From: Syntrophobacteraceae bacterium
GTDB taxonomy: Bacteria > Desulfobacterota > Syntrophobacteria > Syntrophobacterales > Syntrophobacteraceae
Assembly (NCBI GenBank): GCA_031292195.1
Contig: JARLHP010000198.1
Coordinates: 432-64,431, forward strand
Length of the DNA: 64,000 nt
Direction: 5' to 3'
This document shows, in pieces, positions 1-64,000 of the stretch (position 1 is the first letter of the stretch; each line of letters starts with the position of its first letter). Position numbers and translations under genes: made by a program. The notes beneath the pieces were generated by a model. It had not been told where the DNA came from. It worked only from the letters and a program-made list of their open reading frames with translations, and did no database searches.

Positions 1-2095
1 CTTGAACCGATCGGGCCGCCTGCAACAGGAGGGCTCTAACCTTTTTGGTATCCGAACCATAGGCGACCCCCACAGCAACGGTAAGCCTCACCCGTCGGTC
101 ACGGTGGCTCCAATTGATCAGCTTGTTGGTGATCAGTTCGGAGTTAGGTACGAAGAGTGTGGCGTTGTCCCTGGTCTGCACCACGGTATTGCGGATGGTT
201 ATCTGTTTCACATCGCCCAACATTTCGTTGATCTGGATAGTATCCCCGGGCTGGACGGAACGGCCCAGAAGCAGGATGAGACCGCTGAAAAAATTATTGA
301 CGATTTGCTGGAGGCCAAACCCGATTCCGACGCTGAGGCCCCCGGCCACCACCGCCAGGCTCATGAGGTTGAACCCCAGCAGTGAGAGCACCGCTATGAA
401 GAAAAACCCCCAAAACAGGTATTTCGAGGTCTTCTGGATAACTTGAGTTATCCCGGCATCCAGGTGGGCGGCCCGAAGCGCCATGGATTCCACCAGCAGG
501 GCCAGGACCCTGGTGATATAAAAACCCACGATTATCAGGGTAAGAATTCTTAGATTTAGTCGGTAGGCGTCCCATTTCAGCTCTGCGGATAAAATCCGGT
601 CGAAGATTTCCGAGCCTCCCAGGTGAAGCGAAAACAACCTCATATTGATATACACGGTGGCGATGACGATAACCGGAAAACCGATTATGGACAGAATACC
701 GATCGGGAATCCGTCTTGATCTCTTTTTGTCTTTACAAAGCCATTCAGCCCTACCAGTAGATTGACGCAAACATAAATTGAAAGCCATCCGTACAGAACA
801 GTGGAGACAATCAGAAAGGAGAGCGGCAGGTATCCGCAGACCGCAATGACGATAAGAACACAAGGCAGGTAGGTTGCCGCGGTATGGGAATACCTTTCCC
901 ACTTGCCCGCCCCGGTTTGCCCTTTCCACTTCATGTAAATGAAGCAAAGAGCGAGGGAGACAATCCAGGCTGTGAGCGATAGCCCGTAAGGTACACTGAT
1001 GACTTCGAGTTGCAGGGATAACGAATTGAGTATCCACAGCGGATAGACGACTTGGGGGGAAGCCTTCGCCACGGCGTCCGCCCTCCTGCCGAACAAGATA
1101 AAAACATAGAGCATGACCAACGAGAAAACTTCTTCACCGGTGGTCATCACCAGCCCGGAAATTTCGAAACCCGCTTTGGCGCCAAACCAGGTTATCGATG
1201 CCCACAGGCTCAGCAGGACCCAGAAGACAAGCAAACCGGCCGGTCCGGTTCGGGGGAAAAGGGAGGTCCTCAGGTTCCTGGTGAGGATGCTGCCAATCAA
1301 TGCAAGCAGGAGTGTCAAACCTGAAATTTTGAGCAACAGTTCGCGAGTTTTGGCCACCTCCTCATGGCAGCTTACCATCTCCCACCACAGGCCGCTTTCC
1401 GTCCGCCACCTTTTGGCGCCTGTCTTTACATCTTTTACAAGCTCTTCGGAGAACAATCCCGGCAGGGCTTTTAAATAGTGCACTTTCCAATAAGTTGCGG
1501 TTTTACTCCGGGTGGCTTTTTCGGCCCCGTCGAGGCGGGACATGAAAGAAGCATACGTTTTCCTGGATTCTTGCATTTTCGAGCGGATGAGAAGCAGTTG
1601 AGATTCCAGGGTGGAAATATCCCTCAGGTCCCGCTTCAGCGCGTCTTTAAACTCTGCCGCCGAAGGGTCTGAAATCTGGCTTTTCAACTCCGCTTTCAAC
1701 TCGGCAATCTTATAGACCGAAAACTGCAGGGTGTGCTCCGCGTCAGCAAACCATTGGAACCGGTTCTCCGCTTCCGCACGCAACATGGCGAGCCCATGGA
1801 CGATGATCCGCAAATCATCCGGATCGAAGGAAGCTCCATACATGAGCATGAGCTGGCCTTTTCTCTTCTCTATTTTTGCCAACTCCAGGTCGAATCCCCT
1901 GCTCTGAGCATCCAGTCTCGAATTGAAATGCTGAAGGCTCTCGCCCGTCGAGCGGAAAGTGTCCTGAAAATATTGAAGCATGTTCCGCCAGTTTGCATCT
2001 TCGACGGCCGAGGCCTTAGTCATAAGGCCAAAGATGGAAATGAACAGGATGGAAAACGCGGCCAGCCACCTCTTTATGTTTTTCCCCCGCTTCAC
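1..2095 (-). CDS. MscS-family mechanosensitive channel, large MscK-like form; 3' end runs off the left window edge
   Basis: Not in the supplied ORF track because there is no stop in the window. My reverse-strand translation (codon first bases at positions = 1 mod 3) is open from GTG 2095 to position 1. It reads ...GLSVGIGFGLQQIVNNFFSGLILLLGRSVQPGDTIQINEMLGDVKQITIRNTVVQTRDNATLFVPNSELITNKLINWSHRDRRVRL..., the canonical MscS pore-helix/beta-domain signature. The N-terminus VKRGKNIKRWLAAFSILFISIFGLMTKASA looks like a signal peptide, followed by a long helical region and several TM segments. Track ORFs 2..385, 294..1037 and 1733..2128 are shadow frames. Confidence 0.85.
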   Translation of the reverse strand, partial: MKRGKNIKRWLAAFSILFISIFGLMTKASAVEDANWRNMLQYFQDTFRSTGESLQHFNSRLDAQSRGFDLELAKIEKRKGQLMLMYGASFDPDDLRIIVHGLAMLRAEAENRFQWFADAEHTLQFSVYKIAELKAELKSQISDPSAAEFKDALKRDLRDISTLESQLLLIRSKMQESRKTYASFMSRLDGAEKATRSKTATYWKVHYLKALPGLFSEELVKDVKTGAKRWRTESGLWWEMVSCHEEVAKTRELLLKISGLTLLLALIGSILTRNLRTSLFPRTGPAGLLVFWVLLSLWASITWFGAKAGFEISGLVMTTGEEVFSLVMLYVFILFGRRADAVAKASPQVVYPLWILNSLSLQLEVISVPYGLSLTAWIVSLALCFIYMKWKGQTGAGKWERYSHTAATYLPCVLIVIAVCGYLPLSFLIVSTVLYGWLSIYVCVNLLVGLNGFVKTKRDQDGFPIGILSIIGFPVIVIATVYINMRLFSLHLGGSEIFDRILSAELKWDAYRLNLRILTLIIVGFYITRVLALLVESMALRAAHLDAGITQVIQKTSKYLFWGFFFIAVLSLLGFNLMSLAVVAGGLSVGIGFGLQQIVNNFFSGLILLLGRSVQPGDTIQINEMLGDVKQITIRNTVVQTRDNATLFVPNSELITNKLINWSHRDRRVRLTVAVGVAYGSDTKKVRALLLQAARSVQ

Positions 2096-2433
2096 AGGCC
2101 ACCTTCTTTTTGTGTCATTTGGTTTTGATATCCTTTCGCGGTCAAGCTTCCATACTTATCGGCTAAAAGAGCTCACAATTTGAATTGTTATTTGGGAGCA
2201 TCCCGGTCGGAGCCGCCGCGGTGGTCCCGAAGTAATAAGCAATCCATTTGACTCGGTTAAAAATATGATATTATCTGCGGCAATTGAAATTAAGGGCTCA
2301 ACAGTTACATGGCGAGTGCCGGAATAGCGTCGTATGGCGACATGTTCGGCTCGGGCCCGCCAGTTGACCTCACGGGCGCGGAGGGCAAAGCGGTTCGTCA
2401 GGTTTTCGACTGGTTATCCTCGGAAAATGAGCT

Positions 2434-4428
2434 ATGGAGGGTTGCGCGTTGCGTTCCTTTTCTCGGCCTGATGAAACTTGTCCTGACGCTCCAGTTCTGG
2501 CGACGAACCCCGGTTCTACTGGAAAAGTCAATGCGGGCGATACCGTCAGCAGTCATTGCACCCACGGTATCGGAACACTCCCGCTTGCACTGGGCGCGCT
2601 GGGCATCGTCTATGGAGACATAGGCACAAGCCCGCTTTATGCCATAAAAGAATGTTTTCATGGGCTGCACGCCATCACACCAAGCGCATTGAATATCCTC
2701 GGTGTTCTCTCCCTGGTGTTCTGGTCTCTCACCATGGTGGTTACCGTAAAATATGTGGCCTTCATTCTGCGGGCGGACAACAAGGGGGAAGGCGGTATTT
2801 ACGCCCTGCTGGCCCTCATTCCGGCAGATAAGACAAAGCAGTTGCCTCGCATGTATGCGGCAATCGTACTGGCCGGAATGCTCGGGGCGGCCCTTCTTTA
2901 TGGCGATGGAATCATTACCCCGGCCATCTCCGTACTCTCCGCCATGGAGGGGCTGGAGGTAGCTACCCGGGCGGCGGCCCCCTTCGTCCTCCCCCTGACA
3001 TGCCTGGTCCTGTTCGTTCTCTTTTCCGTCCAGCGCCGGGGGACCTCCGATATCGGAAAGGTCTTCGGACCGGCCATGCTGGTGTGGTTTGCAACGATAG
3101 GAGCGCTGGGAATCCTGGAGATCATGGAAAACCCCCATATCCTCAGTGCGGTCAATCCGGTCTACGCCGTCAAATTCTTTATCGTCAACAAGGTCCACGG
3201 AATGATCGTTCTGGGTTCGGTGGTCCTCTGTATAACGGGAGGCGAGGCGCTCTACGCGGACCTGGGCCATTTCGGGCGGGACGCCATCAGGCTGTCCTGG
3301 CTGACAGTCGCGTGCCCGTCGCTTCTTCTCAACTACTTCGGGCAGGGCGCCCTTCTTTTGGGGCATCCCGGGCTGGTTTTCAATCCATTCTACGGACTCG
3401 TTCCCCACGCTTTCCTCTACCCGATGGTCCTGCTCTCCACCATGGCCACCGTGATCGCCTCACAGGCCATGATAACCGGCGTGTTCTCCTTGACCCAACA
3501 GGCCGTCCAGATGGGGTTCTTCCCTCGGGTGCACGTCGTCCATACCTCCGCCCAAACCCAGGGGCAGATTTTTATCGAAAAGATCAACTTCGCTCTCATG
3601 GCGGCCTGCATAGGACTGGTGCTCGTGTTCAGAGAATCCAGCAGGCTGGCGGGCGCCTACGGAATTGCCGTGACCGCCACAATGGGAATCACTTCCATAT
3701 TGTATTTCTTCGTGGCCACACGTGTCTGGAAATGGCCGCTGTGGAAGGCCCTGCCGATTGTGGCGGTTTTTCTGGCCTTCGACATTTCCTACTTTGGAGC
3801 AAATCTTCTGAAAATCCTGGACGGAGGCTGGTTCACTCTGGCCATTGCCCTGGCCATTACCATCGCCATGGCCACCTGGCGGGATGGACGGGCCGAACTC
3901 TCCCACAAGATGCTGAGCGCCGGGTTGCCCATGCAAATTTTTCTAGACGATATCGAGTCGCACAATCCCGTACGGGTGCCGGGGACGGCGGTTTTCATGA
4001 CCGTCTCGCCGGTCGGGGTCCCCTCCGCTCTGTTGCACCATTTGCGCCATAACCACGTGCTCCACGAGAAGGTGATCATTCTCTCCATACGCTCGGCCGA
4101 TGTTCCCACGGTTCCGGCCGCGGAGCGTATCAAGCTCCAGGAATTGGGCCAGGGGTTCCATCGTGTGCTGGCCTTCTACGGCTTTATGGAGACTCCCGAT
4201 GTGCCCGATATTATGCAGCGGGCTTCCTCCATGGGGCTGCACACCGAACTCTACGATACGACTTTTTTCCTGGGGCGGGAAACACTTCTCACCACCGGTT
4301 CTTCCCAAATGAGCCACTGGCGAAAGTCACTTTTCACCTTCATGTCACGTAATGCTCAGACCCCGATGACTTATTTCGGTCTCCCCCCGAACCGGGTGGT
4401 GGAAATCGGCGTGCAGGTCGAGTTGTAG
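2434..4428 (+). CDS. kup: Kup/HAK/KT-family potassium uptake transporter
   Basis: LALGALGIVYGDIGTSPLYAIKECF near the N-terminus, then a polytopic membrane body and a soluble C-terminal domain typical of Kup. Start is uncertain: only ATG 2434 / TTG 2449 are in frame, giving a ~50-aa non-conserved leader. Confidence 0.9.
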   Translation: MEGCALRSFSRPDETCPDAPVLATNPGSTGKVNAGDTVSSHCTHGIGTLPLALGALGIVYGDIGTSPLYAIKECFHGLHAITPSALNILGVLSLVFWSLTMVVTVKYVAFILRADNKGEGGIYALLALIPADKTKQLPRMYAAIVLAGMLGAALLYGDGIITPAISVLSAMEGLEVATRAAAPFVLPLTCLVLFVLFSVQRRGTSDIGKVFGPAMLVWFATIGALGILEIMENPHILSAVNPVYAVKFFIVNKVHGMIVLGSVVLCITGGEALYADLGHFGRDAIRLSWLTVACPSLLLNYFGQGALLLGHPGLVFNPFYGLVPHAFLYPMVLLSTMATVIASQAMITGVFSLTQQAVQMGFFPRVHVVHTSAQTQGQIFIEKINFALMAACIGLVLVFRESSRLAGAYGIAVTATMGITSILYFFVATRVWKWPLWKALPIVAVFLAFDISYFGANLLKILDGGWFTLAIALAITIAMATWRDGRAELSHKMLSAGLPMQIFLDDIESHNPVRVPGTAVFMTVSPVGVPSALLHHLRHNHVLHEKVIILSIRSADVPTVPAAERIKLQELGQGFHRVLAFYGFMETPDVPDIMQRASSMGLHTELYDTTFFLGRETLLTTGSSQMSHWRKSLFTFMSRNAQTPMTYFGLPPNRVVEIGVQVEL

Positions 4429-4496
4429 CGGCCTCACCGCATGTCTGTAATTTAATTTTTTTAGCCGGATCACGGCCGGGAGGGCTCGATCGCAAA

Positions 4497-5417
4497 ATGT
4501 CTGAAAACCGGGACCGCATGAAGGTCAGCACAGCTTTACCCTGGTTTCTCTGCGTGCTCCTCGTGTTTGCACTGCTCTTTCTCCTGGTGGAACAGCGCGG
4601 GGGGCAGGTCGCGGTTTATGAAGCGACCGTGCGCGAAAATGAGATATTGTCGACCATGAGACTGAATCTGCTCAGGGCGGCTGAAGCCGAAAAAAGCGCC
4701 GTTCTGGCCGTAACCGACGAGCAATCCCAACGTTTTGCCGATCAGGCACGGATTGCCGCCCTCCAGGTGGACAAGGCGCGCAGGGAGCTTGATCCTCTCA
4801 TCGCGCGGGATAACTCCCAGCGGGAAACCTCCCGTATGGGCGAGTTTTACAGGTGCTGGACGGAGTCTAAGAAGCTCGATCGACTCATTCTGGACCTTGC
4901 CGTACAGAACACCAATTTTCATGCCACAAATCTCGCTCTTACCAAAGGCGCCCGGGCTCTGAGCGATCTGGAACGAAACCTGACCGGGCTGATCGATCCC
5001 AACAACGCCCCTGAAGGCGGAAATGTCCGGGTAGTGAGGCTGGCCTACCAGGCCATTGTCGCCGGTCTTAAAATCCATGACCTCTACACGCCTCACATCG
5101 AAGCGGAAACCGGCGAGCAGATGGATAAAATCGAAAAAGAAATCAAGGCAAACCAGGAGGTCCTTACCAATTCGTTGAACGGCCTCGGCCGCTCCATTCA
5201 GGGCGGCGGGATGGACGCGGTGAAAAAGGCGAGGGCTGATTATTCCGAGTTGGCACGGATAACACAGGAAATAGTCGACCTTTCGCGGAAAAACACAAAC
5301 ATTAAGTCCTTGAAGCTGTCGTTGGGCAAGAAGCGGTTGCTCACCGCTCAATGCGATGAAATTCTCAGTGGTTTCCAGGAGTTGATCAGAAGAAAAGGCT
5401 CAAAGGCCACTCGGTGA
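4497..5417 (+). CDS. Membrane-anchored helical protein resembling a chemoreceptor four-helix-bundle sensor module, without an output domain
   Basis: Single N-terminal TM (LPWFLCVLLVFALLFLLV) followed by ~270 aa of helical sequence reminiscent of 4HB_MCP ligand-binding modules. No HAMP or signalling domain. Family assignment by eye only. Confidence 0.6.
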   Translation: MSENRDRMKVSTALPWFLCVLLVFALLFLLVEQRGGQVAVYEATVRENEILSTMRLNLLRAAEAEKSAVLAVTDEQSQRFADQARIAALQVDKARRELDPLIARDNSQRETSRMGEFYRCWTESKKLDRLILDLAVQNTNFHATNLALTKGARALSDLERNLTGLIDPNNAPEGGNVRVVRLAYQAIVAGLKIHDLYTPHIEAETGEQMDKIEKEIKANQEVLTNSLNGLGRSIQGGGMDAVKKARADYSELARITQEIVDLSRKNTNIKSLKLSLGKKRLLTAQCDEILSGFQELIRRKGSKATR

Positions 5418-5418
5418 C

Positions 5419-5467
5419 GGCGTGCCGGCCGCAGCCGGGATTGCCAAGCCCGGACCACGGACTTTTC
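5419..5467. repeat. Single copy of a ~45-nt REP-like unit (core GGGCTTGGCAATCCCGGCTG on the minus strand)
   Basis: The reverse complement gaaaagtccgtggtccgggcttggcaatcccggctgcggccggcacgcc is nearly identical to the units tandemly repeated at 60311-60429. Confidence 0.7.
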
Positions 5468-5501
5468 GTCGTTTCGGGATGTCCCGGGAAGACAGGAAGA
5501 A

Positions 5502-5579
5502 TTACTGGCGTGAAAAAAACGATGCATTGGGACCATCCGCAAAATACTCGCGCCATCCCGATGAATCGACTATGTTCAT
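5502..5579 (-). pseudogene. vapC: Truncated VapC (PIN) toxin, only the first 25 codons
   Basis: ATG at 5579 overlaps the vapB stop (ATGA overlap). Translation MNIVDSSGWREYFADGPNASFFSRQ* is a typical PIN/VapC N-terminus but then stops. No PIN continuation was seen in the one downstream frame I translated, and the REP-like unit follows. Confidence 0.65.
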
Positions 5580-5782
5580 ATCCTGTCGGCTTCTCTTGGG
5601 ACAGTGGTATCAATCCCTTTTAGAAACCCCTTCATTTCCAAAATTTTTCTGAGTGGAATCATCTCGATTCTGTCGTCGCAGATTACCATTTGGACCTTTT
5701 GCCCCGGCGACAGCTTCAAGGCATTGCGAAGCCTTTTAGGAATCACAACCTGGAACTTGGGGGAAATTTTTACCACCTCCAT
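5576..5782 (-). CDS. vapB: AbrB/MazE/SpoVT-type antitoxin (VapB-like)
   Basis: MEVVKISPKFQVVIPKRLRNALKLSPGQKVQMVICDDRIEMIP is a swapped-hairpin AbrB-type fold signature. The internal ATG 5782 is preceded by GGAG and was chosen over the track start 5833. Confidence 0.8.
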   Translation of the reverse strand: MEVVKISPKFQVVIPKRLRNALKLSPGQKVQMVICDDRIEMIPLRKILEMKGFLKGIDTTVPREADRI

Positions 5783-5812
5783 ACGGTTGCTCCATCTGCT
5801 CTTTTGACCGGC

Positions 5813-5842
5813 CGTCGTCTCCCGGCCGGTCAAAAAAAAGAA
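5813..5842 (-). promoter_or_regulatory. Perfect inverted repeat TTGACCGGCCG-N8-CGGCCGGTCAA upstream of vapB; candidate autoregulatory operator
   Basis: 11-bp perfect arms located 31-60 nt upstream of the vapB ATG. It is flanked by a T-run on the 5' side and an A-run on the 3' side of the plus strand, so it is not a canonical terminator in either orientation. Type II antitoxins commonly bind palindromes in their own promoter. Confidence 0.4.
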
Positions 5843-6154
5843 CTCTCTGTGCCTCTGTGTCTCCGTGATGGATTTTCCTTTTTTTTAGCGTGAGAACAAA
5901 TTCGAGGGACTGTCTCGCGCCGCAAAAACCCGCCTCGCAACGGATAGCATGTTACCCCGGAGGCAAGTATGATTCCGAGCATGCACCAGGAAAAAAATCA
6001 GCGCAGGGAAAACCGTCTATCCAGCCCCGGTTTCGAAGTCCGTTTGCAGGGTTTTGTCCGATGGCGAGTCCTTGACATCGACATTTAAAGTATTTGTTTT
6101 TTCAGAGCCTATTGGTATATTGAGTTCTTTGGAACCATACCGGGGGCTCGCCCC

Positions 6155-6685
6155 GTGAGCATTGAGGATTGCATGCCGGACGCGATAAAGATTGTGGTGA
6201 TGTCGGATACCCACCTCGACGAACCAACCGACGAATTCAAATCCATTTGTTCCCGGTTCTGCGACGACGCGGATATGGTGATTCACCTGGGAGACTGGGA
6301 AAAAGTGGGCATTCTCAACTACCTGGAGCGTTATCCGCTCGAAGCCGTGTCCGGAAACATGGACGATTATTCGATCAAGCAGAGGCTCCCGGCACGAAAG
6401 GTGGTGAAGGCGGGCCTTTTTCGCCTGGGGATAACACACGGATGGGGACCGCCCAACGGGATTCGCCAAAGGATCGGCGAGCAGTTCGGCGGCGTGGATG
6501 CAGTCCTGTTCGGTCATACGCATCAACCGCTGATGGCGCGGGAAAGCGGAATGCTCTGGTTTAATCCGGGCTCCCTTTTTCTGGGACGCGGAAACGCCCG
6601 CCATTCCATCGGGTTGCTCACGATCAAGGACCGGATAGAGGCCGAGATAATCGCGTTACAGGGTCTTTCGGGACCCCAAAGTTAA
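6155..6685 (+). CDS. YfcE/MJ0936-like metallophosphoesterase
   Basis: Metallophosphoesterase motifs in order: VMSDTH, HLGDW, SGNMD, GHTH. Size ~170 aa. Confidence 0.8.
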   Translation: MSIEDCMPDAIKIVVMSDTHLDEPTDEFKSICSRFCDDADMVIHLGDWEKVGILNYLERYPLEAVSGNMDDYSIKQRLPARKVVKAGLFRLGITHGWGPPNGIRQRIGEQFGGVDAVLFGHTHQPLMARESGMLWFNPGSLFLGRGNARHSIGLLTIKDRIEAEIIALQGLSGPQS

Positions 6686-6700
6686 AGGAGCGGGTAAGAG

Positions 6701-7201
6701 GTGCACAATCTTTGGGCGCCATGGCGCGTTGAGTATATCCTGGGCAAGAAGCCGCCCGGCTGTATTTTTTGTACGGAATATCACGGTCAGTCCGATGAAG
6801 AGCGTCTGATCCTCCACAGGGACCCACTGGTAACGGTGATGATGAACAGGTTTCCCTATAACAACGGGCACCTGCTGGTTTCTCCGGTGCGTCACCTGTC
6901 GAGCCTGGAGGAACTGGCGCCGGATGAAGAGTGCCGCCTTATGGCCCTGGTCAAGAAGTCCACACGCATTCTGCGAGGAGTCATGCACCCGGACGGGTTC
7001 AATATCGGGTTGAACATCGGTCGGGAAGCCGGAGCGGGCTACGAGGAACACCTTCATTTTCACATCGTACCCAGGTGGCGGGGAGATACCAACTTCATGG
7101 CCGCCCTGGCCGATATTCGCAGTATTCCCGAACATATTCGACAGTCATACTCCAAACTTCTACCCCTTTTCAGGAAGGAGAGCGTTGATGAGGCTGTTTA
7201 A
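6701..7201 (+). CDS. HIT-family nucleotide hydrolase/transferase
   Basis: Histidine triad HLHFHIVPRW, plus the N-terminal WAPWR...CIFC typical of the Ap4A-phosphorylase/GalT-like HIT branch. Confidence 0.85.
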   Translation: MHNLWAPWRVEYILGKKPPGCIFCTEYHGQSDEERLILHRDPLVTVMMNRFPYNNGHLLVSPVRHLSSLEELAPDEECRLMALVKKSTRILRGVMHPDGFNIGLNIGREAGAGYEEHLHFHIVPRWRGDTNFMAALADIRSIPEHIRQSYSKLLPLFRKESVDEAV

Positions 7202-7523
7202 GCTTGTCATAACCCTCATAATTCTTTGCCTGGTCGGCGTTTTCATTTATCAAAACCTTGGTGTATGGGATCAGGTCACCACGTTAAGGTTGAATCTCTA
7301 CCTGGTGCAAAAAAGCCTGCCGGTCCGAGTTCCCGTGCTCTTGCTGATCTCGCTTCTGCTCGGATTTTTCGCAGGCCTGACGGTCCTGCTGAAATTCCAT
7401 GTCAAAACCCGCCGGCAGCTAAAACGCGAACTCAAAGAAAAAAAGCAGATGCAGGCCAACTCCCAACCGGCAAATTCGTCAATTCCCAATGCACCGGGCG
7501 CGGGAACCGGGAGGGAAGGTTAA
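7185..7523 (+). CDS. Small two-TM membrane protein, LapA/DUF1049-like
   Basis: Two hydrophobic helices followed by a basic KTRRQLKRELKEKK tail. Overlaps the HIT gene's stop by a few codons (operonic). Confidence 0.5.
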   Translation: MMRLFKLVITLIILCLVGVFIYQNLGVWDQVTTLRLNLYLVQKSLPVRVPVLLLISLLLGFFAGLTVLLKFHVKTRRQLKRELKEKKQMQANSQPANSSIPNAPGAGTGREG

Positions 7524-7606
7524 ACTCAAAAAGGATTTGACTTTACCTCCACTTATGCCGAATTTATTTATTACTGACAACTTGATCGGATAAAGGTGGA
7601 AGTGCC

Positions 7607-8539
7607 ATGAAACCCGAAACCAACGCAGTTGCCGCAGGCAGGTCGGTAGAGAAGAGTAACGGGCCTTCAACGCCTGAGCAATCGGGTGAGCTTTCTTCCG
7701 CAAACCCCTCTGATGCTTCAGCGGCCAGGATCGCCGAAGTGATCGGAGATCTTCCCGCAATGCCCCATATCGCCGCCCAGGTAATGGAGAGACTCTCCGA
7801 CGACGACGTAAATCCCAAAGAAATCAACGAACTGATTACAAGGGACCAGGCGCTTGCCGCCAGGGTCCTCAAGGTGGCCAATTCGCCCTTCTACGGCGCT
7901 TCGCGCTCCATAGCGACCTTGAAAGACGCCGTCATGTTCATGGGATTTGACTCCATCAGGGCCCTTATCATGACGGCGGTCCTGAAGAGCATGTATGCCA
8001 AAGTGGGGCTTGCCGAAAAGCTCCTGTGGGAACATTCGGTGGGCTGCGGGCTGGCCGCCAGAAAAATAGCCACCGAGATCCGCTACCGTCTCAAGGATGA
8101 AGCCTACCTCGCCGGGCTCATGCACGATGTGGGCAAAACAGCGCTCTTTCTGCATGCACCCGATGCCATGCGGGAAATTATGGAGGGCGTCTATAACGAT
8201 GGCCTGGACTTTTTCGAGGCCGAACAAAGCCGGTTCGGCTTCAATCATGCCCTGGTCGGAGGGGCCATAGCGGCAAACTGGCGTTTCACAAGCGGGATAG
8301 AAGACGCCATAGCCAGACACCATCAGCCGGAACTGGCCAGTTCCGCGGTCGAACTCACTCAAATAGTGAATGCCGCAAATTCCATCTGCCACAAGCTGGA
8401 GGTGGGTCCGATAAGAAAGCCCGACCTGGACATCGCCAACGTGAAAAGCATCAAGGCCCTTGGACTGAGCCCGGAGCGGCTGGAACAAATACTTCTGGCA
8501 GTAAAAGAAGCTCTCCAGGCGGATTCGGCTGGAATTTAA
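7607..8539 (+). CDS. HDOD domain-containing signalling protein
   Basis: ITRDQALAARVLKVANSPFYGASRSIATLKDAVMFMGFDSIRAL ... WEHSVGCG ... AGLMHDVGK match the HDOD (HD-related output) pattern. Confidence 0.8.
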   Translation: MKPETNAVAAGRSVEKSNGPSTPEQSGELSSANPSDASAARIAEVIGDLPAMPHIAAQVMERLSDDDVNPKEINELITRDQALAARVLKVANSPFYGASRSIATLKDAVMFMGFDSIRALIMTAVLKSMYAKVGLAEKLLWEHSVGCGLAARKIATEIRYRLKDEAYLAGLMHDVGKTALFLHAPDAMREIMEGVYNDGLDFFEAEQSRFGFNHALVGGAIAANWRFTSGIEDAIARHHQPELASSAVELTQIVNAANSICHKLEVGPIRKPDLDIANVKSIKALGLSPERLEQILLAVKEALQADSAGI

Positions 8540-8728
8540 CCGCTCGGGGCACAGGCGCTTACCAGTCTTCGCCCGGGCGGGAGGTCATCGCACCGGCCTT
8601 TGAGAGCACGCCTGCCGACCCCGCCCCCGCGGACTTCTCTAAAAGACCTGCAATACCCTCCAGGGACAGTTTTGCCATCGGACATCGGTCCTTCCGTTCC
8701 ATGCGAAAAGAGACGACAGGAGTGGAAA

Positions 8729-9192
8729 ATGGGCGTCTTTGAAGACAAGCTTTCAGCCATAGAGAAGTTGATTGCGGTTGGTCTGGCCGAAGAGAATGTT
8801 CGTTTCAACTTCGCTCAGTTCATAGAGTTGGGTGACAGTGTTTTCTTCAATCGCGGCGTATTTCTGGACAGCAAGGGGGGCATAGTGTGCTAGGTAACTC
8901 CGTCGCTCCGGCCGAAGACGTGAGGATATTTACCCGCAGCCACTCCGAATCCTCACACATTGTCCGGGAGTACCACAAAGTGGTAGTGGAGGATTACGCC
9001 AAGATATACGCCGGAGCCACGATTCTACCCGGAGTCACCGTGGGGAAAGAGGCTATCGTCGCTTCGGGGGCCATGGTCACTCGCGACGTGCCTCCCGGCA
9101 TGGTGGTGGCCGGTTCTCCGGCAAAAGTCATAAGGAAGCGAAGAACCGACGGACGAACCGAAGACGATCTGGACCACATCTGGCTGTTTTGA
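8729..9192 (+). pseudogene. Hexapeptide-repeat (LbH) acyl/acetyltransferase broken by a frameshift at 8885-8891
   Basis: Track ORFs 8600..8893 and 8887..9192 are two halves of one LbH acyltransferase: ...[11 protein letters not shown] / [17 protein letters not shown]...[43 protein letters not shown]. The frames differ by +2/-1 at the GTGTG run. Start ATG 8729 is preceded by AGGAG. Confidence 0.65.
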
Positions 9193-9382
9193 GGACGGGC
9201 CACCCGGCTCGGGTTCAAAACGGGCGGGCCTTCGGCGGATAGGCGGCAGGACACCGAGCCACGGCGGCAGGGGCCGTCGGACCGGAATGAGTCTTAACCT
9301 GGCGCGCTTACAATAAATTTCCGTTGGAACAGAATGCCCCTGGCTTGCCCCTGTCGACCGTTCATAAACTGTCGTATTAACA

Positions 9383-9430
9383 GTAGGGTGGGCAAAAGCG
9401 AAAGCGTTGCCCACCAACGGTTGGTGGGCA
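9383..9430. repeat. Three-arm palindromic element GGTGGGCAA...TTGCCCACCAA.cgg.TTGGTGGGCA between convergent genes
   Basis: GGTGGGCAA/TTGCCCACC form a 9-bp stem with an 11-nt loop. The middle arm can alternatively pair with the third arm (TGCCCACCAA/TTGGTGGGCA, 10 bp, 3-nt loop). Confidence 0.6.
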
Positions 9431-9479
9431 CAAAAGGGGCGCCCGGCCGGCCAAAAGGCTCAATGACCCCGCCTTATCC

Positions 9480-10388
9480 TCATTCCTTCCCGGTTATGGA
9501 ATATTTATCCAGGTATCCCCTGGGGGTGACCATCCAGCCTTTCCAGACATAGGTCCGGCTGTTTCCCACGATTATCACGGACTGCATGTCCACCTCGCTC
9601 ACGGGCAACTCGCCCAGCGTGGAAATGCGCTTCCACTGCCCTTCGCGCATCGCCTTGCGCACGATCCCCACAGGGGTCTGCGCCGAACGGACGCCAAGAA
9701 GTATCTGCCTGGCCTCTTCCAGCAAATCCGGCCTGCTCTTGCTCCGGGGGTTATAGATCGCCAGGACGAAATCGGCCTCGGCGGCAGCCCGCAACCGTTT
9801 CGTAATGACCTCCCACGGAGTCAGATGATCGCTCAGGCTGACCGCGGCGAAATCGTGCATGAGGGGAGCCCCAAGAAGAGATGCCGCCGCGTTGAAAGCG
9901 GCAATCCCCGGAATCACGCGCAGAAAAAAACCGCATCCTTCCGGCCCGACGCTTCCAGGCTGACCGGGGCCGGGGGCCCCGTCCCACTCCACGACATCGA
10001 TCTGCCTTTGCCGGCAGATATCCAGAACGAGCCCGGCCATGCCGTAGATGCCGGCATCGCCGCTCGAAATCAGGGCGACCTTTCTGCCCGCCAGTCCATA
10101 CTCTATGGCCGCCTGGCAGCGCTCCACCTCCTTGCGCATTCCGCTGGAAATGACGGTCTTATCGCCCAGAAGGTCTTCTACCAGGTCCAGGTAGGTCTTG
10201 TACCCCAGGACCACTTCGGCCGTTTCGAGCGCTTCGAGCGCTTCGGCGGCCATATAGGACCGGTGTCCGGGGCCTAGGCCGATTATGGAGAGCCTACCCG
10301 GGCAACCGCCAGAGTGCAGTTCCCCCTTTTCCTTTTGGGCGCAAGCAACTCCTGCGTCCCCGCACTCCAAAGAGCGCTCGCTTCGCAT
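9480..10388 (-). CDS. cbiH: Precorrin-3B / cobalt-factor III C17-methyltransferase
   Basis: GRLSIIGLGPG...VVLGYKTYLDL...ALISSGDAGIYGMAGLVLD tetrapyrrole methylase signature with a CbiH/CobJ-type C-terminal half. Start is uncertain: ATG 10388 overlaps the cbiG end by ~100 nt. Confidence 0.8.
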   Translation of the reverse strand: MRSERSLECGDAGVACAQKEKGELHSGGCPGRLSIIGLGPGHRSYMAAEALEALETAEVVLGYKTYLDLVEDLLGDKTVISSGMRKEVERCQAAIEYGLAGRKVALISSGDAGIYGMAGLVLDICRQRQIDVVEWDGAPGPGQPGSVGPEGCGFFLRVIPGIAAFNAAASLLGAPLMHDFAAVSLSDHLTPWEVITKRLRAAAEADFVLAIYNPRSKSRPDLLEEARQILLGVRSAQTPVGIVRKAMREGQWKRISTLGELPVSEVDMQSVIIVGNSRTYVWKGWMVTPRGYLDKYSITGKE

Positions 10389-11344
10389 ACGCTTTTAACT
10401 CCTGCATGCCTGGCAACCATTTCCGACGGATTAGGGACCCAAATCCCCTCGATATCCCGGCGGGCGCAAAAATAAATGGGCCTCTCGAACACTTTGGCCG
10501 CTTCCAAAAGCCCGACCTCGTCGGCCTTGATATCCAGGCTGGCGAAATTCCTGACAGAAAGAGGTGAGAGCCCGCTTTCCATCAGTTTTTCTTTGATAAA
10601 TCCAACTATTTCCTCACAACTCGTTCCCCTGTTGCACCCCACCCCGACCACCAGGTTGCGCGGCCGCACCGCCAAACATTCCACACCCCGGGGAGCGAGC
10701 AATTCCGAAACCCATATGCCCGGACTTTCATAAAACTTGGCGACATCTTCTCCGGCCCCGATCTCACGAAAACCGTGGTCCGGCGGAAGATATCCCAGCA
10801 GAAGCCTTGCCGGGTCGAATATTCAAAGCGGCTCCTCGTCCAGGATGGCCGCCTGGACTCTGGCTGCCATCTCGATGTTTTCGATCAATAGACCCGCCTT
10901 TTGGACCGCAAGGTCCACGGCGGGCTTTTCCTGGATATCCGAGGCCGTGGTGATGACGGCTCTTCCGCCGGTCATCGCGGCCACCTTTCGGGCCAGTTCG
11001 TTGGCGCCGCCTATATGCCCCGCAAGAAGGCTTATGGCAAAGGCGCCGTCCTGGTCGACGACCACAACCGCCGGGTCCCTGGTCTTGTGTTCGAGCATGG
11101 GCGCAGCCATTCGGACCGCTATGCCGCAACTCATTATGCACACCATCTGGTCATATTCGAGCCATGCGGGCCTGAAGACATCCGAGAGGCGGGCGAAAGG
11201 AATCATCCCCGGCTGGAGGGCGTAGCGATCGGAGCAAAAACAGGCACTCCCCTCCATCTGCGAGGAAAGCCTGGCGGCCAGTTCAGCCCCCCTGCGGGTC
11301 AGGGCGAAAATCGCCGTTCGTGGTCTACCCGTTTTTTCCACCAT
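10283..11344 (-). pseudogene. cbiG: Cobalamin biosynthesis protein CbiG interrupted by one in-frame TGA (10823-10825), or a split gene
   Basis: Track ORFs 10823..11431 (CbiG N-terminal and middle parts: MSCGIAVRMAAPML...DPAVVVVDQDGAFAISLLAGHIGGANELARKVA...AVITTASD) and 10283..10702 (CbiG C-terminal domain: VVGVGCNRGT...) are in the same frame. My translation across the gap reads AILDEEPL*IFDPARLLLGYLPPDHGFREIGAGEDVAKFYESPGIWVSELLAPRGVE. Start taken at ATG 11344 (MVEKTG...). Confidence 0.75.
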
Positions 11345-12110
11345 CCCGGAACTGATGACTGAAGGATTTGTCATAAAGCTTGGACCTTTTGCCCCCCTCT
11401 CCTTCCGGCGCATTCGCCCCAAACACCTCACCCACCAGAATCAGGGCCTGGCGCCCGATTTGCTCCGCGCGCACCTGACCGGCTATATCGCCCAGGGTAC
11501 CCCGCAAAAATTTCTGGTCCGGCCAGCCCACCCGGTAAGCCACCATGACCGGAGTGTCCGGTGCGTAATGCTCGCCAAGCTGCCCCACGACCTCTTCGAT
11601 GCGCTGAACGCTCAAGTATATGAGCATGGTAGCCCGGTGCGAGGCAAGATCTGCCAGACTTTCTTTTCCGGGAACCGGCGTTCTGCCTCCCAGCCGGGTC
11701 AAAATAACGGTCTGGGATATCTCCGGGATTGTCAGCACCCTGTTCATGGCCGCGGCGGCGGCAAATGCGGCGGTAACTCCCGGAACCACCGCGTAGGGAA
11801 TATTATCACTATCGAGCAGAGCCATCTGCTCGTGCAGCGCGCCGTAAAGGCCGGGGTCTCCGGTATGGAGCCTGACCACCTTCTCCCCCGCTTCATAGCC
11901 TTCCTTCAGGAGCGCATGAGTCTGTTCGAGAGTGAGGGGAGCGCTGTCGAACGCCAAGACATCCTTCCTGCAGTATTGCAGCAAGGTTTTCGGAACCAAA
12001 GAACCGGCGTAAACGACCCGGTCAGCCTCCTGGAGCAGCCGCATCCCTTTCACCGTGATGAGTTCGGGGTCGCCCGGACCGGCCCCGACGAATCGCACAG
12101 GCTCATTCAT
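11325..12110 (-). CDS. cbiF: Precorrin-4 / cobalt-precorrin-4 C11-methyltransferase
   Basis: VRFVGAGPGDPELITVKG...VVYAGSLV...VVRLHTGDPGLYGA...VVPGVTAAFAAAA; CbiF/CobM pattern. Start at internal ATG 12110 (MNEPVRFVGAGPGDP). Confidence 0.85.
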   Translation of the reverse strand: MNEPVRFVGAGPGDPELITVKGMRLLQEADRVVYAGSLVPKTLLQYCRKDVLAFDSAPLTLEQTHALLKEGYEAGEKVVRLHTGDPGLYGALHEQMALLDSDNIPYAVVPGVTAAFAAAAAMNRVLTIPEISQTVILTRLGGRTPVPGKESLADLASHRATMLIYLSVQRIEEVVGQLGEHYAPDTPVMVAYRVGWPDQKFLRGTLGDIAGQVRAEQIGRQALILVGEVFGANAPEGEGGKRSKLYDKSFSHQFRDGGKNG

Positions 12111-12511
12111 GTTGCCATCCTCTGAGTAAGGCGGAAGCAAGAATCGCAGAAAGTTTCGCACGCGGTGCTTCCTGCTTCCTGAAAATGTTTGCGCTATTTT
12201 TCCCATCTCGGAGGCGGACTGTCAAGACAGGAGGCATGAATACCCGGCCTGCTCCAAAAAGAAATCCCCCCTAAAGCCATTTATAGGGTCCATACGTTTT
12301 TTTCTTTTCGAAACAATAGCTTTGAACTATATTTAGGGACTGTTGAGGGGGGTGTCCCGGAGCTGTTGTCCCCACCTTTTTTTATCTGCTGCGCTTACTT
12401 GGCTCCAATCCCCCGCCGTTTTTTTTGCCTGAGAGGCTTGCGCGTGCGCGTGCCTTCGGAGCGTTTTAGCCCGGATAAGAGTCCATGCCCATACTCAAGG
12501 AGAGTGATCCG

Positions 12512-12949
12512 ATGGAAAACTTTGAACCGATTGTGGTTGCCTTCTGTTGCACCCAATGAGCGTACGCCGCGGCGGACCTGGCAGGTTCGATGAGATTGTC
12601 GTATCCGAGCAGTATAAAGATAGTTAAAGTGCCCTGCACCGGCAGGGTGGCCGTGATCCATCTCATGAAGGCGCTGGAAAAAGGGGCTGACGGCGTTTTT
12701 GTCGCCGGCTGCATGGAAGGCGACTGCAAATATCAGGTGGGAAATATAAGAGCCAGAATGCGGGTCGAATACGTCCGGCAACTGCTCCAAACCATTGGCA
12801 TGGAGCCCGACCGTGTGGCCATGTACAACATGTCCTCCGGAGAAGGGCCGCGGTTTGCCGAAGTCTGCCGCGAGATGGCCGAGAAAGTCCGCAAGCTCGG
12901 CCCCAACCCGATAAGAGTGAATCAGAGCGGTGGCGAAAAAGCCGCGTGA
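12512..12949 (+). CDS. mvhD: MvhD/FlpD-like hydrogenase iron-sulfur (delta) subunit with a probable selenocysteine at codon 16 (TGA 12557-12559)
   Basis: The track ORF starts only at 12590. ATG 12512 (preceded by AAGGAG) is in the same frame and gives MENFEPIVVAFCCTQ[TGA]AYAAADLAGSMRLSYPSSIKIVKVPCTGRV...GADGVFVAGCMEGDCKY. This is the MvhD N-terminal pattern (...FCCNWC.Y.GAD.AG...) with TGA exactly at the third Cys. Confidence 0.8.
12573..12589 (+). other. Candidate bacterial SECIS hairpin (CGGACC-UGGCA-GGUUCG)
   Basis: 17-nt stem-loop (6 bp including one G-U, with a 5-nt loop containing GG) starting 13 nt after the in-frame UGA. Spacing and size are similar to the minimal E. coli fdhF SECIS. 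Folded by eye only. Confidence 0.4.
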
Positions 12950-12963
12950 TACGGAAATTCCAA

Positions 12964-12996
12964 AGACCCCCTGCGGCCTCAGGGGGTCTTTTCTTT
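12964..12996 (+). terminator. Rho-independent terminator, probably bidirectional, between mvhD and the convergent GT2 gene
   Basis: AGACCCCCTG-cggcct-CAGGGGGTCT perfect 10-bp stem followed by TTTTCTTT and preceded by CAAA. It overlaps the last codons of the minus-strand GT2 gene. Confidence 0.65.
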
Positions 12997-13764
12997 GGAA
13001 GCTAAACCCTTCCTGCCGCTGTTCGTCAATTCATAGAGCTTTGCATATTTCAGAAAAGTCCCCAATCCTTTCGAAAGCGATATCACAAACCCGTCGAAGC
13101 CGGCGCTGAAGCCCAGCCGGAGAAAATAATTCCGGAAAAACATCCACGCGCCCCGAAAAAGGGCATCGCAGGGGCCTGCCCTTTTGCCCGCGGCAAGCAT
13201 CTGCCCGGCCTGCTCGGTCGAGTAGCCATCGAGTTTTGTGAAAAGTTCCGAGTAGGAATTGTAGCTGAAATGTTCGATGCAGCACTTGAGCCTTTTGGTG
13301 AGGCCGTCTACGACCAGCCTTTCGTGGGTCAGCCCCTCGAACCTGCTCTTGTTCTTTTTAATGAGCCGGGTGACTTCGTCCGGCCACCAGTCGGTGGAGC
13401 TGATCCATTTTCCGTGAAACAGGTTTTTGCGCCGGAACGAATAACCGTCGGCGCCGCCCTGCCCCAAGACCAGTTCTTCGATTTTCAAGGCGGTTTCCGG
13501 CGGGACCCGTTCGTCGGCATCCAGCGTCAGGACCCAGTCGTAAGAGCACTTTTCGAGGGCGCTGTTCTTCTGAGGGCCATAACCCTTCCAGGGCTCGACC
13601 AAAAAGCGCGCCCCGAACTCTTTGGCGATATCCGCCGTCCGGTCGACACTGCCGCAGTCAACGATCACCACTTCGGCCGCGAACAAGACGCTCTCCAGGC
13701 AGCCCGGCAAATCCGTTTCTTCGTTTTTGGTGATGATCGCCACTGAAAGAGGAACTTTATTCAT
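12979..13764 (-). CDS. Family 2 glycosyltransferase
   Basis: LSVAIITKNEE..L..CLESV...VVIVDCGSVDRT...LDADE (DxD) typical of GT2. Confidence 0.85.
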   Translation of the reverse strand: MNKVPLSVAIITKNEETDLPGCLESVLFAAEVVIVDCGSVDRTADIAKEFGARFLVEPWKGYGPQKNSALEKCSYDWVLTLDADERVPPETALKIEELVLGQGGADGYSFRRKNLFHGKWISSTDWWPDEVTRLIKKNKSRFEGLTHERLVVDGLTKRLKCCIEHFSYNSYSELFTKLDGYSTEQAGQMLAAGKRAGPCDALFRGAWMFFRNYFLRLGFSAGFDGFVISLSKGLGTFLKYAKLYELTNSGRKGLASKEKTP

Positions 13765-14274
13765 CGGATTTCCCCGTTAAGGAAGGGTCCAAGGAGCCGG
13801 AAGCGAAGAGCAAATACAACTCCCTGTTGCCCACTTCCTGCTCACGGCTCCTTACTTTTTGCAAGTCCGGAGTCCGCAAGAAACTTATCTCTGCTCTCAT
13901 CTTTGGCCTGCCTTCAACAGTATAGTGCTGTCCGCCGTCGAGCTCTACAACCAACTTCGCGCTTGGACAGTAAAAATCGACTATGTAGTTGTCGATGGCC
14001 TTCTGAGCATAGAAAACCCGACCATTGATAGGAAGTTGCGTTCAAGACGCGTTAAACAGATGGGTTCCACTGCGTTTCACCCACCCTACAGCGGCTCTCG
14101 GCGGGCTGGCGTAGGATGGGTGGAGCGAAAGCGCAACCCATCAGGCAAATCTTGAACGTAACCCGGTATGAATTGTTTTCGCCTGAGTTTGGCCCAGAGA
14201 GTTCGTTCGGCGTCGGTCATCTTCCTGCGAAGTTCTCTCGCAAGAGGCTTGAGGCTTCCGCTGCAAGGCGGCAT
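13757..14274 (-). pseudogene. DUF559 (Vsr-like endonuclease fold) gene, split by a MITE-like insertion and further frameshifted
   Basis: The N-terminal piece LARELRRKMTDAERTLWAKLRRKQF (track ORF 14086..14403) and the C-terminal piece ...NYIVDFYCPSAKLVVELDGGQHY... (my translation upstream of, and into, track ORF 13757..13954) are the two halves of the DUF559 consensus, separated by the repeat at 14028-14173. After GGQHY the expected DESRDKFLADSGL motif is in a different frame. Confidence 0.65.
14028..14173. mobile_element. MITE-like repeat, copy 1 (inside the DUF559 gene)
   Basis: ~145 nt, similar along its length to 56116-56255 and 56329-56466. Terminal inverted repeat GCGTTCAAGA...TCTTGAACG(T/C), and an internal long palindrome CACCCA(T/C)CCTAC...GTAGGATGGGTG. 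Confidence 0.65.
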
Positions 14275-14490
14275 CAGGAAATCCCACAGCCCCACATACA
14301 GAAACCATCTGCAAGCCCGGGGGCGCCCCGGGAGCGCTCGATGCGTGAGTGCAACCGAAATGCACGATGTGTTCTCCACACAGCGCACCGTATCCTTTTT
14401 CATACCCGCGCCGGGATTTCCAACACTGTTTCATGCAATTGCCCCGCTCTCCGCTCCATTTTTAATTCCATTTTCAGCGGTGAGGCTATA

Positions 14491-15408
14491 ATGTTTAAAT
14501 TTAAATTACAGCTCAAGCGGAGATCTACCATGGACGGAATGCACTACGAGGGCTTCATTATCCGCCCTCCCAGCGAAGCGGACAGCATCTTGCTCCAGGT
14601 CACCCTCGGATGCTCGCACAACCGGTGCACATTTTGCGGGTCATACAAGGACAAGCCTTTTGCCATAAAGGACGACGCGGTAATCGACGCGGATATCGAT
14701 TACGCCGCCAAAAACCTCCAGTTTCTGAGAAGGGTTTTTCTTATCGATGGCGACGCCCTGATTCTCCCCCAGAAAAAGCTGGTCAGGATACTGTCCCAAA
14801 TTAGGGAAAAGATGCCCTGGGTGCAACGGGTGGGGACTTACGCCGGCGCCAGGGCCATCCTTGGAAAAACCGAGGAGGAACTGGCCGCGCTTCGCGACCT
14901 CGGATTGGGCATAATTTACTTCGGCCTGGAGAGCGGGGATGCTCAGGTGCTCCAGGACATCGGAAAACAGCAGTCCCCCGAACGGATGATAGAGGCCGGC
15001 CGAAAAGTCCGGGCCGCCGGCATGAAGCTTTCGACCATGGTCATCCTGGGGCTTGCCGGACGCGAGAGGTCCCTCGAACATGCCCGCGCAACCGGAAAGG
15101 CTCTATCGGCCATCGACCCCAATTACGCCGGAGTGCTTACCCTCATGATTCACCCCGGCACTTCGCTCGAACAGCAGGTGAACAGCGGCCGGTTCGAATT
15201 GCTCACCTCCCGCGAAATGCTCGAAGAACTTAGGGAAATGCTTGTGCACACCCACATGACGCGCGGCATTTTCATTGCCAACCACGCCTCCAACTACCTT
15301 CCCCTGAGGGTCAAAATGCCCGCGGACAAGGATAAGGCCATATCGATGCTCGATACCGCGCTAAGGGGCGAAACCGCCCTCAAACCGGAATGGATGAGGG
15401 GGCTTTGA
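14491..15408 (+). CDS. Radical SAM protein (function unknown)
   Basis: CSHNRCTFC (CxxxCxxC) cluster motif, then GDAL..., GLESGD..., typical radical SAM core. The track ORF start 14116 reads through the MITE and is rejected. ATG 14491 or ATG 14530 are plausible starts. Confidence 0.85.
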   Translation: MFKFKLQLKRRSTMDGMHYEGFIIRPPSEADSILLQVTLGCSHNRCTFCGSYKDKPFAIKDDAVIDADIDYAAKNLQFLRRVFLIDGDALILPQKKLVRILSQIREKMPWVQRVGTYAGARAILGKTEEELAALRDLGLGIIYFGLESGDAQVLQDIGKQQSPERMIEAGRKVRAAGMKLSTMVILGLAGRERSLEHARATGKALSAIDPNYAGVLTLMIHPGTSLEQQVNSGRFELLTSREMLEELREMLVHTHMTRGIFIANHASNYLPLRVKMPADKDKAISMLDTALRGETALKPEWMRGL

Positions 15409-15575
15409 CCCAACCGTTGTCCTCCCGCAAACTTCCCGGTCGGCACGGCCATCTTGACGCCAGGGCCGACAGGGTAGTAACGGGATGCGATAGTCTCTAA
15501 ACGCGGCATAGTCTCTCATGGAGGTTTCTCGCTTTGCCAACGCTGCTTGAAACCTCAAAAGAGTCTCCTTCCCGG

Positions 15576-16253
15576 CTAATCCTCAATGTCCCGGTCCGGT
15601 TCCTGCTCATCCCAATCTTCCGGGTCCAGACCTGTTATCCAATGGAATCCGTCCGGCCCCAGACGCTGCGTTAGCGTATCCATTATCCTGTTGCATTTCG
15701 CCGGGGAATCGTTGGGACCAGACACGAAACAGGGCTTTCCGTCCCGTCCGAAGGTGAACTCATCAGGACAAAGAGCAGCATCGATGTCTCCGAAAATCTT
15801 TCGAGCCAATTTGTAGTCCGGATGCGGGTCGAAACCTATCTGCTTCGCATAGCCCGCCGCCTCTTCAACCAGTTTCCTGGCGCATGCGGGGTCTGTTTTT
15901 TGAAATACCTCATGTCCTTCGAATCTATTGACCATATCAAGGTATTTGACCTCGGATACAACCCGATAGAGCGCATCTTTGACTCCAAGGCAGTGCACAT
16001 CGAGCAGAAACACGCCCAATCCCAGATCCCCGCCCGGCAACTTGCGACTGACAATTACGTTGCCAATGCCTGTTTCAAAAAGCCCCACCGGCACGAGACA
16101 CTCATGGACCGGGAAATTAGCCGTAAGATCAGGCCGCCTGGAAGAAGCTCCGCCGCCACCCGCCTGCTCGGCCTTAACCGCAGCCTGAGCAGATTTGCGT
16201 TTGGCGGCCTTTTTTTCAAGCTGTTTCTGTCTCTTTCTGGGATCAATCGCCAT
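15576..16253 (-). CDS. Hypothetical protein with a lysine-rich N-terminal tail
   Basis: 225-aa ORF with coding-like composition. No motif I can assign. Confidence 0.6.
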   Translation of the reverse strand: MAIDPRKRQKQLEKKAAKRKSAQAAVKAEQAGGGGASSRRPDLTANFPVHECLVPVGLFETGIGNVIVSRKLPGGDLGLGVFLLDVHCLGVKDALYRVVSEVKYLDMVNRFEGHEVFQKTDPACARKLVEEAAGYAKQIGFDPHPDYKLARKIFGDIDAALCPDEFTFGRDGKPCFVSGPNDSPAKCNRIMDTLTQRLGPDGFHWITGLDPEDWDEQEPDRDIED

Positions 16254-16489
16254 TGTAATTGCCTTTCCCGAAGTACGGCAAATCAGCGCTCAAGCCTTGT
16301 TCCTTTTCCCGAGGACCTGGCCGTCCGCCGTCCGAGTCTAATCCGCAGCCTCTCATTGCTCTGACAACGTCATTATCCGAAATTTCTTTTCAATACAATT
16401 AAAACTCACCGTCTGCCACGCGTCCGCTATCGGCGCCTCTTGCCGCTAAATTCCGTTAGGTGCAGTTGCTTAAGCCGCAGGGATTGCGG

Positions 16490-16751
16490 GAAAAAAAGAA
16501 CGCACAGGCCAAAAGGGCTCTCTACCATGCGGCCATAAAAACTTTTCCGTGAAAAGGGGTTCTATCCCGCATCGGTAGATGAAATCGCCGAACTGGCCGG
16601 CTTTAGCCGGGCGACCTTTTTCAACCATTTCGGCTCGAAACAGGGAGTCCTTGGCTACTACGGGCAAGAGATCCGGGAGCGGGTCGAGGAGATGATCGCA
16701 GAGGCCGCCCCCAACCCCGCTCTTTTACCCTTCGCCTTTTCACGACCATAG
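16490..16751 (+). pseudogene. TetR/AcrR-family regulator remnant (HTH region only, frameshifted)
   Basis: My translation: ...KRALYHAAIKTFP* then, in another frame, KGFYPASVDEIAELAGFSRATFFNHFGSKQGVLGYY...; this is the TetR N-terminal HTH consensus. There is no ligand-binding domain; stop at 16749-16751. Confidence 0.55.
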
Positions 16752-16815
16752 GTTGTGCCCTCGAATCAGGTAGGTTACAATACCGACCGATCATAAACTG
16801 AAGGGACAGATAGAG

Positions 16816-17514
16816 TTGGAAACCGTTGTTCTTGCCTGCAACACCATTCGGGATGAAATTGAAAAGGCCGCGCTGGACACGCACTGCCCTTACCGTTTTG
16901 CATGGGTCGAATCGGGGCTGCACCTCGTGCCCGGATCCCTGCGCCTGAGGCTCCAGGAAGAGCTGGACAGGATGAACGGCGCGCAGAGAGTGCTTCTGGC
17001 TTTCGGCATCTGCGGCGGCGCCGTGACGGGACTAAAGACCGGGAATTTCCAGTTGGTCATACCGCGGGTCGACGACTGCATCACCCTGCTCCTCGGGTCG
17101 GCGGAAATCAAGCGGCGCTGCGCCGGCCGGGGCGGCGTCTATTTTCTTACCAGGGGCTGGCTGGAGGGAGAAGCAAACATCTGGAAGGAATACCATGCGA
17201 CCCTGGCCCGTTTCGGTCCGGAAAGGACCGAACGTATCTACCGAAAAATGCTGGCGCATTACAAATTCCTGGGACTTATAGACACCGGGGCTTACGAACT
17301 ATCAGACCTGCTGCCCCGGGCCCGGGAGATCTGCGCCGCCCTGCAACTGGAGCTTCTCACCCTGGAGGGGCAGGACCAATACCTCAGGCGTCTTCTCCAG
17401 GGGCCCTGGGATGAAGATTATTTCGCCACAATCCCCCCGTTCACCACTGTGGAGCTGACCGACCTGTGTCTTGATTCCTCGGCGCCTGTCCGGCAAATCC
17501 AGGCCGGAGTGTAG
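16816..17514 (+). CDS. DUF1638-family protein (associated with corrinoid methyltransferase systems)
   Basis: VVLACNTIRDEI...LAFGICGGA...IPRVDDCITLLLGS pattern as in DUF1638. Immediately precedes the RACo gene. Confidence 0.7.
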   Translation: METVVLACNTIRDEIEKAALDTHCPYRFAWVESGLHLVPGSLRLRLQEELDRMNGAQRVLLAFGICGGAVTGLKTGNFQLVIPRVDDCITLLLGSAEIKRRCAGRGGVYFLTRGWLEGEANIWKEYHATLARFGPERTERIYRKMLAHYKFLGLIDTGAYELSDLLPRAREICAALQLELLTLEGQDQYLRRLLQGPWDEDYFATIPPFTTVELTDLCLDSSAPVRQIQAGV

Positions 17515-17527
17515 AGGGAGCCCCCAA

Positions 17528-19261
17528 TTGCCGCAAGTAAGCTTCAACGGCCATAAATTCACCCTGGAGGCCGAGCGGGGCGAAACCCTGCTCTCCTGCA
17601 TACGACGCGGCGGTCTCAAAGCCGAGTCCACGTGCGGAGGGCGCGGGGTGTGCGGCAAATGCCGCGTTACGGCGCAGGGTGAATTGAGTCCGCCAGACGA
17701 CGACGAACGCCGAGTCCTGGAAGGCCTGCCGGCCGAGGTCCGCCTGGCGTGCAGAGCCAGAGTCGCCGGCGACGTTTCCGTCAGCCTGGACGATTCCTGG
17801 ACTCGACTCCAGGCCGCCTCCGGTTTCGAATTTCGCGAGGTCGCCCTCGACAGTCCCGTAAAGCGCGCCCTTTTGCCGGAAAAGGGCCGCGACCCTGCCC
17901 CCTACGTCGAAACCCTTCCCTTCGGGGTCTTCGACCCGCGTCTTCTCAATGAGATTGCCGGATGGAACGCCAACAGCAGCAAGCCTTCGGCCATCCTGTT
18001 TGAAAACGAGGCCATCGACGTTCGCTTCGACGCGGCCCCGGTCCTTGGCGCCGCGGTGGACGTGGGTACAACCAGCCTTTCCCTTTGCCTGTTCGACCTG
18101 GAGAGCGGCGAAAACAAGGGCTGCAGTTCGGCCCTCAATCCCCAGACCGCCTACGGCGGCGACGTCATAACGCGCATAGATTATTGCCGAAAGGAGCGGG
18201 AGGGCCTGTCGGTCCTGCGTTGGGCCCTGATCGAACAACTGGGGGTGATGCTGGACGAGACTCTGGGGCCTGACCTCAGCCGGGACCAGGTCTATCTGAT
18301 GAGCGTTGCCGCAAATTCCACCATGCTCCACATCCTGGCGGGCGTTAATCCTGTGTCCCTGGCCCTGGCGCCTTTCCGCCCGGTTTTCTTAAAGCCCCTG
18401 GTGGTGGAAGCGGAGCGCTTCGGCCTCCCCATAGCCCCGCGGGGCAGGCTCCTACTCCTACCGGGGGCCGCGGCCTATGTGGGCGCGGATATCATCGGGG
18501 GCCTCGCGGCCATCGATTACCGCTCCATGCCCCCCTGCACTCTTTTCATCGACATCGGGACCAACGGCGAAATAGTACTGATAGAAAACTCCGAGCGGTT
18601 GGTCGCCACATCCTGCGCCATGGGACCGGCGCTGGAAGGCATGAACATCTCCTGCGGCTGCCGCGCGGTTCCCGGCGCCATCGACACGGTTACCGTGGGA
18701 GACGACATGGAACCGCGGTTTACGACCATAGGGGACTTACCGCCCATCGGCATTTGCGGGAGCGGCCTGGTCGATCTTGTCGCGGCGCTGCTTTCCACCG
18801 GCGCGATCACACCCGGCGGGGCGTTCAGCCCGGATAGAGGCGCAAAATTTGCCCACCGGCTGCGCGCGCAGCGCTATTATCTTACGGAAAACGTTTTTTT
18901 GAGTCAGAAGGACATTCGTCAGGTCCAGCTGGCCAAGGGCGCGGCCATAACCGGAATTCTAACGCTCCTGGGCGAAGCGGGCCGCTCGGTCTCGGACCTG
19001 CGGCAGATAATCGTGGCCGGTTCTTTCGGCTATCATTTAAACCCGGAAAGCCTCAAACGCATAGGACTGCTGCCCGAGAACTATTCGGGACCGATGACCT
19101 TCGTTGGCAACTCGTCTCTTTCCGGCGCCTCGCTGGTGGTACGCAACCGGGATATGCTAAACGATATGAAACGGTTGGCCTCCCGCATCCGGGTGCTCGA
19201 ACTGGGGTCTCAACCCGGTTTCAGCAGGAAGTTCATCTCGATGCTGGATTTTCCGGCTTAA
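17528..19261 (+). CDS. RACo-type corrinoid reductive activase ([2Fe-2S] ferredoxin + ASKHA ATPase, DUF4445)
   Basis: N-terminal plant-type ferredoxin motif STCGGRGVCGKCRV, then a long ASKHA-like body (AAVDVGTTSLS..., FIDIGTNGEIVL..., GICGSGLVDL...). TTG 17528 is preceded by AGGGAG; the track start 17471 overlaps the previous gene. Confidence 0.8.
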   Translation: MPQVSFNGHKFTLEAERGETLLSCIRRGGLKAESTCGGRGVCGKCRVTAQGELSPPDDDERRVLEGLPAEVRLACRARVAGDVSVSLDDSWTRLQAASGFEFREVALDSPVKRALLPEKGRDPAPYVETLPFGVFDPRLLNEIAGWNANSSKPSAILFENEAIDVRFDAAPVLGAAVDVGTTSLSLCLFDLESGENKGCSSALNPQTAYGGDVITRIDYCRKEREGLSVLRWALIEQLGVMLDETLGPDLSRDQVYLMSVAANSTMLHILAGVNPVSLALAPFRPVFLKPLVVEAERFGLPIAPRGRLLLLPGAAAYVGADIIGGLAAIDYRSMPPCTLFIDIGTNGEIVLIENSERLVATSCAMGPALEGMNISCGCRAVPGAIDTVTVGDDMEPRFTTIGDLPPIGICGSGLVDLVAALLSTGAITPGGAFSPDRGAKFAHRLRAQRYYLTENVFLSQKDIRQVQLAKGAAITGILTLLGEAGRSVSDLRQIIVAGSFGYHLNPESLKRIGLLPENYSGPMTFVGNSSLSGASLVVRNRDMLNDMKRLASRIRVLELGSQPGFSRKFISMLDFPA

Positions 19262-19419
19262 TCGGGACTCAAGCTCACGCGAAGACGCGAAGGCGCGAAG
19301 AAAGGAAGAAAAGAAACACAGATCTAAATATCCGGATTCACCTGAGCGCCCATGGCTTGGATTTCCGCTCCAAGATCAGTCCGAAACTACAACTCTCATC
19401 TGGTACGCTGGGACAAAGA

Positions 19420-19716
19420 ATGAAGAGTATTTATCTGGGACTTCTGGCCGGCTTTCTTACGACCAGCTCCGCTTTTCCTCAATTGCTCAAATCCTACAGG
19501 ACCAAGTCCACCAAGGATTTGTCACTTGGCTATTTGACCGTCATCCTGTCCGGCGTGGCATTGTGGATTGCATATGGCTTTGTCATTTCCGACGTTCCGG
19601 TCATAGTCACCAACAGCCTTTCCTTTCTGCCCCTGAGCTGCACGCTGTATCTGAAACTCAGATGGGATGTGTTCGATCGTACAGCTGCCAATAAGCCGGG
19701 CCTGAAAGATATCTGA
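19420..19716 (+). CDS. SemiSWEET / PQ-loop family transporter
   Basis: ~98 aa with three TM helices and a PQ motif (SAFPQLLKSYRTKST). Confidence 0.7.
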   Translation: MKSIYLGLLAGFLTTSSAFPQLLKSYRTKSTKDLSLGYLTVILSGVALWIAYGFVISDVPVIVTNSLSFLPLSCTLYLKLRWDVFDRTAANKPGLKDI

Positions 19717-19987
19717 GAGGAATTGAAATTCCGCTCGGAAGACACCGTATCCGCCTGAAATTCTTTGCGGCCGTTTTTCTCATAAGCCATATTGCCCCGC
19801 CTTCCACCATTACGCACCCCGCCGGATGTCCACCACCGCCCCGGGCCGCCGGCCTCTGAAACAAATTGTTACACACCGTTACCGGGCCGAGAAGCATTCC
19901 CTCCAAGGCTCATGTACTCTTGAAGCACAAAGGGAGCGGTTACCCTTGCATGGAAATGGAGAACATTTTTGCCAGGGAGAGATCGAA

Positions 19988-20482
19988 ATGGAAAGAGCAA
20001 GAAAAGGTTTTGCGGCGATATTGGCGGTTTTTCTTATCTCATCGGTCTTGAGCGCCGGAGTTGCGGTTGCCGGGCCCTACGGTTCACGCGGGAGGCTGTT
20101 CCACTCTCCCATGGCAAGACTCATGGAGAGACTCGATCTATCGGATGCTCAGAAGACTACGCTTGCCGGCATACTCAAACAAAACGAAGCCAACGCCAGA
20201 AGCATTGTTGCCGGTCTGGCCAACGCCAGAGCGCAACTGGCCAAGGACATCCTTAGCGGCGGCGGATCGAGCGTTATTGCCTCCGATTCGAGCAACGTGG
20301 CCACCTATGCCGTTCAGGCCGACCAGTTGAGGGCCCAAATCATGGCGCAGATGATCCCGGTGTTGTCCGCGGCCCAGAAAACCAAACTCCAAAAGCTCCA
20401 TGACCAAATCGGCTCGAACGTCGACGCCGCGGTACAGATCGGCTTTGCGCATCTGGATAACTGGATCGCCGACCATCAATAG
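19988..20482 (+). CDS. Periplasmic Spy/CpxP-family (LTxxQ) protein
   Basis: Signal peptide (FAAILAVFLISSVLSAGVAVA) and two LxxxQ-type helices (LSDAQKTTLAGIL, LSAAQKTKLQKL). Internal ATG 19988 is preceded by GGGAGAG. Confidence 0.65.
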   Translation: MERARKGFAAILAVFLISSVLSAGVAVAGPYGSRGRLFHSPMARLMERLDLSDAQKTTLAGILKQNEANARSIVAGLANARAQLAKDILSGGGSSVIASDSSNVATYAVQADQLRAQIMAQMIPVLSAAQKTKLQKLHDQIGSNVDAAVQIGFAHLDNWIADHQ

Positions 20483-20601
20483 ACGAAGCTCGAACCCGGC
20501 TGTGCAAAACAGGTTCACACGCCGGACATGGTCGAAGATGACGGGTGGCCATGTCGCCACCCGTTACTCCGAGCGAAGGAAATCTCGGGAAAGGAGCGAA
20601 G

Positions 20602-20856
20602 ATGGTAAAGCAGCGCGAGTTTTTGGGCCTTCAGACCGAATTCTCTTTGCCGAAATGGTTCGGGAGAGGTTATCAAATCAAGATGCGGGCTATTTGGACT
20701 ACGTTGCTCGGCATATCATGCTGGACGGCCGTTGCATGGCTGGTTTGGAACCACGTCCTGCCGGAGTTTTTAACCGGCGCCGGTTTTTTTCTGTCGCTGG
20801 GATTGGGATCGTTTCTGCATATAATGTCGGTTGTCCTGGCAGACCTGGAATCCTGA
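20602..20856 (+). CDS. Small two-TM membrane protein
   Basis: ATG 20602 is preceded by AAGGAG, and two hydrophobic segments are present. No family assigned. Confidence 0.4.
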   Translation: MVKQREFLGLQTEFSLPKWFGRGYQIKMRAIWTTLLGISCWTAVAWLVWNHVLPEFLTGAGFFLSLGLGSFLHIMSVVLADLES

Positions 20857-20917
20857 GAACCGATTTCCACCCTTTTAGAGGGGACCTTGCTTTGGGGACC
20901 AACGGAAAAGATTTGCC

Positions 20918-21622
20918 ATGAGCAGGAAAGAACGAATCCTGGTCATCGATGATGATAAAAAGCTGAACAGACTGCTCAGTGAATATCTTTCTCCTTTTGG
21001 ATATGAAGTCCTTACGGCTGCAAGTCCCGAGGAAGGCCTGCGGTATCTCAAAACTCATCCCCCGGAGCTTATCATTCTGGACATAATGCTCCCGGATGTA
21101 AACGGGTTCGAACTGTGCAAGATCATACGGGAAAATCATGCAATCCCCATTATAATGCTTACCGCCCGCGGGGAAGTTACCGACCGCATCGTAGGCCTTG
21201 AACTCGGCGCCGACGATTACCTTTCCAAACCGTTTGAACCCAGGGAACTGGTCGCGCGCATCCAGGCCGTGCTCCGCCGGGCTGTCGGCGCTCCCAGGCC
21301 TCAGGTCCGCTCCTTCGGAAGGCTCAGTATCGACTCCGGCAAACGCAAAGCCTTACTGGACGGTCAACCCCTTTCTCTAACGACCAATGAATTTGCCGCT
21401 CTCGCGCTTCTGGCCAGAAATGCGGGCAGGGTGCTCGACCGCGATCAGTTGCTCCAGGAGCTTCGAGGTATCGACAGCGAAGCCTTCAACCGCTCGGTGG
21501 ATATAACCATCAGCCGGTTGCGGCAAAAACTCGGGGACGACCCCAAGGACCCCTCGTTTATAAAGACTGTCTGGGGAGCAGGATATCTTTTCGTTGCGGA
21601 GGACCCGCGCAATGATATTTGA
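20918..21622 (+). CDS. OmpR/CpxR-type response regulator
   Basis: REC domain (ILVIDDD...IILDIMLPDVNG...LTARG...KPF) plus a winged-helix output (...VDITISRLRQKL...IKTVWGAGYLF). Confidence 0.9.
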   Translation: MSRKERILVIDDDKKLNRLLSEYLSPFGYEVLTAASPEEGLRYLKTHPPELIILDIMLPDVNGFELCKIIRENHAIPIIMLTARGEVTDRIVGLELGADDYLSKPFEPRELVARIQAVLRRAVGAPRPQVRSFGRLSIDSGKRKALLDGQPLSLTTNEFAALALLARNAGRVLDRDQLLQELRGIDSEAFNRSVDITISRLRQKLGDDPKDPSFIKTVWGAGYLFVAEDPRNDI

Positions 21623-21866
21623 CAGACTCGCCGGCCCATTGCGCTCGATACATACCCGTTTGCGGGATCTTCCCTTCATATTCGAACCATTTTACAGGGT
21701 CGATCGTTCCCGCTCCAAGGAATCCGGAGGCTTCGGCCTCGGTCTTAGCCTCTGCAAAGCAATTATGGAGGCCCACAACGGTTCGATCTCCGTTCAAAGC
21801 GTCGTGGGAAAAGGGACAACCTTCGAACTTCACTTCCCTCGCAAACCAGCCGAGAAGCTTTCATGA
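21612..21866 (+). pseudogene. Sensor histidine kinase remnant (start codon region fused to the last ~65 codons of HATPase_c)
   Basis: ATG 21612 overlaps the regulator's stop as in intact RR-HK operons. The product is only MIFDRLAGPLRSIHTRLRDLP + FIFEPFYRVDRSRSKESGGFGLGLSLCKAIMEAHNGSISVQSVVGKGTTFELHFP (G2 box onward). TM, HAMP, HisKA and N/G1 boxes are absent. Confidence 0.7.
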
Positions 21867-21881
21867 AGCCATCCCCGTAGG

Positions 21882-22706
21882 TCACACAAAATATTCCGGT
21901 TCCCGCCGGGCGCCTCCGTACGCAAGCTCCAGTTCCTGTTTGTGGCGTAGATAATTTTCATCGTCGAAATACTTCGCCTCGACAGGACAGTTCTTGACGC
22001 AGGCACAACACTTGATGCAAATGCCTGTCACTTTGGAAACATCGTCCGAATCAATCGATCCCATGGGGCAAACTTGCGAGCAAAGCTTGCAGTCGATGCA
22101 ATCGCCGTTTGTTTTGGGAGTGACTTTCAGGATGCTGACGTTTTTACCGTCGGGGTGTTTCACCCGGTAATATTCTCTGTACGGTTTGTTCCCCTTTACG
22201 GTAAGGGCGGCGGTTTCACCAGCCGTCTTTATCTTGTCGCATATCTTGACGGCAAAACCGGACGCCGCGGCCATATCCTGTTGGTCAGGCCTGTTTGCCC
22301 CCAGCACCGTTGAAAAGGAATGCTCGCCGATAAACGCCCCACCCGCCACAACATTAAAACCGTTTGCCTCCAGAACGTCTTTCAGCTCCAGTAACGCATC
22401 GTCATAATCGCGGTTCCCGTAAAGAACGACGGCCACAGCGGTTGCCCCGTTGCCCGAAATTGTGTTCATAAATTTGAGCAGTACGTTGGGTACGCGTCCG
22501 GCGTAGACCGGTATGCCGGCAATAACGAGGTCGTCCTTATCAAACGAAAGAATTTCCTTTCGAGCCTCGGGCAGCGTAAAGTCGACATGACTAACGGGAA
22601 TGTTTCCCCCGTGATTTTCCGCAATAGTTTCGGCAATACTCTTTACAATTTTCTGAGTTGTGCTTGTCGGACTGAAATAGAGCGTCTTGATTTTCTTATT
22701 CATCAA
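21882..22706 (-). CDS. Flavodoxin-like domain fused to a 2x[4Fe-4S] ferredoxin domain
   Basis: N-terminal KTLYFSPTSTTQKI...VIAGIPVYAGRVP flavodoxin-like fold, and C-terminal CIDCKLCSQVCP...CIKCCACVKNCP. Visibly more AT-rich than neighbouring genes. Confidence 0.75.
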   Translation of the reverse strand: MMNKKIKTLYFSPTSTTQKIVKSIAETIAENHGGNIPVSHVDFTLPEARKEILSFDKDDLVIAGIPVYAGRVPNVLLKFMNTISGNGATAVAVVLYGNRDYDDALLELKDVLEANGFNVVAGGAFIGEHSFSTVLGANRPDQQDMAAASGFAVKICDKIKTAGETAALTVKGNKPYREYYRVKHPDGKNVSILKVTPKTNGDCIDCKLCSQVCPMGSIDSDDVSKVTGICIKCCACVKNCPVEAKYFDDENYLRHKQELELAYGGARREPEYFV

Positions 22707-23003
22707 TCGATCCCTCTATCTGAAATACGTTACGGTAGAATAGATTCCGGCGTCATTTAGCGGCGCCGGCGTTCCGGTCGCGGGCCACGTCGTTTACGGC
22801 ACGGCCGCCCCGCGATCCGAATCCCGCAGGGGTGCGGGGGGCTCAGCTCCCCGCTCTTTTGACCTTCCTGAATGCAACACCATTGCAAACGCCACTTCCG
22901 GTCCCTTTATATCACTTGCAATAAATTTATATAATTGCGAAAAAGAAATTCGAAGAGACAATGCAACCCGCATCCGCAAACTGCTCCAGGCTGTTGATAA
23001 CCT

Positions 23004-26000
23004 ATGGAATTGGATCACTTCATATCGAAATGCGTTGTTTTGGACCTGGAGGCGGGAAGTAACAGGATTTTCAAGATCGGAGCGATCCTCGGGGACACGG
23101 TTTTTGAAAAAGAAAAATTCGATATCGGGCCGGCCCTGAAAGAACTCGACCGGTTTGCCGCCCCGGCTGACTTTTTGCTCGGCCACAACCTGCTCGGGCA
23201 CGATCTTCCCATCCTGAGAAAAGCCAACCCGGCCCTGAACATTTTCGACAAGCCGGTCATCGATACCCTTTTTCTATCCCCCCTCGCCTTTCCGGAAAAT
23301 CCCTATCATCGCCTGGTAAAAGACTACAAGCTGGTAAAAGACGCCCTGAGCGATCCCGTTGCCGACTCTCGAATCGCACTTTCGCTGTTTTGCGACCAGT
23401 GGGAAAAGTTTTCCAAAATGGCTGCGGACGGCTATTCCGACATTCTCTCCTTCTATCGCTATTGCTTTCTGTCGGCAGTTAAAGACGGCCAACCGGACTT
23501 TTCGGGCATCTCCGCCTTTCTCCAAATATCAGGCGCCCATGATTTGGGTTCGCAGGAAGCCCGGGCCGTCTTTACAAGGCATGTCTCAGAGCAGGTATGC
23601 CGCACGGCCCTCCGGGAGCTTTTCGCGGATGCGCCCGACCCCGGCGAAAAAACGCCTGCCCTCTCCTATGTACTGGCCTGGCTGAGGGTGGCGGGCGCAA
23701 ACTCAGTCCTCCCCCCTTGGGTGAGAAAACGTTTCCCCGCGATTTCCACCATCGCGGGCAAACTCCGTGACGTCCCCTGCGGCCACGCCGACTGCTCCTG
23801 GTGCCGGGTGACTCATGATTCCAGCGAACAACTCAAACGTTTTTTCGCCTTTTCCTCCTTTCGCGATAAACCCGCCGGCCCGACCGGTCAAAGCCTCCAG
23901 AAAGCAGTGGTCGATGGCGGTATGGCAGGTCGTCCCCTGCTTGCCATTTTCCCCACCGGGGGAGGCAAATCGATCTGCTACCAGTTACCCGCCTTGGTGC
24001 GGCATTATCGCCGAGGGGCCCTCACCATCGTCATCTCGCCGCTTCAGGCCCTCATGAAGGACCAGGTCGACAACCTCGCCTCCAGGACGGGCACGCCCTA
24101 TGCCGCAGCCCTGAACGGACTCCTCACTCCCCCTCAAAGACGTGATGTCCTGGAGCGAACCGCCCTTGGGGATGTGGCCCTGCTCTACGTCGCCCCCGAG
24201 CAGTTCCGAAACGACTCGTTTCGAAAAGCGATCGCCCAGAGGGAAATCGGCGCCTGGGTCTTTGACGAAGCCCATTGCCTGTCGAAGTGGGGACATGATT
24301 TTCGGCCCGATTACCTTTATGCCGGGCGGTTCATTCGGGAATATTCCGCGGAGCAAACCACCCCCATGGCTCCGGTTTCCTGCTTTACGGCAACCGCCAA
24401 GCAGGAAGTGATCGAAGAGATAATAGAATATTTCAGGCGCGAAACCGGCCAGGAACTCGAACTTTTCCAAGGCGGACTGGAGCGCGAAAACCTGCACTTC
24501 GAAGTGCGGACCTGCACCCGAAGCGAAAAACTTGAAACCATCCATTTGGTTTTGGCCGAACACCTGCCCGAAAGCCTCTCGGGTGGGGCCATAGTCTACG
24601 TGGCCACCAGGCGCAACGCGGATCTCACCGCCCAGTTCCTCAAATCCCGGGGCTGGCCGGCCGCAGCGTTTCATGCCGGCCTTGACCCTTCGGTAAAAAA
24701 TCTTGTTCAGGAACAGTTTCTGGCCGGAGATCTTCAGGTCATAGCAGCCACAAACGCCTTCGGAATGGGAGTAGACAAAAGCGATGTGCGCCTGGTTCTC
24801 CATGCCGACATCCCCGGCTCGCTGGAAAGCTACATCCAGGAAGCGGGCAGGGCCGGCCGGGACCTTCGCGATTCCAAATGCGTTCTGCTCTACGACGAAC
24901 AGGATATCGAGACCCAATTCAAACTGGGGGCAAGGTCGGAGCTAAGCCGCAAGGACATCGCCCAAATCCTGAGGTCCATAAGGAGAGCCCGGAAGGAGGG
25001 CTCGGAAGATGTGGTACTCACAGCCGGAGAAATCCTTCGCCAGGAAGATCTGGATACCAGCTTCGACGCCGGCGACTCAACGGCGGAAACGAAGGTCAAA
25101 ACCGCTATCGCCTGGCTCGAAAGGGCCAGGTTCCTGGAGCGAAATGAAAACCACACGCGGGTCTTCCAGGGCAGGGTCCTGGTCCAAAACCTGGAGGAGG
25201 CCGAAAAAAGAATTGCCGGACTAAATCTGTCCGCTACCCAGAAGACCAGGTGGCTGGCCATTCTTCGCGAAATCATGAATGCTCCCCGGGACCGGGGTAT
25301 GAGCGCCGATTCTCTGGCCGAACTGAGCGAATTTGAAAAGGGGGCCGCCGGCCTCAATGGACCCGGGAAGGAAACCCCCTCCCAGCGCGTAATCCGCACC
25401 CTGCACGACATGGCGGTGGCCGGTCTTATCGAAAAGGGCCTGGTTCTAAGCGCCTACGTGCGCTACAAGGTAAAGAGCCACTCGCACCAGGTGCTCGAAA
25501 ACAGTTGCCGCATCGAAAATGAAATGCTCAAGATCATGAGGGAGGAAATCCCGGATGCGGCCGATCTGGGCTGGCTCGACCTTTCGCTCGGAAAAATCAA
25601 CAGCCGTATCAAAAACCAGGCCCCGGAGTGCAGCGTCGATTCCCTGCGGTCCATCCTCATGAGCATCAGCATGGACGGCAAAGGATTTGGCGGCGGGAAG
25701 GCAGGCCTGCAATACCGGCATATCTACGGAGATTTCTACAAGGTAAAGCTCAATCTCGACTGGGACTCCCTCCTCGCCATGGCCCGCAAGCGGCAGAAAA
25801 TCGCCAGGGCCATTCTGGATGGAATCTTTTCGCAGATCCCCTCCGATACCCCTCCCGGCGCCGATCTCCTGGTCAGCTTTTCCAGTGAGGAACTGGCCAA
25901 AACCTTTCAAGCCAACTTATTTCTAGCCAATGAAGATGTCCTTACGGCCATCGACCGGGGGCTCCTTTTCCTCCACGAGCAACGAGCGATCATCCTGAAG

Positions 26001-28190
26001 CAGGGCTTGGCGGTCTTCCGCCAGGCCATGTCCATTCGAATTCTTCCTCGGGAAGGCAGGAGAGGATATTCCAAAAGCGACTATGAGCCCCTTTCTCATT
26101 ATTACCGGGAAAGAATTTTCCAGGTCCACGGCATGAATGAATATGCCCGGCTGGGCGCCCGGGAAATCGTCAAAGCCCTGGAACTGGTGCTCTCGTATTT
26201 CACCTTGAGCAAAGCCGAATTTATCCGGCGTTATTTTCCCGGAAGAAAGGAAATGCTGGAGAGGGCGACCAGCCAGGAGTCCTACCGTAAAATGGTGGAA
26301 GACCTGGCCAACCCGGCGCAAAGTCAGATCGTATCGGGAGATGAAATCACCAACACCCTCATTCTGGCCGGCCCCGGGGCCGGCAAGACAAAGGTCGTCA
26401 TTCACCGCTGCGCCTACCTCATTCGCGTGCAAAGGGCCAATCCGGAAAGCATCCTGATCGTCTGCTTCAATCATTCGGCGGCCATGGAGCTGCGGCGAAA
26501 ACTCGTCCGGCTCATCGGAGAAGATGCGGCGGGCGTAACCGTCCAGACCTACCACGGGATCGCCATGCGCCTCACCGGAACCTCTTTTTCCGATCTCATG
26601 GAAAAAGGAACGGAGCAGCAAGCCCTGTTCGATCAGGTGATTGCGGACGGTGTCAGGCTGCTCCAGGGGGATGCGGATCTTCCGGGCTGGGAGCCGGACG
26701 CTGTCCGCGACAGGCTCCTAGGCAGGTTCCGCCACATTCTGGTCGATGAGTACCAGGATATCGACCAGAAACAGTACGACCTGGTGTCCGCCCTGGCCGG
26801 TCGAACCGAAAGGGACCCGGATACCAGGCTGACCATCTGCGCGGTGGGAGACGACGACCAGAATATTTACGCCTTTCGGGGCTCCAATGTCCGGTTTATC
26901 CTCAAATTTCAGGAAGACTATGAGGCCCGGATTCACTACCTGACGGAAAACTACAGGTCCACCCGAAACATCATCGATGCGGCCAACGCCCTTATCGCCC
27001 GGAATAAAGACCGCATGAAAACCGGTCATCCCATCAGGATAAACACGTCTCGAATCATCCTGCCGCCCGGAGGAAAGTGGGAGGAATTGGACCCGGTGTC
27101 CCGAGGCAGGGTCCGGATCATCGATGTGCCCAACGCTGCCGGCCAGGCGGCCGCCCTCCTGTCCGAACTCCACCGGATGGCCGCTCTTCAAAGCGATTTC
27201 CAATGGTCCGAGGTGGCCGTCCTCTCCAAAACCAGGGAGAGCCTCCACGAGGTCAGGGCATTTTGTGAACGCGGCGCCATTCCCGTAACCTGGACACTGG
27301 GCGGGAACCATCCCAATCTTTCCAGGATAAGAGAAATCGCCTCATTTCTGGGCGAGTGCAAATCCCGCCGCTCCGATTTTCTAAGAGCGAGCGACCTGGA
27401 AATGCTCCTGGAAAACATCACGGGTGAGCCGCGGGAAAACCCCTGGTGGAAGCTGCCGCGCTCGATTCTCACCTCCTGGAGGGAAGAAACCGGCGACGCC
27501 CGACTCCCCGTTTCCACGGCCATCGACCGTATCTACGAAGAACTGGCCGAGGTGCGGCGCGACCAGCGCATCGGAAACGGGCTATTTTTGAGCACCATTC
27601 ACGGAGTAAAGGGGCTGGAGTTTCCCCATGTTTTCATTCTCGACGGAAACTGGAAAAACCGCCCGTCGCCGCAAGCTTTGGAAGAGGAGCGAAGGCTCTT
27701 GTATGTCGCCATGACGCGGGCCCGGGAGACGCTTTCCCTCTTTGCCCGCGCGGATTGTATCAATCCCCACCTCTCAGCTCTTTCGGCAGACTTCGCCCTA
27801 AGAATAAAGGCAGCTTCCTCCCCGCCCCCCGATCTATCGGGCGCCCGCTACGAAACGTTAAGCATGAAGGATTTCATCCTGGGTTTTGCCGGCCGTTTCC
27901 CGGAAAATCACCCTATCCACCGCCAACAAAAAAAGCTCGGCCCCGGCGCCCCTCTTTCCATCCAAGCCAGGGGAGACCAGCTCTTCCTCTGCGACTCCGA
28001 ATCACATCCCGTTGCCAAACTCTCGCTAAAAGCCAGGGATTCATGGGCTGGACGCGTCGACAAGATCAGGTCGATCAGCCTGCTGGCAATGGTTCAGCGC
28101 ACTAAAGACGACGAGCGGCAGGATTTCCGAAAGTCCTGCCGGACCGATTCCTGGGAAATACCGTGGGCGGAAGTGGTCCTTGGGCCATGA
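23004..28190 (+). CDS. 1728-aa fusion: DnaQ-like DEDD 3'-5' exonuclease + RecQ-family SF2 helicase + UvrD/PcrA-family SF1 helicase + ~125-aa C-terminal tail
   Basis: Exonuclease motifs: VVLDLEAG, LLGHNLLGHDLPIL. RecQ motifs: FPTGGGKSICYQLPA, VFDEAHCLSKWGHDFRPDY, CFTATA, ATNAFGMGVDKSDVRLVLH, QEAGRAGRD. UvrD motifs: ILAGPGAGKTKVV, ILVDEYQDIDQKQYDL, VGDDDQNIYAFRG, YLTENYRSTRNIIDAAN, LSTIHGVKGLEFPHVFIL, LLYVAMTRARETL. Single uninterrupted ORF. Confidence 0.9.
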   Translation: MELDHFISKCVVLDLEAGSNRIFKIGAILGDTVFEKEKFDIGPALKELDRFAAPADFLLGHNLLGHDLPILRKANPALNIFDKPVIDTLFLSPLAFPENPYHRLVKDYKLVKDALSDPVADSRIALSLFCDQWEKFSKMAADGYSDILSFYRYCFLSAVKDGQPDFSGISAFLQISGAHDLGSQEARAVFTRHVSEQVCRTALRELFADAPDPGEKTPALSYVLAWLRVAGANSVLPPWVRKRFPAISTIAGKLRDVPCGHADCSWCRVTHDSSEQLKRFFAFSSFRDKPAGPTGQSLQKAVVDGGMAGRPLLAIFPTGGGKSICYQLPALVRHYRRGALTIVISPLQALMKDQVDNLASRTGTPYAAALNGLLTPPQRRDVLERTALGDVALLYVAPEQFRNDSFRKAIAQREIGAWVFDEAHCLSKWGHDFRPDYLYAGRFIREYSAEQTTPMAPVSCFTATAKQEVIEEIIEYFRRETGQELELFQGGLERENLHFEVRTCTRSEKLETIHLVLAEHLPESLSGGAIVYVATRRNADLTAQFLKSRGWPAAAFHAGLDPSVKNLVQEQFLAGDLQVIAATNAFGMGVDKSDVRLVLHADIPGSLESYIQEAGRAGRDLRDSKCVLLYDEQDIETQFKLGARSELSRKDIAQILRSIRRARKEGSEDVVLTAGEILRQEDLDTSFDAGDSTAETKVKTAIAWLERARFLERNENHTRVFQGRVLVQNLEEAEKRIAGLNLSATQKTRWLAILREIMNAPRDRGMSADSLAELSEFEKGAAGLNGPGKETPSQRVIRTLHDMAVAGLIEKGLVLSAYVRYKVKSHSHQVLENSCRIENEMLKIMREEIPDAADLGWLDLSLGKINSRIKNQAPECSVDSLRSILMSISMDGKGFGGGKAGLQYRHIYGDFYKVKLNLDWDSLLAMARKRQKIARAILDGIFSQIPSDTPPGADLLVSFSSEELAKTFQANLFLANEDVLTAIDRGLLFLHEQRAIILKQGLAVFRQAMSIRILPREGRRGYSKSDYEPLSHYYRERIFQVHGMNEYARLGAREIVKALELVLSYFTLSKAEFIRRYFPGRKEMLERATSQESYRKMVEDLANPAQSQIVSGDEITNTLILAGPGAGKTKVVIHRCAYLIRVQRANPESILIVCFNHSAAMELRRKLVRLIGEDAAGVTVQTYHGIAMRLTGTSFSDLMEKGTEQQALFDQVIADGVRLLQGDADLPGWEPDAVRDRLLGRFRHILVDEYQDIDQKQYDLVSALAGRTERDPDTRLTICAVGDDDQNIYAFRGSNVRFILKFQEDYEARIHYLTENYRSTRNIIDAANALIARNKDRMKTGHPIRINTSRIILPPGGKWEELDPVSRGRVRIIDVPNAAGQAAALLSELHRMAALQSDFQWSEVAVLSKTRESLHEVRAFCERGAIPVTWTLGGNHPNLSRIREIASFLGECKSRRSDFLRASDLEMLLENITGEPRENPWWKLPRSILTSWREETGDARLPVSTAIDRIYEELAEVRRDQRIGNGLFLSTIHGVKGLEFPHVFILDGNWKNRPSPQALEEERRLLYVAMTRARETLSLFARADCINPHLSALSADFALRIKAASSPPPDLSGARYETLSMKDFILGFAGRFPENHPIHRQQKKLGPGAPLSIQARGDQLFLCDSESHPVAKLSLKARDSWAGRVDKIRSISLLAMVQRTKDDERQDFRKSCRTDSWEIPWAEVVLGP

Positions 28191-28194
28191 ACCT

Positions 28195-28395
28195 CTCGCA
28201 AATCGCATAACCGCTCTGTGTCTCATCCCAATAGCCTGAGTCACCAGGTTGCATGAGGGTAGTGGGCAAGGGTGTGTCCATCCCAATAAGAATATCGTTT
28301 TCCATGGCGGCCCGGGCGGTGATGATGCGGTCGAAGGGATCGAAGAGATCAGCACATATGTCCGCTCACTCAGCTTTTCCGCTCCATAAGCATAG
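28195..28395 (-). pseudogene. vapC: Degraded vapC (PIN) copy with internal deletions (junction copy A)
   Basis: Nucleotide similarity to the intact vapC at 39684-40061. It retains YAYGAEKLSER (N-terminus) and DPFDRIIT..AAMENDIL-like 3' sequence, but the middle is missing and the frames are broken. Confidence 0.6.
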
Positions 28396-28470
28396 GTACT
28401 AAACGGTCCTGACACATTTCAACTTTATCGCATTATAGCATGAATGCATGAATTTCGCGTGTTGCACCCT

Positions 28471-28522
28471 TCGCTGCGCTGCCTGATGGATACAACGTGA
28501 TCGAAACCACCGGAAATGCCCC
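28471..28522. repeat. 52-nt conserved box, copy 1 (right border of junction copy A)
   Basis: tcgctgcgctgcctgatggatacaacgtgatcgaaaccaccggaaatgcccc versus 40779-40830 tcgatgcgcggcctgctggatacaacgtgatcgagaccaccggagatgcccc. Flanks on the far side are unrelated. Confidence 0.5.
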
Positions 28523-29470
28523 AGTCTGCCGTTCGCACACTGCCATCCCCCGGGGACTACTACGTGATCCGGGGCCATGTGAGAGGGGTCGGGCTTTGGT
28601 GTGGATCAGCAGGCATACCAGTTTGCCAACGGCCCGTTTGGGAGGGCGTGGGGTGTGCTCCACACTTGTGAAATTATCAAATTCCACCCGATGTCGCCTG
28701 AAGTGTTCACTGACTGCACCCTTCATTTTTACAATTTCCAATAAGCTTTAAGTTTCCAGGCAATAGGTGATCTATCAGATGATGGCGCAAGCTTTGCAAT
28801 TACGCAGCCCTCCTGGAGGCTGTTTCGGAAACTCGCCGCTTTTCCCTGTGCGAACTTCCCGTGGGCCTGAGGCAGCCATCAGGCCGTGGCACCGACATTA
28901 GAGAGCTGCGCGCGCCTGAGTTCCTGGAAGGAGGCGGTTTTCAGCGAGGGATAGGAGGGTTTACAATTCGGTCAGGAGCAAACTTCAAAGTGCTAAACGT
29001 GGACGAACGGCCCGCATCGGAACGTTGGACCCTTACAAGAAAACTGTTCCTGTTGCTGCTGGCGATATTTCCGCGGGCATCCGCTATCATTGTCACTCTA
29101 ATTGTTGAGCAACGTGCGTACGCCATCCTGGAGGCACCGGACAGGGCGAAACTCCTCGTGGACAGCTTTACGATCCGCGCACAAACCCGAAGAGATCGAC
29201 GTCTCAGATGCGGTCGGAGAGTCGGCGGTTACACAGACAGGCCGCTGTGCCGCACAATAGAAAAGCTGTGAATCAGTGAGCAACTCTATTGAAATGCTCC
29301 CCGGGGGAGTCCGGGGATTCCGGTGCGTGAAAGGCGTGACCTCATTTCTCACTAAAGTTTTGAGGCAGCCAATCCGACATAAGATTTGGAGTGTTGTTTC
29401 AAGAACGGCGGCTCATTTGCGCGATGTCGGGGAGCTCTCTCTCTCTTGCACAGTTGATAAGGTTCGATCT

Positions 29471-32400
29471 ATGAAATGGTTTCCTCAGCTTGGCTTGCGC
29501 CATCGATCCGTAATGATTGTACTGTTGGCCGGTATTCCCACTTTGACGCTGTTGCTCTATTCAGGCATGGAACTGCGTCGTCATGCCGTTCTCCATGCCA
29601 GGCAAGTTGCACTTCACTATGCAAGAGATCTTGCCAGAACCCATGAACGGATTGTCAACAACACCCATCAGGTTCTTTCAACCCTCTCGCAGTTACCCCC
29701 GATCCAGGGTCTTGATCCGGTTATGTGCAACAAGGTTTTCAAGGCTCTTCTGAAAGAATCTCATGTCTATACGGCATTGTTGGCCAGCAGGCCGGATGGA
29801 ACTGTTTATTCCAGTGCCCCGGCGATTACTGGACCGTTAAATGTTGCTCATGAGGGGTGGTTCCGGCATGGCGTCGAGACCAGGCATTTTGCCATGGGTC
29901 GCTATGAGATTGGCAAAATCTCCGGAAAAGCTGCAATGGTTCTAGCCCAGCCGGTTTTTGACGATACGGGAGAACTGAAAGCAGTAGTCGCCGCAGGAAT
30001 AGATCTCGACTGGCTAAGACAAACTCTGGCCAGGACACAGCTTCCCCAAGGCACGACTTTCAGCGTCACCGATTCGACCGGCGCCGTGCTCGCCCGCTTC
30101 CCCAACAACGAAAAGTACGCAGGAAAATCGATAGACGAGCTGCCTATATTCAGGCGCATGTCAAACCTGCGGGAAGGGATTGCCGAGGGAAAGGGAATCG
30201 ACGGGGTTCAGAGAATCTATGGTTTTGTTCCTTTGATTCATGCCCCGCGGCTAGTCCAGGTGAGAGTCGGAATTCCGATGACAGTGGCCTTCGCGAAGGC
30301 TAATCGAAGTCTTATTTTCAGCATTGTCCTATTTGTCATTATCATTATGCTAACACTTGCTCTGGCCTGGATTGGGGCGGGGCATTTCGTAGTGCGGCCC
30401 ATTGTTAATCTCAGCAAATTTGCCGCCTGTGTTTCAGATCGAAATCTTAGTATCCGTTGTGGTCCGGCTTATACGAGTGGTGAATTGGGAGTTCTGGAGC
30501 GCGCTTTCGATCTTATGGCCGAATCGCTTGAGCATCGCGAAGCTGAGCGCAAAAGAGCTGATGATCTATCCCAAATAAAGGGCAGGGCTCTGAGCTTGCT
30601 CAGCCGGTGCAATAAAGTCGTTGTTCGTGCTGTTAATGAGCCGGAGCTTTTGCATGTTGTTTGCCGGCAGATAATTGAAGTCGGAGGGTATCGTTTTGCG
30701 TGGGTCGGTTTTGCCGAAGATGATGAAGATAAGACCATCCGTCCGGTGGCGCATTGCGGATACGAGGATGGATATCTTGAAACAATCAAGGTCAATTGGG
30801 CTGAGGCTGAATCGGAAACAAACCGTAGCGCGGGAGCAATTGCCATTAGAACGGGGGAACCGGTGGTGAGTCAGAATATTTTATCCGACCCCAAATTTAC
30901 CGCATGGCGCGAAGAAGCCGCCAAACGCGGTTATGCCTCTTCCATTGCTCTTCCAATGCGTGATGATCAAGGGCGCTCGTTCGGTGTATTGAGAATTTAC
31001 GCAGGGGAACCTGATGCTTTCGGTTCCGAAGAAATAAATCTTCTCGAAGAACTTGCGGAAGATTTGGCCTACGGAATACGTACTTTGCGCATGCGGGATC
31101 AGCGTAATAGAGCCGAGAAGGCTCTGCTGGAACAAGAACATTACTACCGGTCTCTTATATTCAATATGCATGACGATATCATGGTAGTTGATAAGTCATT
31201 CGTAATTAAAGACATTAACAAGGATATAATGGGCACAACGGGTTTACGGCGAGAGGATATGATCGGTCGCCATTGTTTCGACGTTGCCCATGGAGCCGAT
31301 GAGCCTTGTAGTAAAAGAGGAGACGCCTGTCAGCTTCAAGAGGTATTTAAAACGGGTATACCCCAAATCTGTCGCCATGAGCACAACACGCAGGATGGAT
31401 CGAAAGTATGGGTTGATATTCTTTTTTCAGCTTTGAAAGATGATAGCGGTGAAATTACTCATGTCATTGAAGCGTCACGCGATGTAACCAAGGAAGTGGA
31501 ATTGCGCCAACAATTTCGTCAGGCACAGAAAATGGAAGCTATTGGTACATTGGCTGGAGGCATAGCACATGACTTCAACAACATCATTGGCATAATTCAA
31601 GGCTATTCGGAACTTTTGACGCTCGATATGCCTGAAGATTCGGACGGGAATTTATATGTCCAAAACATTTTGACGGCTGGACTTCGTGCAAAAGAACTCG
31701 TGAAACAAATACTTGCCTTTAGCCGGAAGGGCGAGCAGGAAAGGCTGCCTCTTCGGCTGAGCGTAATGATACAGGAGTCGCTTAAGCTTCTACGGGCAGC
31801 ATTGCCGTCTACAATTGAGATTCGCCAGGATTTGTCTACCGCGCGTAGGGTCGACATCTTGGCCGATGCAACCCAAATTCACCAGGTGCTCATGAACCTT
31901 TGTACGAACGCCGCCCACGCCATGGGCGAGAACGGAGGCGTCCTTACCGTCAGTTTATCGGAAGCGGAGTTTTCGGCCGTCGATTTAAACCACATTCCGG
32001 ATACGAGTCCCGGGCGCTACGTCTGCCTTGAGGTCGGGGACACCGGCCATGGTATGGATCGGGCCACCATTGAGAGGATATTTGAACCCTACTTTACCAC
32101 CAAGGGCCTGGGAGAAGGAACCGGGCTCGGGTTGGCCGTGGTGCACGGCATCGTGAAAAGCCATGACGGGGCAATAACGGTCGAAAGCGAACCCGGAAAA
32201 GGCACTTCATTTCGGGTATTCTTTCCGGTCGTCGAGAGCATTGGCGCCCCCGGCACTAAATCCGACTCGGAATATACTCAGATCCCCAGAGGGAAAGAGC
32301 ATATCCTCCTGGTCGATGATGAGGCGAGATTGGCTAACGCTGTGCAGCTAATGCTCGAGCGGCTTGGCTACAGGGTCTCACTGTGTAGGGACGGTATGCA

Positions 32401-32653
32401 CGCCCTCGATGTTTTCAGCTCACACCCGGAGAGCTACGATTTGGTCATCACCGACCAGACGATGCCTCACATGACGGGTTTCCAACTTGCCCGCAAGCTA
32501 ATCGAAATTCGACCGCGGATACCGATCCTGCTTTGTACCGGGTTTTGCGATTCCAGCACACAGGAACGCGCAAAAGCCTTGGGCATCCGCAATGTCCTGA
32601 TGAAGCCACTGTCGATACAGCAAATGGCGGAGACCATTCGCCGCGCCTTATAA
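29471..32653 (+). CDS. Hybrid sensor histidine kinase (periplasmic Cache-like domain, HAMP, GAF, PAS, HisKA, HATPase_c, REC)
   Basis: TM-bounded periplasmic domain. GAF (FAWVGFAEDDEDKTIRPVAHCGY...IALPM...FGVLRIYAGEP), H-box (GGIAHDFNNIIGII), G-boxes (DTGHGM, GTGLGLAVVHGIV), REC (ILLVDDE...VITDQTMPHMTG). Start at ATG 29471 (MKWFPQ...), not the track start 29276. Confidence 0.9.
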   Translation: MKWFPQLGLRHRSVMIVLLAGIPTLTLLLYSGMELRRHAVLHARQVALHYARDLARTHERIVNNTHQVLSTLSQLPPIQGLDPVMCNKVFKALLKESHVYTALLASRPDGTVYSSAPAITGPLNVAHEGWFRHGVETRHFAMGRYEIGKISGKAAMVLAQPVFDDTGELKAVVAAGIDLDWLRQTLARTQLPQGTTFSVTDSTGAVLARFPNNEKYAGKSIDELPIFRRMSNLREGIAEGKGIDGVQRIYGFVPLIHAPRLVQVRVGIPMTVAFAKANRSLIFSIVLFVIIIMLTLALAWIGAGHFVVRPIVNLSKFAACVSDRNLSIRCGPAYTSGELGVLERAFDLMAESLEHREAERKRADDLSQIKGRALSLLSRCNKVVVRAVNEPELLHVVCRQIIEVGGYRFAWVGFAEDDEDKTIRPVAHCGYEDGYLETIKVNWAEAESETNRSAGAIAIRTGEPVVSQNILSDPKFTAWREEAAKRGYASSIALPMRDDQGRSFGVLRIYAGEPDAFGSEEINLLEELAEDLAYGIRTLRMRDQRNRAEKALLEQEHYYRSLIFNMHDDIMVVDKSFVIKDINKDIMGTTGLRREDMIGRHCFDVAHGADEPCSKRGDACQLQEVFKTGIPQICRHEHNTQDGSKVWVDILFSALKDDSGEITHVIEASRDVTKEVELRQQFRQAQKMEAIGTLAGGIAHDFNNIIGIIQGYSELLTLDMPEDSDGNLYVQNILTAGLRAKELVKQILAFSRKGEQERLPLRLSVMIQESLKLLRAALPSTIEIRQDLSTARRVDILADATQIHQVLMNLCTNAAHAMGENGGVLTVSLSEAEFSAVDLNHIPDTSPGRYVCLEVGDTGHGMDRATIERIFEPYFTTKGLGEGTGLGLAVVHGIVKSHDGAITVESEPGKGTSFRVFFPVVESIGAPGTKSDSEYTQIPRGKEHILLVDDEARLANAVQLMLERLGYRVSLCRDGMHALDVFSSHPESYDLVITDQTMPHMTGFQLARKLIEIRPRIPILLCTGFCDSSTQERAKALGIRNVLMKPLSIQQMAETIRRAL

Positions 32654-32748
32654 GAACACAGGAGCCTGACGAATAAGCGATTGGATATCAAAGACACCCT
32701 CGTCGGAGCAGTCGCTAACATCATAGACCGGAAACAAGTCGAGAGACA

Positions 32749-35700
32749 ATGGTAGATAAAAACGAATTCGTGAAGAATATTTTGGACTCCCTTCCGCATC
32801 CCTTCTATATCATTGACGCTAATGACTACACGCTTAAAATGGCCAACTCCGCCGCTGCTCCGGATGGCCTGCCCCCGAATGTGACCTGTTTCCAGCTGAC
32901 ACACGGGACGGATAAACCCTGCGAAGCTCCCCGGCATTGCTGCCCATTGGAAACGATTAAACGAACCGGGAAGTCTGTGACTATCGAACATGTCCATTAT
33001 GATATGGAAGGAAACGCCAGGCAATTCGAGATCCACGCTCATCCGGTATTTGACAGCAACGGAAACGTCGTTCAGATCGTTGAATGCATGTTGGATATCA
33101 CCGAGCGCAGGAAAGCGGAGGAAGAGCTGGATTTATATGCTGAAATTACCAGGAATATTGCTGAAGGCGTAGTCCTTGCCAGGGTTAGTGACACTGAGAT
33201 TGTTTACGCCAACCACAAATTTGAAGAGATGTTCGGCTATGACCCGGGCGAGCTGATTGGGAAACCTATTTCCGTAGTCAATGCCCCCGGCGACAAATCT
33301 CCGGAAGAGCTGGCAAAGATGATTCAGAAACCCCTGAAGGAAAAGGGTACGTGGCAGGGTGAGGTTCATAATATCAAGAAGGACGGAACGCCTTTCTGGT
33401 GCAATGTCACAGTCTCTACGTTTGATCACTATAAGTACGGGGAGGTCTGGGTTTGGGTTCCTAGAGACATCACTGAGCGCAGGCAGACCGAGGATGCGCT
33501 GCGCAAGAGTGAGACCATGTACCGAACGCTCGTCGAGAACATCCCTCAAAAGGTCTTTATGAAGGATACGGACTCCCGCTATGTATCCATCAACGAGCAT
33601 TTTGCCAGGGACCTCGGCATTCGAGACGCAGAAGTTTTTGGTAAAACAGACTACGATTTTTTCCCCCGGGAGCTTGCCGACAAATACCGGAGGGACGATA
33701 AGCGAATCATAAAGACGGGTGTGACTGAGGATCTCGAGGAACACTACATGATGGAAGACCAGGGAATGTGGGTCCAGACTATCAAAGCTCCCGTCAAAGA
33801 CGTTAATGGCAAGGTCGTCGGTGTTTTCGGAATTTTCTGGGATATCACCGATCGCAAGAGGGCTGAAAATGCGCTGCGCGAAAGCGAGGAGCGTTTCTCC
33901 AGATTCTTCCGGGCTTCTCCGGTCGGCATCACTATCAGCAGATTGTGCGATGGTCAATGTATCGAGGCAAATGATGCTTTTCTCCGCTTATTCGGGTACG
34001 AACGAGAGGAAGTCATCGGCGGAAATCTGTTTGAATTGAAAAAGTGCATTGATCCTAAAGAACGGGAAACATTGACACAAAGACTTACGGAGCAGGGAAG
34101 GGTCGAGGCTTTTGAAACCCGCCTCCGCTTGAAATCCGGCGAGATTATGTACGCTATCACCTCGGCGGAAATCATCGAACTGGCGGGACGGCAATGTATT
34201 CTAAGCCTCACTTATGATATCACCGCCCGCAAGCGAGCGGAGCAGGCTCTTGTTCTGGAGCGAAACAAGTTTCGTCGCTTTCTCGACTCTTTGCCCTTCG
34301 GGGTCTACATAGTTAATGATCAGTACAATATCGAGTACGTCAACTCCGTACTATCGAGCGATTTTGGTCCTATAGAAGGACGCAAATGCCATGACTATTT
34401 TCATGGTCTTCTCGAACCTTGTGATTGGTGTAAGAACAGCGAAGTTTTCGACGGTAAAACGGTGCAATGGGAGTGGTTCTCGGAGAAGACGGGCAAGACC
34501 TTCCACCTCATCGACAGCCCTGTCTATTCCGTGGATGATCGAATTTCCAAGATCGAGGTATTTTTCGACATCACCGAGCGCAAGCGGGCGGAAGCTGAAA
34601 AGATCGAGATGGAACAGCGCATTCAAAAGCTGCAAAAGGCGGAAAGCCTCGGTCGCATGGCCGGCTCTATCGCCCATCATTTTAACAACAAGCTGGGCAC
34701 GGTGTTGGGAAACCTTGAACTGGCTCTCTATGATCTGCCTGAAGAATCAGAAGTTCGCGCGACTATAGTTGAATCCATGAAAGCCGCGCGTCAAGCGGCT
34801 GATATCAGTCAACGGATGCTGATGTATCTCGGGCAGGCAACCGGGCGCTATGAGCCCGTCGACCTTGTGGATACAATCCGTGAATCCCTCCAACTCTCCA
34901 GCCTGTCCGTTCCCCGGCATGTGCGTTTAAAGACCGATTATCCGCTGATGAGACCGATTATCCAGGGGAATAATGCCCAGATAAAGCAGATCCTTGCCAA
35001 CCTGGTTTCAAACGCGGTGGAGGCCATAGGCCAAAATGATGGTGATATCACTGTGGCAATACAAGTGACGCAGAGCGAGAAGATCAAAAGATTGCGTTTT
35101 TTCCCCGTTGATTGGGAGCCGAAGGCGGAACAATATGTCTGCCTTTCGGTATCCGATACAGGCTGTGGCATGGATTTGACTACCATCGAGAAAGTCTTTG
35201 ACCCGTTCTTTTCGACCAAATTTCCGGGGCGCGGTCTGGGCTTGTCCATTCTCCTGGGGTTGGTGCGCACGCATGCTGGAGGAACAACAGTCGTGAGCGA
35301 GCCTGACCGAGGCGCCACTTTCAGGGTCTTCTTCCCCTTGTGCGCCCTTGAAGCAGTTCCGCCCGTAAAGGAAGAACCTCTTGCCTCCGGACCGGCACAG
35401 AAAGGAGGATTGGTGCTACTGGTAGATGATGATCCCGGGATCCGCAAAATGGCCGAATCCATTCTTGAGAAAATGGGTTATGGGGTACTTGGGGCTTCCA
35501 GCGGGGCCCAAGCCTTGAAATTCTTCGCGGAAGACCCTTACCGGGTCCGATTAGTGATCACCGATCTCACCATGCCGGGAATGGACGGGTGGCAGATCCT
35601 GACGGCCCTGCGAAAAATCCGGCCGAACATTCCGGTGGTTCTTGCCAGCGGATACGACGAGGCGCACGCCATGAGCAGAGACTATGCACACCAGCCCGAT

Positions 35701-35781
35701 GTATTTTTACACAAGCCTTACTCGATGAGTGAACTCAAGTCTGCAATCGATGAGGCTTTGCAGGCGGTGAGCAGGGGGTAA
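32749..35781 (+). CDS. Multi-PAS hybrid sensor histidine kinase (about five PAS, HisKA, HATPase_c, REC), cytoplasmic
   Basis: Repeated DITERK/DITDRKRAE PAS linkers. H-box GSIAHHFNNKLGTV, G-boxes SDTGCGM and GRGLGLSILLGLV, REC LVLLVDDDP...VITDLTMPGMDG. No TM segment. Confidence 0.9.
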   Translation: MVDKNEFVKNILDSLPHPFYIIDANDYTLKMANSAAAPDGLPPNVTCFQLTHGTDKPCEAPRHCCPLETIKRTGKSVTIEHVHYDMEGNARQFEIHAHPVFDSNGNVVQIVECMLDITERRKAEEELDLYAEITRNIAEGVVLARVSDTEIVYANHKFEEMFGYDPGELIGKPISVVNAPGDKSPEELAKMIQKPLKEKGTWQGEVHNIKKDGTPFWCNVTVSTFDHYKYGEVWVWVPRDITERRQTEDALRKSETMYRTLVENIPQKVFMKDTDSRYVSINEHFARDLGIRDAEVFGKTDYDFFPRELADKYRRDDKRIIKTGVTEDLEEHYMMEDQGMWVQTIKAPVKDVNGKVVGVFGIFWDITDRKRAENALRESEERFSRFFRASPVGITISRLCDGQCIEANDAFLRLFGYEREEVIGGNLFELKKCIDPKERETLTQRLTEQGRVEAFETRLRLKSGEIMYAITSAEIIELAGRQCILSLTYDITARKRAEQALVLERNKFRRFLDSLPFGVYIVNDQYNIEYVNSVLSSDFGPIEGRKCHDYFHGLLEPCDWCKNSEVFDGKTVQWEWFSEKTGKTFHLIDSPVYSVDDRISKIEVFFDITERKRAEAEKIEMEQRIQKLQKAESLGRMAGSIAHHFNNKLGTVLGNLELALYDLPEESEVRATIVESMKAARQAADISQRMLMYLGQATGRYEPVDLVDTIRESLQLSSLSVPRHVRLKTDYPLMRPIIQGNNAQIKQILANLVSNAVEAIGQNDGDITVAIQVTQSEKIKRLRFFPVDWEPKAEQYVCLSVSDTGCGMDLTTIEKVFDPFFSTKFPGRGLGLSILLGLVRTHAGGTTVVSEPDRGATFRVFFPLCALEAVPPVKEEPLASGPAQKGGLVLLVDDDPGIRKMAESILEKMGYGVLGASSGAQALKFFAEDPYRVRLVITDLTMPGMDGWQILTALRKIRPNIPVVLASGYDEAHAMSRDYAHQPDVFLHKPYSMSELKSAIDEALQAVSRG

Positions 35782-36195
35782 TTATTGTTTATCCGCTGCG
35801 ACTCAATTGGGCGGTTGTCCTCAATGGAAATATGGGTACAGAGCCGCCAATTCCTTTGCGGGAGCTTCGGCCGGCTCCTGGATCGTCGTCAGGAGGCGAT
35901 CCAGAGGCTACGCGCCTGCAGCACCTCCAAGGCTGTATTCGGTTGGTTCACCCTGACCACAACACCCGCCAGGCACAGCACAGCCTCACGAATGGGACCC
36001 ACCGCAAGGTCTGCCAAGGTCGCTTCCCCAGTCCTGCATACAGTCATTTGGGAACCAAACAGTACACGGGTCCAGTTTTCCTGCAACGACACTAGCCGAA
36101 TAAGGGGGAAGCCACTCTGCACATACACTCCAGTATATACATAAATAATAGTTACCATCTAACTATCTTACTCATTCAGACACAATAGCCAGTTA

Positions 36196-38109
36196 ATGAT
36201 GGATGCTAAAATGAAACAGATGAATTTTCGTCAAAAGCTTATAGCATCAATAGTCCATATAGTAATAGTTGTAATATCTGCATTAGGCCTTATATTTTAT
36301 TATACCGCGTTTAATGCCATATTAGACATACAAAACAATAACATGAGTGTTATTGTGCAAAAAACTTGTACTGAATTGAATGGCTGGATAGCCAACCATG
36401 AACATACTGCCCTTACTTACAGTCAGGCTGCAGTCTTTAAAGCTGCATGCCGTGGCGAGAGAATGGATGAGGCTCAAAAGCGACTCGTAATCTACCATAA
36501 GGATTCACCAATATATGAGAACATATTCCTGGCCGACGCCGGCGGCAAACTCTTCATGGATTCCATTGGCGGCAAATCGGTAGGAGTTGAGTTGTCCAAA
36601 CTGCCCGGCTTTAAAATAAACTTCGACAAGGCTCGTAAAGGGCAGATTTGGGTGGGGGACGTAGGTGCCTCACCTGCCACGGGAAGGCCGGTTTCTCTGA
36701 TCACCGCCCCGATTATGGTCGATGGAAAACTCACTGGAATCGTGGGAACTCCCGTCGATTTGACCACCTTCTCCGATAAGTTCAGTGAGTCCAGAATCGG
36801 GAAATCAGGGTATCTTTTCATGGTGGATTCCAATGGGCTTATCTTCGCTCACCCGGATAAGCAGACCATTCTGAAGACCAGGATATCCGATTTCGATTGG
36901 GGCAAAAGAATGCTTGAGGAAAGAAGTGGGAGCTTCATCTATAAATACAAGGGCGTCGATAAATTCGCATTCTTCAGCAACAAGAACAAGAAGGGCTGGC
37001 TTGTCGCGGCAACCATACCGAAAAGCGAACTCGTCGAATCGTTGGGACGTATCGGCTACTTATCGGCTATTGGGGGGTTCGTGGCCGTATTGATTATTGT
37101 ATTTCTGGTATGGCTGGTGACCCGGAGTGCGTTCAGGGTTATCAGCAAGAATGCTGAAGGACTGATGGAGGCGAGTATGCAAATTCTTTCGGCATCGGGT
37201 CAGGTTTCATCGGCCTCCCAGGAACTTGCTGAAGGAGCATCCGAACAGGCGGCGGCCATCGAGCAAATCTCGTCCTCTTTGGAAGAGATGTCCTCCATGA
37301 CAAAGCAGAATGCCGCAAATGCAAAACAGACCAACAATGTGATGGACTCGGTCGGCCATGTGATTTCATCGGCCACTACTTCGATGGGCCAGCTTGATAC
37401 CTCCATGGGCCAAATATCGAAGGCAAGCGAAGAGACCTCAAAGATCATTAAAACCATTGACGAAATCGCATTCCAAACGAACCTGCTGGCCTTGAACGCC
37501 GCTGTGGAAGCGGCCAGGGCGGGCGAAGCGGGAGCAGGATTCGCCGTTGTTGCCGACGAAGTAAGAAACCTTGCCATGCGGGCGGCGGAGGCTGCAAAAA
37601 ACACTGCCGACCTCATCGAAGGCACGGTGAAGAAGGTAAAGGACGGCTCTGAAATAGTCGCGAAGACGAGCGCCGTATTCGCCGAATTGTCAACCAGCAC
37701 CGGGAAGATGGGCGAATTCGTCGGTGAGATAACGGCCGCTTCCCTGGAGCAGGCTCAAGGGGTTGAGCAAATCTCTAAAGCGCTAAATGAAACGGATACA
37801 GTTGTCCAGCAAAACGCCGCAAATGCCGAGCAATCTGCTTCCGCCTCTGAACAGATGAGTGCCCAGGCAGAACAAATGAAACAATTTGTGGACGAATTGG
37901 TAATCCTGGTCGGAGGGGCCGATGCCCATTCAAGCATCGAGAGGGCTAAAAAATTGAAGAATGCCGCAAATGAACCGAAGATGATTGCAACATACGGAAA
38001 AAAGGGAAATAGCCATTTAAAGGCCGGCGATGGAAAGGCTCCCGCCCACAATGGCAAGCGCGGTCCAGAGCAAATCATTCCTTTTGATGGCGAAGTTTCC
38101 GATTTTTAA
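36196..38109 (+). CDS. Methyl-accepting chemotaxis protein with a dCache-type periplasmic sensor
   Basis: TM1, a Cache-like domain (...[17 protein letters not shown]...), TM2, HAMP, and the highly conserved signalling hairpin ([40 protein letters not shown]). The 5' part is AT-rich. Confidence 0.9.
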
Positions 38110-38465
38110 TGCAATGAGTAATTAAATGTGAGGGGCAAGCAGGCGGGACAATTGCCGGATGCCTGCCCCTCCGGCCGGCCGCGCCCGAGTTTCGGGTCCA
38201 TAGGAAAACGACAAGTCAACATGACTGTTAATTCAATGACATACAGGACTTGTCGAAAAATGTCGTGTTACTACAGACTGCGTTTTCTACCAGCGACCTC
38301 AAGAACCGGCTTTGGCATTGGAATCTTCAGCTTCTCAAGGATTTCTCACAGATACCCTCATGTATCTCGTTGCGTCTAAAGAATCTGTTTGAGCCTGTCT
38401 CGCATTGTTGGGGGTTGGGCATTGGGGGCATCGGGTCTGACCAGCCCATGGCTCTCAGCTTCATC

Positions 38466-38836
38466 CCCGCCCCCCGATCTATCGGGCGCCCGCTACGACA
38501 CGTTAGGCATGAAGGATTTCATCCCGGGTTTTGCCGGCCGGTTCCCGGAAAATCACCCTATCCACCGCCAGCAAAAAAAGCTCGGCCCCGGCGCCCCTCT
38601 TTCCATCCAATCCAGGGGAGACCAGCTCTTCCTCTGCGACTGCGAATCACATTCCCGTTGCAAAACTCTCGCTAAAAGCAAGGGATTCATGGGCTGGACG
38701 CGTCGACAAGATCAGGTCGATCAGCCTGATAGCAATGGTTCAGCGCACTAAAGACGACGAGCAGCAGGATTTCCGAAAGTCCTGCCGCACCGATTCCCGG
38801 GAAATACCCTGGGCGGAAGTGGTCCTGGGGCCATGA
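38466..38836 (+). pseudogene. Duplicate of the last ~370 nt of the giant helicase gene, frameshifted (junction copy B)
   Basis: My hand alignment to 27811-28190 finds about 18 substitutions plus one extra T near 38651. Track ORFs 38389..38751 and 38531..38836 each carry one half of the tail sequence (SSPPPDLSGARYDTLGMKDF... / ...KLSLKARDSWAGRVDKIRSISLIAMVQRTKDDEQQDF...). Confidence 0.8.
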
Positions 38837-38955
38837 ACCTCTGCTACCAGGTTGGATTGAGGGAAGTGGTCAAGGATGTGTTCATCCCTGGTTGTAAGAA
38901 TTTCGTTTTTCATGGCGGCCTGTGAACCGCACGAACGGGTGTGGTCCCGGAGGCG

Positions 38956-39486
38956 TCATTTATAAATTATCGGGCGGCCCGTGAGCGTTTCCATTCGCTC
39001 GAGGAACCTGTGCATCTCGCCGGCTGGTTTCATGTTCTTGTCGAGCCTTAGCAGTTCACGGTCCGAGTCGTCGTACAAAGTATAGACCACCATTGCGGGC
39101 AGAGTATCCAGCGGTTTTGTCTTGTACCTGGAACGACCGATATCATTCCATTTTCTGAGTTCCTCGCGAATATCCTCACGGACCACCTTTTTCACCTCAC
39201 TTATCGGGATTCGCCGGGAACCGGAAGGCTGCGAGACTTCGATCTCGTCCAAATCGCACCGCACCTTTCGACCGTGGTTCTGAAACGCTTTGCGGCACAT
39301 AAAAGTAAGCCAGGCCACTCCCAGGATCATCATCCCGTATTTCTTCCATAAAGGGGTATGTTCCGGCACGAAGAAAGACGGAACGATCATGAGCAGTCCA
39401 AACAGAAGGCCCCAGAAAAGGTTGGCCTTCCACGTTTCCGCAGGCTCACTCAAAAAGATGACATCCCCATCAGCAGCCATAATCAC
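38956..39486 (-). CDS. Hypothetical membrane protein (two TM helices + ~100-aa soluble C-terminal domain)
   Basis: 176-aa ORF. LFWGLLFGLLMIVPSFFV and MMILGVAWLTFMC are hydrophobic helices. No recognisable motif. Sits between junction copies B and C. Confidence 0.55.
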   Translation of the reverse strand: MIMAADGDVIFLSEPAETWKANLFWGLLFGLLMIVPSFFVPEHTPLWKKYGMMILGVAWLTFMCRKAFQNHGRKVRCDLDEIEVSQPSGSRRIPISEVKKVVREDIREELRKWNDIGRSRYKTKPLDTLPAMVVYTLYDDSDRELLRLDKNMKPAGEMHRFLERMETLTGRPIIYK

Positions 39487-39604
39487 TCCCTTTCCCTGTT
39501 TGCTACGCTGTTTTGCCTGCCTGTTTGATGAACTTTCTTCGCATCCAAACCAAACGATTTTGTGATAAGGTCGAGCGGAGACCCGACTCCTTCTTTTTCA
39601 GCTC

Positions 39605-39635
39605 AAGACGACGAGCAGCAGGATTTGGGCCATGA
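39605..39635. repeat. 31-nt relic of the helicase gene 3' end (start of junction copy C)
   Basis: aagacgacgagcagcaggattt + gggccatga matches 28107-28128 and 28182-28190 of the intact gene, with the intervening ~55 nt (about 28129-28181) missing. It is followed by the same vapC 3' flank as after 28190. Confidence 0.5.
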
Positions 39636-39683
39636 ACCTCTCGCATCGCATAATCGCTCTGTGGTTCATACCAATAGCCTGAG

Positions 39684-40061
39684 TCACCAGGTTGCATGAG
39701 GGTAGTGGTCAAGGATGTGTCCATCCTTGGTAATAAGAATATCGTTTTTCATGGCGGCGTGGGCGGTGATGATACGATCGAAGGGGTCGCGGGTCCAGCT
39801 TTGGTGCATGGCGTTTCTAACAACTTCCCGGAAATCCTTTCCGCAGACCTCCAGCGCTATTCTTTCAGCAAGATACTCGTAGATGGTCTGAGGCGACACC
39901 GCAATTTTCCCGATTTGCCGGAGAAATTCCAACTCCAGCAAAACCATGGGAGAGATCAGCACACAGGGGCAATCCTCGATCAACTTCAAAGCCCGCTCAC
40001 TCAGCTTTTCCGCTCCATAAGCATACATCCATGCCACCACGTGTGAGTCCAGGTAGGTCAT
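39684..40061 (-). CDS. vapC: VapC-family PIN-domain toxin (intact)
   Basis: MTYLDSHVV..., LLELEFL, DPFDRIITAHA: conserved acidic PIN residues in the expected order. 125 aa. Overlaps the stop of the upstream antitoxin. Confidence 0.85.
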   Translation of the reverse strand: MTYLDSHVVAWMYAYGAEKLSERALKLIEDCPCVLISPMVLLELEFLRQIGKIAVSPQTIYEYLAERIALEVCGKDFREVVRNAMHQSWTRDPFDRIITAHAAMKNDILITKDGHILDHYPHATW

Positions 40062-40294
40062 ATGTCAGGACTCCACTCTCCGGACCAGTCACTGTGGACC
40101 AGTTCCTCGGGGTCGCCTGCGATGCAGTCGGGATGGGGACGCAGTCCGGCCATCTTGGAATCCCTCTGCGCCGAAGAAATGATTATCTTTTTACCTTTGC
40201 GCTCCACCTCAAGGGGAATATTTGACTGGAGCACATCGTCCAGCAATTTATAAATGTTTTTACGAAGCTCGGTTGCTGTTACTTTTCGGGGCAT
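40058..40294 (-). CDS. Phd/YefM-type antitoxin
   Basis: MPRKVTATELRKNIYKLLDDVLQSNIPLEVERKGKKIIISS is the Phd/YefM N-terminal fold pattern. ATG 40294 was chosen because the track start 40330 lies at or above the predicted transcription start. Confidence 0.8.
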   Translation of the reverse strand: MPRKVTATELRKNIYKLLDDVLQSNIPLEVERKGKKIIISSAQRDSKMAGLRPHPDCIAGDPEELVHSDWSGEWSPDI

Positions 40295-40338
40295 CTCAGT
40301 TTTCCGCTTGTCTATTCGCTTCGAAAGCACGTACTTAT

Positions 40339-40367
40339 ATTTTATGCTGTTACGTACGTATTGTCAA
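40339..40367 (-). promoter_or_regulatory. Sigma-70-type promoter of the phd-vapC operon (TTGACA-N17-TAAAAT) with an embedded ACGTACGT palindrome
   Basis: Minus strand reads TTGACAatacgtacgtaacagcaTAAAAT: perfect -35, 17-nt spacer, 5/6 -10, about 45 nt upstream of ATG 40294. Confidence 0.55.
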
Positions 40368-40778
40368 AAATGGATTCGCCACATTTTCAAAATCATTCAG
40401 GAGCCTTGACCGTCCTTATTTCCCGTCAAATTCCGGGACGGGGTCATTTTTAGTCAACGCGCCATCGCCCTTCCAGGCCAACGAGAGCTGCAAAGCCTCA
40501 TGCCTGTGTTTTTCCACTGAACAATTTTTGTAGCGGTTCATAATGCCGGACTGTCAAAAGGAATCCAAGGATGCGGACACGCATAATCCGCCTGGTCAAC
40601 CTCGAAGCCAATTCTTTACTCACCCGCCCCATTTGCCTGAACAGGGCGTTTTATTCCCCGCCGGACCTCATTGTCCCGTCCGACTCAGCCGCCCGGAGAT
40701 GAGTTTCCCCGGGTGACCAGCAAGACAACTCCACCGATGATCACCAGGCCCCCTATCCAGCCCCCCCGGGAAGGAGTT

Positions 40779-40830
40779 TCGATGCGCGGCCTGCTGGATA
40801 CAACGTGATCGAGACCACCGGAGATGCCCC
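40779..40830. repeat. 52-nt conserved box, copy 2 (right border of junction copy C)
   Basis: See 28471-28522. Only a few mismatches by eye. Confidence 0.5.
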
Positions 40831-41086
40831 CCCCGGCAGGAGAACCGTCACACAAGATAGCGGCTTTTCGCAATGTAATTTCCAGGGATCACACATGCGA
40901 CTGACTCCTTCGGTAGCCCCGTGTCGTAAGAACTCCAGGGAGCACTCGATTGCCTTGCGGGTATTCCATGCTCCTGGACCAAAGAGGGGCGGAACGAGGC
41001 AAGCGCCATGAGACACCCTGCCGTCACAACCTCGAAGACTTAAGAGATGATCTTGCCATACTACGTTCAAGATGAGGCAATTTCCT

Positions 41087-41614
41087 TCAGGAATCGCTTG
41101 ATAGAGCAGGGTCCCGCTCCTCCCTTCCGCTTCGTCGTTTTGCCTTGACCAAGGCCTGCTGCTGAAAGTTAATCTGCTTCCTGAGTCCGGAGATCCGCTT
41201 GTCCTGGTCGGCGACCTTCACCTCGGCATCGGCTAGCGCCCGCACCAAAGCGTCGATTTGAGCAGCCTGCCGTTCGTTGACCTTCACCAGCATATCTCTT
41301 TGGGCCAGAGCCTTTGAAAACTGGCCTTTAAGCCTTGTCTCCAGCTCGGCTACCCGTTTTTCAAAAGCTTCCGTCAGATAGTGTTGAACCTCCGGAGGAA
41401 AATCGGTGATGTGGGTTTTCTTCACCTCTCCGGGATTGTGCCGGAGCTTCCACAATGTCAAACATTGGCGCACTCTGTCGATATTGCCGGTATTGAGTTC
41501 CTCGCTGATCGAATCCACGGTGGGCAGCCTGCCGGTCCATACCATGCGGTCGGCGACCGCCGTCACATCTTTTATTTTTACATCGGAGTCGTTCTGACTG
41601 ACTTTGCTTTTCAT
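41087..41614 (-). CDS. KfrA_N-like DNA-binding coiled-coil protein
   Basis: IKDVTAVADRMVWTGRLPTVDSISEELNTGNIDRVRQCLTLWK resembles the KfrA N-terminal HTH (V.AAAD.L...G..PT...VR..LG.GS...I...L..W), followed by ~110 aa of coiled coil. ATG 41614 (MKSKVSQ) was chosen over the track start 41980. Confidence 0.6.
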   Translation of the reverse strand: MKSKVSQNDSDVKIKDVTAVADRMVWTGRLPTVDSISEELNTGNIDRVRQCLTLWKLRHNPGEVKKTHITDFPPEVQHYLTEAFEKRVAELETRLKGQFSKALAQRDMLVKVNERQAAQIDALVRALADAEVKVADQDKRISGLRKQINFQQQALVKAKRRSGREERDPALSSDS

Positions 41615-41837
41615 TTTCAGCCTTCCATTGAGTCGGCTCTTTTTCGGAAGTATTTCTTTACCATGGAGTAAAGAATCACTCTGCGAACCATTCCTCTGAA
41701 CCGAAGAGAATAACAGCCGGTAAAAACGGCGGTTTCGGACGCACACGGCAGGCTGCGCAGGTTGCCGTGTGCGTCTCAAGGGCGTTTGACCGGTATCTGT
41801 CGAAAGCCACCCCTTTTTGCCCGCCGCACTACATAAC

Positions 41838-42350
41838 TCACGGATGGCAGTCGTCCAGCTTATGCCAAACTTTCGCTGATTCATCCGCACATTCCGAATT
41901 CGCCTTTTCGCCTCTTTGGTGACTATCCCGCTCGGAGGCGATTTCATTTTCCAGCCGGGCAATCCGCCGGCTTTGTTCAACGACTCTCGAACAGGTTTCT
42001 TCGAGCGCCGTCTTTAAATTGTCGATCTGGACTGATTGCCGTCTATTGAGAGCAGTTAGCCGTTTTTTGTCCTTGTTGACCTCAGCATATTTGGCCTCGA
42101 GTTTTGCGTGGAGGGTGTGAAGGGTAATAACCTTGCGTTCGAACTCATCAGCCAGGAGATTTTGGACATTAGGGGGAATATCAGCGATATGAGTCCTTAC
42201 CAAATCAACATGACGCCCTTGGCTTTTCAGCCTCTCGGCAGCCGTCAGTCCCATGGTTGCGCAGGCCACTACCAGGGAAGGCCGGGTTTCGGCCTCCCCG
42301 ATGTGACGCTCCGTTGACCGAACCGAGTTATTAGCCCGGGTTCGCTTCAT
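41838..42350 (-). CDS. Paralogue of the KfrA-like coiled-coil protein
   Basis: THIADIPPNVQNLLADEFERKVITLHTLHAKLEAKY... aligns with THITDFPPEVQHYLTEAFEKRVAELETRLKGQF... of the downstream gene. ATG 42350 is preceded by GGAGGAGG. Confidence 0.5.
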   Translation of the reverse strand: MKRTRANNSVRSTERHIGEAETRPSLVVACATMGLTAAERLKSQGRHVDLVRTHIADIPPNVQNLLADEFERKVITLHTLHAKLEAKYAEVNKDKKRLTALNRRQSVQIDNLKTALEETCSRVVEQSRRIARLENEIASERDSHQRGEKANSECADESAKVWHKLDDCHP

Positions 42351-42396
42351 GTTTAGCACCTCCTCCAAGACCGTTGTTTTCAATGAATGTCCGAAC

Positions 42397-43434
42397 TCAT
42401 TTCGGTGCGCCGTATATTTTATCCAGCGCCAGGTTGACCTCGAGCACATTTACAAACTTCTCTCCAGCAAGCCCGTCGAGGGGTGCGGGCGCGTTCTTTT
42501 GCAGGATCTGCTCGACCGCCTGGCGGATTTGAACAGGGTTGCGGTGCGAGTCTTTTGCGCGTGCGGATACGACTCTTGCCAGTTGGAATTGGGCGTTTTC
42601 AAAAGTGATATCGGGATCAAGCCCCGAACCGGAAGTCGTAACGTAATCACCGGGCACCTCATTCAGACTGACATCCGGATGGTCCTGGCGCCACATGTCA
42701 AAAAACGTCGATTGTATGTCGGCGCCGGAATCGACCACCTCGATGGTCGTTACAGGCTTCCCGCCGGGGCCGGTTTTTGTGTCGGCGGTAAGAAATTTCC
42801 CCGGATGCTTGGCGGAAAAATCCTCGCAAAACACCACTGCCAGGTCGGAGGCTGCGGCTTGGGAGTTGCCGGGTTGTCCCTGACCCACTTGGCCACTATG
42901 CCGGGATTTGTCTTGGCCCGGTTGCCCACGTAATCGGTGTGGGCACTATCGGGTTTGACCCGGGCCTGAGCCAGCGAATTGTGCAGATCGGCCCATTGAG
43001 CGACAATCCCGGTTTTCCCCTGGAACCTGTCCGCTTTGAACCATGCCGCGACGTCGGGCGCAACGAGCTGACCCGCGCCTTGGGGCCGCCTTTATAGGTC
43101 GCCACGGGCCCGATGGAGCGCGCCACGCGGTCGCGCAATGCGTAATTGGAGGCGGCAAGGGCCGAAGATGCCGAAGCGCTTGCGTCGTAAGAAGCCGCAG
43201 AGGGCCTGGGCCAGAAATACCCGTCTTTTGTAAAAGGCTGAGCGATCAATTCCGATCCGACATACTCCCCGTTTGGTCCCTTGATCATGCTGCCGTTGGA
43301 CTGAAGCGGAAAACACTCCACGGGCGGTATTTTCCATCCATGCTCCACGTCATGTAGCGGCTAAGAGGAAATGCTACGACAGTGGAGGTCACCAGAAGAG
43401 CTACAGGCAGAAACCATATTTGAATAAACGCCAT
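42397..43434 (-). pseudogene. kdpC: kdpC (long form) with at least three frameshifts
   Basis: Piece 1 (my translation from ATG 43434): [25 protein letters not shown]... (TM anchor). Piece 2 (track ORF 42896..43348): [39 protein letters not shown]...ASNYAL. Piece 3 (my translation): [37 protein letters not shown]...VAKWVRDNP. Piece 4 (track ORF 42397..42888): DLAVVFCEDF...VTTSGSGLDPDIT...VNVLEVNLALD. The first shift sits in a T-run near 43300. Confidence 0.75.
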
Positions 43435-43508
43435 TTGTTTTTCCCTTTAGTATCGTTAACCGCTGCCGGCGGTTCTGAGGCCCGCGCCCGAAATCGGGCG
43501 CTTGCCGA

Positions 43509-43589
43509 TTAGAACCATTCCGGAAGAATCATGGCGACGACCAGATAAACAAAAAGAAACGCGGCGACGGCCGCTGTCAGGTAAAGCAT
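43509..43589 (-). CDS. kdpF: KdpF, small subunit of the Kdp ATPase
   Basis: My translation is MLYLTAAVAAFLFVYLVVAMILPEWF* (26 aa). It is a single TM helix ending in the KdpF-typical L.PE.F, with AAGGAG 8 nt upstream. Confidence 0.65.
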   Translation of the reverse strand: MLYLTAAVAAFLFVYLVVAMILPEWF

Positions 43590-43607
43590 TGGTGTAACTC
43601 CTTTGCC

Positions 43608-43712
43608 CTAAATTTTTTCGCAAGCCTTTACGAAGGCCATGCAGATTCCCATTAATGCCACGCCCAGAAAAAACATTGCAGGCAGCCAGGTTGTCAGGGT
43701 CTGTGGATCCAT
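43608..43712 (-). CDS. 34-aa hydrophobic peptide encoded upstream of kdpF
   Basis: My translation is MDPQTLTTWLPAMFFLGVALMGICMAFVKACEKI*, with AAGGAG 8 nt upstream. It lies between the sigma-54 promoter and kdpF. Confidence 0.4.
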   Translation of the reverse strand: MDPQTLTTWLPAMFFLGVALMGICMAFVKACEKI

Positions 43713-43818
43713 TTTCTTAAGCTCCTTGGAAAAACCTCACGGTACGAAATCGCCTCGCGCTACCGCAGACGCACAAAAAAAATTCCTCCTCCAAAATATC
43801 TGCCTGCTCATTCGTTTG

Positions 43819-43834
43819 AGCATGTCCCGTGCCA
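43819..43834 (-). promoter_or_regulatory. Sigma-54 (-24/-12) promoter upstream of the kdp remnant
   Basis: Minus strand is TGGCACgggacATGCT. GG and GC are at the canonical spacing, with one mismatch to TGGCAC-N5-TTGC. About 107 nt upstream of ATG 43712. Confidence 0.6.
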
Positions 43835-43910
43835 GAAAATGGAATCATGAAAACGTTGAAATTACAGCGACATGGAAGGACCTACAATAAGTGGAAACCG
43901 AAGGGATATT

Positions 43911-45316
43911 TCAAAATGCAAGAAATTGCATTCCCACACACTTCCAAATGAAATATGGCTCAAATAGGTATTTCTTCCGTCTGCGCCACAGCATTACCAA
44001 GTCGACCTTCAGTATTCGAGATGCCTCTTCAATGGACCTGGTGGAGGCCAGTACGCGCCGTGTGTGCAACACTTCTATTTTTTCCAGTGGAACAGGATCG
44101 CCCGGATTGGGCTGTTTTGCGACTAAATCGGGGTTTGCGGAAAAATGGTCGATCTCTATTTGCGGTCCCTTACACAGGAGCACCGCCCGCTCGATGGTGT
44201 TTCGAAGTTCGCGCACGTTCCCCGGCCAATCGTGCCTCATGAGCGCCTCAGCTGTCCCGCTGGTAAAACCCATTGTCTGACTGTGAGTCTGTTTTGAATA
44301 AAATGCGAGGAAGCTCTGTGCAAGTGGCAGTATGTCCTCTTTGCGCTCCCTGAGAGGCGGGACCATTATTCCAACGGCATTTAGCCCGTCGAAAAGGTCT
44401 TGCCGCAGTCTGCCCGCTTTGGCGCCGGATTCCAGGTCTGCGTTCGTTGTGATGATGATCCGCACATCCGCTTCCAATGCAATGGAATCACCCACCCGCT
44501 CGTATTTTTTTCCTTGAGGAAACGCAGCAATTTTTCCTGAACTGATAGAGACAGTTCTGCGATCTCATCGAGAAGGAGGGCGCCGCCCTGACAGGAAAAA
44601 ATAAGGCCGGGATAATCGAGCATAACAGCCTCGAACGGTCCTTTTGCGTGACCAAAAAGCTCCCTTTCACACATTTCCGCCGATAGATACCGGCAGGCTA
44701 TGGTTTTAAAAGGCCTTGCCGACCTGTTGCTCCAGGAATGGATCAAACGGGCAAGCATGCTCTTTCCAGTACCGCTCTCACCTCGAATCAGTACGGTCGC
44801 CTCGCTGTCCGCAAGTTGTCGGGCCTGGACCAATACCCGCTGCATGGTAATGCTCGAACTCTCCAGCATCACTTCCGGAACGGTCTCATCATAGATTTGC
44901 TGAAGCGCCGAAATTTTTTGTTCCAATGCTCGAACTTCCGCCACCCTGTGGATGACGTGCGCTGCCTGATGATGGGTGAACGGTTTTGTGAGATAATCGA
45001 AGGCGCCGCTTTTCGTGGCCTCGATAACACTGCCCGTCGATGTGTGGGGTGCGCAAACCACCAGCTTTATCCAAGGATTTTTGGCCCTGAATATCGTTAT
45101 TGGGTCTAGGCCGGACTTCGTTAGAAGGCGCAAATCGATGAATGCAAGATCGAAATATCGCCTGCCGGCTTCAGCCAACGCATCTTCAGTGCTGCCGGAG
45201 GCTACAACCGAATGGCCCTCCGCTTCAAGAAGAGCCAAAAGTGTCCTGCGAATTCCGGGCTCCTCATCGACCACCAAGACGGATAAGTGTGGGTTACCTC
45301 GAGCGGGATTGTCCAT
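43911..45316 (-). pseudogene. NtrC-family sigma-54-dependent response regulator, frame broken at an A7 run (44505-44511)
   Basis: Track ORF 44381..45316 carries REC (VLVVDEEP...FIDLRL...) and the AAA+ start (VLIRGESGTGKS...GGALLLDEI...LRFLKEK). Track ORF 43911..44495 carries the rest (ERVGDSIALEADVRIIITTN...WPGNVRELRN...HTH). One extra A would restore LRFLKEKKYERVGDS. This could be a genuine mutation, phase variation or a homopolymer sequencing error. Confidence 0.85.
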
Positions 45317-45429
45317 TTGACTTCCTTGCTGCCTGGCAAATTGAAGGAACGTCAGGCCAGGAACAACAGAGCGTTCGGATATTTTCGCCGTGAAACTTTC
45401 CTCGATGCTTTTAAAGTCACCAGTAAGAA

Positions 45430-45445
45430 TGCAAGCATTGTGCCA
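45430..45445 (-). promoter_or_regulatory. Sigma-54 promoter upstream of the NtrC-family regulator
   Basis: Minus strand is TGGCACaatgcTTGCA, a perfect match to the TGGCAC-N5-TTGCA consensus, about 115 nt upstream of ATG 45316. Confidence 0.7.
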
Positions 45446-45722
45446 TCTCGTCTTTAAGGAGATAACAGCTCTAGATTTCGATTAAATTGGGCGGAAGGAC
45501 AGAATAGCGAAGCTCTCCCCCCTAAGGAGACTGCAATTTGAAATCTTCTCATCAAACACTCTCCATCACTCCCAAAATGGTTTTCTTCCGGAAACCCGAT
45601 CCGACTCCGGAGGAAAGTCGCCAGGACTTTATTGTGGCCGATCTTCGGCTTACCTTATGCTATGGAGTAAGTTATCCGGAACCGGCATCAAGGAAAAAGG
45701 CTGGAACAGAAGGGGCGAAAAA

Positions 45723-47051
45723 ATGGCGGGCAATACGACCAATTATTTGAGGCCCAATTATTCCATGCCTGACGCGCTGGTTCTGGGTGCGGGCATAACC
45801 GGTGTCACCACGGCCTATCTTCTGGCCAGGGCGGGGTTGGACGTCCAGGTCATAGACCGCGGGGCGGAGCCGGCCCTGGGGACCACCTACGCCAACGGCG
45901 CTCAGATATCGGCCTCGCATGCCGAACCCTGGGCACACCCCGGCGCGCCCCGGCAAGTGCTCGAGTGGCTGACTGAAAAAGACAGCCCCCTCTATTTTTC
46001 TCCCCGACTCGACTGGCGCCAATGGGTGTGGCTCATCGCATGGCTCCGGCAATGCCGGAAATCGGCCGCCGATCGCAACACCCTCGAAATCATGAAGATC
46101 GCTCTTCGATCCAGAGAACTTTACCGGCAGGTCCGGGAATTTGAAATAATCGATTATGCACAAAAGTCGCTCGGCATACTCCACTTTTACCGAAAGTCCG
46201 GCGAATTCAAAAATGCCAGGCGAGTTGCGGAACTAATGTCGGCGAACGGCTGTCGCCGCAGGGCGGTGACAAAGGAGGAAATCGATTCCATCGAACCGGC
46301 GCTCGCCCAAAACCGGGACATTATAGGAGGCATATATACAGAAGACGACGAATCGGGCGACGCTCGCCTCTTTACCCGGGCCCTGGCCCGAGTCTGCGAG
46401 CAAAAATACCGCGTCCGCTTTCTTTTTGGCGCCAATATCGAAAACCTGGTATCGGGCGGAAACCAGATCCACGAAGCTCAGATCACCAGGGCTGACGGCT
46501 CCATGGATTTTATCCGGGCCAACCATTTTGTCCTGTGCCTGGGCCCTTGGTCGCCTTTTATGGCGGCAAAACTGTCCATTTTTTTAAACATCTACCCGGC
46601 CAAGGGCTACAGCATAAGCACGCCCCTCGATAAAACCACCGAACGACATGCGCCGCGCGTCTCCCTGACCGACGATGAAAACAAGATCGTTTACAGCAAC
46701 CTGGAGACTCACCTCCGTGTGGCGGGTACCGCTGAACTTGCCGGCTGGGACCTATCCCTTCACTACCATCGCATCAGGCCCCTGGTCGAGAAGGCTGCCA
46801 AACTTTTTCCCGGTGTCTTTTCGAACCTGGATTGGCGCGACCCGACCCGGGTGCTTGCCACCCTTCACCCCTGGACGGGCCTTCGTCCGGCCACCCCTTC
46901 CAACCTGCCCTATGTGGGAAAACGGACAGAATTTCGCAACCTCTGGCTAAACACCGGCCACGGCACCCTCGGCTGGACTATGGGAATGGCTACGGCGGAA
47001 ATGGTGGCGAAAATGATAACCGGTGAAATACCCGCCCAAATGGCTGCATAA
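45723..47051 (+). CDS. FAD-dependent oxidoreductase of the D-amino-acid dehydrogenase (DadA) family
   Basis: ALVLGAGITGVTTAYLLARAG..V.VIDR dinucleotide-binding motif, DadA-like body, and C-terminal NTGHGTLGWTM. Start is ATG 45723 or 45765. Confidence 0.8.
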   Translation: MAGNTTNYLRPNYSMPDALVLGAGITGVTTAYLLARAGLDVQVIDRGAEPALGTTYANGAQISASHAEPWAHPGAPRQVLEWLTEKDSPLYFSPRLDWRQWVWLIAWLRQCRKSAADRNTLEIMKIALRSRELYRQVREFEIIDYAQKSLGILHFYRKSGEFKNARRVAELMSANGCRRRAVTKEEIDSIEPALAQNRDIIGGIYTEDDESGDARLFTRALARVCEQKYRVRFLFGANIENLVSGGNQIHEAQITRADGSMDFIRANHFVLCLGPWSPFMAAKLSIFLNIYPAKGYSISTPLDKTTERHAPRVSLTDDENKIVYSNLETHLRVAGTAELAGWDLSLHYHRIRPLVEKAAKLFPGVFSNLDWRDPTRVLATLHPWTGLRPATPSNLPYVGKRTEFRNLWLNTGHGTLGWTMGMATAEMVAKMITGEIPAQMAA

Positions 47052-47162
47052 AGAATGGCCGCCCCGCGATCCGGGTCCCCTGGGGGTGCGGGAGGCTCTC
47101 TTCATGCTCTTCGTGGCTCTTCGTGCTCTTCGTGGGAATCCTTTTTTCGCCTTTATAGGGCC

Positions 47163-47780
47163 TCAAAGCACCGGAAGAAATCTCGGGAGTTCCCCTTTAG
47201 AGTTCATGCAAAGGAGCCGGGGGCCGAAATTATCGATTGAAATTATGCTGACCGAAACAAGGCTGATTTCGAGTCTCGTGACAAAATCCAGCGGAATGCC
47301 GGTATAGTGCGCCAGAGCGGCTTTTATCGGATCGGCGTGGCTAAAGATCGCCACAACCCCCGCAGGGTATTTTCCCCGAATTTTTTCAATCCCCGTGACC
47401 ATTCTCTGCTGCACTTCCACCATGAGTTCTCCTCCCGGCGGCCTTGTTCCTGTCCGGAATACGTTGTAGCGCTGCCACAGGGGATCCTCCAAGAGTTCCT
47501 CGAACTCCCGCCCGCTCCAGTCTCCGATTTCTATCTCGGAGAATTCCTCCCTTTTCTCAATTTCAAGTCCCAGGCTCACGGCAAGGGGTTGAGCCGTCTC
47601 GACCGTCCTCTCCATGGGGCTGGAGACGATTGCCTCCACATTCATGGCCGAAAGCCGCTCCACAAGACCCTCGGCCTCAACCTTTCCCTGTTCGTCGAGG
47701 TGAATGCCCGGCATCCTTCCCGTGGCGCGCTTTCCGACGGCAGGGTTGCTGCCGTGACGTATCAAAAGAATAATGCACAT
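47163..47780 (-). CDS. Histidine phosphatase (phosphoglycerate-mutase-like) family protein
   Basis: LLIRHG catalytic motif at the N-terminus, ...SSPMERTVETA..., ...FSHADPI. Confidence 0.8.
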   Translation of the reverse strand: MCIILLIRHGSNPAVGKRATGRMPGIHLDEQGKVEAEGLVERLSAMNVEAIVSSPMERTVETAQPLAVSLGLEIEKREEFSEIEIGDWSGREFEELLEDPLWQRYNVFRTGTRPPGGELMVEVQQRMVTGIEKIRGKYPAGVVAIFSHADPIKAALAHYTGIPLDFVTRLEISLVSVSIISIDNFGPRLLCMNSKGELPRFLPVL

Positions 47781-48558
47781 ATATGACGCCCCGCTTCCAG
47801 CCCATCAGTTCCCGGATAAATTTTTCCGATTCCTCGGCCCTGTGGATCGATGTGTGTTTTTCGAGTATTCTCGCCCTGGCCCGTTTGGCAATTTCCGCCC
47901 TTTCCCTCTCCCCCCATTTCCAGCAGGTAATTCATCGTCTCTTCGGCCGAGGTGGAAATCAGGCACCGGCTTTTCGCCGAGTGTGCGCCTTGGGCAAAAG
48001 ACCTTAATTTGAATACTGTCTGCTTGCTGGAACTGCTGCCAACCCGTGGCAAGAGAGACACCCGATATGCGCCAAAAAGTAACAATCATTGACCGCGTGT
48101 CCATACCCGGGACTCTAATTTCGGATCGGAAATTTATCCGCTGATACCCGCCACCGGCCGATCTGCCCGCCGGCGCAGCCTGTCGGGCAGATCGGGGCTT
48201 GGCAAGTGGTCAGCGACGACACGCCGCGCCAGGAGGCAACAGGGTTGCCTTATACAGCATTGCCGGTATTTTTGCGAAATTAGCCCGTTACATAAATTTT
48301 CAATAGTGATATCCGCTTGTTGACTAATTCGAATCAATGGCTCCTCGCCCCCGTCATGATTACTGTCAAGAAGTGGCGTCAAGGCACATTGCCCTTTAGG
48401 CGATCGAATTCCCAACAATCAATTTTTACGCCACAACAATATCCTTAAGAAAGCGTAAGGTTACTCTTTGGCTCTAATGCGCTGCTTTAACATTTTCACC
48501 GGCAAACCATCCCAAATCGGTACCCGTCCAAGCGGGGACGATGATAGGAGGCTGATTT

Positions 48559-49527
48559 ATGTCCACACCGGCAAAATTTCAAAATTTTGATGGCAAGAAG
48601 ATGAAGTTTTCGAACCATGGAAAAGGAGCGGAAGACCTCCCGACGAAAAATTACCAGGGGCCGAATCAATCGCTTGTTCTTGACCCATTGCGCCTTTACC
48701 TTCGGGAGGTAAAGCGTTATCGACTGCTTTCCCGCGAAGAGGTGACCAACCTGGCCATCCGCTATCGCGAAAAGGGCGATATGGAGGCGGGCTACAAGAT
48801 GATTTGTGCAAATCTCAGGCTGGTTGTCAAAATCGCCATGGATTTCCAGCTATACTGGATTCAAAACCTGATGGACCTCACACAGGAAGGCAACATCGGG
48901 TTGATACAGGCCCTAAGGAAATTCGATCCCTACAGGGGATATAAATTCTCCTACTATGCTTCGTTCTGGATCAAGGCTTACATAATCAAGTTCATCATGG
49001 ATAACTGGAAACTGGTAAAAATTGGCACCACCCTGGCGCAGCGGAAGCTCTTTTTCAATCTGCGCAAGGAAGAGGAGCGACTCGAAACCCAGGGTATCAC
49101 CGCCTCTCCCCGACTGCTCAGCCATCGTCTGAATGTCAAAGAGTGGGAGATTATTGAAATGGATCAGAGGCTCAATAATCGGGAAGTATCTCTGGACAGC
49201 CCGCTAAAGGAAGACACGGAGGACACTTACTTGTCTTTTCTGCCTTCCGAGGACCTGCCGGTCGATGATCAATTGGCGGACCGGGAGGCCGGGGCGATTT
49301 TTCATGGCAAGCTGCAGCTTTTTAGAAAGCAGCTCGAAGGCAAGGACGCGGTAATATTCGACAGCAGGCTTCTAGCCGAAACTCCGTTGACCCTGCAGGA
49401 AATCGGCAGCAAACTGGGGATCAGCCGGGAGCGGGTGCGCCAGATCGAAAGCCGTCTCAAAAAAAGGCTCAAGGATTACCTGGAAGAGGAAATCGAACAG
49501 AGAGACCTCCCGGAGAGCCTCGTTTGA
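48559..49527 (+). CDS. rpoH: RNA polymerase sigma-32 (heat-shock sigma factor)
   Basis: Sigma-70 regions 2-4 plus the RpoH box QRKLFFNLRK. Confidence 0.85.
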   Translation: MSTPAKFQNFDGKKMKFSNHGKGAEDLPTKNYQGPNQSLVLDPLRLYLREVKRYRLLSREEVTNLAIRYREKGDMEAGYKMICANLRLVVKIAMDFQLYWIQNLMDLTQEGNIGLIQALRKFDPYRGYKFSYYASFWIKAYIIKFIMDNWKLVKIGTTLAQRKLFFNLRKEEERLETQGITASPRLLSHRLNVKEWEIIEMDQRLNNREVSLDSPLKEDTEDTYLSFLPSEDLPVDDQLADREAGAIFHGKLQLFRKQLEGKDAVIFDSRLLAETPLTLQEIGSKLGISRERVRQIESRLKKRLKDYLEEEIEQRDLPESLV

Positions 49528-49948
49528 AAAACCTAACTCTTGCCAACCAAAAGTTTCAACGCCCCCGGGAAATGGCTGGCAGAGAGCCGGCCTCTCCAGA
49601 GTTTTTCACCAATGCTAAAGAAAGCCGGGAAACTCATTACCAAATCCTGCCTGCTTTCGGGTGGGCGGTTGACCCAAAACAAAATCCCCCGCTCTCTTGA
49701 CAGTCCCTGCCTCAGGTCATATCAAAAGCGCATAAGACACCGCTCCACCGAGCGGCGTCGCGGACCCGGACTCCCCCTTTTCCCGGAGGAGATCGACTGC
49801 ATTTCGTTTTCGGTTTGACCTTCTTACGTTCTAGCGCATCGTGCGCGGCTTTAATCTTTTTGACGCAGTTATGTTCACCCATGCCAATTTCCAGAACTCA
49901 CAGATCAGTGGAGTCGGTTTTGGCGGAAGAGTCGCTGAGAGCTGGACT

Positions 49949-51922
49949 ATGTCGGTCGCCAGGGCGGATCACATGCACTCACTTCGGGATTCCATAGGGC
50001 CGATATTGGAGGACGTGAGGGAAGCGATCTTGGCGCAACAGTCCGAGGACGGTAGCTGGCGCTATCTACTCGAGGGCTCCGTCCTGGCCAATGCTTACTA
50101 CATCCTGGTAGAGGCCCTTTTCCCCCCCGCGGACAAAACGCTTATCGAACGGCTGGCCAGGTCGATAGAACGTCGGCAACTTCCCAATGGCGGCTTTGGT
50201 CTCTTTCCGGAACATCCGGGCGATTTCAGCACCACGATTGAAGCCTATCTTGCTTTGCGCCTGGCGGGGCGCGCCCCAGACGCGCAGAGCGTCATCCGGG
50301 CGGAAAGGTTCCTTTCCGCGACCCGCCATGGGAGCGATCTGTCCAATTTGACGCGGGTAACGCTGGCCATCCTGGGTGTAATTCCCTGGTCTGCCGTACC
50401 GGTTCTGCCCCCCGAAATCATGATGCTATCGGGCAAGGCCCCTTTGAGCATTTATGATCTGGCAAGCTTCACCCGTGTGCATATGCCGGCCATTATGCTC
50501 CTTGCAGCCTCCAATGCCAGCAGTGAGTTTCGCCTCGCCTCGGAAATCGGGTCCCTGCTCGCTCAACACCATTTTCGGCCGGCGCCCTGTTTTCATCCCC
50601 GACTGGGCCGTGTCGATCGGCTGGTAAGGCCGCTTACCAAATGGATTGCCGGCCTTAGCCGCGCGGCAGGGGCTCGACAACGCTCCATGGAGTTATGCCG
50701 CCGCTTTATTCATGACCGGCTGGAGGAGGACGGCACACTGGGAAGTTATTTGCTCTCCACTATATTCTCGATGTTTGCGCTCTCTTTGCTCGGCCGGCCG
50801 GAGGATGCGCAAGCCGTGCGATTCATGAAGGCGGGTCTTAAAAGCTTCACCGTCGAGCAAAAAGGCGAATTACACATGCAGCCGTGTACTTCCGCTGTTT
50901 GGGATACGGCGCTAAACGTCGCGGCTTTGCGGCAACTGGGCGTCCCGGACCATCACCCGGCGCTGGTCAGGTCGGTCGATTGGCTTCTCGACCGCGAGAT
51001 CACGGTATTCCCGGACCTGTGGCAACAATCACCCAAAATGGGCGGAAGCGCCTGGGGATTTCAGGCCGTTAATCGCTTCTATCCCGATGTCGACGATACC
51101 TGTGCGGTCCTCACCGCCATCAGGGACTTCCAGGGGTCGCTCAGTGTGCGGGCCAGTCGGGCTTTTGCCAGGGGGGTCGACTGGGTCTTCGCCATGCAAA
51201 ATCGGGATGGCGGCTTTAGCGCTTTTGATGTGAACAACTCCAAGCAATTTCTGGAGAGGCTGGCCTTTAACGATATGGGCCGGGCCATGATAGACCCCAG
51301 CTCGGCCGACATGACCGGCCGCACCGTCATGTTCCTAAGCGATCTAAACGACGCGCGGGCTGCCGGGTCGATTCGAAGGGGCCTCGGCTGGCTCGACACC
51401 CACCAGGAAAAAGACGGGTCGTGGTGGGGACGCTGGGGAATCAGCTTCATTTATGGGACCTGGGCGGCTCTGCTTGGCTACGCCGCCGCCGGGGTGAAGC
51501 CCTGTGGCAGCAAAGCCGCCAAAAGAGGTTGTGAGTGGCTGCGCTCGGTGCAAAACGCTGACGGGGGCTGGGGAGAATCATGCCATTCGGACCTCGAAGG
51601 CTGTTTCATGCCCCGCTCCGAGAGCACGCCTTCACAGACCGCATGGGCGCTGGACGGTTTGCTTGCCTCGGGCTGTCGCCCCCAGGCGCAACCCGTAAGG
51701 CGCGGACTCGAGTTTCTGATCGAACGGTATCGGCCGGGCAGGGGCTGGGAGGAAAATTATCCGACAGGGGCCGGATTCGCAGGCAAACTATACCTCATTT
51801 ATCACAACTACGGGAACCTGTGGCCGACAATGGCTCTTTTGCGGGCCGGCCGCATTCTGGGGATTCCGCTGTCCTCGCCTGAAGCCGATCCAATACGGTT
51901 GAACCAATGCGCGGCCTTATAA
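49949..51922 (+). CDS. shc: Squalene-hopene cyclase
   Basis: Catalytic DVDDTC (DxDD) motif and repeated QW motifs (QSEDGSW, QNRDGGF, QEKDGSWWGRWG, QNADGGWGE). Start is uncertain (ATG 49949 or 49973); the track start 49841 looks too long. Confidence 0.9.
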   Translation: MSVARADHMHSLRDSIGPILEDVREAILAQQSEDGSWRYLLEGSVLANAYYILVEALFPPADKTLIERLARSIERRQLPNGGFGLFPEHPGDFSTTIEAYLALRLAGRAPDAQSVIRAERFLSATRHGSDLSNLTRVTLAILGVIPWSAVPVLPPEIMMLSGKAPLSIYDLASFTRVHMPAIMLLAASNASSEFRLASEIGSLLAQHHFRPAPCFHPRLGRVDRLVRPLTKWIAGLSRAAGARQRSMELCRRFIHDRLEEDGTLGSYLLSTIFSMFALSLLGRPEDAQAVRFMKAGLKSFTVEQKGELHMQPCTSAVWDTALNVAALRQLGVPDHHPALVRSVDWLLDREITVFPDLWQQSPKMGGSAWGFQAVNRFYPDVDDTCAVLTAIRDFQGSLSVRASRAFARGVDWVFAMQNRDGGFSAFDVNNSKQFLERLAFNDMGRAMIDPSSADMTGRTVMFLSDLNDARAAGSIRRGLGWLDTHQEKDGSWWGRWGISFIYGTWAALLGYAAAGVKPCGSKAAKRGCEWLRSVQNADGGWGESCHSDLEGCFMPRSESTPSQTAWALDGLLASGCRPQAQPVRRGLEFLIERYRPGRGWEENYPTGAGFAGKLYLIYHNYGNLWPTMALLRAGRILGIPLSSPEADPIRLNQCAAL

Positions 51923-51989
51923 GAGTTGGTCGACCCGGGGACCCACTGGAACAGGAAGATTCCAGAAAATATTAGCTCAGGAGAAGATA

Positions 51990-53639
51990 ATGAACCTTCA
52001 AAAGACTGCCGCTTACCACATGCCCGGGCACGAGCGCCGGATATTGTGTGTATTTCCCCAGTACGGGACCTCCTTTGGGACCTTCAACTACTCCTTCCCC
52101 CTGACCACATCGGTCAAGGCCTTTATGCCTCCGCAGGGACTCCTTCTGGTGGCGGCGCTTCTACCGGAAAGCTGGGAGGTCCGGTTCATCGACGAAAACA
52201 ATGAACCCGCCGGCCCGGAGGATTTTCGCTGGGCCGATGCGGTGTTTACCTCCGGCATGCACATCCAGCGGGAAGCCATTCGCGATGTGATACACCGGGG
52301 ACACCGGGCCGGGAAATCGGTCATCTTGGGTGGCGCATCGGCCTCGGCCGCGCCCGAATGGTATCCGGAGGCCGACATCATCCATGCCGGAGAAGCCGGT
52401 GACGCCACCTTCAAGATTTTCGACATGATTGACCGGGACCCCTCCCGACCGCCCCAACAGGTGATCGTTCACACCTCCGAACGGCTCCTCATGACCGAGT
52501 ATCCCCCACCGGCCTATCATCTGATCGATTTATGCCAATATTTTCTTTGTTCCGTGCAATTTTCCAGCGGATGCCCCAACGTGTGCGAGTTTTGCGATGT
52601 CCCCATTCTCTATGGCCGCCGCCCGCGTCACAAGACCCCGGAGCAGGTGATTCGCGAACTCGATATCCTGGCGGCCGGCGGAGCACCTTCGGTGCACTTT
52701 CTGGACGACAATTTCTTCGGCGACCCGGAGGCCGCCCGGGAGTTGCTCCATGCACTGGTGGCATGGCAAGATAAATGGGACTGCCTGGTGCGGTTGTCTT
52801 TGGAGGCTACCCTGGAAATATCGCAGCACCCCGATCTTCTGGAGCTTTTGCAAAAAGCCTATTTCACCAACATATTTTGCGGGGTTGAAAGTCCTGACGC
52901 CGAAGCCCTGCGGGCCATAAAAAAATCCTTCAACACCAAGACCCCCATCCTGGAGGCCATCGACACGTTCAACCGGTTCGGCATGGAGGTCGCCGTAGGT
53001 CTCATCATGGGGTTCGATACGGACACACCGCAAACTCCACAGGTGCTGGCCGATTTTATCCGCGCCTCCCAGACTCCTGTCCACACCCTCAACATCCTCT
53101 ATGCCCTGCCCAAAACCCCCCTATACAACCGGCTCGAAAAGGCCGGCCGGATCGTTTCCGACCAGGGCCGCGACTCCAATGTCGAATTTTTAAGGCCCTA
53201 TGACGAGCTGATTGGCGATTGGCTCAATCTCATCTCGGAGGTCTACGAGCCCGAAGCGCTCTACCAGCGCTATGAGACCCAGACGGTCAAGACCTACCCC
53301 CATCGCCGGCGCCCGAAATTTCCATTGCGCCAGGTCACTCCACGCAATCTTCACCGCGGCCTTTCCATTTTCTCCCGGTTGATCTGGCAGGTGGGAATAC
53401 GCTCCGATTACCGCAGGGTCTTCTGGCGAATGTTTCGAAACCAGTTGCGCCAGGGCCTGATCGAAAACATCTTCCAGATAGCCCTGGTGGGCCACCATCT
53501 CATCATGTACAGCCGGGACACGGTCGCAGGCCGCATACACGCCTGCCACTTCGCGCCCCGGATCCGGTGGCAGGAATCTCAGGAAGACGGCCAGGGGAGC
53601 GCCCCATCAAGTGACGCGATGCCGTCTGCCCCGCAGTGA
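51990..53639 (+). CDS. B12-binding radical SAM protein with a DUF4070-type C-terminus; HpnP/HpnR-like hopanoid C-methylase candidate
   Basis: RILCVFPQYGTSFGTFNYSFPLT..VKAFMPPQGLLLVAALLP..WEVRFIDEN (B12-binding domain), QFSSGCPNVCEFCDVPILYGR (radical SAM cluster), ...CGVESPD.... Directly downstream of shc. The subfamily cannot be resolved by eye. Confidence 0.8.
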   Translation: MNLQKTAAYHMPGHERRILCVFPQYGTSFGTFNYSFPLTTSVKAFMPPQGLLLVAALLPESWEVRFIDENNEPAGPEDFRWADAVFTSGMHIQREAIRDVIHRGHRAGKSVILGGASASAAPEWYPEADIIHAGEAGDATFKIFDMIDRDPSRPPQQVIVHTSERLLMTEYPPPAYHLIDLCQYFLCSVQFSSGCPNVCEFCDVPILYGRRPRHKTPEQVIRELDILAAGGAPSVHFLDDNFFGDPEAARELLHALVAWQDKWDCLVRLSLEATLEISQHPDLLELLQKAYFTNIFCGVESPDAEALRAIKKSFNTKTPILEAIDTFNRFGMEVAVGLIMGFDTDTPQTPQVLADFIRASQTPVHTLNILYALPKTPLYNRLEKAGRIVSDQGRDSNVEFLRPYDELIGDWLNLISEVYEPEALYQRYETQTVKTYPHRRRPKFPLRQVTPRNLHRGLSIFSRLIWQVGIRSDYRRVFWRMFRNQLRQGLIENIFQIALVGHHLIMYSRDTVAGRIHACHFAPRIRWQESQEDGQGSAPSSDAMPSAPQ

Positions 53640-55865
53640 AGAACAAAACTCGTAGATCTCGCCAATGGGGTGAGGCGCCCACCAGTTCCAGCGGCCAAGC
53701 AGCCGCATGGTGGCGGGAACGAGCAAACAGCGTACGATGGTGGCGTCAATTACGATTGCCAGACCCATCGCCACGCCTATCTCCTTTATCACCGTAAGGT
53801 CCGCAAAGGCGAAGGCGAACAGCACCAGGGCCATGATTGCCGCCGCACCGGTAATCATCCGGCCCGTGTGCTCCAGGCCCAGCGCCACCGCGCGGGTATT
53901 GTCGCACGTTTTTCGATACTCCTCGCCGATCCTGCTGAGCAGCAGGACTTCGTAGTCCATGGAAAGTCCAAATACGATGCAGAACATCATGATCGGGTTC
54001 ATTGCCTCGATGGGACCGGGCGTAAAATGGAGCCAGAAAGCCAGGTGCCCGTACTGAAATATCCAGACCAGGGCTCCGAACGAGGCGCTGATGGACAAAA
54101 TGTTCATAATCACGGCCTTTAAAGGCAACAAAAAAGATCTCAGCATCACAAAGAGCACCAGGTAGGTCACGATAACCATAAATCCTATCACGGAGGGCGA
54201 CCTGTCCCGCACGGCCCTGATGAAATCGAGGTGAAAGGCGGTCTCACCGGTGACCATGACCTCCCCGCCTGCCGGCGGGTGTGACCGGTAAATCTTGCGA
54301 ACCAGGTCCAGCGCCTTTTGCCCGCCGGCGTGAAGGGAGGTTTGAGCGACCAGCATCACAATGTCCTTGCCAACCATTTTTTTCATGACCAGCTGTACAC
54401 CCTGCGGAAGGCCGGAGGCGGGGTCGGAGTAGAGTTGCAGATATCCATCGAGGTTTATGGAAGGGTCAAGGTCCACGATGCTATCTACCGAGTTCACGCC
54501 GTCCATTCGCGCCAGCCATCGGCTAAGGCCGTAGATTCCTTTGAGGTGCTCGGGGCTTAGCGGCCTAGTTCCGGAATATTTGACCACAATTATGACCGGG
54601 TTGGAATCGGCGTCTTTAAATTCACTGTGCAACTGATCCCAACCCCTTCGGGATTCCGCCGATCGTGGCAGTCCCGATACGTCGGTGGCGCCCAGCCGAA
54701 TATTGCCGAACGGAATTCCCAGCACGATGAGAAAAAGGGCGGCCGGGACCACCACCCGCCACGGATGGGCCATCACTGCGGAAGCCACAACGCGCCAGAA
54801 GCGTGTGGGTTGGGCCGGATCGGTTCCGCGGGTAAAGTCCAGCCTCCAACCGTTTATCTTTGGCCCCAAAACGGCCAGAACGGCCGGTAGAAAGGTCAGG
54901 GCGTAAATGACGGCGCTCGTCACCACGATGGTCCCCGCCAGGCCTATCGAACTCACATGGCCCACCGGCAGCCACAACAACCCCAGAAAACCTATGGCCA
55001 CGGTTGCTCCGGAGAAAAGAATCGCCCGCCCGGTGGTCGCCATCGTGTTGGCCAGGGCCTCGGGAACGGGGTGCAGCTCGAGTTCGGCCCGAAACCGGCT
55101 GGAAATGAAAAGCGAATAATCGATGGCTACGCCCAGACCAACCATCACGATCACATTTTTGGCATAGACCAGGACGGGGATAAAATGGGCCAGCACCAAT
55201 ACGCCCGCCATGCCGGCCGTTACCGCAAGAACGCCGATGGCCAGCGGAACCACGGCCCCGACCACCGAACCGAACACCAAAACCAGAACGAGCCCCACCA
55301 GGGGAAGCACCCGGATCTCTCCCCGACTGGCGTCCCGCTCCGCGAGCCTTGTGAGGTCGTAATTGCGCGGGTATTGGCCGAATGCGTTTATCTGGAGGCC
55401 GTTTGAATGAATTTTGGCGCGCAACTTCGGATAGATTTCCGTGGCCAGCGTGTTCTGGTTCTCACCGCTGCCCTTGATCTCCACCCGGGCCATTACCGCC
55501 CGCCCGTCGCGGGATACGTAGCGCGGGTTTAGACCCGAGCCTTCATAGGCGGTTGTAACCGAAGCCACATGCGGATCGTTTCGCAGAGGCGCCAGAGCGC
55601 GCCGCACTTCGAGCTGGAATGCCGGGTCGGCAGCTAAAAGAGTTTTGCTCCGAAAGATAAGGCCAAAAGAGGGCAACGCGGAGGAGGGCAGTTGCTTTTC
55701 TATCAACTCCAGCGCCTTTCCGGATTGAGTGTGGGAAGGGATTATCACCGACTGGAGATGTCCCCCCCGGCTGGTCATCCAGGCGGCCGGGACCAGCGAA
55801 AGGAGTGAAATCACGATTATCCACCAGCGAAAACGGTAAACTGCTCGTCCCAAGGTTCTCAGCAT
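53607..55865 (-). CDS. MMPL/RND-superfamily transporter, HpnN-like by context
   Basis: 752 aa with two 6-TM bundles and large periplasmic loops. MMPL-type motifs (GLGVAIDYSLFISSRF, GLSMDYEVLLLSRI). Converges on, and overlaps by 33 nt, the radical SAM gene next to shc. Confidence 0.85.
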   Translation of the reverse strand: MLRTLGRAVYRFRWWIIVISLLSLVPAAWMTSRGGHLQSVIIPSHTQSGKALELIEKQLPSSALPSFGLIFRSKTLLAADPAFQLEVRRALAPLRNDPHVASVTTAYEGSGLNPRYVSRDGRAVMARVEIKGSGENQNTLATEIYPKLRAKIHSNGLQINAFGQYPRNYDLTRLAERDASRGEIRVLPLVGLVLVLVFGSVVGAVVPLAIGVLAVTAGMAGVLVLAHFIPVLVYAKNVIVMVGLGVAIDYSLFISSRFRAELELHPVPEALANTMATTGRAILFSGATVAIGFLGLLWLPVGHVSSIGLAGTIVVTSAVIYALTFLPAVLAVLGPKINGWRLDFTRGTDPAQPTRFWRVVASAVMAHPWRVVVPAALFLIVLGIPFGNIRLGATDVSGLPRSAESRRGWDQLHSEFKDADSNPVIIVVKYSGTRPLSPEHLKGIYGLSRWLARMDGVNSVDSIVDLDPSINLDGYLQLYSDPASGLPQGVQLVMKKMVGKDIVMLVAQTSLHAGGQKALDLVRKIYRSHPPAGGEVMVTGETAFHLDFIRAVRDRSPSVIGFMVIVTYLVLFVMLRSFLLPLKAVIMNILSISASFGALVWIFQYGHLAFWLHFTPGPIEAMNPIMMFCIVFGLSMDYEVLLLSRIGEEYRKTCDNTRAVALGLEHTGRMITGAAAIMALVLFAFAFADLTVIKEIGVAMGLAIVIDATIVRCLLVPATMRLLGRWNWWAPHPIGEIYEFCSSLRGRRHRVT

Positions 55866-56115
55866 AAATTCTCTATACCAACGCTATTAGAGGTTAAATG
55901 AACAATGAAAAGGGGTTTACACATGGCAAACGCCCCTTCGGGAATTTCCCGGCCGCCGGATTGATCTTTGGGAAAATCCAAGTGGTTATAATCTAAGGTG
56001 ATATCATGCCCCTTTCCACAATCGCATTCCGCCGGCGCGCAGAAAAGAGAGGCGGCAGGAAAGCGGAACAGCCACAGGTAAAAATCTATCGTCTTGACCG
56101 CCAATAGGTATCAGC

Positions 56116-56255
56116 TCATACGAAGTGGCGTTCAAGACGCGTCAAACAGATGGGTTTCACTGCGTTTCACCCATCCTACAGCGGCTCTCGACGCGTAGGA
56201 TGGGTGGAGCGAAGCGCAACCCATCAACCAAATCTTGAGCGCAACCCGGTATGAA
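56116..56255. mobile_element. MITE-like repeat, copy 2
   Basis: Imperfect ~23-nt terminal inverted repeats (tcatacgaagtggcgttcaagac / atcttgagcgcaacccggtatga; 17 of 23 positions pair by my count). Internal 12-bp palindrome CACCCATCCTAC-N15-GTAGGATGGGTG flanked by two GATGGGT...ACCCATC hairpins. Confidence 0.65.
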
Positions 56256-56328
56256 CTACCAAGATCTCACCGCTGATGGACGCAGATGGACGCAGATATA
56301 AAAAATACCTACCAGTGTGCAATCTACG

Positions 56329-56466
56329 TTCATCAGCGGAACAGCCAAGACGCGTCAAACAGATGGGTTTCACTGCGTTTCACCCATCCTGCAGCGACTC
56401 TCGACGCGTAGGATGGGTGGAGCGAAGCGCAACCCATCAACCAAATCTTGAACGCAATCCGGTATC
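56329..56466. mobile_element. MITE-like repeat, copy 3 (left end diverged)
   Basis: Nearly identical core to copy 2, in the same orientation, 73 nt downstream of it. Confidence 0.65.
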
Positions 56467-56631
56467 GGAATATGGGTCATGGAGAGGTGTGCCGGGTGGA
56501 AAAACAATTTTCCGTTCGGGAACTGGACAGATAGTGTAATTTGCTTGGTTCGCAATGATGAGAAGGCAATGGGGACTCAACAAGGGGCAACGGCGCCAAA
56601 CCACTGATTGTGCGCCTCGCTCCCTCTCGCG

Positions 56632-57081
56632 TCAAAAATCCTTCCGGCTGTCCAAAAGCAGGGTGACCGGCCCGTCGTTTACCAGAAAGACCTCCATCAT
56701 TTCCCGAAAGCACCCGGTAGAGACCTTCGCAGTATAGTCGGAAAGCTTTTCGACGTAGTGCTCGTAGAGCCCCCTGGCCGCCTCGGGTCCGGCCGCCGAA
56801 GCATAGGAGGGTCTTCTGCCCTTGCGGCAGTCCCCGTAGAGAGTGAACTGCGAGACGACCAGGATCTCCCCATCGATATCCAAAACCGAGAGGTTCATCC
56901 TGTCGGTTTCATCCGAAAATATCCGGAGGTTGGCCGTCTTTTCCGCCAGGTAGCGCGCATCCTCTTCGCCGTCAAAGCCTCCTACCCCGAGCAGGACCAG
57001 AAGGCCCCTTCCTGTCCGCGAGACTTCCACTCCCCCCACTTTTACGCCCGCCTGGAGGACGCGCTGAATCACCGCTCGCAT
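56632..57081 (-). CDS. dtd: D-aminoacyl-tRNA deacylase
   Basis: MRAVIQRV...[18 protein letters not shown]...NDGPVT: canonical Dtd motifs, 149 aa. Confidence 0.9.
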
Positions 57082-57096
57082 CGACCGCCCTCCCGG

Positions 57097-58320
57097 CTAA
57101 TAGAGGGGGCTGCCGGCAACCCCGTCGGGCAGCCGGTAATAGTTGAACAGGGCGCCGAAATCGATTCCGCCGGACCGCTGGTCGCCGTATTCGCGGTATA
57201 TCGTTTCCATGCCTTCCGTAAGCTGCTGCGAGCGGATGCCGTGCCGAATGGAAAGCGAGGCTTCGATAAAGGCCGCGAGCTTGTCGCAGGCTCGAATCAC
57301 CTCGCCGTCGACCGCGCAGAAGTCGTCCCGGTTATAGTGCTTCATCTGCGCCCCCGGAACATTCTTCCTGACGACGCCCTCCTCAATGATTCGGTTCGAG
57401 AATTCGTCCTGGATGAAATAGACGACTTCATCCTGGATGGAGGGGGGCAGAAGCGGCAGAATGCGCTCCTCGAACTGCATCTTCTCATAGTCCTTGATAA
57501 TCTCTTCCAACCCCTCGACCGAAGTCTTGACCGGCGAGACGATGTCCCGGGTCAACACCTCGGGCAGATCGTGAAAAAGTCCGCTGAAAAAATTGTTGCA
57601 GGCGCGCTTCCGGCAAGCGCCCATTTCCATGGAGCAAAAGTAGGACATCATGGCCACTATCAGCATGTGCCCCAAAACCGAGGTCTTGGGCACCCGCGGC
57701 GAATGCGCCCACCTCTGCTGGAACCTCAGCTGCGCGCAAAGGTCCATGAACCCGAAAGACTTCTTTCGAAGCGCCAGTTTCTGGACCCCGATAAGATCGT
57801 AGTGGTCCTCGATCTGGTTTTCGATCTCTTCTTTGGTCTTGTCTATTCCGTAGATGAAAGGGGCCGTGTTGTAAATGATCTGGAACTCCCAGTTGGTCGC
57901 CAGATAATGAGCGGCTTTGAGTATCCTTTTTTCCACTTTCGCATAGTTGGGGTCGAAGAGGTATCTTTTGAAATTCTCGCCGAATTCACCGCCCAGTCCC
58001 TTCAGGTCCTCATCCATGATGCCCAGGACCAGTCCATTGATCTCTTTGCCTTTCCTGCTCATCAGTTTGTGAAAAACAGGGGCCTTGATATCGGTAAGGA
58101 TTACGCGTGGAAAGAATTCAAAAATCCCTCCCTCGATCAGCTTCAGCCAGTCGAACCGGGCGTGGCCCTCGGTTTCTTCCAGTTTTGCGAACAAATAGGC
58201 TAGAATCATTTTGTGCGCCTGCTTGTCCAGTTCGGTGAATTCGACCGGCCGAACGTGGTCGTTCCACCTCTGGATGCTGGCGGCCCCATAAATCTTGTCG
58301 AGCAGACCTTTCGTGATCAC
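57097..58320 (-). CDS. HD-domain phosphohydrolase family protein
   Basis: ...SIQRWND...VLGHMLIVAMM...LFHDLPE... HD motif. GTG 58320 (preceded by GGAGAA) was chosen over the track start 58503. Confidence 0.75.
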   Translation of the reverse strand: MITKGLLDKIYGAASIQRWNDHVRPVEFTELDKQAHKMILAYLFAKLEETEGHARFDWLKLIEGGIFEFFPRVILTDIKAPVFHKLMSRKGKEINGLVLGIMDEDLKGLGGEFGENFKRYLFDPNYAKVEKRILKAAHYLATNWEFQIIYNTAPFIYGIDKTKEEIENQIEDHYDLIGVQKLALRKKSFGFMDLCAQLRFQQRWAHSPRVPKTSVLGHMLIVAMMSYFCSMEMGACRKRACNNFFSGLFHDLPEVLTRDIVSPVKTSVEGLEEIIKDYEKMQFEERILPLLPPSIQDEVVYFIQDEFSNRIIEEGVVRKNVPGAQMKHYNRDDFCAVDGEVIRACDKLAAFIEASLSIRHGIRSQQLTEGMETIYREYGDQRSGGIDFGALFNYYRLPDGVAGSPLY

Positions 58321-58717
58321 TAGCTTGTTTCTCCAGGACCTGCCGGGCGAAAGCCAACCCTTTAAAGACCGCGGGCCACCCCGCGGAAATTCCGGGTCGA
58401 TTCTTAGCCCCGCTAAATGGTGCGATTCGGATTTTTCACCGCGGTCCCGCATCGGGCGCGGTCCACATCCTGCTCCCTTACTATACCACCGAAGGAAAAA
58501 CATTCAAAAGCTGGAAACCCCAAAAGTGCGGGGGAGCGCGTCTCCCCCGCGCCCCCCGGCACTCGGCCGACGCGCTATTTAGTATGGACTCCCATCTCTT
58601 ATTGCCAAACCTTGGATTTCCGATAAACTGTCATCGAAAGGAGCAGGAAGCAACCAGCGGGAAGAAATCCGTCCTGCACCTTTTCATGCCTGACAAACTG
58701 CCGGGAAGGAGCATTAT

Positions 58718-60217
58718 TTGAGACTTCGAAAAAGCGGTATATTGTTGCATATAACCTCCCTGCCCTCCGAATTCGCAATAGGAGATCTGGGGCGGGGAGC
58801 ATACCATTTCGCCGACTTCCTGGCCGAATCCGGCCAGACCCTCTGGCAGATGCTCCCGTTCAATCCCACTTCTCCGGCGTGCGGAAACTCTCCTTACTGC
58901 TGCTTTTCCGCCTTTGCCGGAAATCCTCTCCTGATAGCGCCGGATCTGCTGGTGCAATCCGGATATCTTGCGCAAAGCGATCTCGAAGGGGACTTTTCCG
59001 CCAACCCCCAAAGAGTGGATTACGACCGGGCGGCCGAACTCAAGAACGGGCTTCTCAAGAAAGCCTATGAAAAATTCCGGCAAATGGGGGAGCCAAAGTG
59101 CGCGCTCGAAAATTTCGTAAAGACCAATGCGCACTGGCTAAACGACTACGCTCTTTTCATCTGCCTCAAGGAGCAATTCTTCGGGGCTCCGTGGAGCGAC
59201 TGGCCTTCCGAAATCCGTGACAGGACTCAACCCGCGCTCGACGAGTGGACGCAAAGACTTGCGGAAAACATCGAGCGGGAGAAGTTCAGCCAATTTCTTT
59301 TTTTTGGGCAATGGTCGGCCCTCAAAAGCTACTGCAACCAAAAACAGATTCAGGTGATCGGCGATATCCCCATCTATGTCAGTCATGACAGCGCGGACGT
59401 CTGGGCACATCGGGAGTTCTTCAAACTGGAATGTGACGGGCGCCCGGCCCTGGTCGCCGGAGTGCCTCCGGATTATTTCAGCAGCACCGGACAGTTGTGG
59501 GGAAACCCCGTCTACTCCTGGGATCGACTGCGGGAAACCTCCTATGCCTGGTGGATTCGCAGGATCAGGCACAATCTGAGTTACTTCGATATAGTCCGGC
59601 TCGATCATTTCCGGGGGTTTGTCGCCTACTGGGAAGTTCCGGCCTCGGAACAAACCGCCATAAACGGCAGATGGGTAGACGCCCCGGCAACGCAGTTTTT
59701 TAACGAGGTGCTGAGCCGTTTTCCCTCCATTTCCGTCATTGCCGAAGATCTTGGCATCATCACCCCGGACGTGCGGGAAGTCATGAACCTCTATGAATTT
59801 CCGGGAATGAAGCCTCTGCTGTTCGCCTTCGGAGGCGACCTGTCCACAAACCCCTACGTTCCCCACAACCACGTGCGCAACTGCGTGGTCTACACCGGCA
59901 CACACGACAACAACACCGTAAAGGGCTGGTTTGAGCACGACGCCACCCGGGCGGAAAAGGAAAACCTTGCCGCATACTTCGGCCGGGAACTGGACGCGGA
60001 TACCGTATCCCTGGCTTTTGTGGGGGTCGCCATGATGTCGGTCGCCTCGACGGTCATAATCCCCATGCAGGATTTTGTCGAACTGGGAATGGAGGCGCGC
60101 ATGAACACTCCGTCGGTTTCCTTCGGCAACTGGGAATGGCGGGTCGAAGCCGACCGGTTAGCCCCCGATCTTTCACAAAGAATCGCCCACCTTACCAGGA
60201 TTTACGGAAGGAAGTAA
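58718..60217 (+). CDS. malQ: 4-alpha-glucanotransferase (amylomaltase)
   Basis: SGILLHITSLPS..IGDLG..A..F.DFLAESGQTLWQMLP...SPY...; GH77 pattern throughout. TTG start. Confidence 0.9.
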   Translation: MRLRKSGILLHITSLPSEFAIGDLGRGAYHFADFLAESGQTLWQMLPFNPTSPACGNSPYCCFSAFAGNPLLIAPDLLVQSGYLAQSDLEGDFSANPQRVDYDRAAELKNGLLKKAYEKFRQMGEPKCALENFVKTNAHWLNDYALFICLKEQFFGAPWSDWPSEIRDRTQPALDEWTQRLAENIEREKFSQFLFFGQWSALKSYCNQKQIQVIGDIPIYVSHDSADVWAHREFFKLECDGRPALVAGVPPDYFSSTGQLWGNPVYSWDRLRETSYAWWIRRIRHNLSYFDIVRLDHFRGFVAYWEVPASEQTAINGRWVDAPATQFFNEVLSRFPSISVIAEDLGIITPDVREVMNLYEFPGMKPLLFAFGGDLSTNPYVPHNHVRNCVVYTGTHDNNTVKGWFEHDATRAEKENLAAYFGRELDADTVSLAFVGVAMMSVASTVIIPMQDFVELGMEARMNTPSVSFGNWEWRVEADRLAPDLSQRIAHLTRIYGRK

Positions 60218-60310
60218 CGGCTCCCTGCGGAACACCCGGAAACAATGAAGGTGCGGGAGCTTTTTAAAGAGACTCCTCAGCCCCCCCGGGACACCCTGAA
60301 ACCAGGAAAG

Positions 60311-60429
60311 TCCGTGGTTTGGGCTTGGCGATCCCGGCTGGCGGTCCCACCGCCCGTGGTCTGGGCTTGGCAATCCTGGCCGGCAGTTCCACCGCCCAAT
60401 CCCGGCTGCGGCGCCACCGCAGCCGGCCA
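60311..60429. repeat. Tandem array (2.7 units) of the ~43-nt REP-like unit between convergent malQ and GNAT genes
   Basis: gtccgtggtttgggcttggcgatcccggctggcggtcccaccgcc / cgtggtctgggcttggcaatcctggccggcagttccaccgcc / caatcccggctgcggcgccaccgcagccggcc. Same family as 5419-5467. Confidence 0.7.
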
Positions 60430-60431
60430 GA

Positions 60432-61310
60432 TCACCCGAGTTCGAAGGAGGTGACCCCGAACAACCTTTCCATGTCCACATCGGGGCTTTTACCCCTGTA
60501 CATACGGGCCGTTTCGAACACCGCACTCATGTTGTGCCGGTTGGCCAGATCGAGCGCCGCCGGGTTTTCCGCGGGCGTATCGAGATATATCGGAGCCTCT
60601 TCGGGAAGATGTGCCTGCAAAGCCCGAAAAAGGCTTTCGGCAAGTTCGGGGCTATCAGCGAACAGAGGACCCGTCTTGTACCCGGAGCGGCACATGCGCA
60701 CCACCCCGTAACCCGCCAATTTACCGTTTCTGATGAGGCCAAGCGCCCTGCTTTGCGGCTGATCAAGCCAGCACCGCAGGAATTCCCTGCGCCTGTCCGG
60801 GAAAAACGCTCTGTCGTAGGCGCAGACCTCCTCAAAAGCAATTGTGTGCAACTCGACAATCCCCGGATCGACAGGAAACCGACGAGCCGTTCCCTGGTGG
60901 CGAATGTTTCCATAGGCCAATTTGAATCCGGATTTCCGGTAATTGTCCTGTTGAGCGACCACACCGTCAAGCCCTATGGTGCGCTCTGCCAGGTATTCGA
61001 GCCCGGCGTTCCAGATCTTTAAGCCGAAACCCTTGCCGCGATACTGCGGCTTTACGATATAAAAACCCAGGAAACCGAAAGAATCCCCGTATTTCACGGC
61101 CGAAATGGTTGCAACCGGTTGCTCCCCGAGCAATCCGATCAGAAATCCATTCGGATCGGCGCCATAAAAGCAATCAGAGTCGTAAAGCCCGGGGTTCCAC
61201 CCCTCCGCGGCGGCCCACTCGACGGCCATATCGATTTCCAGCCGGGTCATGGTTCTGATCGTGTAGATGAAATTTTCCACCTCCCCCTCCATTCTTGCCA
61301 TATCTTCCAT
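60432..61310 (-). CDS. GNAT-family N-acetyltransferase with a C-terminal YitH-like domain
   Basis: ...FLGFYIVKPQYRGKGFGLKIWNAGL... acetyl-CoA binding motif. ATG 61310 was chosen. Confidence 0.8.
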   Translation of the reverse strand: MEDMARMEGEVENFIYTIRTMTRLEIDMAVEWAAAEGWNPGLYDSDCFYGADPNGFLIGLLGEQPVATISAVKYGDSFGFLGFYIVKPQYRGKGFGLKIWNAGLEYLAERTIGLDGVVAQQDNYRKSGFKLAYGNIRHQGTARRFPVDPGIVELHTIAFEEVCAYDRAFFPDRRREFLRCWLDQPQSRALGLIRNGKLAGYGVVRMCRSGYKTGPLFADSPELAESLFRALQAHLPEEAPIYLDTPAENPAALDLANRHNMSAVFETARMYRGKSPDVDMERLFGVTSFELG

Positions 61311-61966
61311 GTTCGATATGTACGACTTTTCAAGTCGGATTAAGAGCCGAACTCCCCAACCACTTGCCACACCGAAGAAAATCATCTTTCCCGCATTCTA
61401 CCAGGCCCTGCCGCATTTACGCCAGGTTTTGCGGTATCACTGTTCCCGGAACTCAGGACGTGAGTTTTAAAAACAACCCATGAATCTCCAGCCCGCAACC
61501 CATCTGTCAAAACCATTCCAACAGCACTGGATAAAGAGAAATTGCCTGGAACCAACCGCAGAGCAACCCTTGCCGAAAAAGGAGGGGTATGCCTGAGAGC
61601 TTTTATTCCCGATCGCGCCATACGAATCGCTAACATATTGTTACATCTACCATAAATAAATCTATTGGGTACGCAAAATAACCAGAACTTCCCCCCCAGA
61701 ATCCCCCTTTACTCCACAACAGCTTCGATTAACATGAAGGCGACAATAAAGGAAGATTCGAGGCCCTCCATCGCGCGAGATACGTATAACGGCGATGTGT
61801 AAGTGGCGTAACTCGAACGAATATTACCGCCATTGCAAGCGCAGGATGTTGGGCGAGAGTCACTTCTGTCCCAAAAGTGGCAGGAGGTTTCCGTCGCCTG
61901 AATAATTGTATTACGACTAACAGACAATGTGACATCTTTGGGCATTGCACTTAGGAGAGAAACTAA

Positions 61967-62659
61967 ATGAAAAAAGCTATTTTTCTTACCACTACAACCG
62001 TATTTCTTCTATGTTCAGTGGTGATGGCAAATGCCGACTCCATATATCTTGGCAATACTTTTAATCCTATTTATTTGACTGGCTCCGGTTTATCACAACC
62101 TGTGGGTGGTGGATCGGTAACCCCTGCGATATTGAATACAACTACCTTGCGTTACGATTTTTGCATCGATTTAAACACTGACGTTTCAGTTCCTGGAACC
62201 TACACTGCCTATGTAACAAATAATGGAACCATTAATAACGGAACCGTACAAGTTACAAATGCGGGCGAGATAGCCTATCTTCTACATACTTACGCTGGTT
62301 CTACTTTATCTACAGATCAACAAATTGCTATTCAAGCTGCGATTTGGCATTTTGAAAATAATAACGTTAGTCTAAATGAATCACATTACGGCAGCACTTC
62401 CGATGTGTGGAATTACTACTCCACATATATAACGAATACCGGAACATATTCTCTTAGCGATTTTTACTGGATAACTCCCGTGTCGCAATCCGGCGCTTAT
62501 CTACAGGCGCAGATTGCTCCAGACCCATCCGTTCCGGAACCTTCAACTTTGATTTTACTAACTTTTTCGCTAATTGGAGTGGCAGTGTATACAAAGTACA
62601 AGGGAGCGCATATTCGGCAGGCGAACCAGCCCGTGTCTCCATTTTTGAAACTGGTATAG
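61967..62659 (+). CDS. PEP-CTERM sorting-domain secreted protein
   Basis: Signal peptide MKKAIFLTTTTVFLLCSVVMANA. C-terminal VPEPSTLILLTFSLIGVAVY + basic residues is the PEP-CTERM anchor. Strongly AT-rich: my hand count finds about 20 G+C in the first 60 nt. Confidence 0.7.
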   Translation: MKKAIFLTTTTVFLLCSVVMANADSIYLGNTFNPIYLTGSGLSQPVGGGSVTPAILNTTTLRYDFCIDLNTDVSVPGTYTAYVTNNGTINNGTVQVTNAGEIAYLLHTYAGSTLSTDQQIAIQAAIWHFENNNVSLNESHYGSTSDVWNYYSTYITNTGTYSLSDFYWITPVSQSGAYLQAQIAPDPSVPEPSTLILLTFSLIGVAVYTKYKGAHIRQANQPVSPFLKLV

Positions 62660-62843
62660 CAGGGGACCATTCAGAAGCGGCTGGCCACCCTGGAGTGCGC
62701 CTGTTTTTTTCTTTCGGCACGAAATCCGTTTCGAAAGGATATTCCCTTGTTGGCCGGTGCATTTTCGCATGGACTCTAAAATTGAAGGATAACATGTGGC
62801 TCTTGCCGGAACTTCCCGCGATGACTTTTTACCCGGATAGACA

Positions 62844-63254
62844 ATGAAAGAAAAAAGAGAATTCGAAAGGTTCAAAGTCAAAGAAGGCGCCTTTGCGGCT
62901 TTCGTAATGGCCGATGGGCTGATCAACATGGGGCAGATCCGAAATATCAGCATGAGTGGGCTTTGCCTGAGCTACCTGGCCTCGGACTTGACAGATCGTG
63001 ATTATACGGCAATAAAGATATTCGGGAGCAACGAGCGTTTCATTCACCTCAACCGCATTCCGTGCAAAGTGGTTTATGATCATGAAGTTCCGGAAACCTC
63101 CTGGGAACAGATCAGCATGAGGCGTTGCGGGGTGGAGTTCGAAAGCATGTCCGTCCAGCACCGGTCCGTATTGCAGGATTTCATCGACCAGTTCGGGGTC
63201 GAAACACACCTTCACGAGGACTCACAAACGAGCGGCCCCAGTCGTCCCTTTTGA
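62844..63254 (+). CDS. PilZ-domain protein
   Basis: REFERFKV...GQIRNISMSGLCL matches the RxxxR ... (D/N)xSxxG c-di-GMP-binding PilZ pattern. Confidence 0.65.
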   Translation: MKEKREFERFKVKEGAFAAFVMADGLINMGQIRNISMSGLCLSYLASDLTDRDYTAIKIFGSNERFIHLNRIPCKVVYDHEVPETSWEQISMRRCGVEFESMSVQHRSVLQDFIDQFGVETHLHEDSQTSGPSRPF

Positions 63255-63320
63255 AACGCCGTTCACTTACCTCCCCGGGACGGACCATTCCGGACACGGG
63301 GAAGAAAGAGTCTGCCTCAA

Positions 63321-63587
63321 ATAGTGGTACCTGCAGACCAGGATTCACACCTTTTCATCTTTTGCTTCATACACAAGGCGATATTCTGAATCGATCCCGC
63401 AGGACCAGCATCCGGCGAGTTGGTGTTTTAATGGTTCAGCCCTACCGGTCCCGGCAAAGGGGTCTCGCTGGATTTCCCTGATAAGCTTAATGATTCGAAG
63501 CGCCTTTTTTCGATCTTTTTCAACCCGCCAGGCAAGGTCTTCAAAGGCGGCGGGATCAAATTCCAAGCTCAGCACGGGCTTTGTCAA
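63321..63587 (-). pseudogene. yoeB: YoeB/Txe-family toxin with an in-frame TGA (63345-63347) before the catalytic C-terminus
   Basis: ...FDPAAFEDLAWRVEKDRKKALRIIKLIREIQRDPFAGTGRAEPLKHQLAGCWSCGIDSEYRLVYEAKDEKV[TGA]ILVCRYHY. The residues after the stop continue in frame and are the conserved YoeB C-terminal RYHY motif. The normal stop after HY is also missing. Confidence 0.7.
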
Positions 63588-63714
63588 GCGGAATACCCCC
63601 TCTTCGCTCCTTGGCTTCCAGCAGCCGTTTTTTCATTTTCTCGCTCTTGAGCAGATATGCGGTCTCTTTCTCGGACAGAATCTCTTTCCACAATTCGATT
63701 CGGATCAACCCTCT
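63556..63714 (-). pseudogene. yefM: C-terminal half of a Phd/YefM antitoxin (N-terminal DNA-binding half missing)
   Basis: My translation is ...IELWKEILSEKETAYLLKSEKMKKRLLEAKERRGGIPLDKARAELGI*. The frame is closed by a stop at 63715-63717, only ~30 nt from the tesB stop. Confidence 0.5.
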
Positions 63715-63743
63715 TTATCCCACGAACACCGCCCAGTTGCGAT

Positions 63744-64000
63744 TTACCCATTTTTGCCGCGAAACCGGATGAGTCCCTCCTGGGCTACCGTGGCCACCAA
63801 AGCGCCCTGGCGGTTGAATATCCTGCCTATGGCCAGGCCGCGGGCGCCGCCGGCGTTGGGACTTTCCACGGCATAGAGCAGCCAGTCGTCCATACGAAAC
63901 GGCCGGTGGAACCACATGGCGTGATCGAGGCTTGCGACCTGCATGCCCGGATCCAACAAACCATGACCGTGCGGGTAAAGAGCGGTCGTCATAAAGCCGT
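63744..64000 (-). CDS. tesB: Acyl-CoA thioesterase II, 3' part (5' end beyond the right window edge)
   Basis: ...ASLDHAMWFHRPFRMDDWLLYAVESPNAGGARGLAIGRIFNRQGALVATVAQEGLIR matches the TesB C-terminal hot-dog domain. The frame stays open to position 64000. Confidence 0.85.
   Translation of the reverse strand, partial: GFMTTALYPHGHGLLDPGMQVASLDHAMWFHRPFRMDDWLLYAVESPNAGGARGLAIGRIFNRQGALVATVAQEGLIRFRGKNG

Follow-up and report, generated by a model that had tools for sequence, protein, structure and literature searches.

The window, meaning the whole stretch of 64,000 nucleotides that was analysed, contains a complete fusion ORF on the + strand (23004..28190). The frame begins with the ATG at 23004, runs uninterrupted to a stop codon ending at 28190 and encodes 1728 amino acids in the order exonuclease-RecQ-linker-UvrD-tail. 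At ~57% GC, ~3.6% of random codons are stops, and the chance of an open run of 1728 codons is of the order of 1e-27. An identical protein has been deposited as P0001 from a Syntrophobacteraceae MAG. The initial annotation had described a single intact ORF with a set of quoted motifs, and all of these were confirmed at the expected places in the translation: VVLDLEAG (aa 11-18) and LLGHNLLGHDLPIL (aa 58-71) in the N-terminal domain; FPTGGGKSICYQLPA (aa 316-330), VFDEAHCLSKWGHDFRPDY (aa 419-437) and QEAGRAGRD (aa 612-620) in the RecQ region; and ILAGPGAGKTKVV (aa 1120-1132), ILVDEYQDID (aa 1245-1254), VGDDDQNIYAFRG (aa 1281-1293), TENYRST (aa 1314-1320), STIHGVKGLEFP (aa 1530-1541) and LLYVAMTRAR (aa 1565-1574) in the UvrD region. 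The refined borders are aa 1-135 for the exonuclease core, 136-275 for a helical region with a Cys knuckle, 276-645 for the RecQ core, 646-1105 for the linker, 1106-1585 for the UvrD core and 1586-1728 for the tail. The three-module architecture proposed earlier is real, as both motors are recognised by profiles and the exonuclease module by its fold and conserved acidic residues, and all three modules look catalytically intact.

By the name of P0001 the source is evidently a metagenome-assembled genome, and the homologous region of Nostoc punctiforme is annotated as three ORFs; both would suit an assembly chimera or sequencing artefact in which separate exonuclease, recQ and uvrD genes were joined. 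Against such a chimera stand thousands of full-length colinear homologues of 1700-1800 aa from independent samples, among them finished replicons (e.g. Allochromatium vinosum pALVIN01 and Thiothrix pTfr153) and isolates of Geopsychrobacter, Tritonibacter, Pseudomonas sp. S30 and Azospirillum. Moreover, the linker bridging the motors is itself conserved at a fixed position, with a mean column identity of 67%. Since colinear homologues are found in finished genomes as well as on 26 plasmids, the chimera was rejected as effectively refuted, and we give it a negligible probability.

The RecQ-family SF2 core (aa 276-645; 23829..24938, + strand) carries motifs 0 to VI plus the aromatic-rich loop CLSKWGHDFRPDY. 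Pfam places DEAD at 298-471 (E 1.8e-24) and Helicase_C at 522-619, and the NCBIfam family model recQ_fam (TIGR00614) scores 285.4 bits, above its cutoff of 219.8, which puts the core inside the RecQ family. The PDB sequence match is E. coli RecQ (1oyw, E 2e-65), and the invariant motifs of this core are GGGKS, DEAH, WGHDFRPDY and QEAGRAGRD. The RecQ equivalog model TIGR01389 reaches only 336 of the 640 bits that its cutoff demands, covering profile positions 4-344 of 591. Similarly, the alignment with E. coli RecQ ends at its residue 345, before the zinc-binding, winged-helix and HRDC regions; Pfam has no match to RQC or HRDC after the RecQ core, and there is no cluster of cysteines past aa 640. 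By sequence, the protein thus has a RecQ-family core but is not an orthologue of RecQ with its RQC and HRDC domains. RecQ helicases translocate 3'->5'.

The second motor is an SF1A core of the UvrD/PcrA/Rep type (aa 1106-1585; 26319..27758, + strand), in which motifs I to VI are all invariant. Pfam matches UvrD-helicase/AAA_19 at 1116-1306 (E 1e-42) and UvrD_C at 1524-1579, with bit scores of 147 for PF00580 (cutoff 23), 82.6 for PF13361 and 74 for PF13245, which establishes SF1A membership, and sequence matches in the PDB are UvrD (2is1, E 2e-40) and PcrA. The UvrD, PcrA and Rep equivalogs are missed by a wide distance (PRK11773 196 bits vs cutoff 965; pcrA 195 vs 911). Its invariant motifs are GPGxGKT, DEYQD (DEAQD in Bacteroidota), GDDDQ, NYRS, H..KG.E. 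and YVA.TRA. In a sample of 26 proteins, reaching down to 30% identity and including Bacteroidota, the key catalytic residues of both motors (Walker A GKS/GKT, DEAH, DE-x-QD and the motif VI arginines) are invariant and the flanking residues near-invariant. SF1A helicases of the UvrD/PcrA/Rep group also translocate 3'->5'.

The N-terminal domain was harder to place. Its core (aa 1-135; 23004..23408, + strand) is an alpha/beta domain with the DEDD (DnaQ-like, RNase H-like) 3'-5' exonuclease fold, as judged from AF2 modelling, Foldseek and conservation, and it is followed by an all-helical extension (aa 136-275; 23409..23828, + strand) with a putative metal knuckle at its end, where invariant C259-x4-C264-x2-C267 is followed by H271 in most members. 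DEDD domains are 3'->5' exonucleases. The AF2 model of aa 1-275 has a pLDDT of 89.1 and a pTM of 0.88. In Foldseek searches of the PDB with this model, the top match was 9mrd, the TREX1 homologue Plex9.1 (E 6.6e-4), and S. aureus DinG (9ii8) came second with an E of 9.7e-4 over 219 aligned columns; the exonuclease domains of Pol I and of T7 polymerase followed, and these matches, like one to Nibbler, have a probability of 1.0. Against BFVD there were 9 matches at E<=1e-3, including polymerase exonuclease domains and RNase H-like proteins, and an entry named 'DEDdh 3'-5' exonuclease' appeared lower in the list (E 5.8e-2). The E-values of the matches that support the fold are modest overall (1e-3 to 3e-5). 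Eight residues of aa 1-135 are invariant (D14, E16, H61, N62, D67, D87, H102 and D121), and the acidic tetrad D14/E16/D67/D121, corresponding to Exo I D-x-E, Exo II D and Exo III D, holds without exception in sets of 30 and 26 sequences that reach down to 30% identity. Furthermore, the GHN..D motif aligns with the Exo II motif of Plex9.1.

Sequence profiles did not recognise this domain. No Pfam family, PF00929 included, matched aa 1-299 even at E<=10, and in precomputed annotation the exonuclease Pfam domain is on no homologue; PDB sequence and profile searches gave sub-threshold matches only, the best being a Plex9.1-type exonuclease over the GHN..D motif (E 0.3), and hhalign against E. coli DnaQ gave a probability of 3%. 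The canonical fifth residue of the active site, H-x4-D in DEDDh or Y-x3-D in DEDDy enzymes, is also absent: the position five before D121 is S or N, the position four before it is D or N, and the invariant H102 lies elsewhere. The stretch at aa 92-110, SPLAFPENPYHRLVKDYKL (23277..23333, + strand), is the best-conserved of the domain and yet the one of lowest model confidence, with a pLDDT of 59 for the block aa 101-110. On the modelled structure, we have a member of the DEDD superfamily that keeps the fold and the four metal-ligand acids but lacks the fifth residue and a recognisable sequence profile. As such, of the DnaQ-like exonuclease first placed at aa ~1-190, the fold and the acidic tetrad hold, and the sequence profile and the fifth H/Y do not. 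The exonuclease assignment is drawn from fold and motifs only, and catalysis may be atypical or absent because the general-base H/Y position is occupied by S, N or D.

These same features would suit an inactive DEDD-fold module serving DNA-end or nucleotide binding or regulation, leaving the protein only a dual helicase/translocase, a reading compatible with any of the biological roles proposed below. The missing H-x4-D or Y-x3-D residue, the failure of every exonuclease sequence profile and the poor modelling around invariant Y101-H102 speak for it. The four metal-ligand acids and the GHN motif are nevertheless invariant over the whole span from 100% to 30% identity, which is unexpected for a dead site, and either invariant H102 or near-invariant D117 could replace the missing general base. 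We therefore regard an inactive module as rather unlikely.

The regions outside the enzymatic cores are particular to this family. The linker (aa 646-1105, 460 aa; 24939..26318, + strand) is predicted by AF2 to form helix-helix-helix-strand-strand repeats followed by long helices (pLDDT 68), and in the model the repeats look like winged helices; Foldseek, PDB and Pfam searches gave no significant match to it. A linker profile retrieved 1102 clusters (50% identity) at E<=1e-3 and 369 at E<=1e-30, at a constant position, about 600-1160 in proteins of roughly full length (about 1600-1900 aa), and it was restricted to the exonuclease-RecQ-UvrD architecture. The tail (aa 1586-1728, 143 aa; 27759..28187, + strand) is conserved, has no Pfam or PDB match and contains the invariant residues H1639, S1674, W1681, R1699, W1717, P1720 and E1723.

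Helicase-nuclease machines are central to DNA repair (RecBCD, AddAB, WRN, DNA2) and to bacterial immunity (Gabija, Hachiman, Nhi, Cas3), and several offer partial likenesses. The protein had initially been called WRN-like, and it does share with WRN an N-terminal 3'-5' exonuclease fold followed by a RecQ-family SF2 core in one chain; the WRN helicase core matches aa 270-638 (E about 2e-44). The exonuclease of WRN is of the RNase D/DEDDy type, and WRN carries RQC (zinc and winged helix) and HRDC. Full-length WRN (9hzg) aligns through the helicase core only, with its exonuclease unaligned; an RNase D-type exonuclease, RQC and HRDC were not detected in the fusion, whose exonuclease lacks the fifth residue, and WRN in turn lacks the SF1 motor, the winged-helix-array linker and the tail. 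The likeness reflects convergent architecture, not orthology, and extends no further than the exonuclease fold plus RecQ core. In sequence, the two cores are closest to E. coli RecQ and UvrD, with which they have all helicase motifs in common, but unlike in E. coli UvrD, the UvrD core here sits between a novel linker and a novel tail.

RecBCD, AddAB and AdnAB likewise bring two helicase motors and a nuclease into one machine that acts as a barrier to foreign linear DNA. Their motors are on separate subunits and all SF1, their nucleases are of the PD-(D/E)xK type, and RecB and RecD have opposite polarity, so that both advance from one DNA end. The fusion differs in having a DEDD fold and, on one chain, an SF2 plus an SF1A motor, for both of which 3'-5' movement is expected; models of AddA and RecB match its UvrD core only, far below their cutoffs. 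PADLOC models recognise parts of the protein (DpdF at 359 bits, PsyrT at 285 and GajB at 175), but each of these matches is confined to one helicase core, RecQ or UvrD, and none extends over the full length. Beside the gene there is no GajA, no PsyrA and no dpd cluster, nor is any neighbour conserved across 25 loci, and membership of Gabija, PsyrTA or Dpd was rejected since the matches are at domain level and the cognate partners are missing. None of GajB of Gabija, PsyrT/RqlH, DpdF, Nhi, Hna and Hachiman is known to pair SF1 and SF2 motors with a DEDD fold. The Gabija, Nhi, Hachiman and Druantia systems named in the initial annotation serve as analogies and not as memberships. Firmicute DinG (S. 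aureus / B. subtilis) offers a bacterial precedent: it too has a DEDD exonuclease at the N terminus of an SF2 helicase-like module, but its motor is of the XPD/DinG type rather than RecQ, and it has no second motor; DinG is a protein of about 900 aa encoded by a chromosomal replication-stress gene (PMC12525004). Our searches found no known helicase-nuclease that joins SF2 RecQ and SF1A UvrD motors and a DEDD nuclease in one chain. Full-text literature searches found no paper describing an exonuclease-RecQ-UvrD fusion, which, together with the lack of a full-length PADLOC model, agrees with the earlier statement that no characterised member was known.

In the window, the ORF is surrounded by genes for RACo, an LTXXQ protein, a response regulator, a flavodoxin/4Fe-4S (Fer4) protein, two hybrid histidine kinases and an MCP, with two small unassigned ORFs near the fusion gene. 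The gene had been placed at the border of an island-accretion hotspot with toxin-antitoxin modules nearby. The hotspot fails for the immediate neighbourhood, which is one of signalling and redox genes, and the modules were not borne out, as none of the ten candidate small ORFs in the window matched a toxin-antitoxin family. Hallmarks of mobile elements flanking the gene are also lacking in the window, with no tRNA and no flanking repeats of note, and the GC of 0.56-0.59 does not stand out from the window mean. On one flank, the LTXXQ gene, the response regulator and a kinase remnant recur at the locus of a 73%-identical orthologue, the two loci being partly syntenic, which argues for residence in the lineage and not for recent island insertion. 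A promoter-like site, TTTATA-18-TATAAT (22906..22935, + strand), lies about 70 nt upstream of the ATG and, with the preceding gene pointing the other way, fits a stand-alone transcription unit; it is recognised only by its match to the consensus (10 of 12 positions), and counts of such sites in the region are no higher than in shuffles, so the evidence is weak. The fusion gene appears to be a long-standing resident of its source genome that is transcribed alone.

Across the family the picture is one of exchange. Homologues span at least eight phyla or classes, plus plasmids; of the 26 plasmid records with the gene, some are conjugative or mobilizable, 14 were typed as non-mobilizable and many are megaplasmids or chromids. 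The Arenicellales (Gammaproteobacteria) protein is 73% identical to that of Caldilineaceae (Chloroflexota) and 72% to that of Nitrospirales, whereas the remaining Gammaproteobacteria share only 43-65% identity with one another. Cross-phylum identities of >70% and the 26 plasmid records show that the gene has been horizontally exchanged, with a phylogeny scrambled across phyla and a patchy distribution. The family is virtually absent from phages. Gene decay was also seen, with the Nostoc copy split into three ORFs and copies disrupted in some MAGs. No gene cluster recurs beside the fusion gene across 25 loci, and the family is a widespread, single-gene one with no conserved partner.

Defence-type genes lie within about 10 kb of homologues in 6 of 13 annotated contexts, a raw count with no random-gene baseline: methyltransferase, AAA_15, UvrD and DUF429; type I RM and NERD; SIR2-HerA, a deaminase, an MmeI-type methyltransferase and IS elements; type I RM and HNH; CRISPR I-D and WYL; and an N6-methyltransferase with a helicase. 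Toxin-antitoxin genes are nearby in three further contexts, and the other four have nothing defence-like. Among 105 neighbours at 20 further loci there were strong matches to McrBC, MvaI/BcnI, a C5-methyltransferase, AbiEi/AbiEii, type IIG RM, Hhe, PDC-S37, PDC-M21A/B, IetA, integrases and transposases. The suggestion of a defence function made from the window is therefore borne out in part: RM, CRISPR, SIR2-HerA, AbiE, McrBC and Hhe genes stand beside homologues, and plasmids carry the gene, but the window itself lacks such neighbours.

Taken as a whole, these data point, at somewhat below even probability, to an autonomous unwind-and-degrade DNA enzyme with an accessory, horizontally exchanged role in surveillance or defence. 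For the role itself, accessory surveillance of or defence against foreign or aberrant DNA in place of a housekeeping RecQ function, we hold the chances to be approaching even. The strong conservation of the protein, and the fact that no methylase, antitoxin or other self-protection partner accompanies it, would fit a repair enzyme equally well. In one chain, such a housekeeping or stress-induced enzyme of repair and fork processing would combine the tasks of RecQ, UvrD and a 3'-5' exonuclease (ExoI/ExoX), namely regressing and restarting forks, stripping off RecA or RNAP and trimming 3' flaps, and would be kept for genome stability rather than for conflict with foreign DNA. This would agree with the ordinary chromosomal genes around the gene in the window and in its closest relative, which share the LTXXQ/response-regulator flank, with the absence of an immunity or modification partner across the 25 loci, with very strong purifying selection on all active sites and with the virtual absence from phages. 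Exonuclease-helicase fusions also have precedents in tolerance of replication stress, in WRN and in firmicute DinG (PMC12525004), which was the second-best structural match. Such a role is harder to reconcile with the patchy, taxonomically scrambled spread with cross-phylum identities above 70%, frequent plasmid carriage, repeated adjacency to RM, CRISPR, SIR2-HerA and TA genes and transposases, copies that are split or decayed in some hosts, and scores below the equivalog cutoffs for RecQ (336 vs 640 bits) and UvrD (196 vs 965 bits). We consider a repair function the less probable, though still a serious, candidate.

The plasmids could also be read as the true home of the gene. A plasmid- or ICE-borne helicase-nuclease might aid an element's establishment, replication, anti-restriction or competition, with the chromosomal copies as remnants, and the 26 plasmid records, conjugative and mobilizable among them, would be expected under it, as would the ParA/ParG, SSB, integrase, transposase and H-NS genes that neighbour the homologues at some loci. 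Against it, more than half of these plasmids (14/26) are typed as non-mobilizable and many count as megaplasmids or chromids; relaxase, T4SS and replication genes are not recurrent neighbours; and in the window neither a tRNA nor notable repeats flank the gene, and the GC of 0.56-0.59 is close to the window mean. A function for the element itself is accordingly improbable.

In the likeliest mechanism, a single ATP-driven polypeptide would both unwind DNA and degrade it. By family precedent, both motors would run 3'->5' on ssDNA. Being tethered, they would be unable to advance side by side from a blunt end in the manner of RecB and RecD, and may instead load on the two antiparallel strands at an entry point within the DNA (a nick, gap, fork, D-loop or replication bubble); alternatively, they may act in series along one strand. 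Either way, ssDNA would be spooled out and a 3' end handed to the N-terminal nuclease, while the winged-helix array could grip the duplex or act as a wedge, and link the action of the two motors. The two-strand mechanism is purely conjectural, and we know of no helicase-nuclease described as pulling strands apart from inside by two motors of the same polarity. More speculatively still, the family could be a new single-gene immune or anti-mobile-DNA system, in which the motors grip opposite strands of invading DNA at a nick, fork or bubble, an atypical DEDD nuclease lacking the H/Y takes the 3' ends, and the winged-helix array and tail spare the host chromosome; this full version we regard as doubtful.

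All public annotations examined read just 'RecQ family ATP-dependent DNA helicase', and this generic label hides the biology of the family and inflates counts of RecQ in genomes. As a single gene with no partners, the fusion is directly testable for restriction of phages and plasmids, for the cooperation of two motors of the same polarity and for DEDD activity in the absence of the canonical H/Y. Should a repair function apply instead, the protein would amount to a bacterial counterpart, in compact form, of the WRN/BLM plus UvrD toolkit.

The gene at 23004-28190 (+) is a single unbroken frame of 1728 codons with an ATG start, and a chance origin can be excluded since, at a GC content of about 57%, the probability of such a frame is of the order of 1e-27 by our own arithmetic. 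The translation also contains every peptide motif quoted in the initial annotation, each where that reading had placed it. An identical protein, deposited from a Syntrophobacteraceae MAG (P0001), carries the name 'RecQ family ATP-dependent DNA helicase'. Two motors are recognised by Pfam, with matches to DEAD (aa 298-471) and Helicase_C (aa 522-619) followed by UvrD-helicase/AAA_19 (aa 1116-1306) and UvrD_C (aa 1524-1579). The family-level RecQ model of NCBIfam is exceeded (285 bits, cutoff 219.8), and none of the equivalogs RecQ, UvrD, PcrA and Rep is reached, all being missed by a wide margin. In comparisons with the PDB, residues 30-345 of E. coli RecQ align with aa 299-635 (E 2e-65), the cores of RECQ5, BLM, RECQ1 and WRN also match this module, and the C-terminal motor aligns with UvrD1, UvrD, PcrA and Rep. 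The RecQ alignment stops exactly at the start of the zinc-binding, winged-helix and HRDC regions and no Cys cluster follows aa 640 in the translation, so the motor is of the RecQ family but lacks the C-terminal apparatus of RecQ. Across 30 aligned full-length homologues (51-75% identity), no catalytic motif of either motor varies, and the same is true of 26 locus and plasmid proteins down to 30% identity, except that Bacteroidota carry DEAQD where the others have DEYQD. Its membership of the RecQ and UvrD-like SF1A families is at the domain level only.

For the N-terminal domain, Pfam returned no family at E ≤ 10 and phmmer against the PDB found nothing relevant. A profile from 21 N-termini, used in an hmmsearch of the PDB, reached Plex9.1-type exonucleases at E 0.3-0.6, with an alignment that does cover GHN..D and DT, and T7 DNA polymerase at 1.7. 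Similarly, hhalign against E. coli DnaQ aligned only the Exo I motif, and the N-terminal alignment profile returned only fragments of the same fusion family from 5.8 billion proteins; by none of these searches could the domain be linked at the sequence level to a named exonuclease family. Only comparison of the predicted fold ties it to exonucleases. An AlphaFold2 model of aa 1-275, built from the N-terminal alignment (pLDDT 89.1, pTM 0.88), matched the TREX1 homologue Plex9.1 (E 6.6e-4) and S. aureus DinG (E 9.7e-4) in a Foldseek search of the PDB, followed by the exonuclease domains of Pol I, T7 polymerase and family B polymerases and by Nibbler, mostly with a probability of at least 0.9 and lower for a few T7 polymerase chains. 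Nine viral models matched at E ≤ 1e-3, chiefly polymerase exonuclease domains and RNase H-like proteins, and an entry named 'DEDdh 3'-5' exonuclease' was listed only at E 5.8e-2. Invariant residues comprise the acidic tetrad D14, E16, D67 and D121 together with H61-N62, D87-T88 and Y101-H102. What is missing is the canonical fifth residue, a His five or a Tyr four positions ahead of the last Asp: S/N and D/N stand there instead, and the nuclease chemistry may be atypical. We conclude that a DEDD exonuclease fold with its metal-binding site is present, and infer activity. The three-module reading of the initial annotation thus holds for both motors by profile and for the DEDD fold by model, but no sequence method recovers the exonuclease.

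From residue 136 to 275 the domain is helical, closing with an invariant C-x4-C-x2-C and, usually, an H. This motif (aa 259-271, 23778-23816) stands just before RecQ motif 0, the H lying four residues on in most members, and it may form a metal-binding knuckle that substitutes for the missing RQC zinc site. Another near-invariant segment, SPLAFPENPYHRLVKDYKL (aa 92-110, 23277-23333), is kept family-wide down to about 40% identity, yet nowhere in the N-terminal model is confidence lower (pLDDT about 59). Possible roles for this stretch as a functional loop include supplying the missing general base through H102 and contacting a motor.

The linker (aa 646-1105) has no match in Pfam or the PDB, where a profile search gives only a marginal HigA HTH. 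Its AlphaFold2 model, of moderate confidence (pLDDT 68), has about four helix-helix-helix-strand-strand units followed by long helices. Foldseek found nothing significant, with no match below E 0.04, and the weak matches are to tandem winged-helix proteins such as RPC62, ESCRT-II, MukF and ORC. Because model confidence is moderate and these matches are weak, 'winged-helix array' is a tentative label. Searched against 1.84 billion representatives, the linker profile gave 1102 matches at E ≤ 1e-3, 803 at E ≤ 1e-10 and 369 at E ≤ 1e-30. In those listed proteins that are close to full length (about 1600-1900 aa) it matches around residues 600-1160; many of the shorter matches break off at a protein terminus and look fragmentary. 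The linker is therefore a signature of the fusion, whose architecture is stable. The tail (aa 1586-1728) gives no signal in Pfam or the PDB and is conserved, with seven invariant residues.

An assembly chimera is ruled out by colinear full-length homologues in isolates and finished replicons. These occur in Geopsychrobacter electrodiphilus, Tritonibacter scottomollicae, Pseudomonas sp. S30 and Azospirillum canadense, and on the finished plasmids pALVIN01 of Allochromatium vinosum and pTfr153 of Thiothrix. MAG homologues come from Methylobacter, Chromatiaceae, Verrucomicrobia, Acidobacteriota, Nitrospirales, Caldilineaceae and Cyclobacteriaceae. On sequence comparison, pairwise identities run across taxonomy: a protein of Arenicellales (Gammaproteobacteria) is 73% identical to that of Caldilineaceae (Chloroflexota) and 72% to that of Nitrospirales, other gammaproteobacterial members sharing 43-65% with one another. 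By tblastn the linker was found in 26 plasmid records, including Rhizobium, Nostoc, Cereibacter, Paracoccus, Croceicoccus and Bacteroides. A phage origin was rejected, since the same search found it in none of 50,697 phage records and the 2.9 million contigs of IMG/VR hold a relative in one locus only. No partner gene recurs in an all-against-all BLAST of the ORFs of 25 loci. The family is mobile and stand-alone; that its function is to serve the mobile elements themselves is improbable in our estimate. On the Nostoc punctiforme plasmid pNPUN02 the copy consists of three consecutive ORFs (positions 7153-12171 of its locus) annotated as RecQ family, UvrD-helicase domain and '3'-5' exonuclease', the third being really the C-terminal piece of UvrD. 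Several MAG loci (L007, L009 and L018) are without a full-length ORF. Such split or broken copies look like recurrent gene decay, assembly errors being possible for the MAGs.

In the window, the neighbours of the fusion gene are genes for RACo, an LTXXQ protein, an OmpR-type response regulator, a flavodoxin/4Fe-4S protein, two hybrid histidine kinases and an MCP. Directly downstream lie the very large hybrid kinases, each with a receiver domain (29276-32653, +, dCache/HAMP/GAF/PAS; 32749-35781, +, multi-PAS), and the dCache methyl-accepting chemotaxis protein (36196-38109, +), with two unassigned small ORFs at 28433-28741 (-) and 28861-29271 (+) between the fusion gene and the kinases. Upstream are a radical SAM protein (14116-15408, +) and the RACo-type reductive activator of corrinoid Fe-S protein (17471-19261, +; Fer2, Raco_middle, RACo_C_ter), genes that presumably fit an anaerobe with corrinoid-dependent methyl transfer. 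The flank of LTXXQ gene, small ORF, response regulator and kinase remnant recurs at the locus of an orthologue with 73% identity (LTXXQ 58%, response regulator 79%, kinase C-terminus 82% identity); there the operon is oppositely oriented and the genes on its other side are different. This shared flank, a promoter-like site about 70 nt upstream of the ORF and the absence of a tRNA, flanking repeats of note or a GC break at the locus together suggest that the fusion gene is resident in this lineage and transcribed independently. The same absences and the partial synteny with the relative speak against a recent island insertion in the window. The toxin-antitoxin modules of the initial annotation could not be confirmed, ten small or paired ORFs giving no match to such a family. 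A 90-aa ORF (21594-21866, +) overlaps the end of the response-regulator gene and matches just the C-terminal 61 aa (82% identity) of a 437-aa HAMP/HisKA/HATPase histidine kinase, whose gene in a related genome (L082 6136-7449) comes after that of the orthologous response regulator. In the window, this LTXXQ/response-regulator/kinase (Cpx-like) operon thus appears to have lost most of its kinase. About 13 kb downstream, a 297-aa ORF (41090-41980, -) has a KfrA_N domain (plasmid replication-region DNA-binding; E 1e-8), a hint that another part of the window derives from a mobile element.

Homologues elsewhere have defence-type genes within about 10 kb in 6 of 13 annotated contexts. These are an N6/N4 methyltransferase, an AAA_15/SMC ATPase, a UvrD helicase and DUF429 in Geopsychrobacter; type I RM and NERD on a Desulfobulbaceae contig; a deaminase, SIR2 with HerA, Metallophos with SMC, IS110 and DDE transposases and an MmeI-type methyltransferase on a Geobacteraceae contig; type I RM and HNH on pALVIN01; WYL and type I-D CRISPR-Cas on pTfr153; and a large N6-methyltransferase with a helicase on pNPUN02. 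Toxin genes occur in three further contexts (PemK; HipA; RES with BrnT). Furthermore, among 105 neighbours at 20 further loci (at most three genes per side), Pfam identified McrBC, MvaI/BcnI, a C5-methylase, AbiEi, DUF4011, two integrases and two transposases besides many metabolic genes, and PADLOC gave strong matches to PDC-S37 (E = 0, one neighbour among the 105, not tied to a locus), Hhe, AbiEi/AbiEii, type IIG RM, PDC-M21A/B and IetA. Uncontrolled for a random-gene baseline, this association with defence is suggestive. In Geopsychrobacter the DUF429 gene (L001 9268-10014) overlaps the start of the fusion gene and comes after a separate UvrD-like helicase and the AAA_15/SMC ATPase, and the cluster may be a multi-gene system embedding the fusion gene in that genome only. 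The family member of Tritonibacter scottomollicae is enlarged to 1896 aa, and a 1963-aa ORF (L011 3990-9878) immediately precedes it. Two unrelated loci, a Geobacteraceae contig (L086 20371-20634) and pALVIN01 (L088 6747-6995), each encode a small stand-alone WGR-domain protein (about 82-87 aa) no more than about 7 kb from the gene, which may be coincidence.

The view that no characterised member has this architecture agrees with the searches: a full-text literature search, with most subscription journals outside its coverage, finds no published description of an exonuclease-RecQ-UvrD fusion, a targeted reading of the polyvalent-protein paper PMC5512222 found none, and PADLOC v2 has no dedicated model. 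WRN and firmicute DinG are alike in combining an exonuclease with SF2, and RecBCD, AddAB and AdnAB in having two motors and a nuclease, but the fusion protein is a member of neither group; the defence helicases GajB, PsyrT/RqlH and DpdF likewise show resemblance without membership.

The one chain holds three modules, each with its catalytic signature intact, and a conserved coupling region. RecQ and SF1A (UvrD/PcrA/Rep) helicases move along ssDNA in the 3'->5' direction, and DEDD domains act on 3' ends, from which they release nucleotides. Two motors of one polarity that are tethered to each other would not co-migrate from a single duplex end, unlike RecB and RecD, which do. They would be better suited to opposite strands at an internal entry point such as a nick, gap, fork, D-loop or bubble; alternatively, both could act in series along one strand. 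In both cases ssDNA would be produced with a 3' end within reach of the N-terminal nuclease, and the winged-helix-like array could serve as a duplex grip or wedge. In our subjective judgement the protein very probably works as a DNA helicase-nuclease along these general lines. Its selected role could well be surveillance or restriction of foreign or aberrant DNA, at somewhat under even chances, and a role in repair or fork processing is a rather unlikely alternative. The initial annotation is thus confirmed in what it observed and supported in part in how it interpreted it. Helicase-nuclease fusions are known as a kind; this family is large and unstudied, and its architecture is unusual. Although function has to be inferred and the local context in the window is ordinary, the fusion architecture itself is directly testable.

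Follow-up and report, generated by a model that had tools for sequence, protein, structure and literature searches.

The window analyzed here, a 64-kb stretch of a metagenome-assembled Syntrophobacteraceae genome, carries an intact gene for a helicase of 1728 aa in which Pfam domains of the RecQ (DEAD/Helicase_C) and UvrD types are fused (23,004–28,190, + strand). This is a chromosomal gene, widespread in Thermodesulfobacteriota, with full-length homologs that number in the thousands, and its product is 100% identical to a protein from one Syntrophobacteraceae MAG (on a 68.9-kb contig). The end of the gene recurs twice downstream, and each copy of this tail is followed by a piece of vapC. An initial annotation of this DNA had described the junction between the helicase 3' end and a convergent vapC as present in triplicate; matches from self-BLAST and a repeat finder confirm this, and the coordinates given at the time were right to within about 10 nt.

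Repeated helicase tails and their vapC neighbors

Copy A of the tail (27,811–28,196, +) comprises the last 127 codons and stop, attached to the gene, and encodes a conserved C-terminal domain with a WEIPW motif at its end; alignment shows it to be intact, as originally thought. Copy B (38,456–38,842, +) is an orphan pseudogene that aligns with A at 95.3% identity over 387 columns (E = 4e-176). The two differ by 17 substitutions, slightly fewer than the 18 or so first counted, and the frame-breaking extra T reported for B is indeed present, at 38,652. Three radical replacements in B (L to P, S to C, and W to R) are derived changes at conserved positions, and copy A, though intact, has derived replacements too (G to S and Q to R). 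Copy C (39,602–39,641, +) is a relic of about 40 nt in all: 25 nt (39,602–39,626), matching 28,102–28,126 in A and 38,748–38,772 in B, abut GGGCCATGAACCTCT, the helicase stop region, as a result of a 56-nt internal deletion. A relic had been described at this position, at a size of 31 nt and not the 40 nt with internal deletion found here. Decay of the tails grows with distance from the gene, and their boundaries vary, with B beginning at the equivalent of 27,811, C at the equivalent of about 28,102, and different right ends as well. Exact stretches common to the copies are 31–48 nt long.

The sole intact vapC-phd pair is the distal one, in copy C. It consists of a PIN-domain toxin gene (39,684–40,061, −; Pfam PIN), whose 125-aa product has the length of its full-length homologs, and a phd antitoxin gene that overlaps it by 4 nt (40,058–40,330, −; Pfam PhdYeFM, E = 3e-5, with 24.1 bits falling under the family's curated cut-off of 29.8). 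The real start of phd is likely the ATG at 40,294, which gives 78 aa and matches its homologs, including 78-aa phd genes in two other sequences (L011 and L013). A promoter-like site for phd-vapC (TTGACA, 17 nt, TAAAAT; 40,339–40,367, −), an 11/12 match to sigma-70, sits within a cassette of 690 nt that matches L011 at 88% identity and is found at 88%–91% identity in other genomic contexts. The claim of an intact operon with its promoter is thus upheld by Pfam, homolog lengths, and the promoter match. Compared over the part common to all, the intact vapC is as close to the cassettes of L011 and L012, which lie in unrelated contexts (92%–94% identity), as it is to copy A (91%–92%).

The vapC remnant of copy A (28,197–28,394, −; alignment to copy C) has neither phd nor promoter and bears a 2-nt indel and deletions of 4, 165, and 29 nt. 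The absence of phd and the 165- and 29-nt internal deletions follow from piecewise matches to copy C: 28,180–28,342 to 39,625–39,789 at 88.6% identity (E = 5e-55, in the self-BLAST comparison that had been proposed as a check), 28,344–28,356 to 39,951–39,963, and 28,362–28,394 to 39,993–40,025 (33/33). Internal deletions had been noted here from the outset, and the ORF over this remnant has no PIN domain match in Pfam. Behind copy B, where about 80 nt of vapC 3' sequence had been seen, alignment places a fragment of 77 nt from the 3' coding part (38,846–38,922, −), 88% identical to 39,686–39,761 in C and with the stop-proximal 45 nt deleted.

The shared box and the cargo

The last sequence shared ahead of cargo 1 is a box (box A, 28,470–28,522) that recurs where the similarity between copies A and C ends (box C, 40,778–40,830). 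Self-BLAST and the repeat finder put it at 53 nt, against 52 nt in the initial annotation, with 48/53 positions identical (90.6%, E = 3e-13) and no similarity beyond. Folding revealed no hairpin and no stable fold, and a search of two large DNA collections found no match to the box core. Rather than a recombination site, the box seems to be what is left of a shared flank. Downstream from box C lies a decayed accessory stretch with a KfrA_N-like ORF, a kdpC fragment, and a split sigma-54 activator.

Cargo 1 spans 9.9 kb (28,523–38,455, +) and encodes, in order, a 136-aa ORF (28,861–29,271), a dCache-HAMP-GAF-PAS hybrid histidine kinase (29,276–32,653), a five-PAS hybrid histidine kinase (32,749–35,781), a 119-aa ORF (35,785–36,144), and a dCache methyl-accepting chemotaxis protein (36,196–38,109), the kinases and the chemoreceptor being identified with Pfam. 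Its GC3 is 0.52–0.59, compared with 0.65–0.74 for most core genes, and GC3 of the entire 28.5–45.3-kb stretch is below that of most flanking core genes; the composition of the cargo is foreign-like. Close relatives of cargo 1 were absent from species-representative genomes.

Cargo 2 (38,949–39,492, −) is a single-gene fragment flanked by filler sequence (38,923–38,948 and 39,493–39,601). Its ORF (38,956–39,480, or to 39,486 with a GTG start) encodes a protein of 174 aa for which two membrane helices are predicted, followed by a soluble part at the C terminus, and which has no family match in Pfam, NCBIfam, PADLOC, or PHROGs. A match at 88% identity to another sequence, L095, spans exactly 38,949–39,492, and the homolog there is the second gene, after an HD/Hpt gene. 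Torn out of the operon seen in L095, the lone gene of cargo 2 favors illegitimate joining of fragments over a self-contained element.

Origin of the array

Tails A and B differ by a dS of 0.10 and a dN of 0.03, and replacements are below the neutral prediction (P about 0.03); the dN/dS of 0.30, calculated from 17 changes, fits imported functional alleles and in-place duplication with decay alike. The vapC remnants are 9%–18% different. Together these values indicate that the copies are old or imported and that their divergence was partly under selection, and a divergence of this size (dS about 0.10) rules out a fresh duplication. The initial annotation had seen no recombinase gene, and the 64 kb indeed contain no recombinase, transposase, tRNA, Rfam element, hairpin site, or mobile-element remnant, nor do the cargo edges hold recombinase remnants.

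It is about an even chance, in our judgment, that the locus consists of displaced 3' ends lined up after a core chromosomal helicase gene, a recombination scar and not a machine; most likely, the scar comes from DNA inserted more than once by way of homology, and genome patchwork of this kind is known. The suggestion that one junction, now present three times, was the site of two or more distinct insertion or recombination events is supported. The repeat unit is a piece of chromosome, tail plus neighbor, because each tail has vapC sequence after it at a constant register and the box is common to A and C. At the start, the helicase gene would have been followed by a convergent vapC-phd cassette, a spacer, the box, and downstream DNA. 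DNA from close lineages (neutral divergence about 10%) would have entered at least twice, bringing the same helicase–vapC junction with different downstream genes, and would have been added, not swapped in, an outcome that the addictive toxin–antitoxin pair may have favored. One end would have been joined by ordinary RecA-type homologous recombination within the helicase gene and the other by an illegitimate joint within, or immediately after, the tail already in place (homology-facilitated illegitimate recombination), which the differing left and right ends of the orphan tails fit as random joints; integration by single crossover of a circular fragment with a tail copy would be an equivalent route. 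Each event would have left the helicase gene intact, added a vapC remnant and cargo, and moved the older tail further downstream together with its vapC and all that lay beyond. Afterwards, the orphan tails would have decayed (B by frameshift, C to a relic), and extra vapC copies lacking their own antitoxin gene would have been destroyed by deletions, with the distal vapC-phd kept intact. No close relative with an empty site or donor arrangement was found in any collection searched, where the best helicase homolog is 78% identical (protein), because these collections hold no sufficiently close relative, and we therefore infer the events, their direction and order, and the mechanism from one sequence.

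In-place segmental duplication, in which an illegitimate tandem duplication of the tail and vapC within the lineage gave way to long neutral decay, to deletions, and to small insertions and nothing was acquired horizontally, is unlikely. A novel joint like that at 38,455/38,456 is exactly what tandem duplication would give, tail synonymous divergence (0.10) is similar to that of the vapC remnants, and the damaging derived changes in B (L to P, W to R, and the frameshift) are those of a dead copy; however, the intact copy A has derived replacements as well, and the dN/dS is below the 0.5 or more expected had B been dead from the start, although this last argument is weak. Further, the other units contain nothing that corresponds to cargo 2 or to the sequence after box C, which would call for extra insertions and deletions in any case, and the cargo GC3 is below that of the core. 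Bacterial genomes have a deletion bias, under which the persistence of pseudogene remnants diverged by about 10% beside intact cargo would be unusual. An assembly chimera, in which coexisting strains or a free circle of tail, vapC, box, and cargo 1 were stitched through the 95%-identical repeat, is very improbable. The source is a metagenome-assembled genome, a 5% repeat difference is strain-like, and the exact stretches that the copies have in common reach 31–48 nt, but unique sequence flanks each joint on both sides, and the joint between cargo 1 and a tail could not arise from two collinear strains. In addition, a 901-nt Logan contig from an independent assembly (L094, run SRR23300977) reproduces 38,758–39,658 at 99.9%; the order B–cargo 2–C therefore occurs in more than this single assembly, and the joints of cargo 1 with A and with B rest on one metagenome assembly. 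This contig ends close to the sole 31-mers in common with copy A, as expected if the read set holds all copies.

The initial annotation had likened the locus to accretion at tRNA/tmRNA att sites, and two integrative elements could have inserted in tandem at an att site located at the 3' end of the helicase gene, with a replacement tail supplied by each and their integrases lost later (as in CIME-like islets) or encoded elsewhere. Cargo bracketed by direct repeats of a gene 3' end, with the proximal copy intact and the distal ones more decayed, would suit this reading, and the protein genes fda, rpsI, and rpmG provide documented cases of tandem integrase-less CIMEs (1.2–13 kb) and of microCIMEs at their 3' ends (PMC7563491). 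We nevertheless regard it as decidedly unlikely, because the repeat is not a short core but the tail plus flanking vapC, extending in A and C to the box, and because B and C begin at different tail positions. An attP would not carry these neighbors, and homology-based insertion fits better since a site-specific element would not bring along its target's chromosomal neighbor. Moreover, identity is spread at 95% across 387 nt without a distinct identical core, neither the 64 kb nor the cargo edges contain an integrase, excisionase, or relaxase or any remnant of these, and cargo 1 holds signaling genes only and cargo 2 one gene fragment.

Relation to known systems

Accretion at the 3' end of a protein gene, presented initially as new, has precedents both in these CIMEs and in displaced 3' ends (PMC2935791, PMC5361080), and its novelty was overstated. 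The locus shares with ICE/IME/CIME/microCIME accretion at fda, rpsI, rpmG, and tRNA/tmRNA genes the 3'-end direct repeats that delimit tandem islets, the intact gene, islets free of recombination genes, and comparable sizes (10 kb and 0.5 kb here); it differs in its long, diverged repeats that include a flanking gene, its variable boundaries, the lack of an ICE/IME in tandem or of an integrase or remnant, and cargo without sign of conjugative or mobilizable descent. Homology-driven displacement has also been put forward for the rhs, maf, and T6SS arrays. The displaced 3' ends that trail an intact rhs gene have been attributed to homologous recombination through a circular intermediate (PMC2935791), and the Vibrio T6SS arrays to homology-facilitated illegitimate recombination (PMC5361080). 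As in rhs, mafB, cdiA-CT, and Vibrio T6SS effector–immunity arrays, an intact gene is followed by same-orientation orphan 3' fragments of varied lengths, nearly identical to the upstream gene and degenerating through frameshifts, with lower GC downstream, intervening genes carried along, and no integrase. Unlike those arrays, the gene here encodes a RecQ/UvrD-type helicase instead of a polymorphic toxin, displaced and current ends are homologous (95%) and not alternative tips, the variable part is the cargo behind the gene, and there is no toxin–immunity logic, the neighboring vapC-phd aside.

[quoted passage not shown] 2002, both as cited in PMC5361080) and in a conjugational case (PMC3240628). 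There, as proposed here, a one-sided homologous anchor and an illegitimate joint add foreign DNA beside a conserved gene with no dedicated recombinase; it was shown experimentally in few species and at low frequency, whereas here it would have acted in an uncultured Syntrophobacteraceae lineage. The vapC-phd pair marks the junction and travels along as a passenger, a role in recombination finding no support in this analysis. Compared with a type II module of the VapC (PIN)/Phd-YefM kind, copies A and B are dead fragments, and copy C has the expected 125-aa PIN toxin, a 4-nt-overlapping upstream antitoxin, and a strong promoter match.

Anatomy of the repeated helicase–vapC junction

The product of the gene at 23004-28190 is a 1728-aa protein in which a RecQ-like DEAD/Helicase_C module is fused to a UvrD module. 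The protein is identical to one encoded on a 68.9-kb contig of a Syntrophobacteraceae metagenome-assembled genome, and it belongs to a family of ~1730-aa proteins that occurs throughout Thermodesulfobacteriota. Its closest other relative shares 78% protein identity, with none closer among the collections searched, and no relatives of the helicase tail protein were found in JGI metagenomes. A function as a defence system was considered and rejected: the PADLOC matches, to the DpdF, GajB and PsyrT models, reflect generic RecQ/UvrD similarity, and the family is conserved at full length.

The initial annotation described the 3' end of this gene, together with a convergent vapC, as present three times (copies A, B and C), and a repeat finder and self-BLAST of the window bore this description out. 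In copy A the repeated helicase tail, made up of the gene's final 380 nt and the 6 nt that follow, occupies 27811-28196 on the forward strand, and both searches align it with 38456-38842 in copy B at 95.3% identity over 387 columns (E = 4e-176). The two differ by 17 substitutions and by an inserted T in copy B, located at 38652, which shifts the reading frame as had been noted. The duplicated tail corresponds to a conserved C-terminal domain ending in WEIPW, and the left edge of the duplication falls in a variable linker.

What follows each tail is vapC sequence in a different state of preservation. Behind copy A lie three reverse-strand pieces, at 28180-28342, 28344-28356 and 28362-28394, which match 39625-39789, 39951-39963 and 39993-40025, respectively; they carry a 2-nt indel and deletions of 4, 165 and 29 nt, and the antitoxin gene has been lost. 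Behind copy B there remain 77 nt (38846-38922, matching 39686-39761), from which the stop-proximal 45 nt have been deleted. Loss of function in these extra vapC copies is to be expected, because each lacks its own antitoxin gene. In copy C, by contrast with the helicase tail, which is a relic of 25+15 nt (39602-39626, matching 28102-28126, joined to the stop-codon region GGGCCATGAACCTCT by a 56-nt internal deletion), the vapC gene is intact (39684-40061, reverse strand; PIN domain, E = 5e-9). It is overlapped by 4 nt by an upstream Phd/YefM antitoxin gene, phd (40058-40294/40330, reverse strand), whose profile match (E = 3e-5, 24.1 bits) is under the family's curated cut-off of 29.8, and a promoter-like site for the pair at 40367-40339, on the same strand, agrees with 11 of 12 consensus positions. 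A PIN toxin, an overlapping upstream antitoxin and a promoter of its own, the features of a type II VapC/Phd module, are thus found together in copy C only. A 53-nt box closes copies A (28470-28522) and C (40778-40830), with 48 of 53 positions identical (E = 3e-13), and similarity between the two stops at its end.

The joints of the array are located at 38455|38456, 38922|38923 and 39601|39602. Left ends differ, copy B starting at the equivalent of 27811 and copy C at that of ~28102 (where erosion of C is possible), and the right ends of the orphan copies likewise differ.

Outside the window, a vapC-phd cassette that lies between unrelated genes at another locus (L011) matches the 690 nt of 39681-40370, promoter included, at 88% identity, so the cassette circulates independently of the helicase. 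The intact vapC is 90.7% and 78% identical to its counterparts in two further cassettes (L012 and L013, respectively). Over the stretch common to all vapC copies, copy C is no nearer to copy A (91-92% identity) than to L011 and L012 (92-94%), and divergence is greatest for copy B, at 82-85%.

An arrangement of this kind could be an assembly chimera. A 901-nt contig from an independent Logan assembly of SRR23300977 (L094) reproduces window positions 38758-39658 with one mismatch, so the end of tail B, its vapC fragment, cargo 2 (the DNA between copies B and C) and the copy C relic are joined in those reads too. The contig ends close to the sole 31-mers that its stretch has in common with copy A, a hint that copy A is in the same reads, since a k-mer graph would then end it there. 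The joints of copy A with cargo 1 (the DNA between copies A and B) and of cargo 1 with copy B are known from the metagenome-assembled genome alone. At the latter, 38455|38456, unique cargo sequence is linked to the middle of a helicase gene, which merging two collinear strains cannot produce. We therefore regard a chimera as very unlikely.

The divergence of the copies bears on their age. Of the 17 substitutions that separate tails A and B, ten are at third codon positions (P = 0.027), and Nei-Gojobori estimates are dS = 0.10 and dN = 0.03 (dN/dS = 0.30); divergence at neutral sites of the tail thus matches that of the vapC remnants (9-18%). These distances rule out both a recent duplication and a repeat made by the assembler. 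Polarised by orthologues, the derived, damaging changes in copy B are L to P, S to C and W to R, the last at the invariant W of WEIPW, and those in copy A are G to S and Q to R, with three A/B differences ambiguous. This divergence is compatible with import of a relative's allele that then decayed, or with long decay in place; with only 17 changes, few of them polarised, the two are not separable.

Cargo segments and their surroundings

In cargo 1 (28523-38455) a 136-aa ORF precedes two hybrid histidine kinases, the first with dCache-HAMP-GAF-PAS architecture and the second with five PAS domains; a 119-aa ORF and a dCache chemoreceptor follow. No close relatives of the first kinase were found in 185,579 species-representative genomes, where its matches were distant and at paralogue level (at most 55% identity, on the kinase core) with no shared context. 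The five PAS domains of the second kinase (32749-35781) form periodic repeats of 351-375 nt (33094-34614) that are 63-74% identical in DNA, pointing to internal domain amplification.

Cargo 2 encodes a single 174-aa protein with two predicted membrane helices and no match in Pfam, NCBIfam, PADLOC or PHROGs; among 5.8 billion proteins, just 8 are homologous to it. The segment matches an ENA contig carrying one of these (L095) at 88%, and the limits of the match, 38949-39492, are exactly those of the gene. The homologue comes second in L095, directly next to an HD/HDOD-Hpt gene, so that cargo 2 is a piece broken out of an operon. Filler of 26 and 109 nt lies on either side of it. The coupling in L095 (525-2647) is tight, with 2 nt between the stop codon of one gene and the start codon of the other, the partner being a 531-aa HDOD/HD/Hpt protein, which suggests that the cargo 2 protein may be a signalling-related membrane partner. 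In the window its gene stands alone, downstream of phd-vapC on the same strand, with no evident promoter of its own.

Downstream of the box of copy C, the stretch 41087-45316 contains two overlapping coiled-coil ORFs (weak hits, KfrA_N-like and Gp157/SMC-like), a kdpC fragment (profile positions 30-102 of 182) unaccompanied by kdpA or kdpB, and a sigma-54 response regulator (activator) split into two ORFs (43911-44495 and 44381-45316). The genes here are decayed; they may be real pseudogenes or assembly frameshifts. A plasmid origin for 38.9-42.5 kb and the KfrA_N-like ORF was tried and rejected, with no PLSDB match at the DNA or protein level.

Composition sets this part of the contig apart. 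GC3 is 0.52-0.59 in cargo 1 (0.63 in the 119-aa ORF) and 0.52-0.63 for nearly all genes in 28.5-45.3 kb, the kdpC fragment reaching 0.67, versus 0.65-0.74 for the helicase and most other core genes. Elsewhere the window consists of ordinary chromosome, with cobalamin, potassium uptake and hopanoid genes. One gene there, at 61967-62659, stands out from the remaining window by its foreign composition, with strikingly low GC (GC 0.41, GC3 0.36); its product is a thioester-domain (TED) protein whose end is PEP-CTERM-like. A 42-nt GC-rich, hairpin-like repeat (86% identical) occurs just upstream of the helicase start (22803-22844) and just after the DAO gene (47057-47098), a pair that encloses the helicase and the entire low-GC3 stretch. 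Intergenic repeats of ~120-145 nt, 88-97% identical, lie at 14028-14172, 56133-56252 and 56346-56465, two of them 213 nt apart near 56.2 kb. L095 has a related copy (2836-2894) just downstream of the cargo 2 homologue, which makes the repeat a REP- or MITE-like element shared among these Syntrophobacteraceae.

How the copies could have accumulated

Three features discriminate among explanations for this array: the repeated unit consists of the helicase tail plus its neighbour vapC, extending up to the box in A and C; the orphan ends are unequal; and the window has no recombinase, att core or hairpin. With a site-specific element, the copied sequence would be the target core and not the neighbouring gene. 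The pattern is better accounted for by chromosome pieces from close relatives, which would have had the identical helicase–vapC junction and would have been added beside the resident copy. Two routes can be envisaged. In homology-facilitated illegitimate recombination, proposed for Vibrio T6SS effector-immunity arrays and rhs (PMC5361080), a homologous anchor would lie in a conserved gene and an illegitimate joint would form at the other end. Alternatively, a circular fragment with part of a conserved gene would enter by a single homologous crossover that shunts the resident end downstream, the circular intermediate having been proposed for rhs C-terminal displacement (PMC2935791). By analogy, both published routes would give exactly the outcome seen here. 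At least one illegitimate joint, at 38455|38456, is needed under any model, plus those around cargo 2. The polarity is not fixable: whether the anchor lay in the helicase and the joint at the resident tail, or the anchor in the right flank and the joint at the end of cargo 1, the product would be identical.

The comparison with rhs arrays is close: an intact gene is followed by a GC-poorer region with frameshifted orphans and with core fragments that vary in length and differ little from the gene. Here, too, the orphan 3' fragments are on the same strand as the full-length gene, nearly identical to it and variable in length; they are degenerate (the frameshift at 38652 and the radical replacements in copy B), and G+C is lower downstream. 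However, the rhs/maf/cdi/T6SS class consists of polymorphic toxins with non-homologous tips and cognate immunity genes, whereas this gene encodes a RecQ/UvrD helicase and the tails are homologous (95%), not alternative. On these parallels the locus works like a 3'-end displacement array, yet it is not a member of that class.

The initial annotation had instead proposed accretion of islets as at att sites, which amounts to integrase-driven accretion of CIME-like elements. There is good precedent for this at the 3' ends of the protein genes fda, rpsI and rpmG (PMC7563491), and the islets here are indeed bounded by direct repeats of the target gene's 3' end (387 nt in A and B, and the relic in C). 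The likeness to CIME accretion is nevertheless one of outline, the defining features of CIMEs being absent. The repeats are not limited to an att core, since vapC follows every tail and the box is common to A and C; there is no fixed crossover point, given the differing left ends of B and C; and the cargo, histidine kinases and a chemoreceptor in one case and a single membrane protein in the other, holds no remnants of ICE/IME conjugation or mobilization functions. In agreement with the initial annotation, the window shows no recombinase: a scan of ORFs across the 64 kb gave no tyrosine, serine or DDE recombinase and no transposase, and a search of the cargo edges for recombinase remnants had no match even at E <= 1. 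Integrase-driven accretion is accordingly distinctly unlikely. In-place tandem duplication followed by long decay would account for the joint and the decay, but extra insertions would be needed for cargo 2 and the differing right flank, and the composition data fit it badly; we consider it unlikely.

The window contains no tRNA or tmRNA and no Rfam families. The box was rejected as an RNA or hairpin site (with Rfam empty, it also folds worse than shuffled sequence), and it shows no synonymous substitution pattern in any reading frame. Its core pattern, for which a wider search had been suggested, has 0 matches in the 185,579 species-representative genomes, so that collection does not include this metagenome-assembled genome itself, and 0 in JGI metagenome contigs. 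An integron cassette array was likewise discarded, with no intI, no attC-type inverted repeats (none of at least 25 nt in 26-42.5 kb), and no hairpin in the box.

Under displacement by relatives' DNA, the toxin–antitoxin pair itself may have biased the outcome. Type II modules act by post-segregational killing, and by extension the distal intact, addictive pair may have selected against replacement recombinants, favouring addition. A double-crossover replacement of the downstream region would remove the toxin–antitoxin genes and kill the recombinant, so that only additive events keeping the distal module would survive, and the downstream region would grow allele by allele, each new one adding a unit of tail, dead vapC and cargo. 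The 387-nt repeats contain perfect stretches of 31-48 nt, and units bracketed by them could loop out as circles via RecA and re-enter relatives by a single crossover, a cassette system mobile through homology only. That vapC-phd behind a core gene makes a recombinase-free accretion point, with units mobile by homology alone on the end of the helicase gene, is a long shot. If displacement by relatives' DNA is the right reading, the string-of-displaced-ends architecture would reach beyond polymorphic toxins (rhs, maf, cdiA and T6SS effectors) and could form behind the gene of an everyday repair-type helicase, here that of an uncultured syntroph. Two hybrid kinases and a chemoreceptor, all accessory sensory genes, would have been gained without mobile-element machinery. 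This bears on the origin of the many integrase-free hot spots of gene gain, and it suggests a testable role for a toxin–antitoxin pair, that of biasing recombination toward addition. Drawn from one metagenome-assembled genome and lacking comparators, this single locus is a neat example and not a discovery.

Loci of helicase homologues

An empty site in relatives, which the initial annotation had proposed to seek, was not provided by the six closest helicase homologues (70-78% protein identity; loci L001-L010), nor was a donor arrangement. Their contexts share no DNA with the window beyond the helicase and contain no vapC-phd, no box and no orphan tails, and the flank downstream of the helicase is non-syntenic in every one of these loci. 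There is thus no sign, in this set of sequences, that displacement of the helicase tail is a general trait of the family.

Several of these loci have features of their own. Two helicase homologues (P0006 and P0007) are truncated gene calls, although helicase DNA similarity continues in L010. In L009 an IS630-type DDE transposase lies 750 nt behind a truncated helicase call, with Bil-like defence genes upstream, and L001 has an element with a tyrosine integrase and a D5-type primase 5 kb downstream of the helicase orthologue. In L004 the helicase gene is flanked on both sides by a 125-nt direct repeat (71%; 9834-9955 and 15487-15609).
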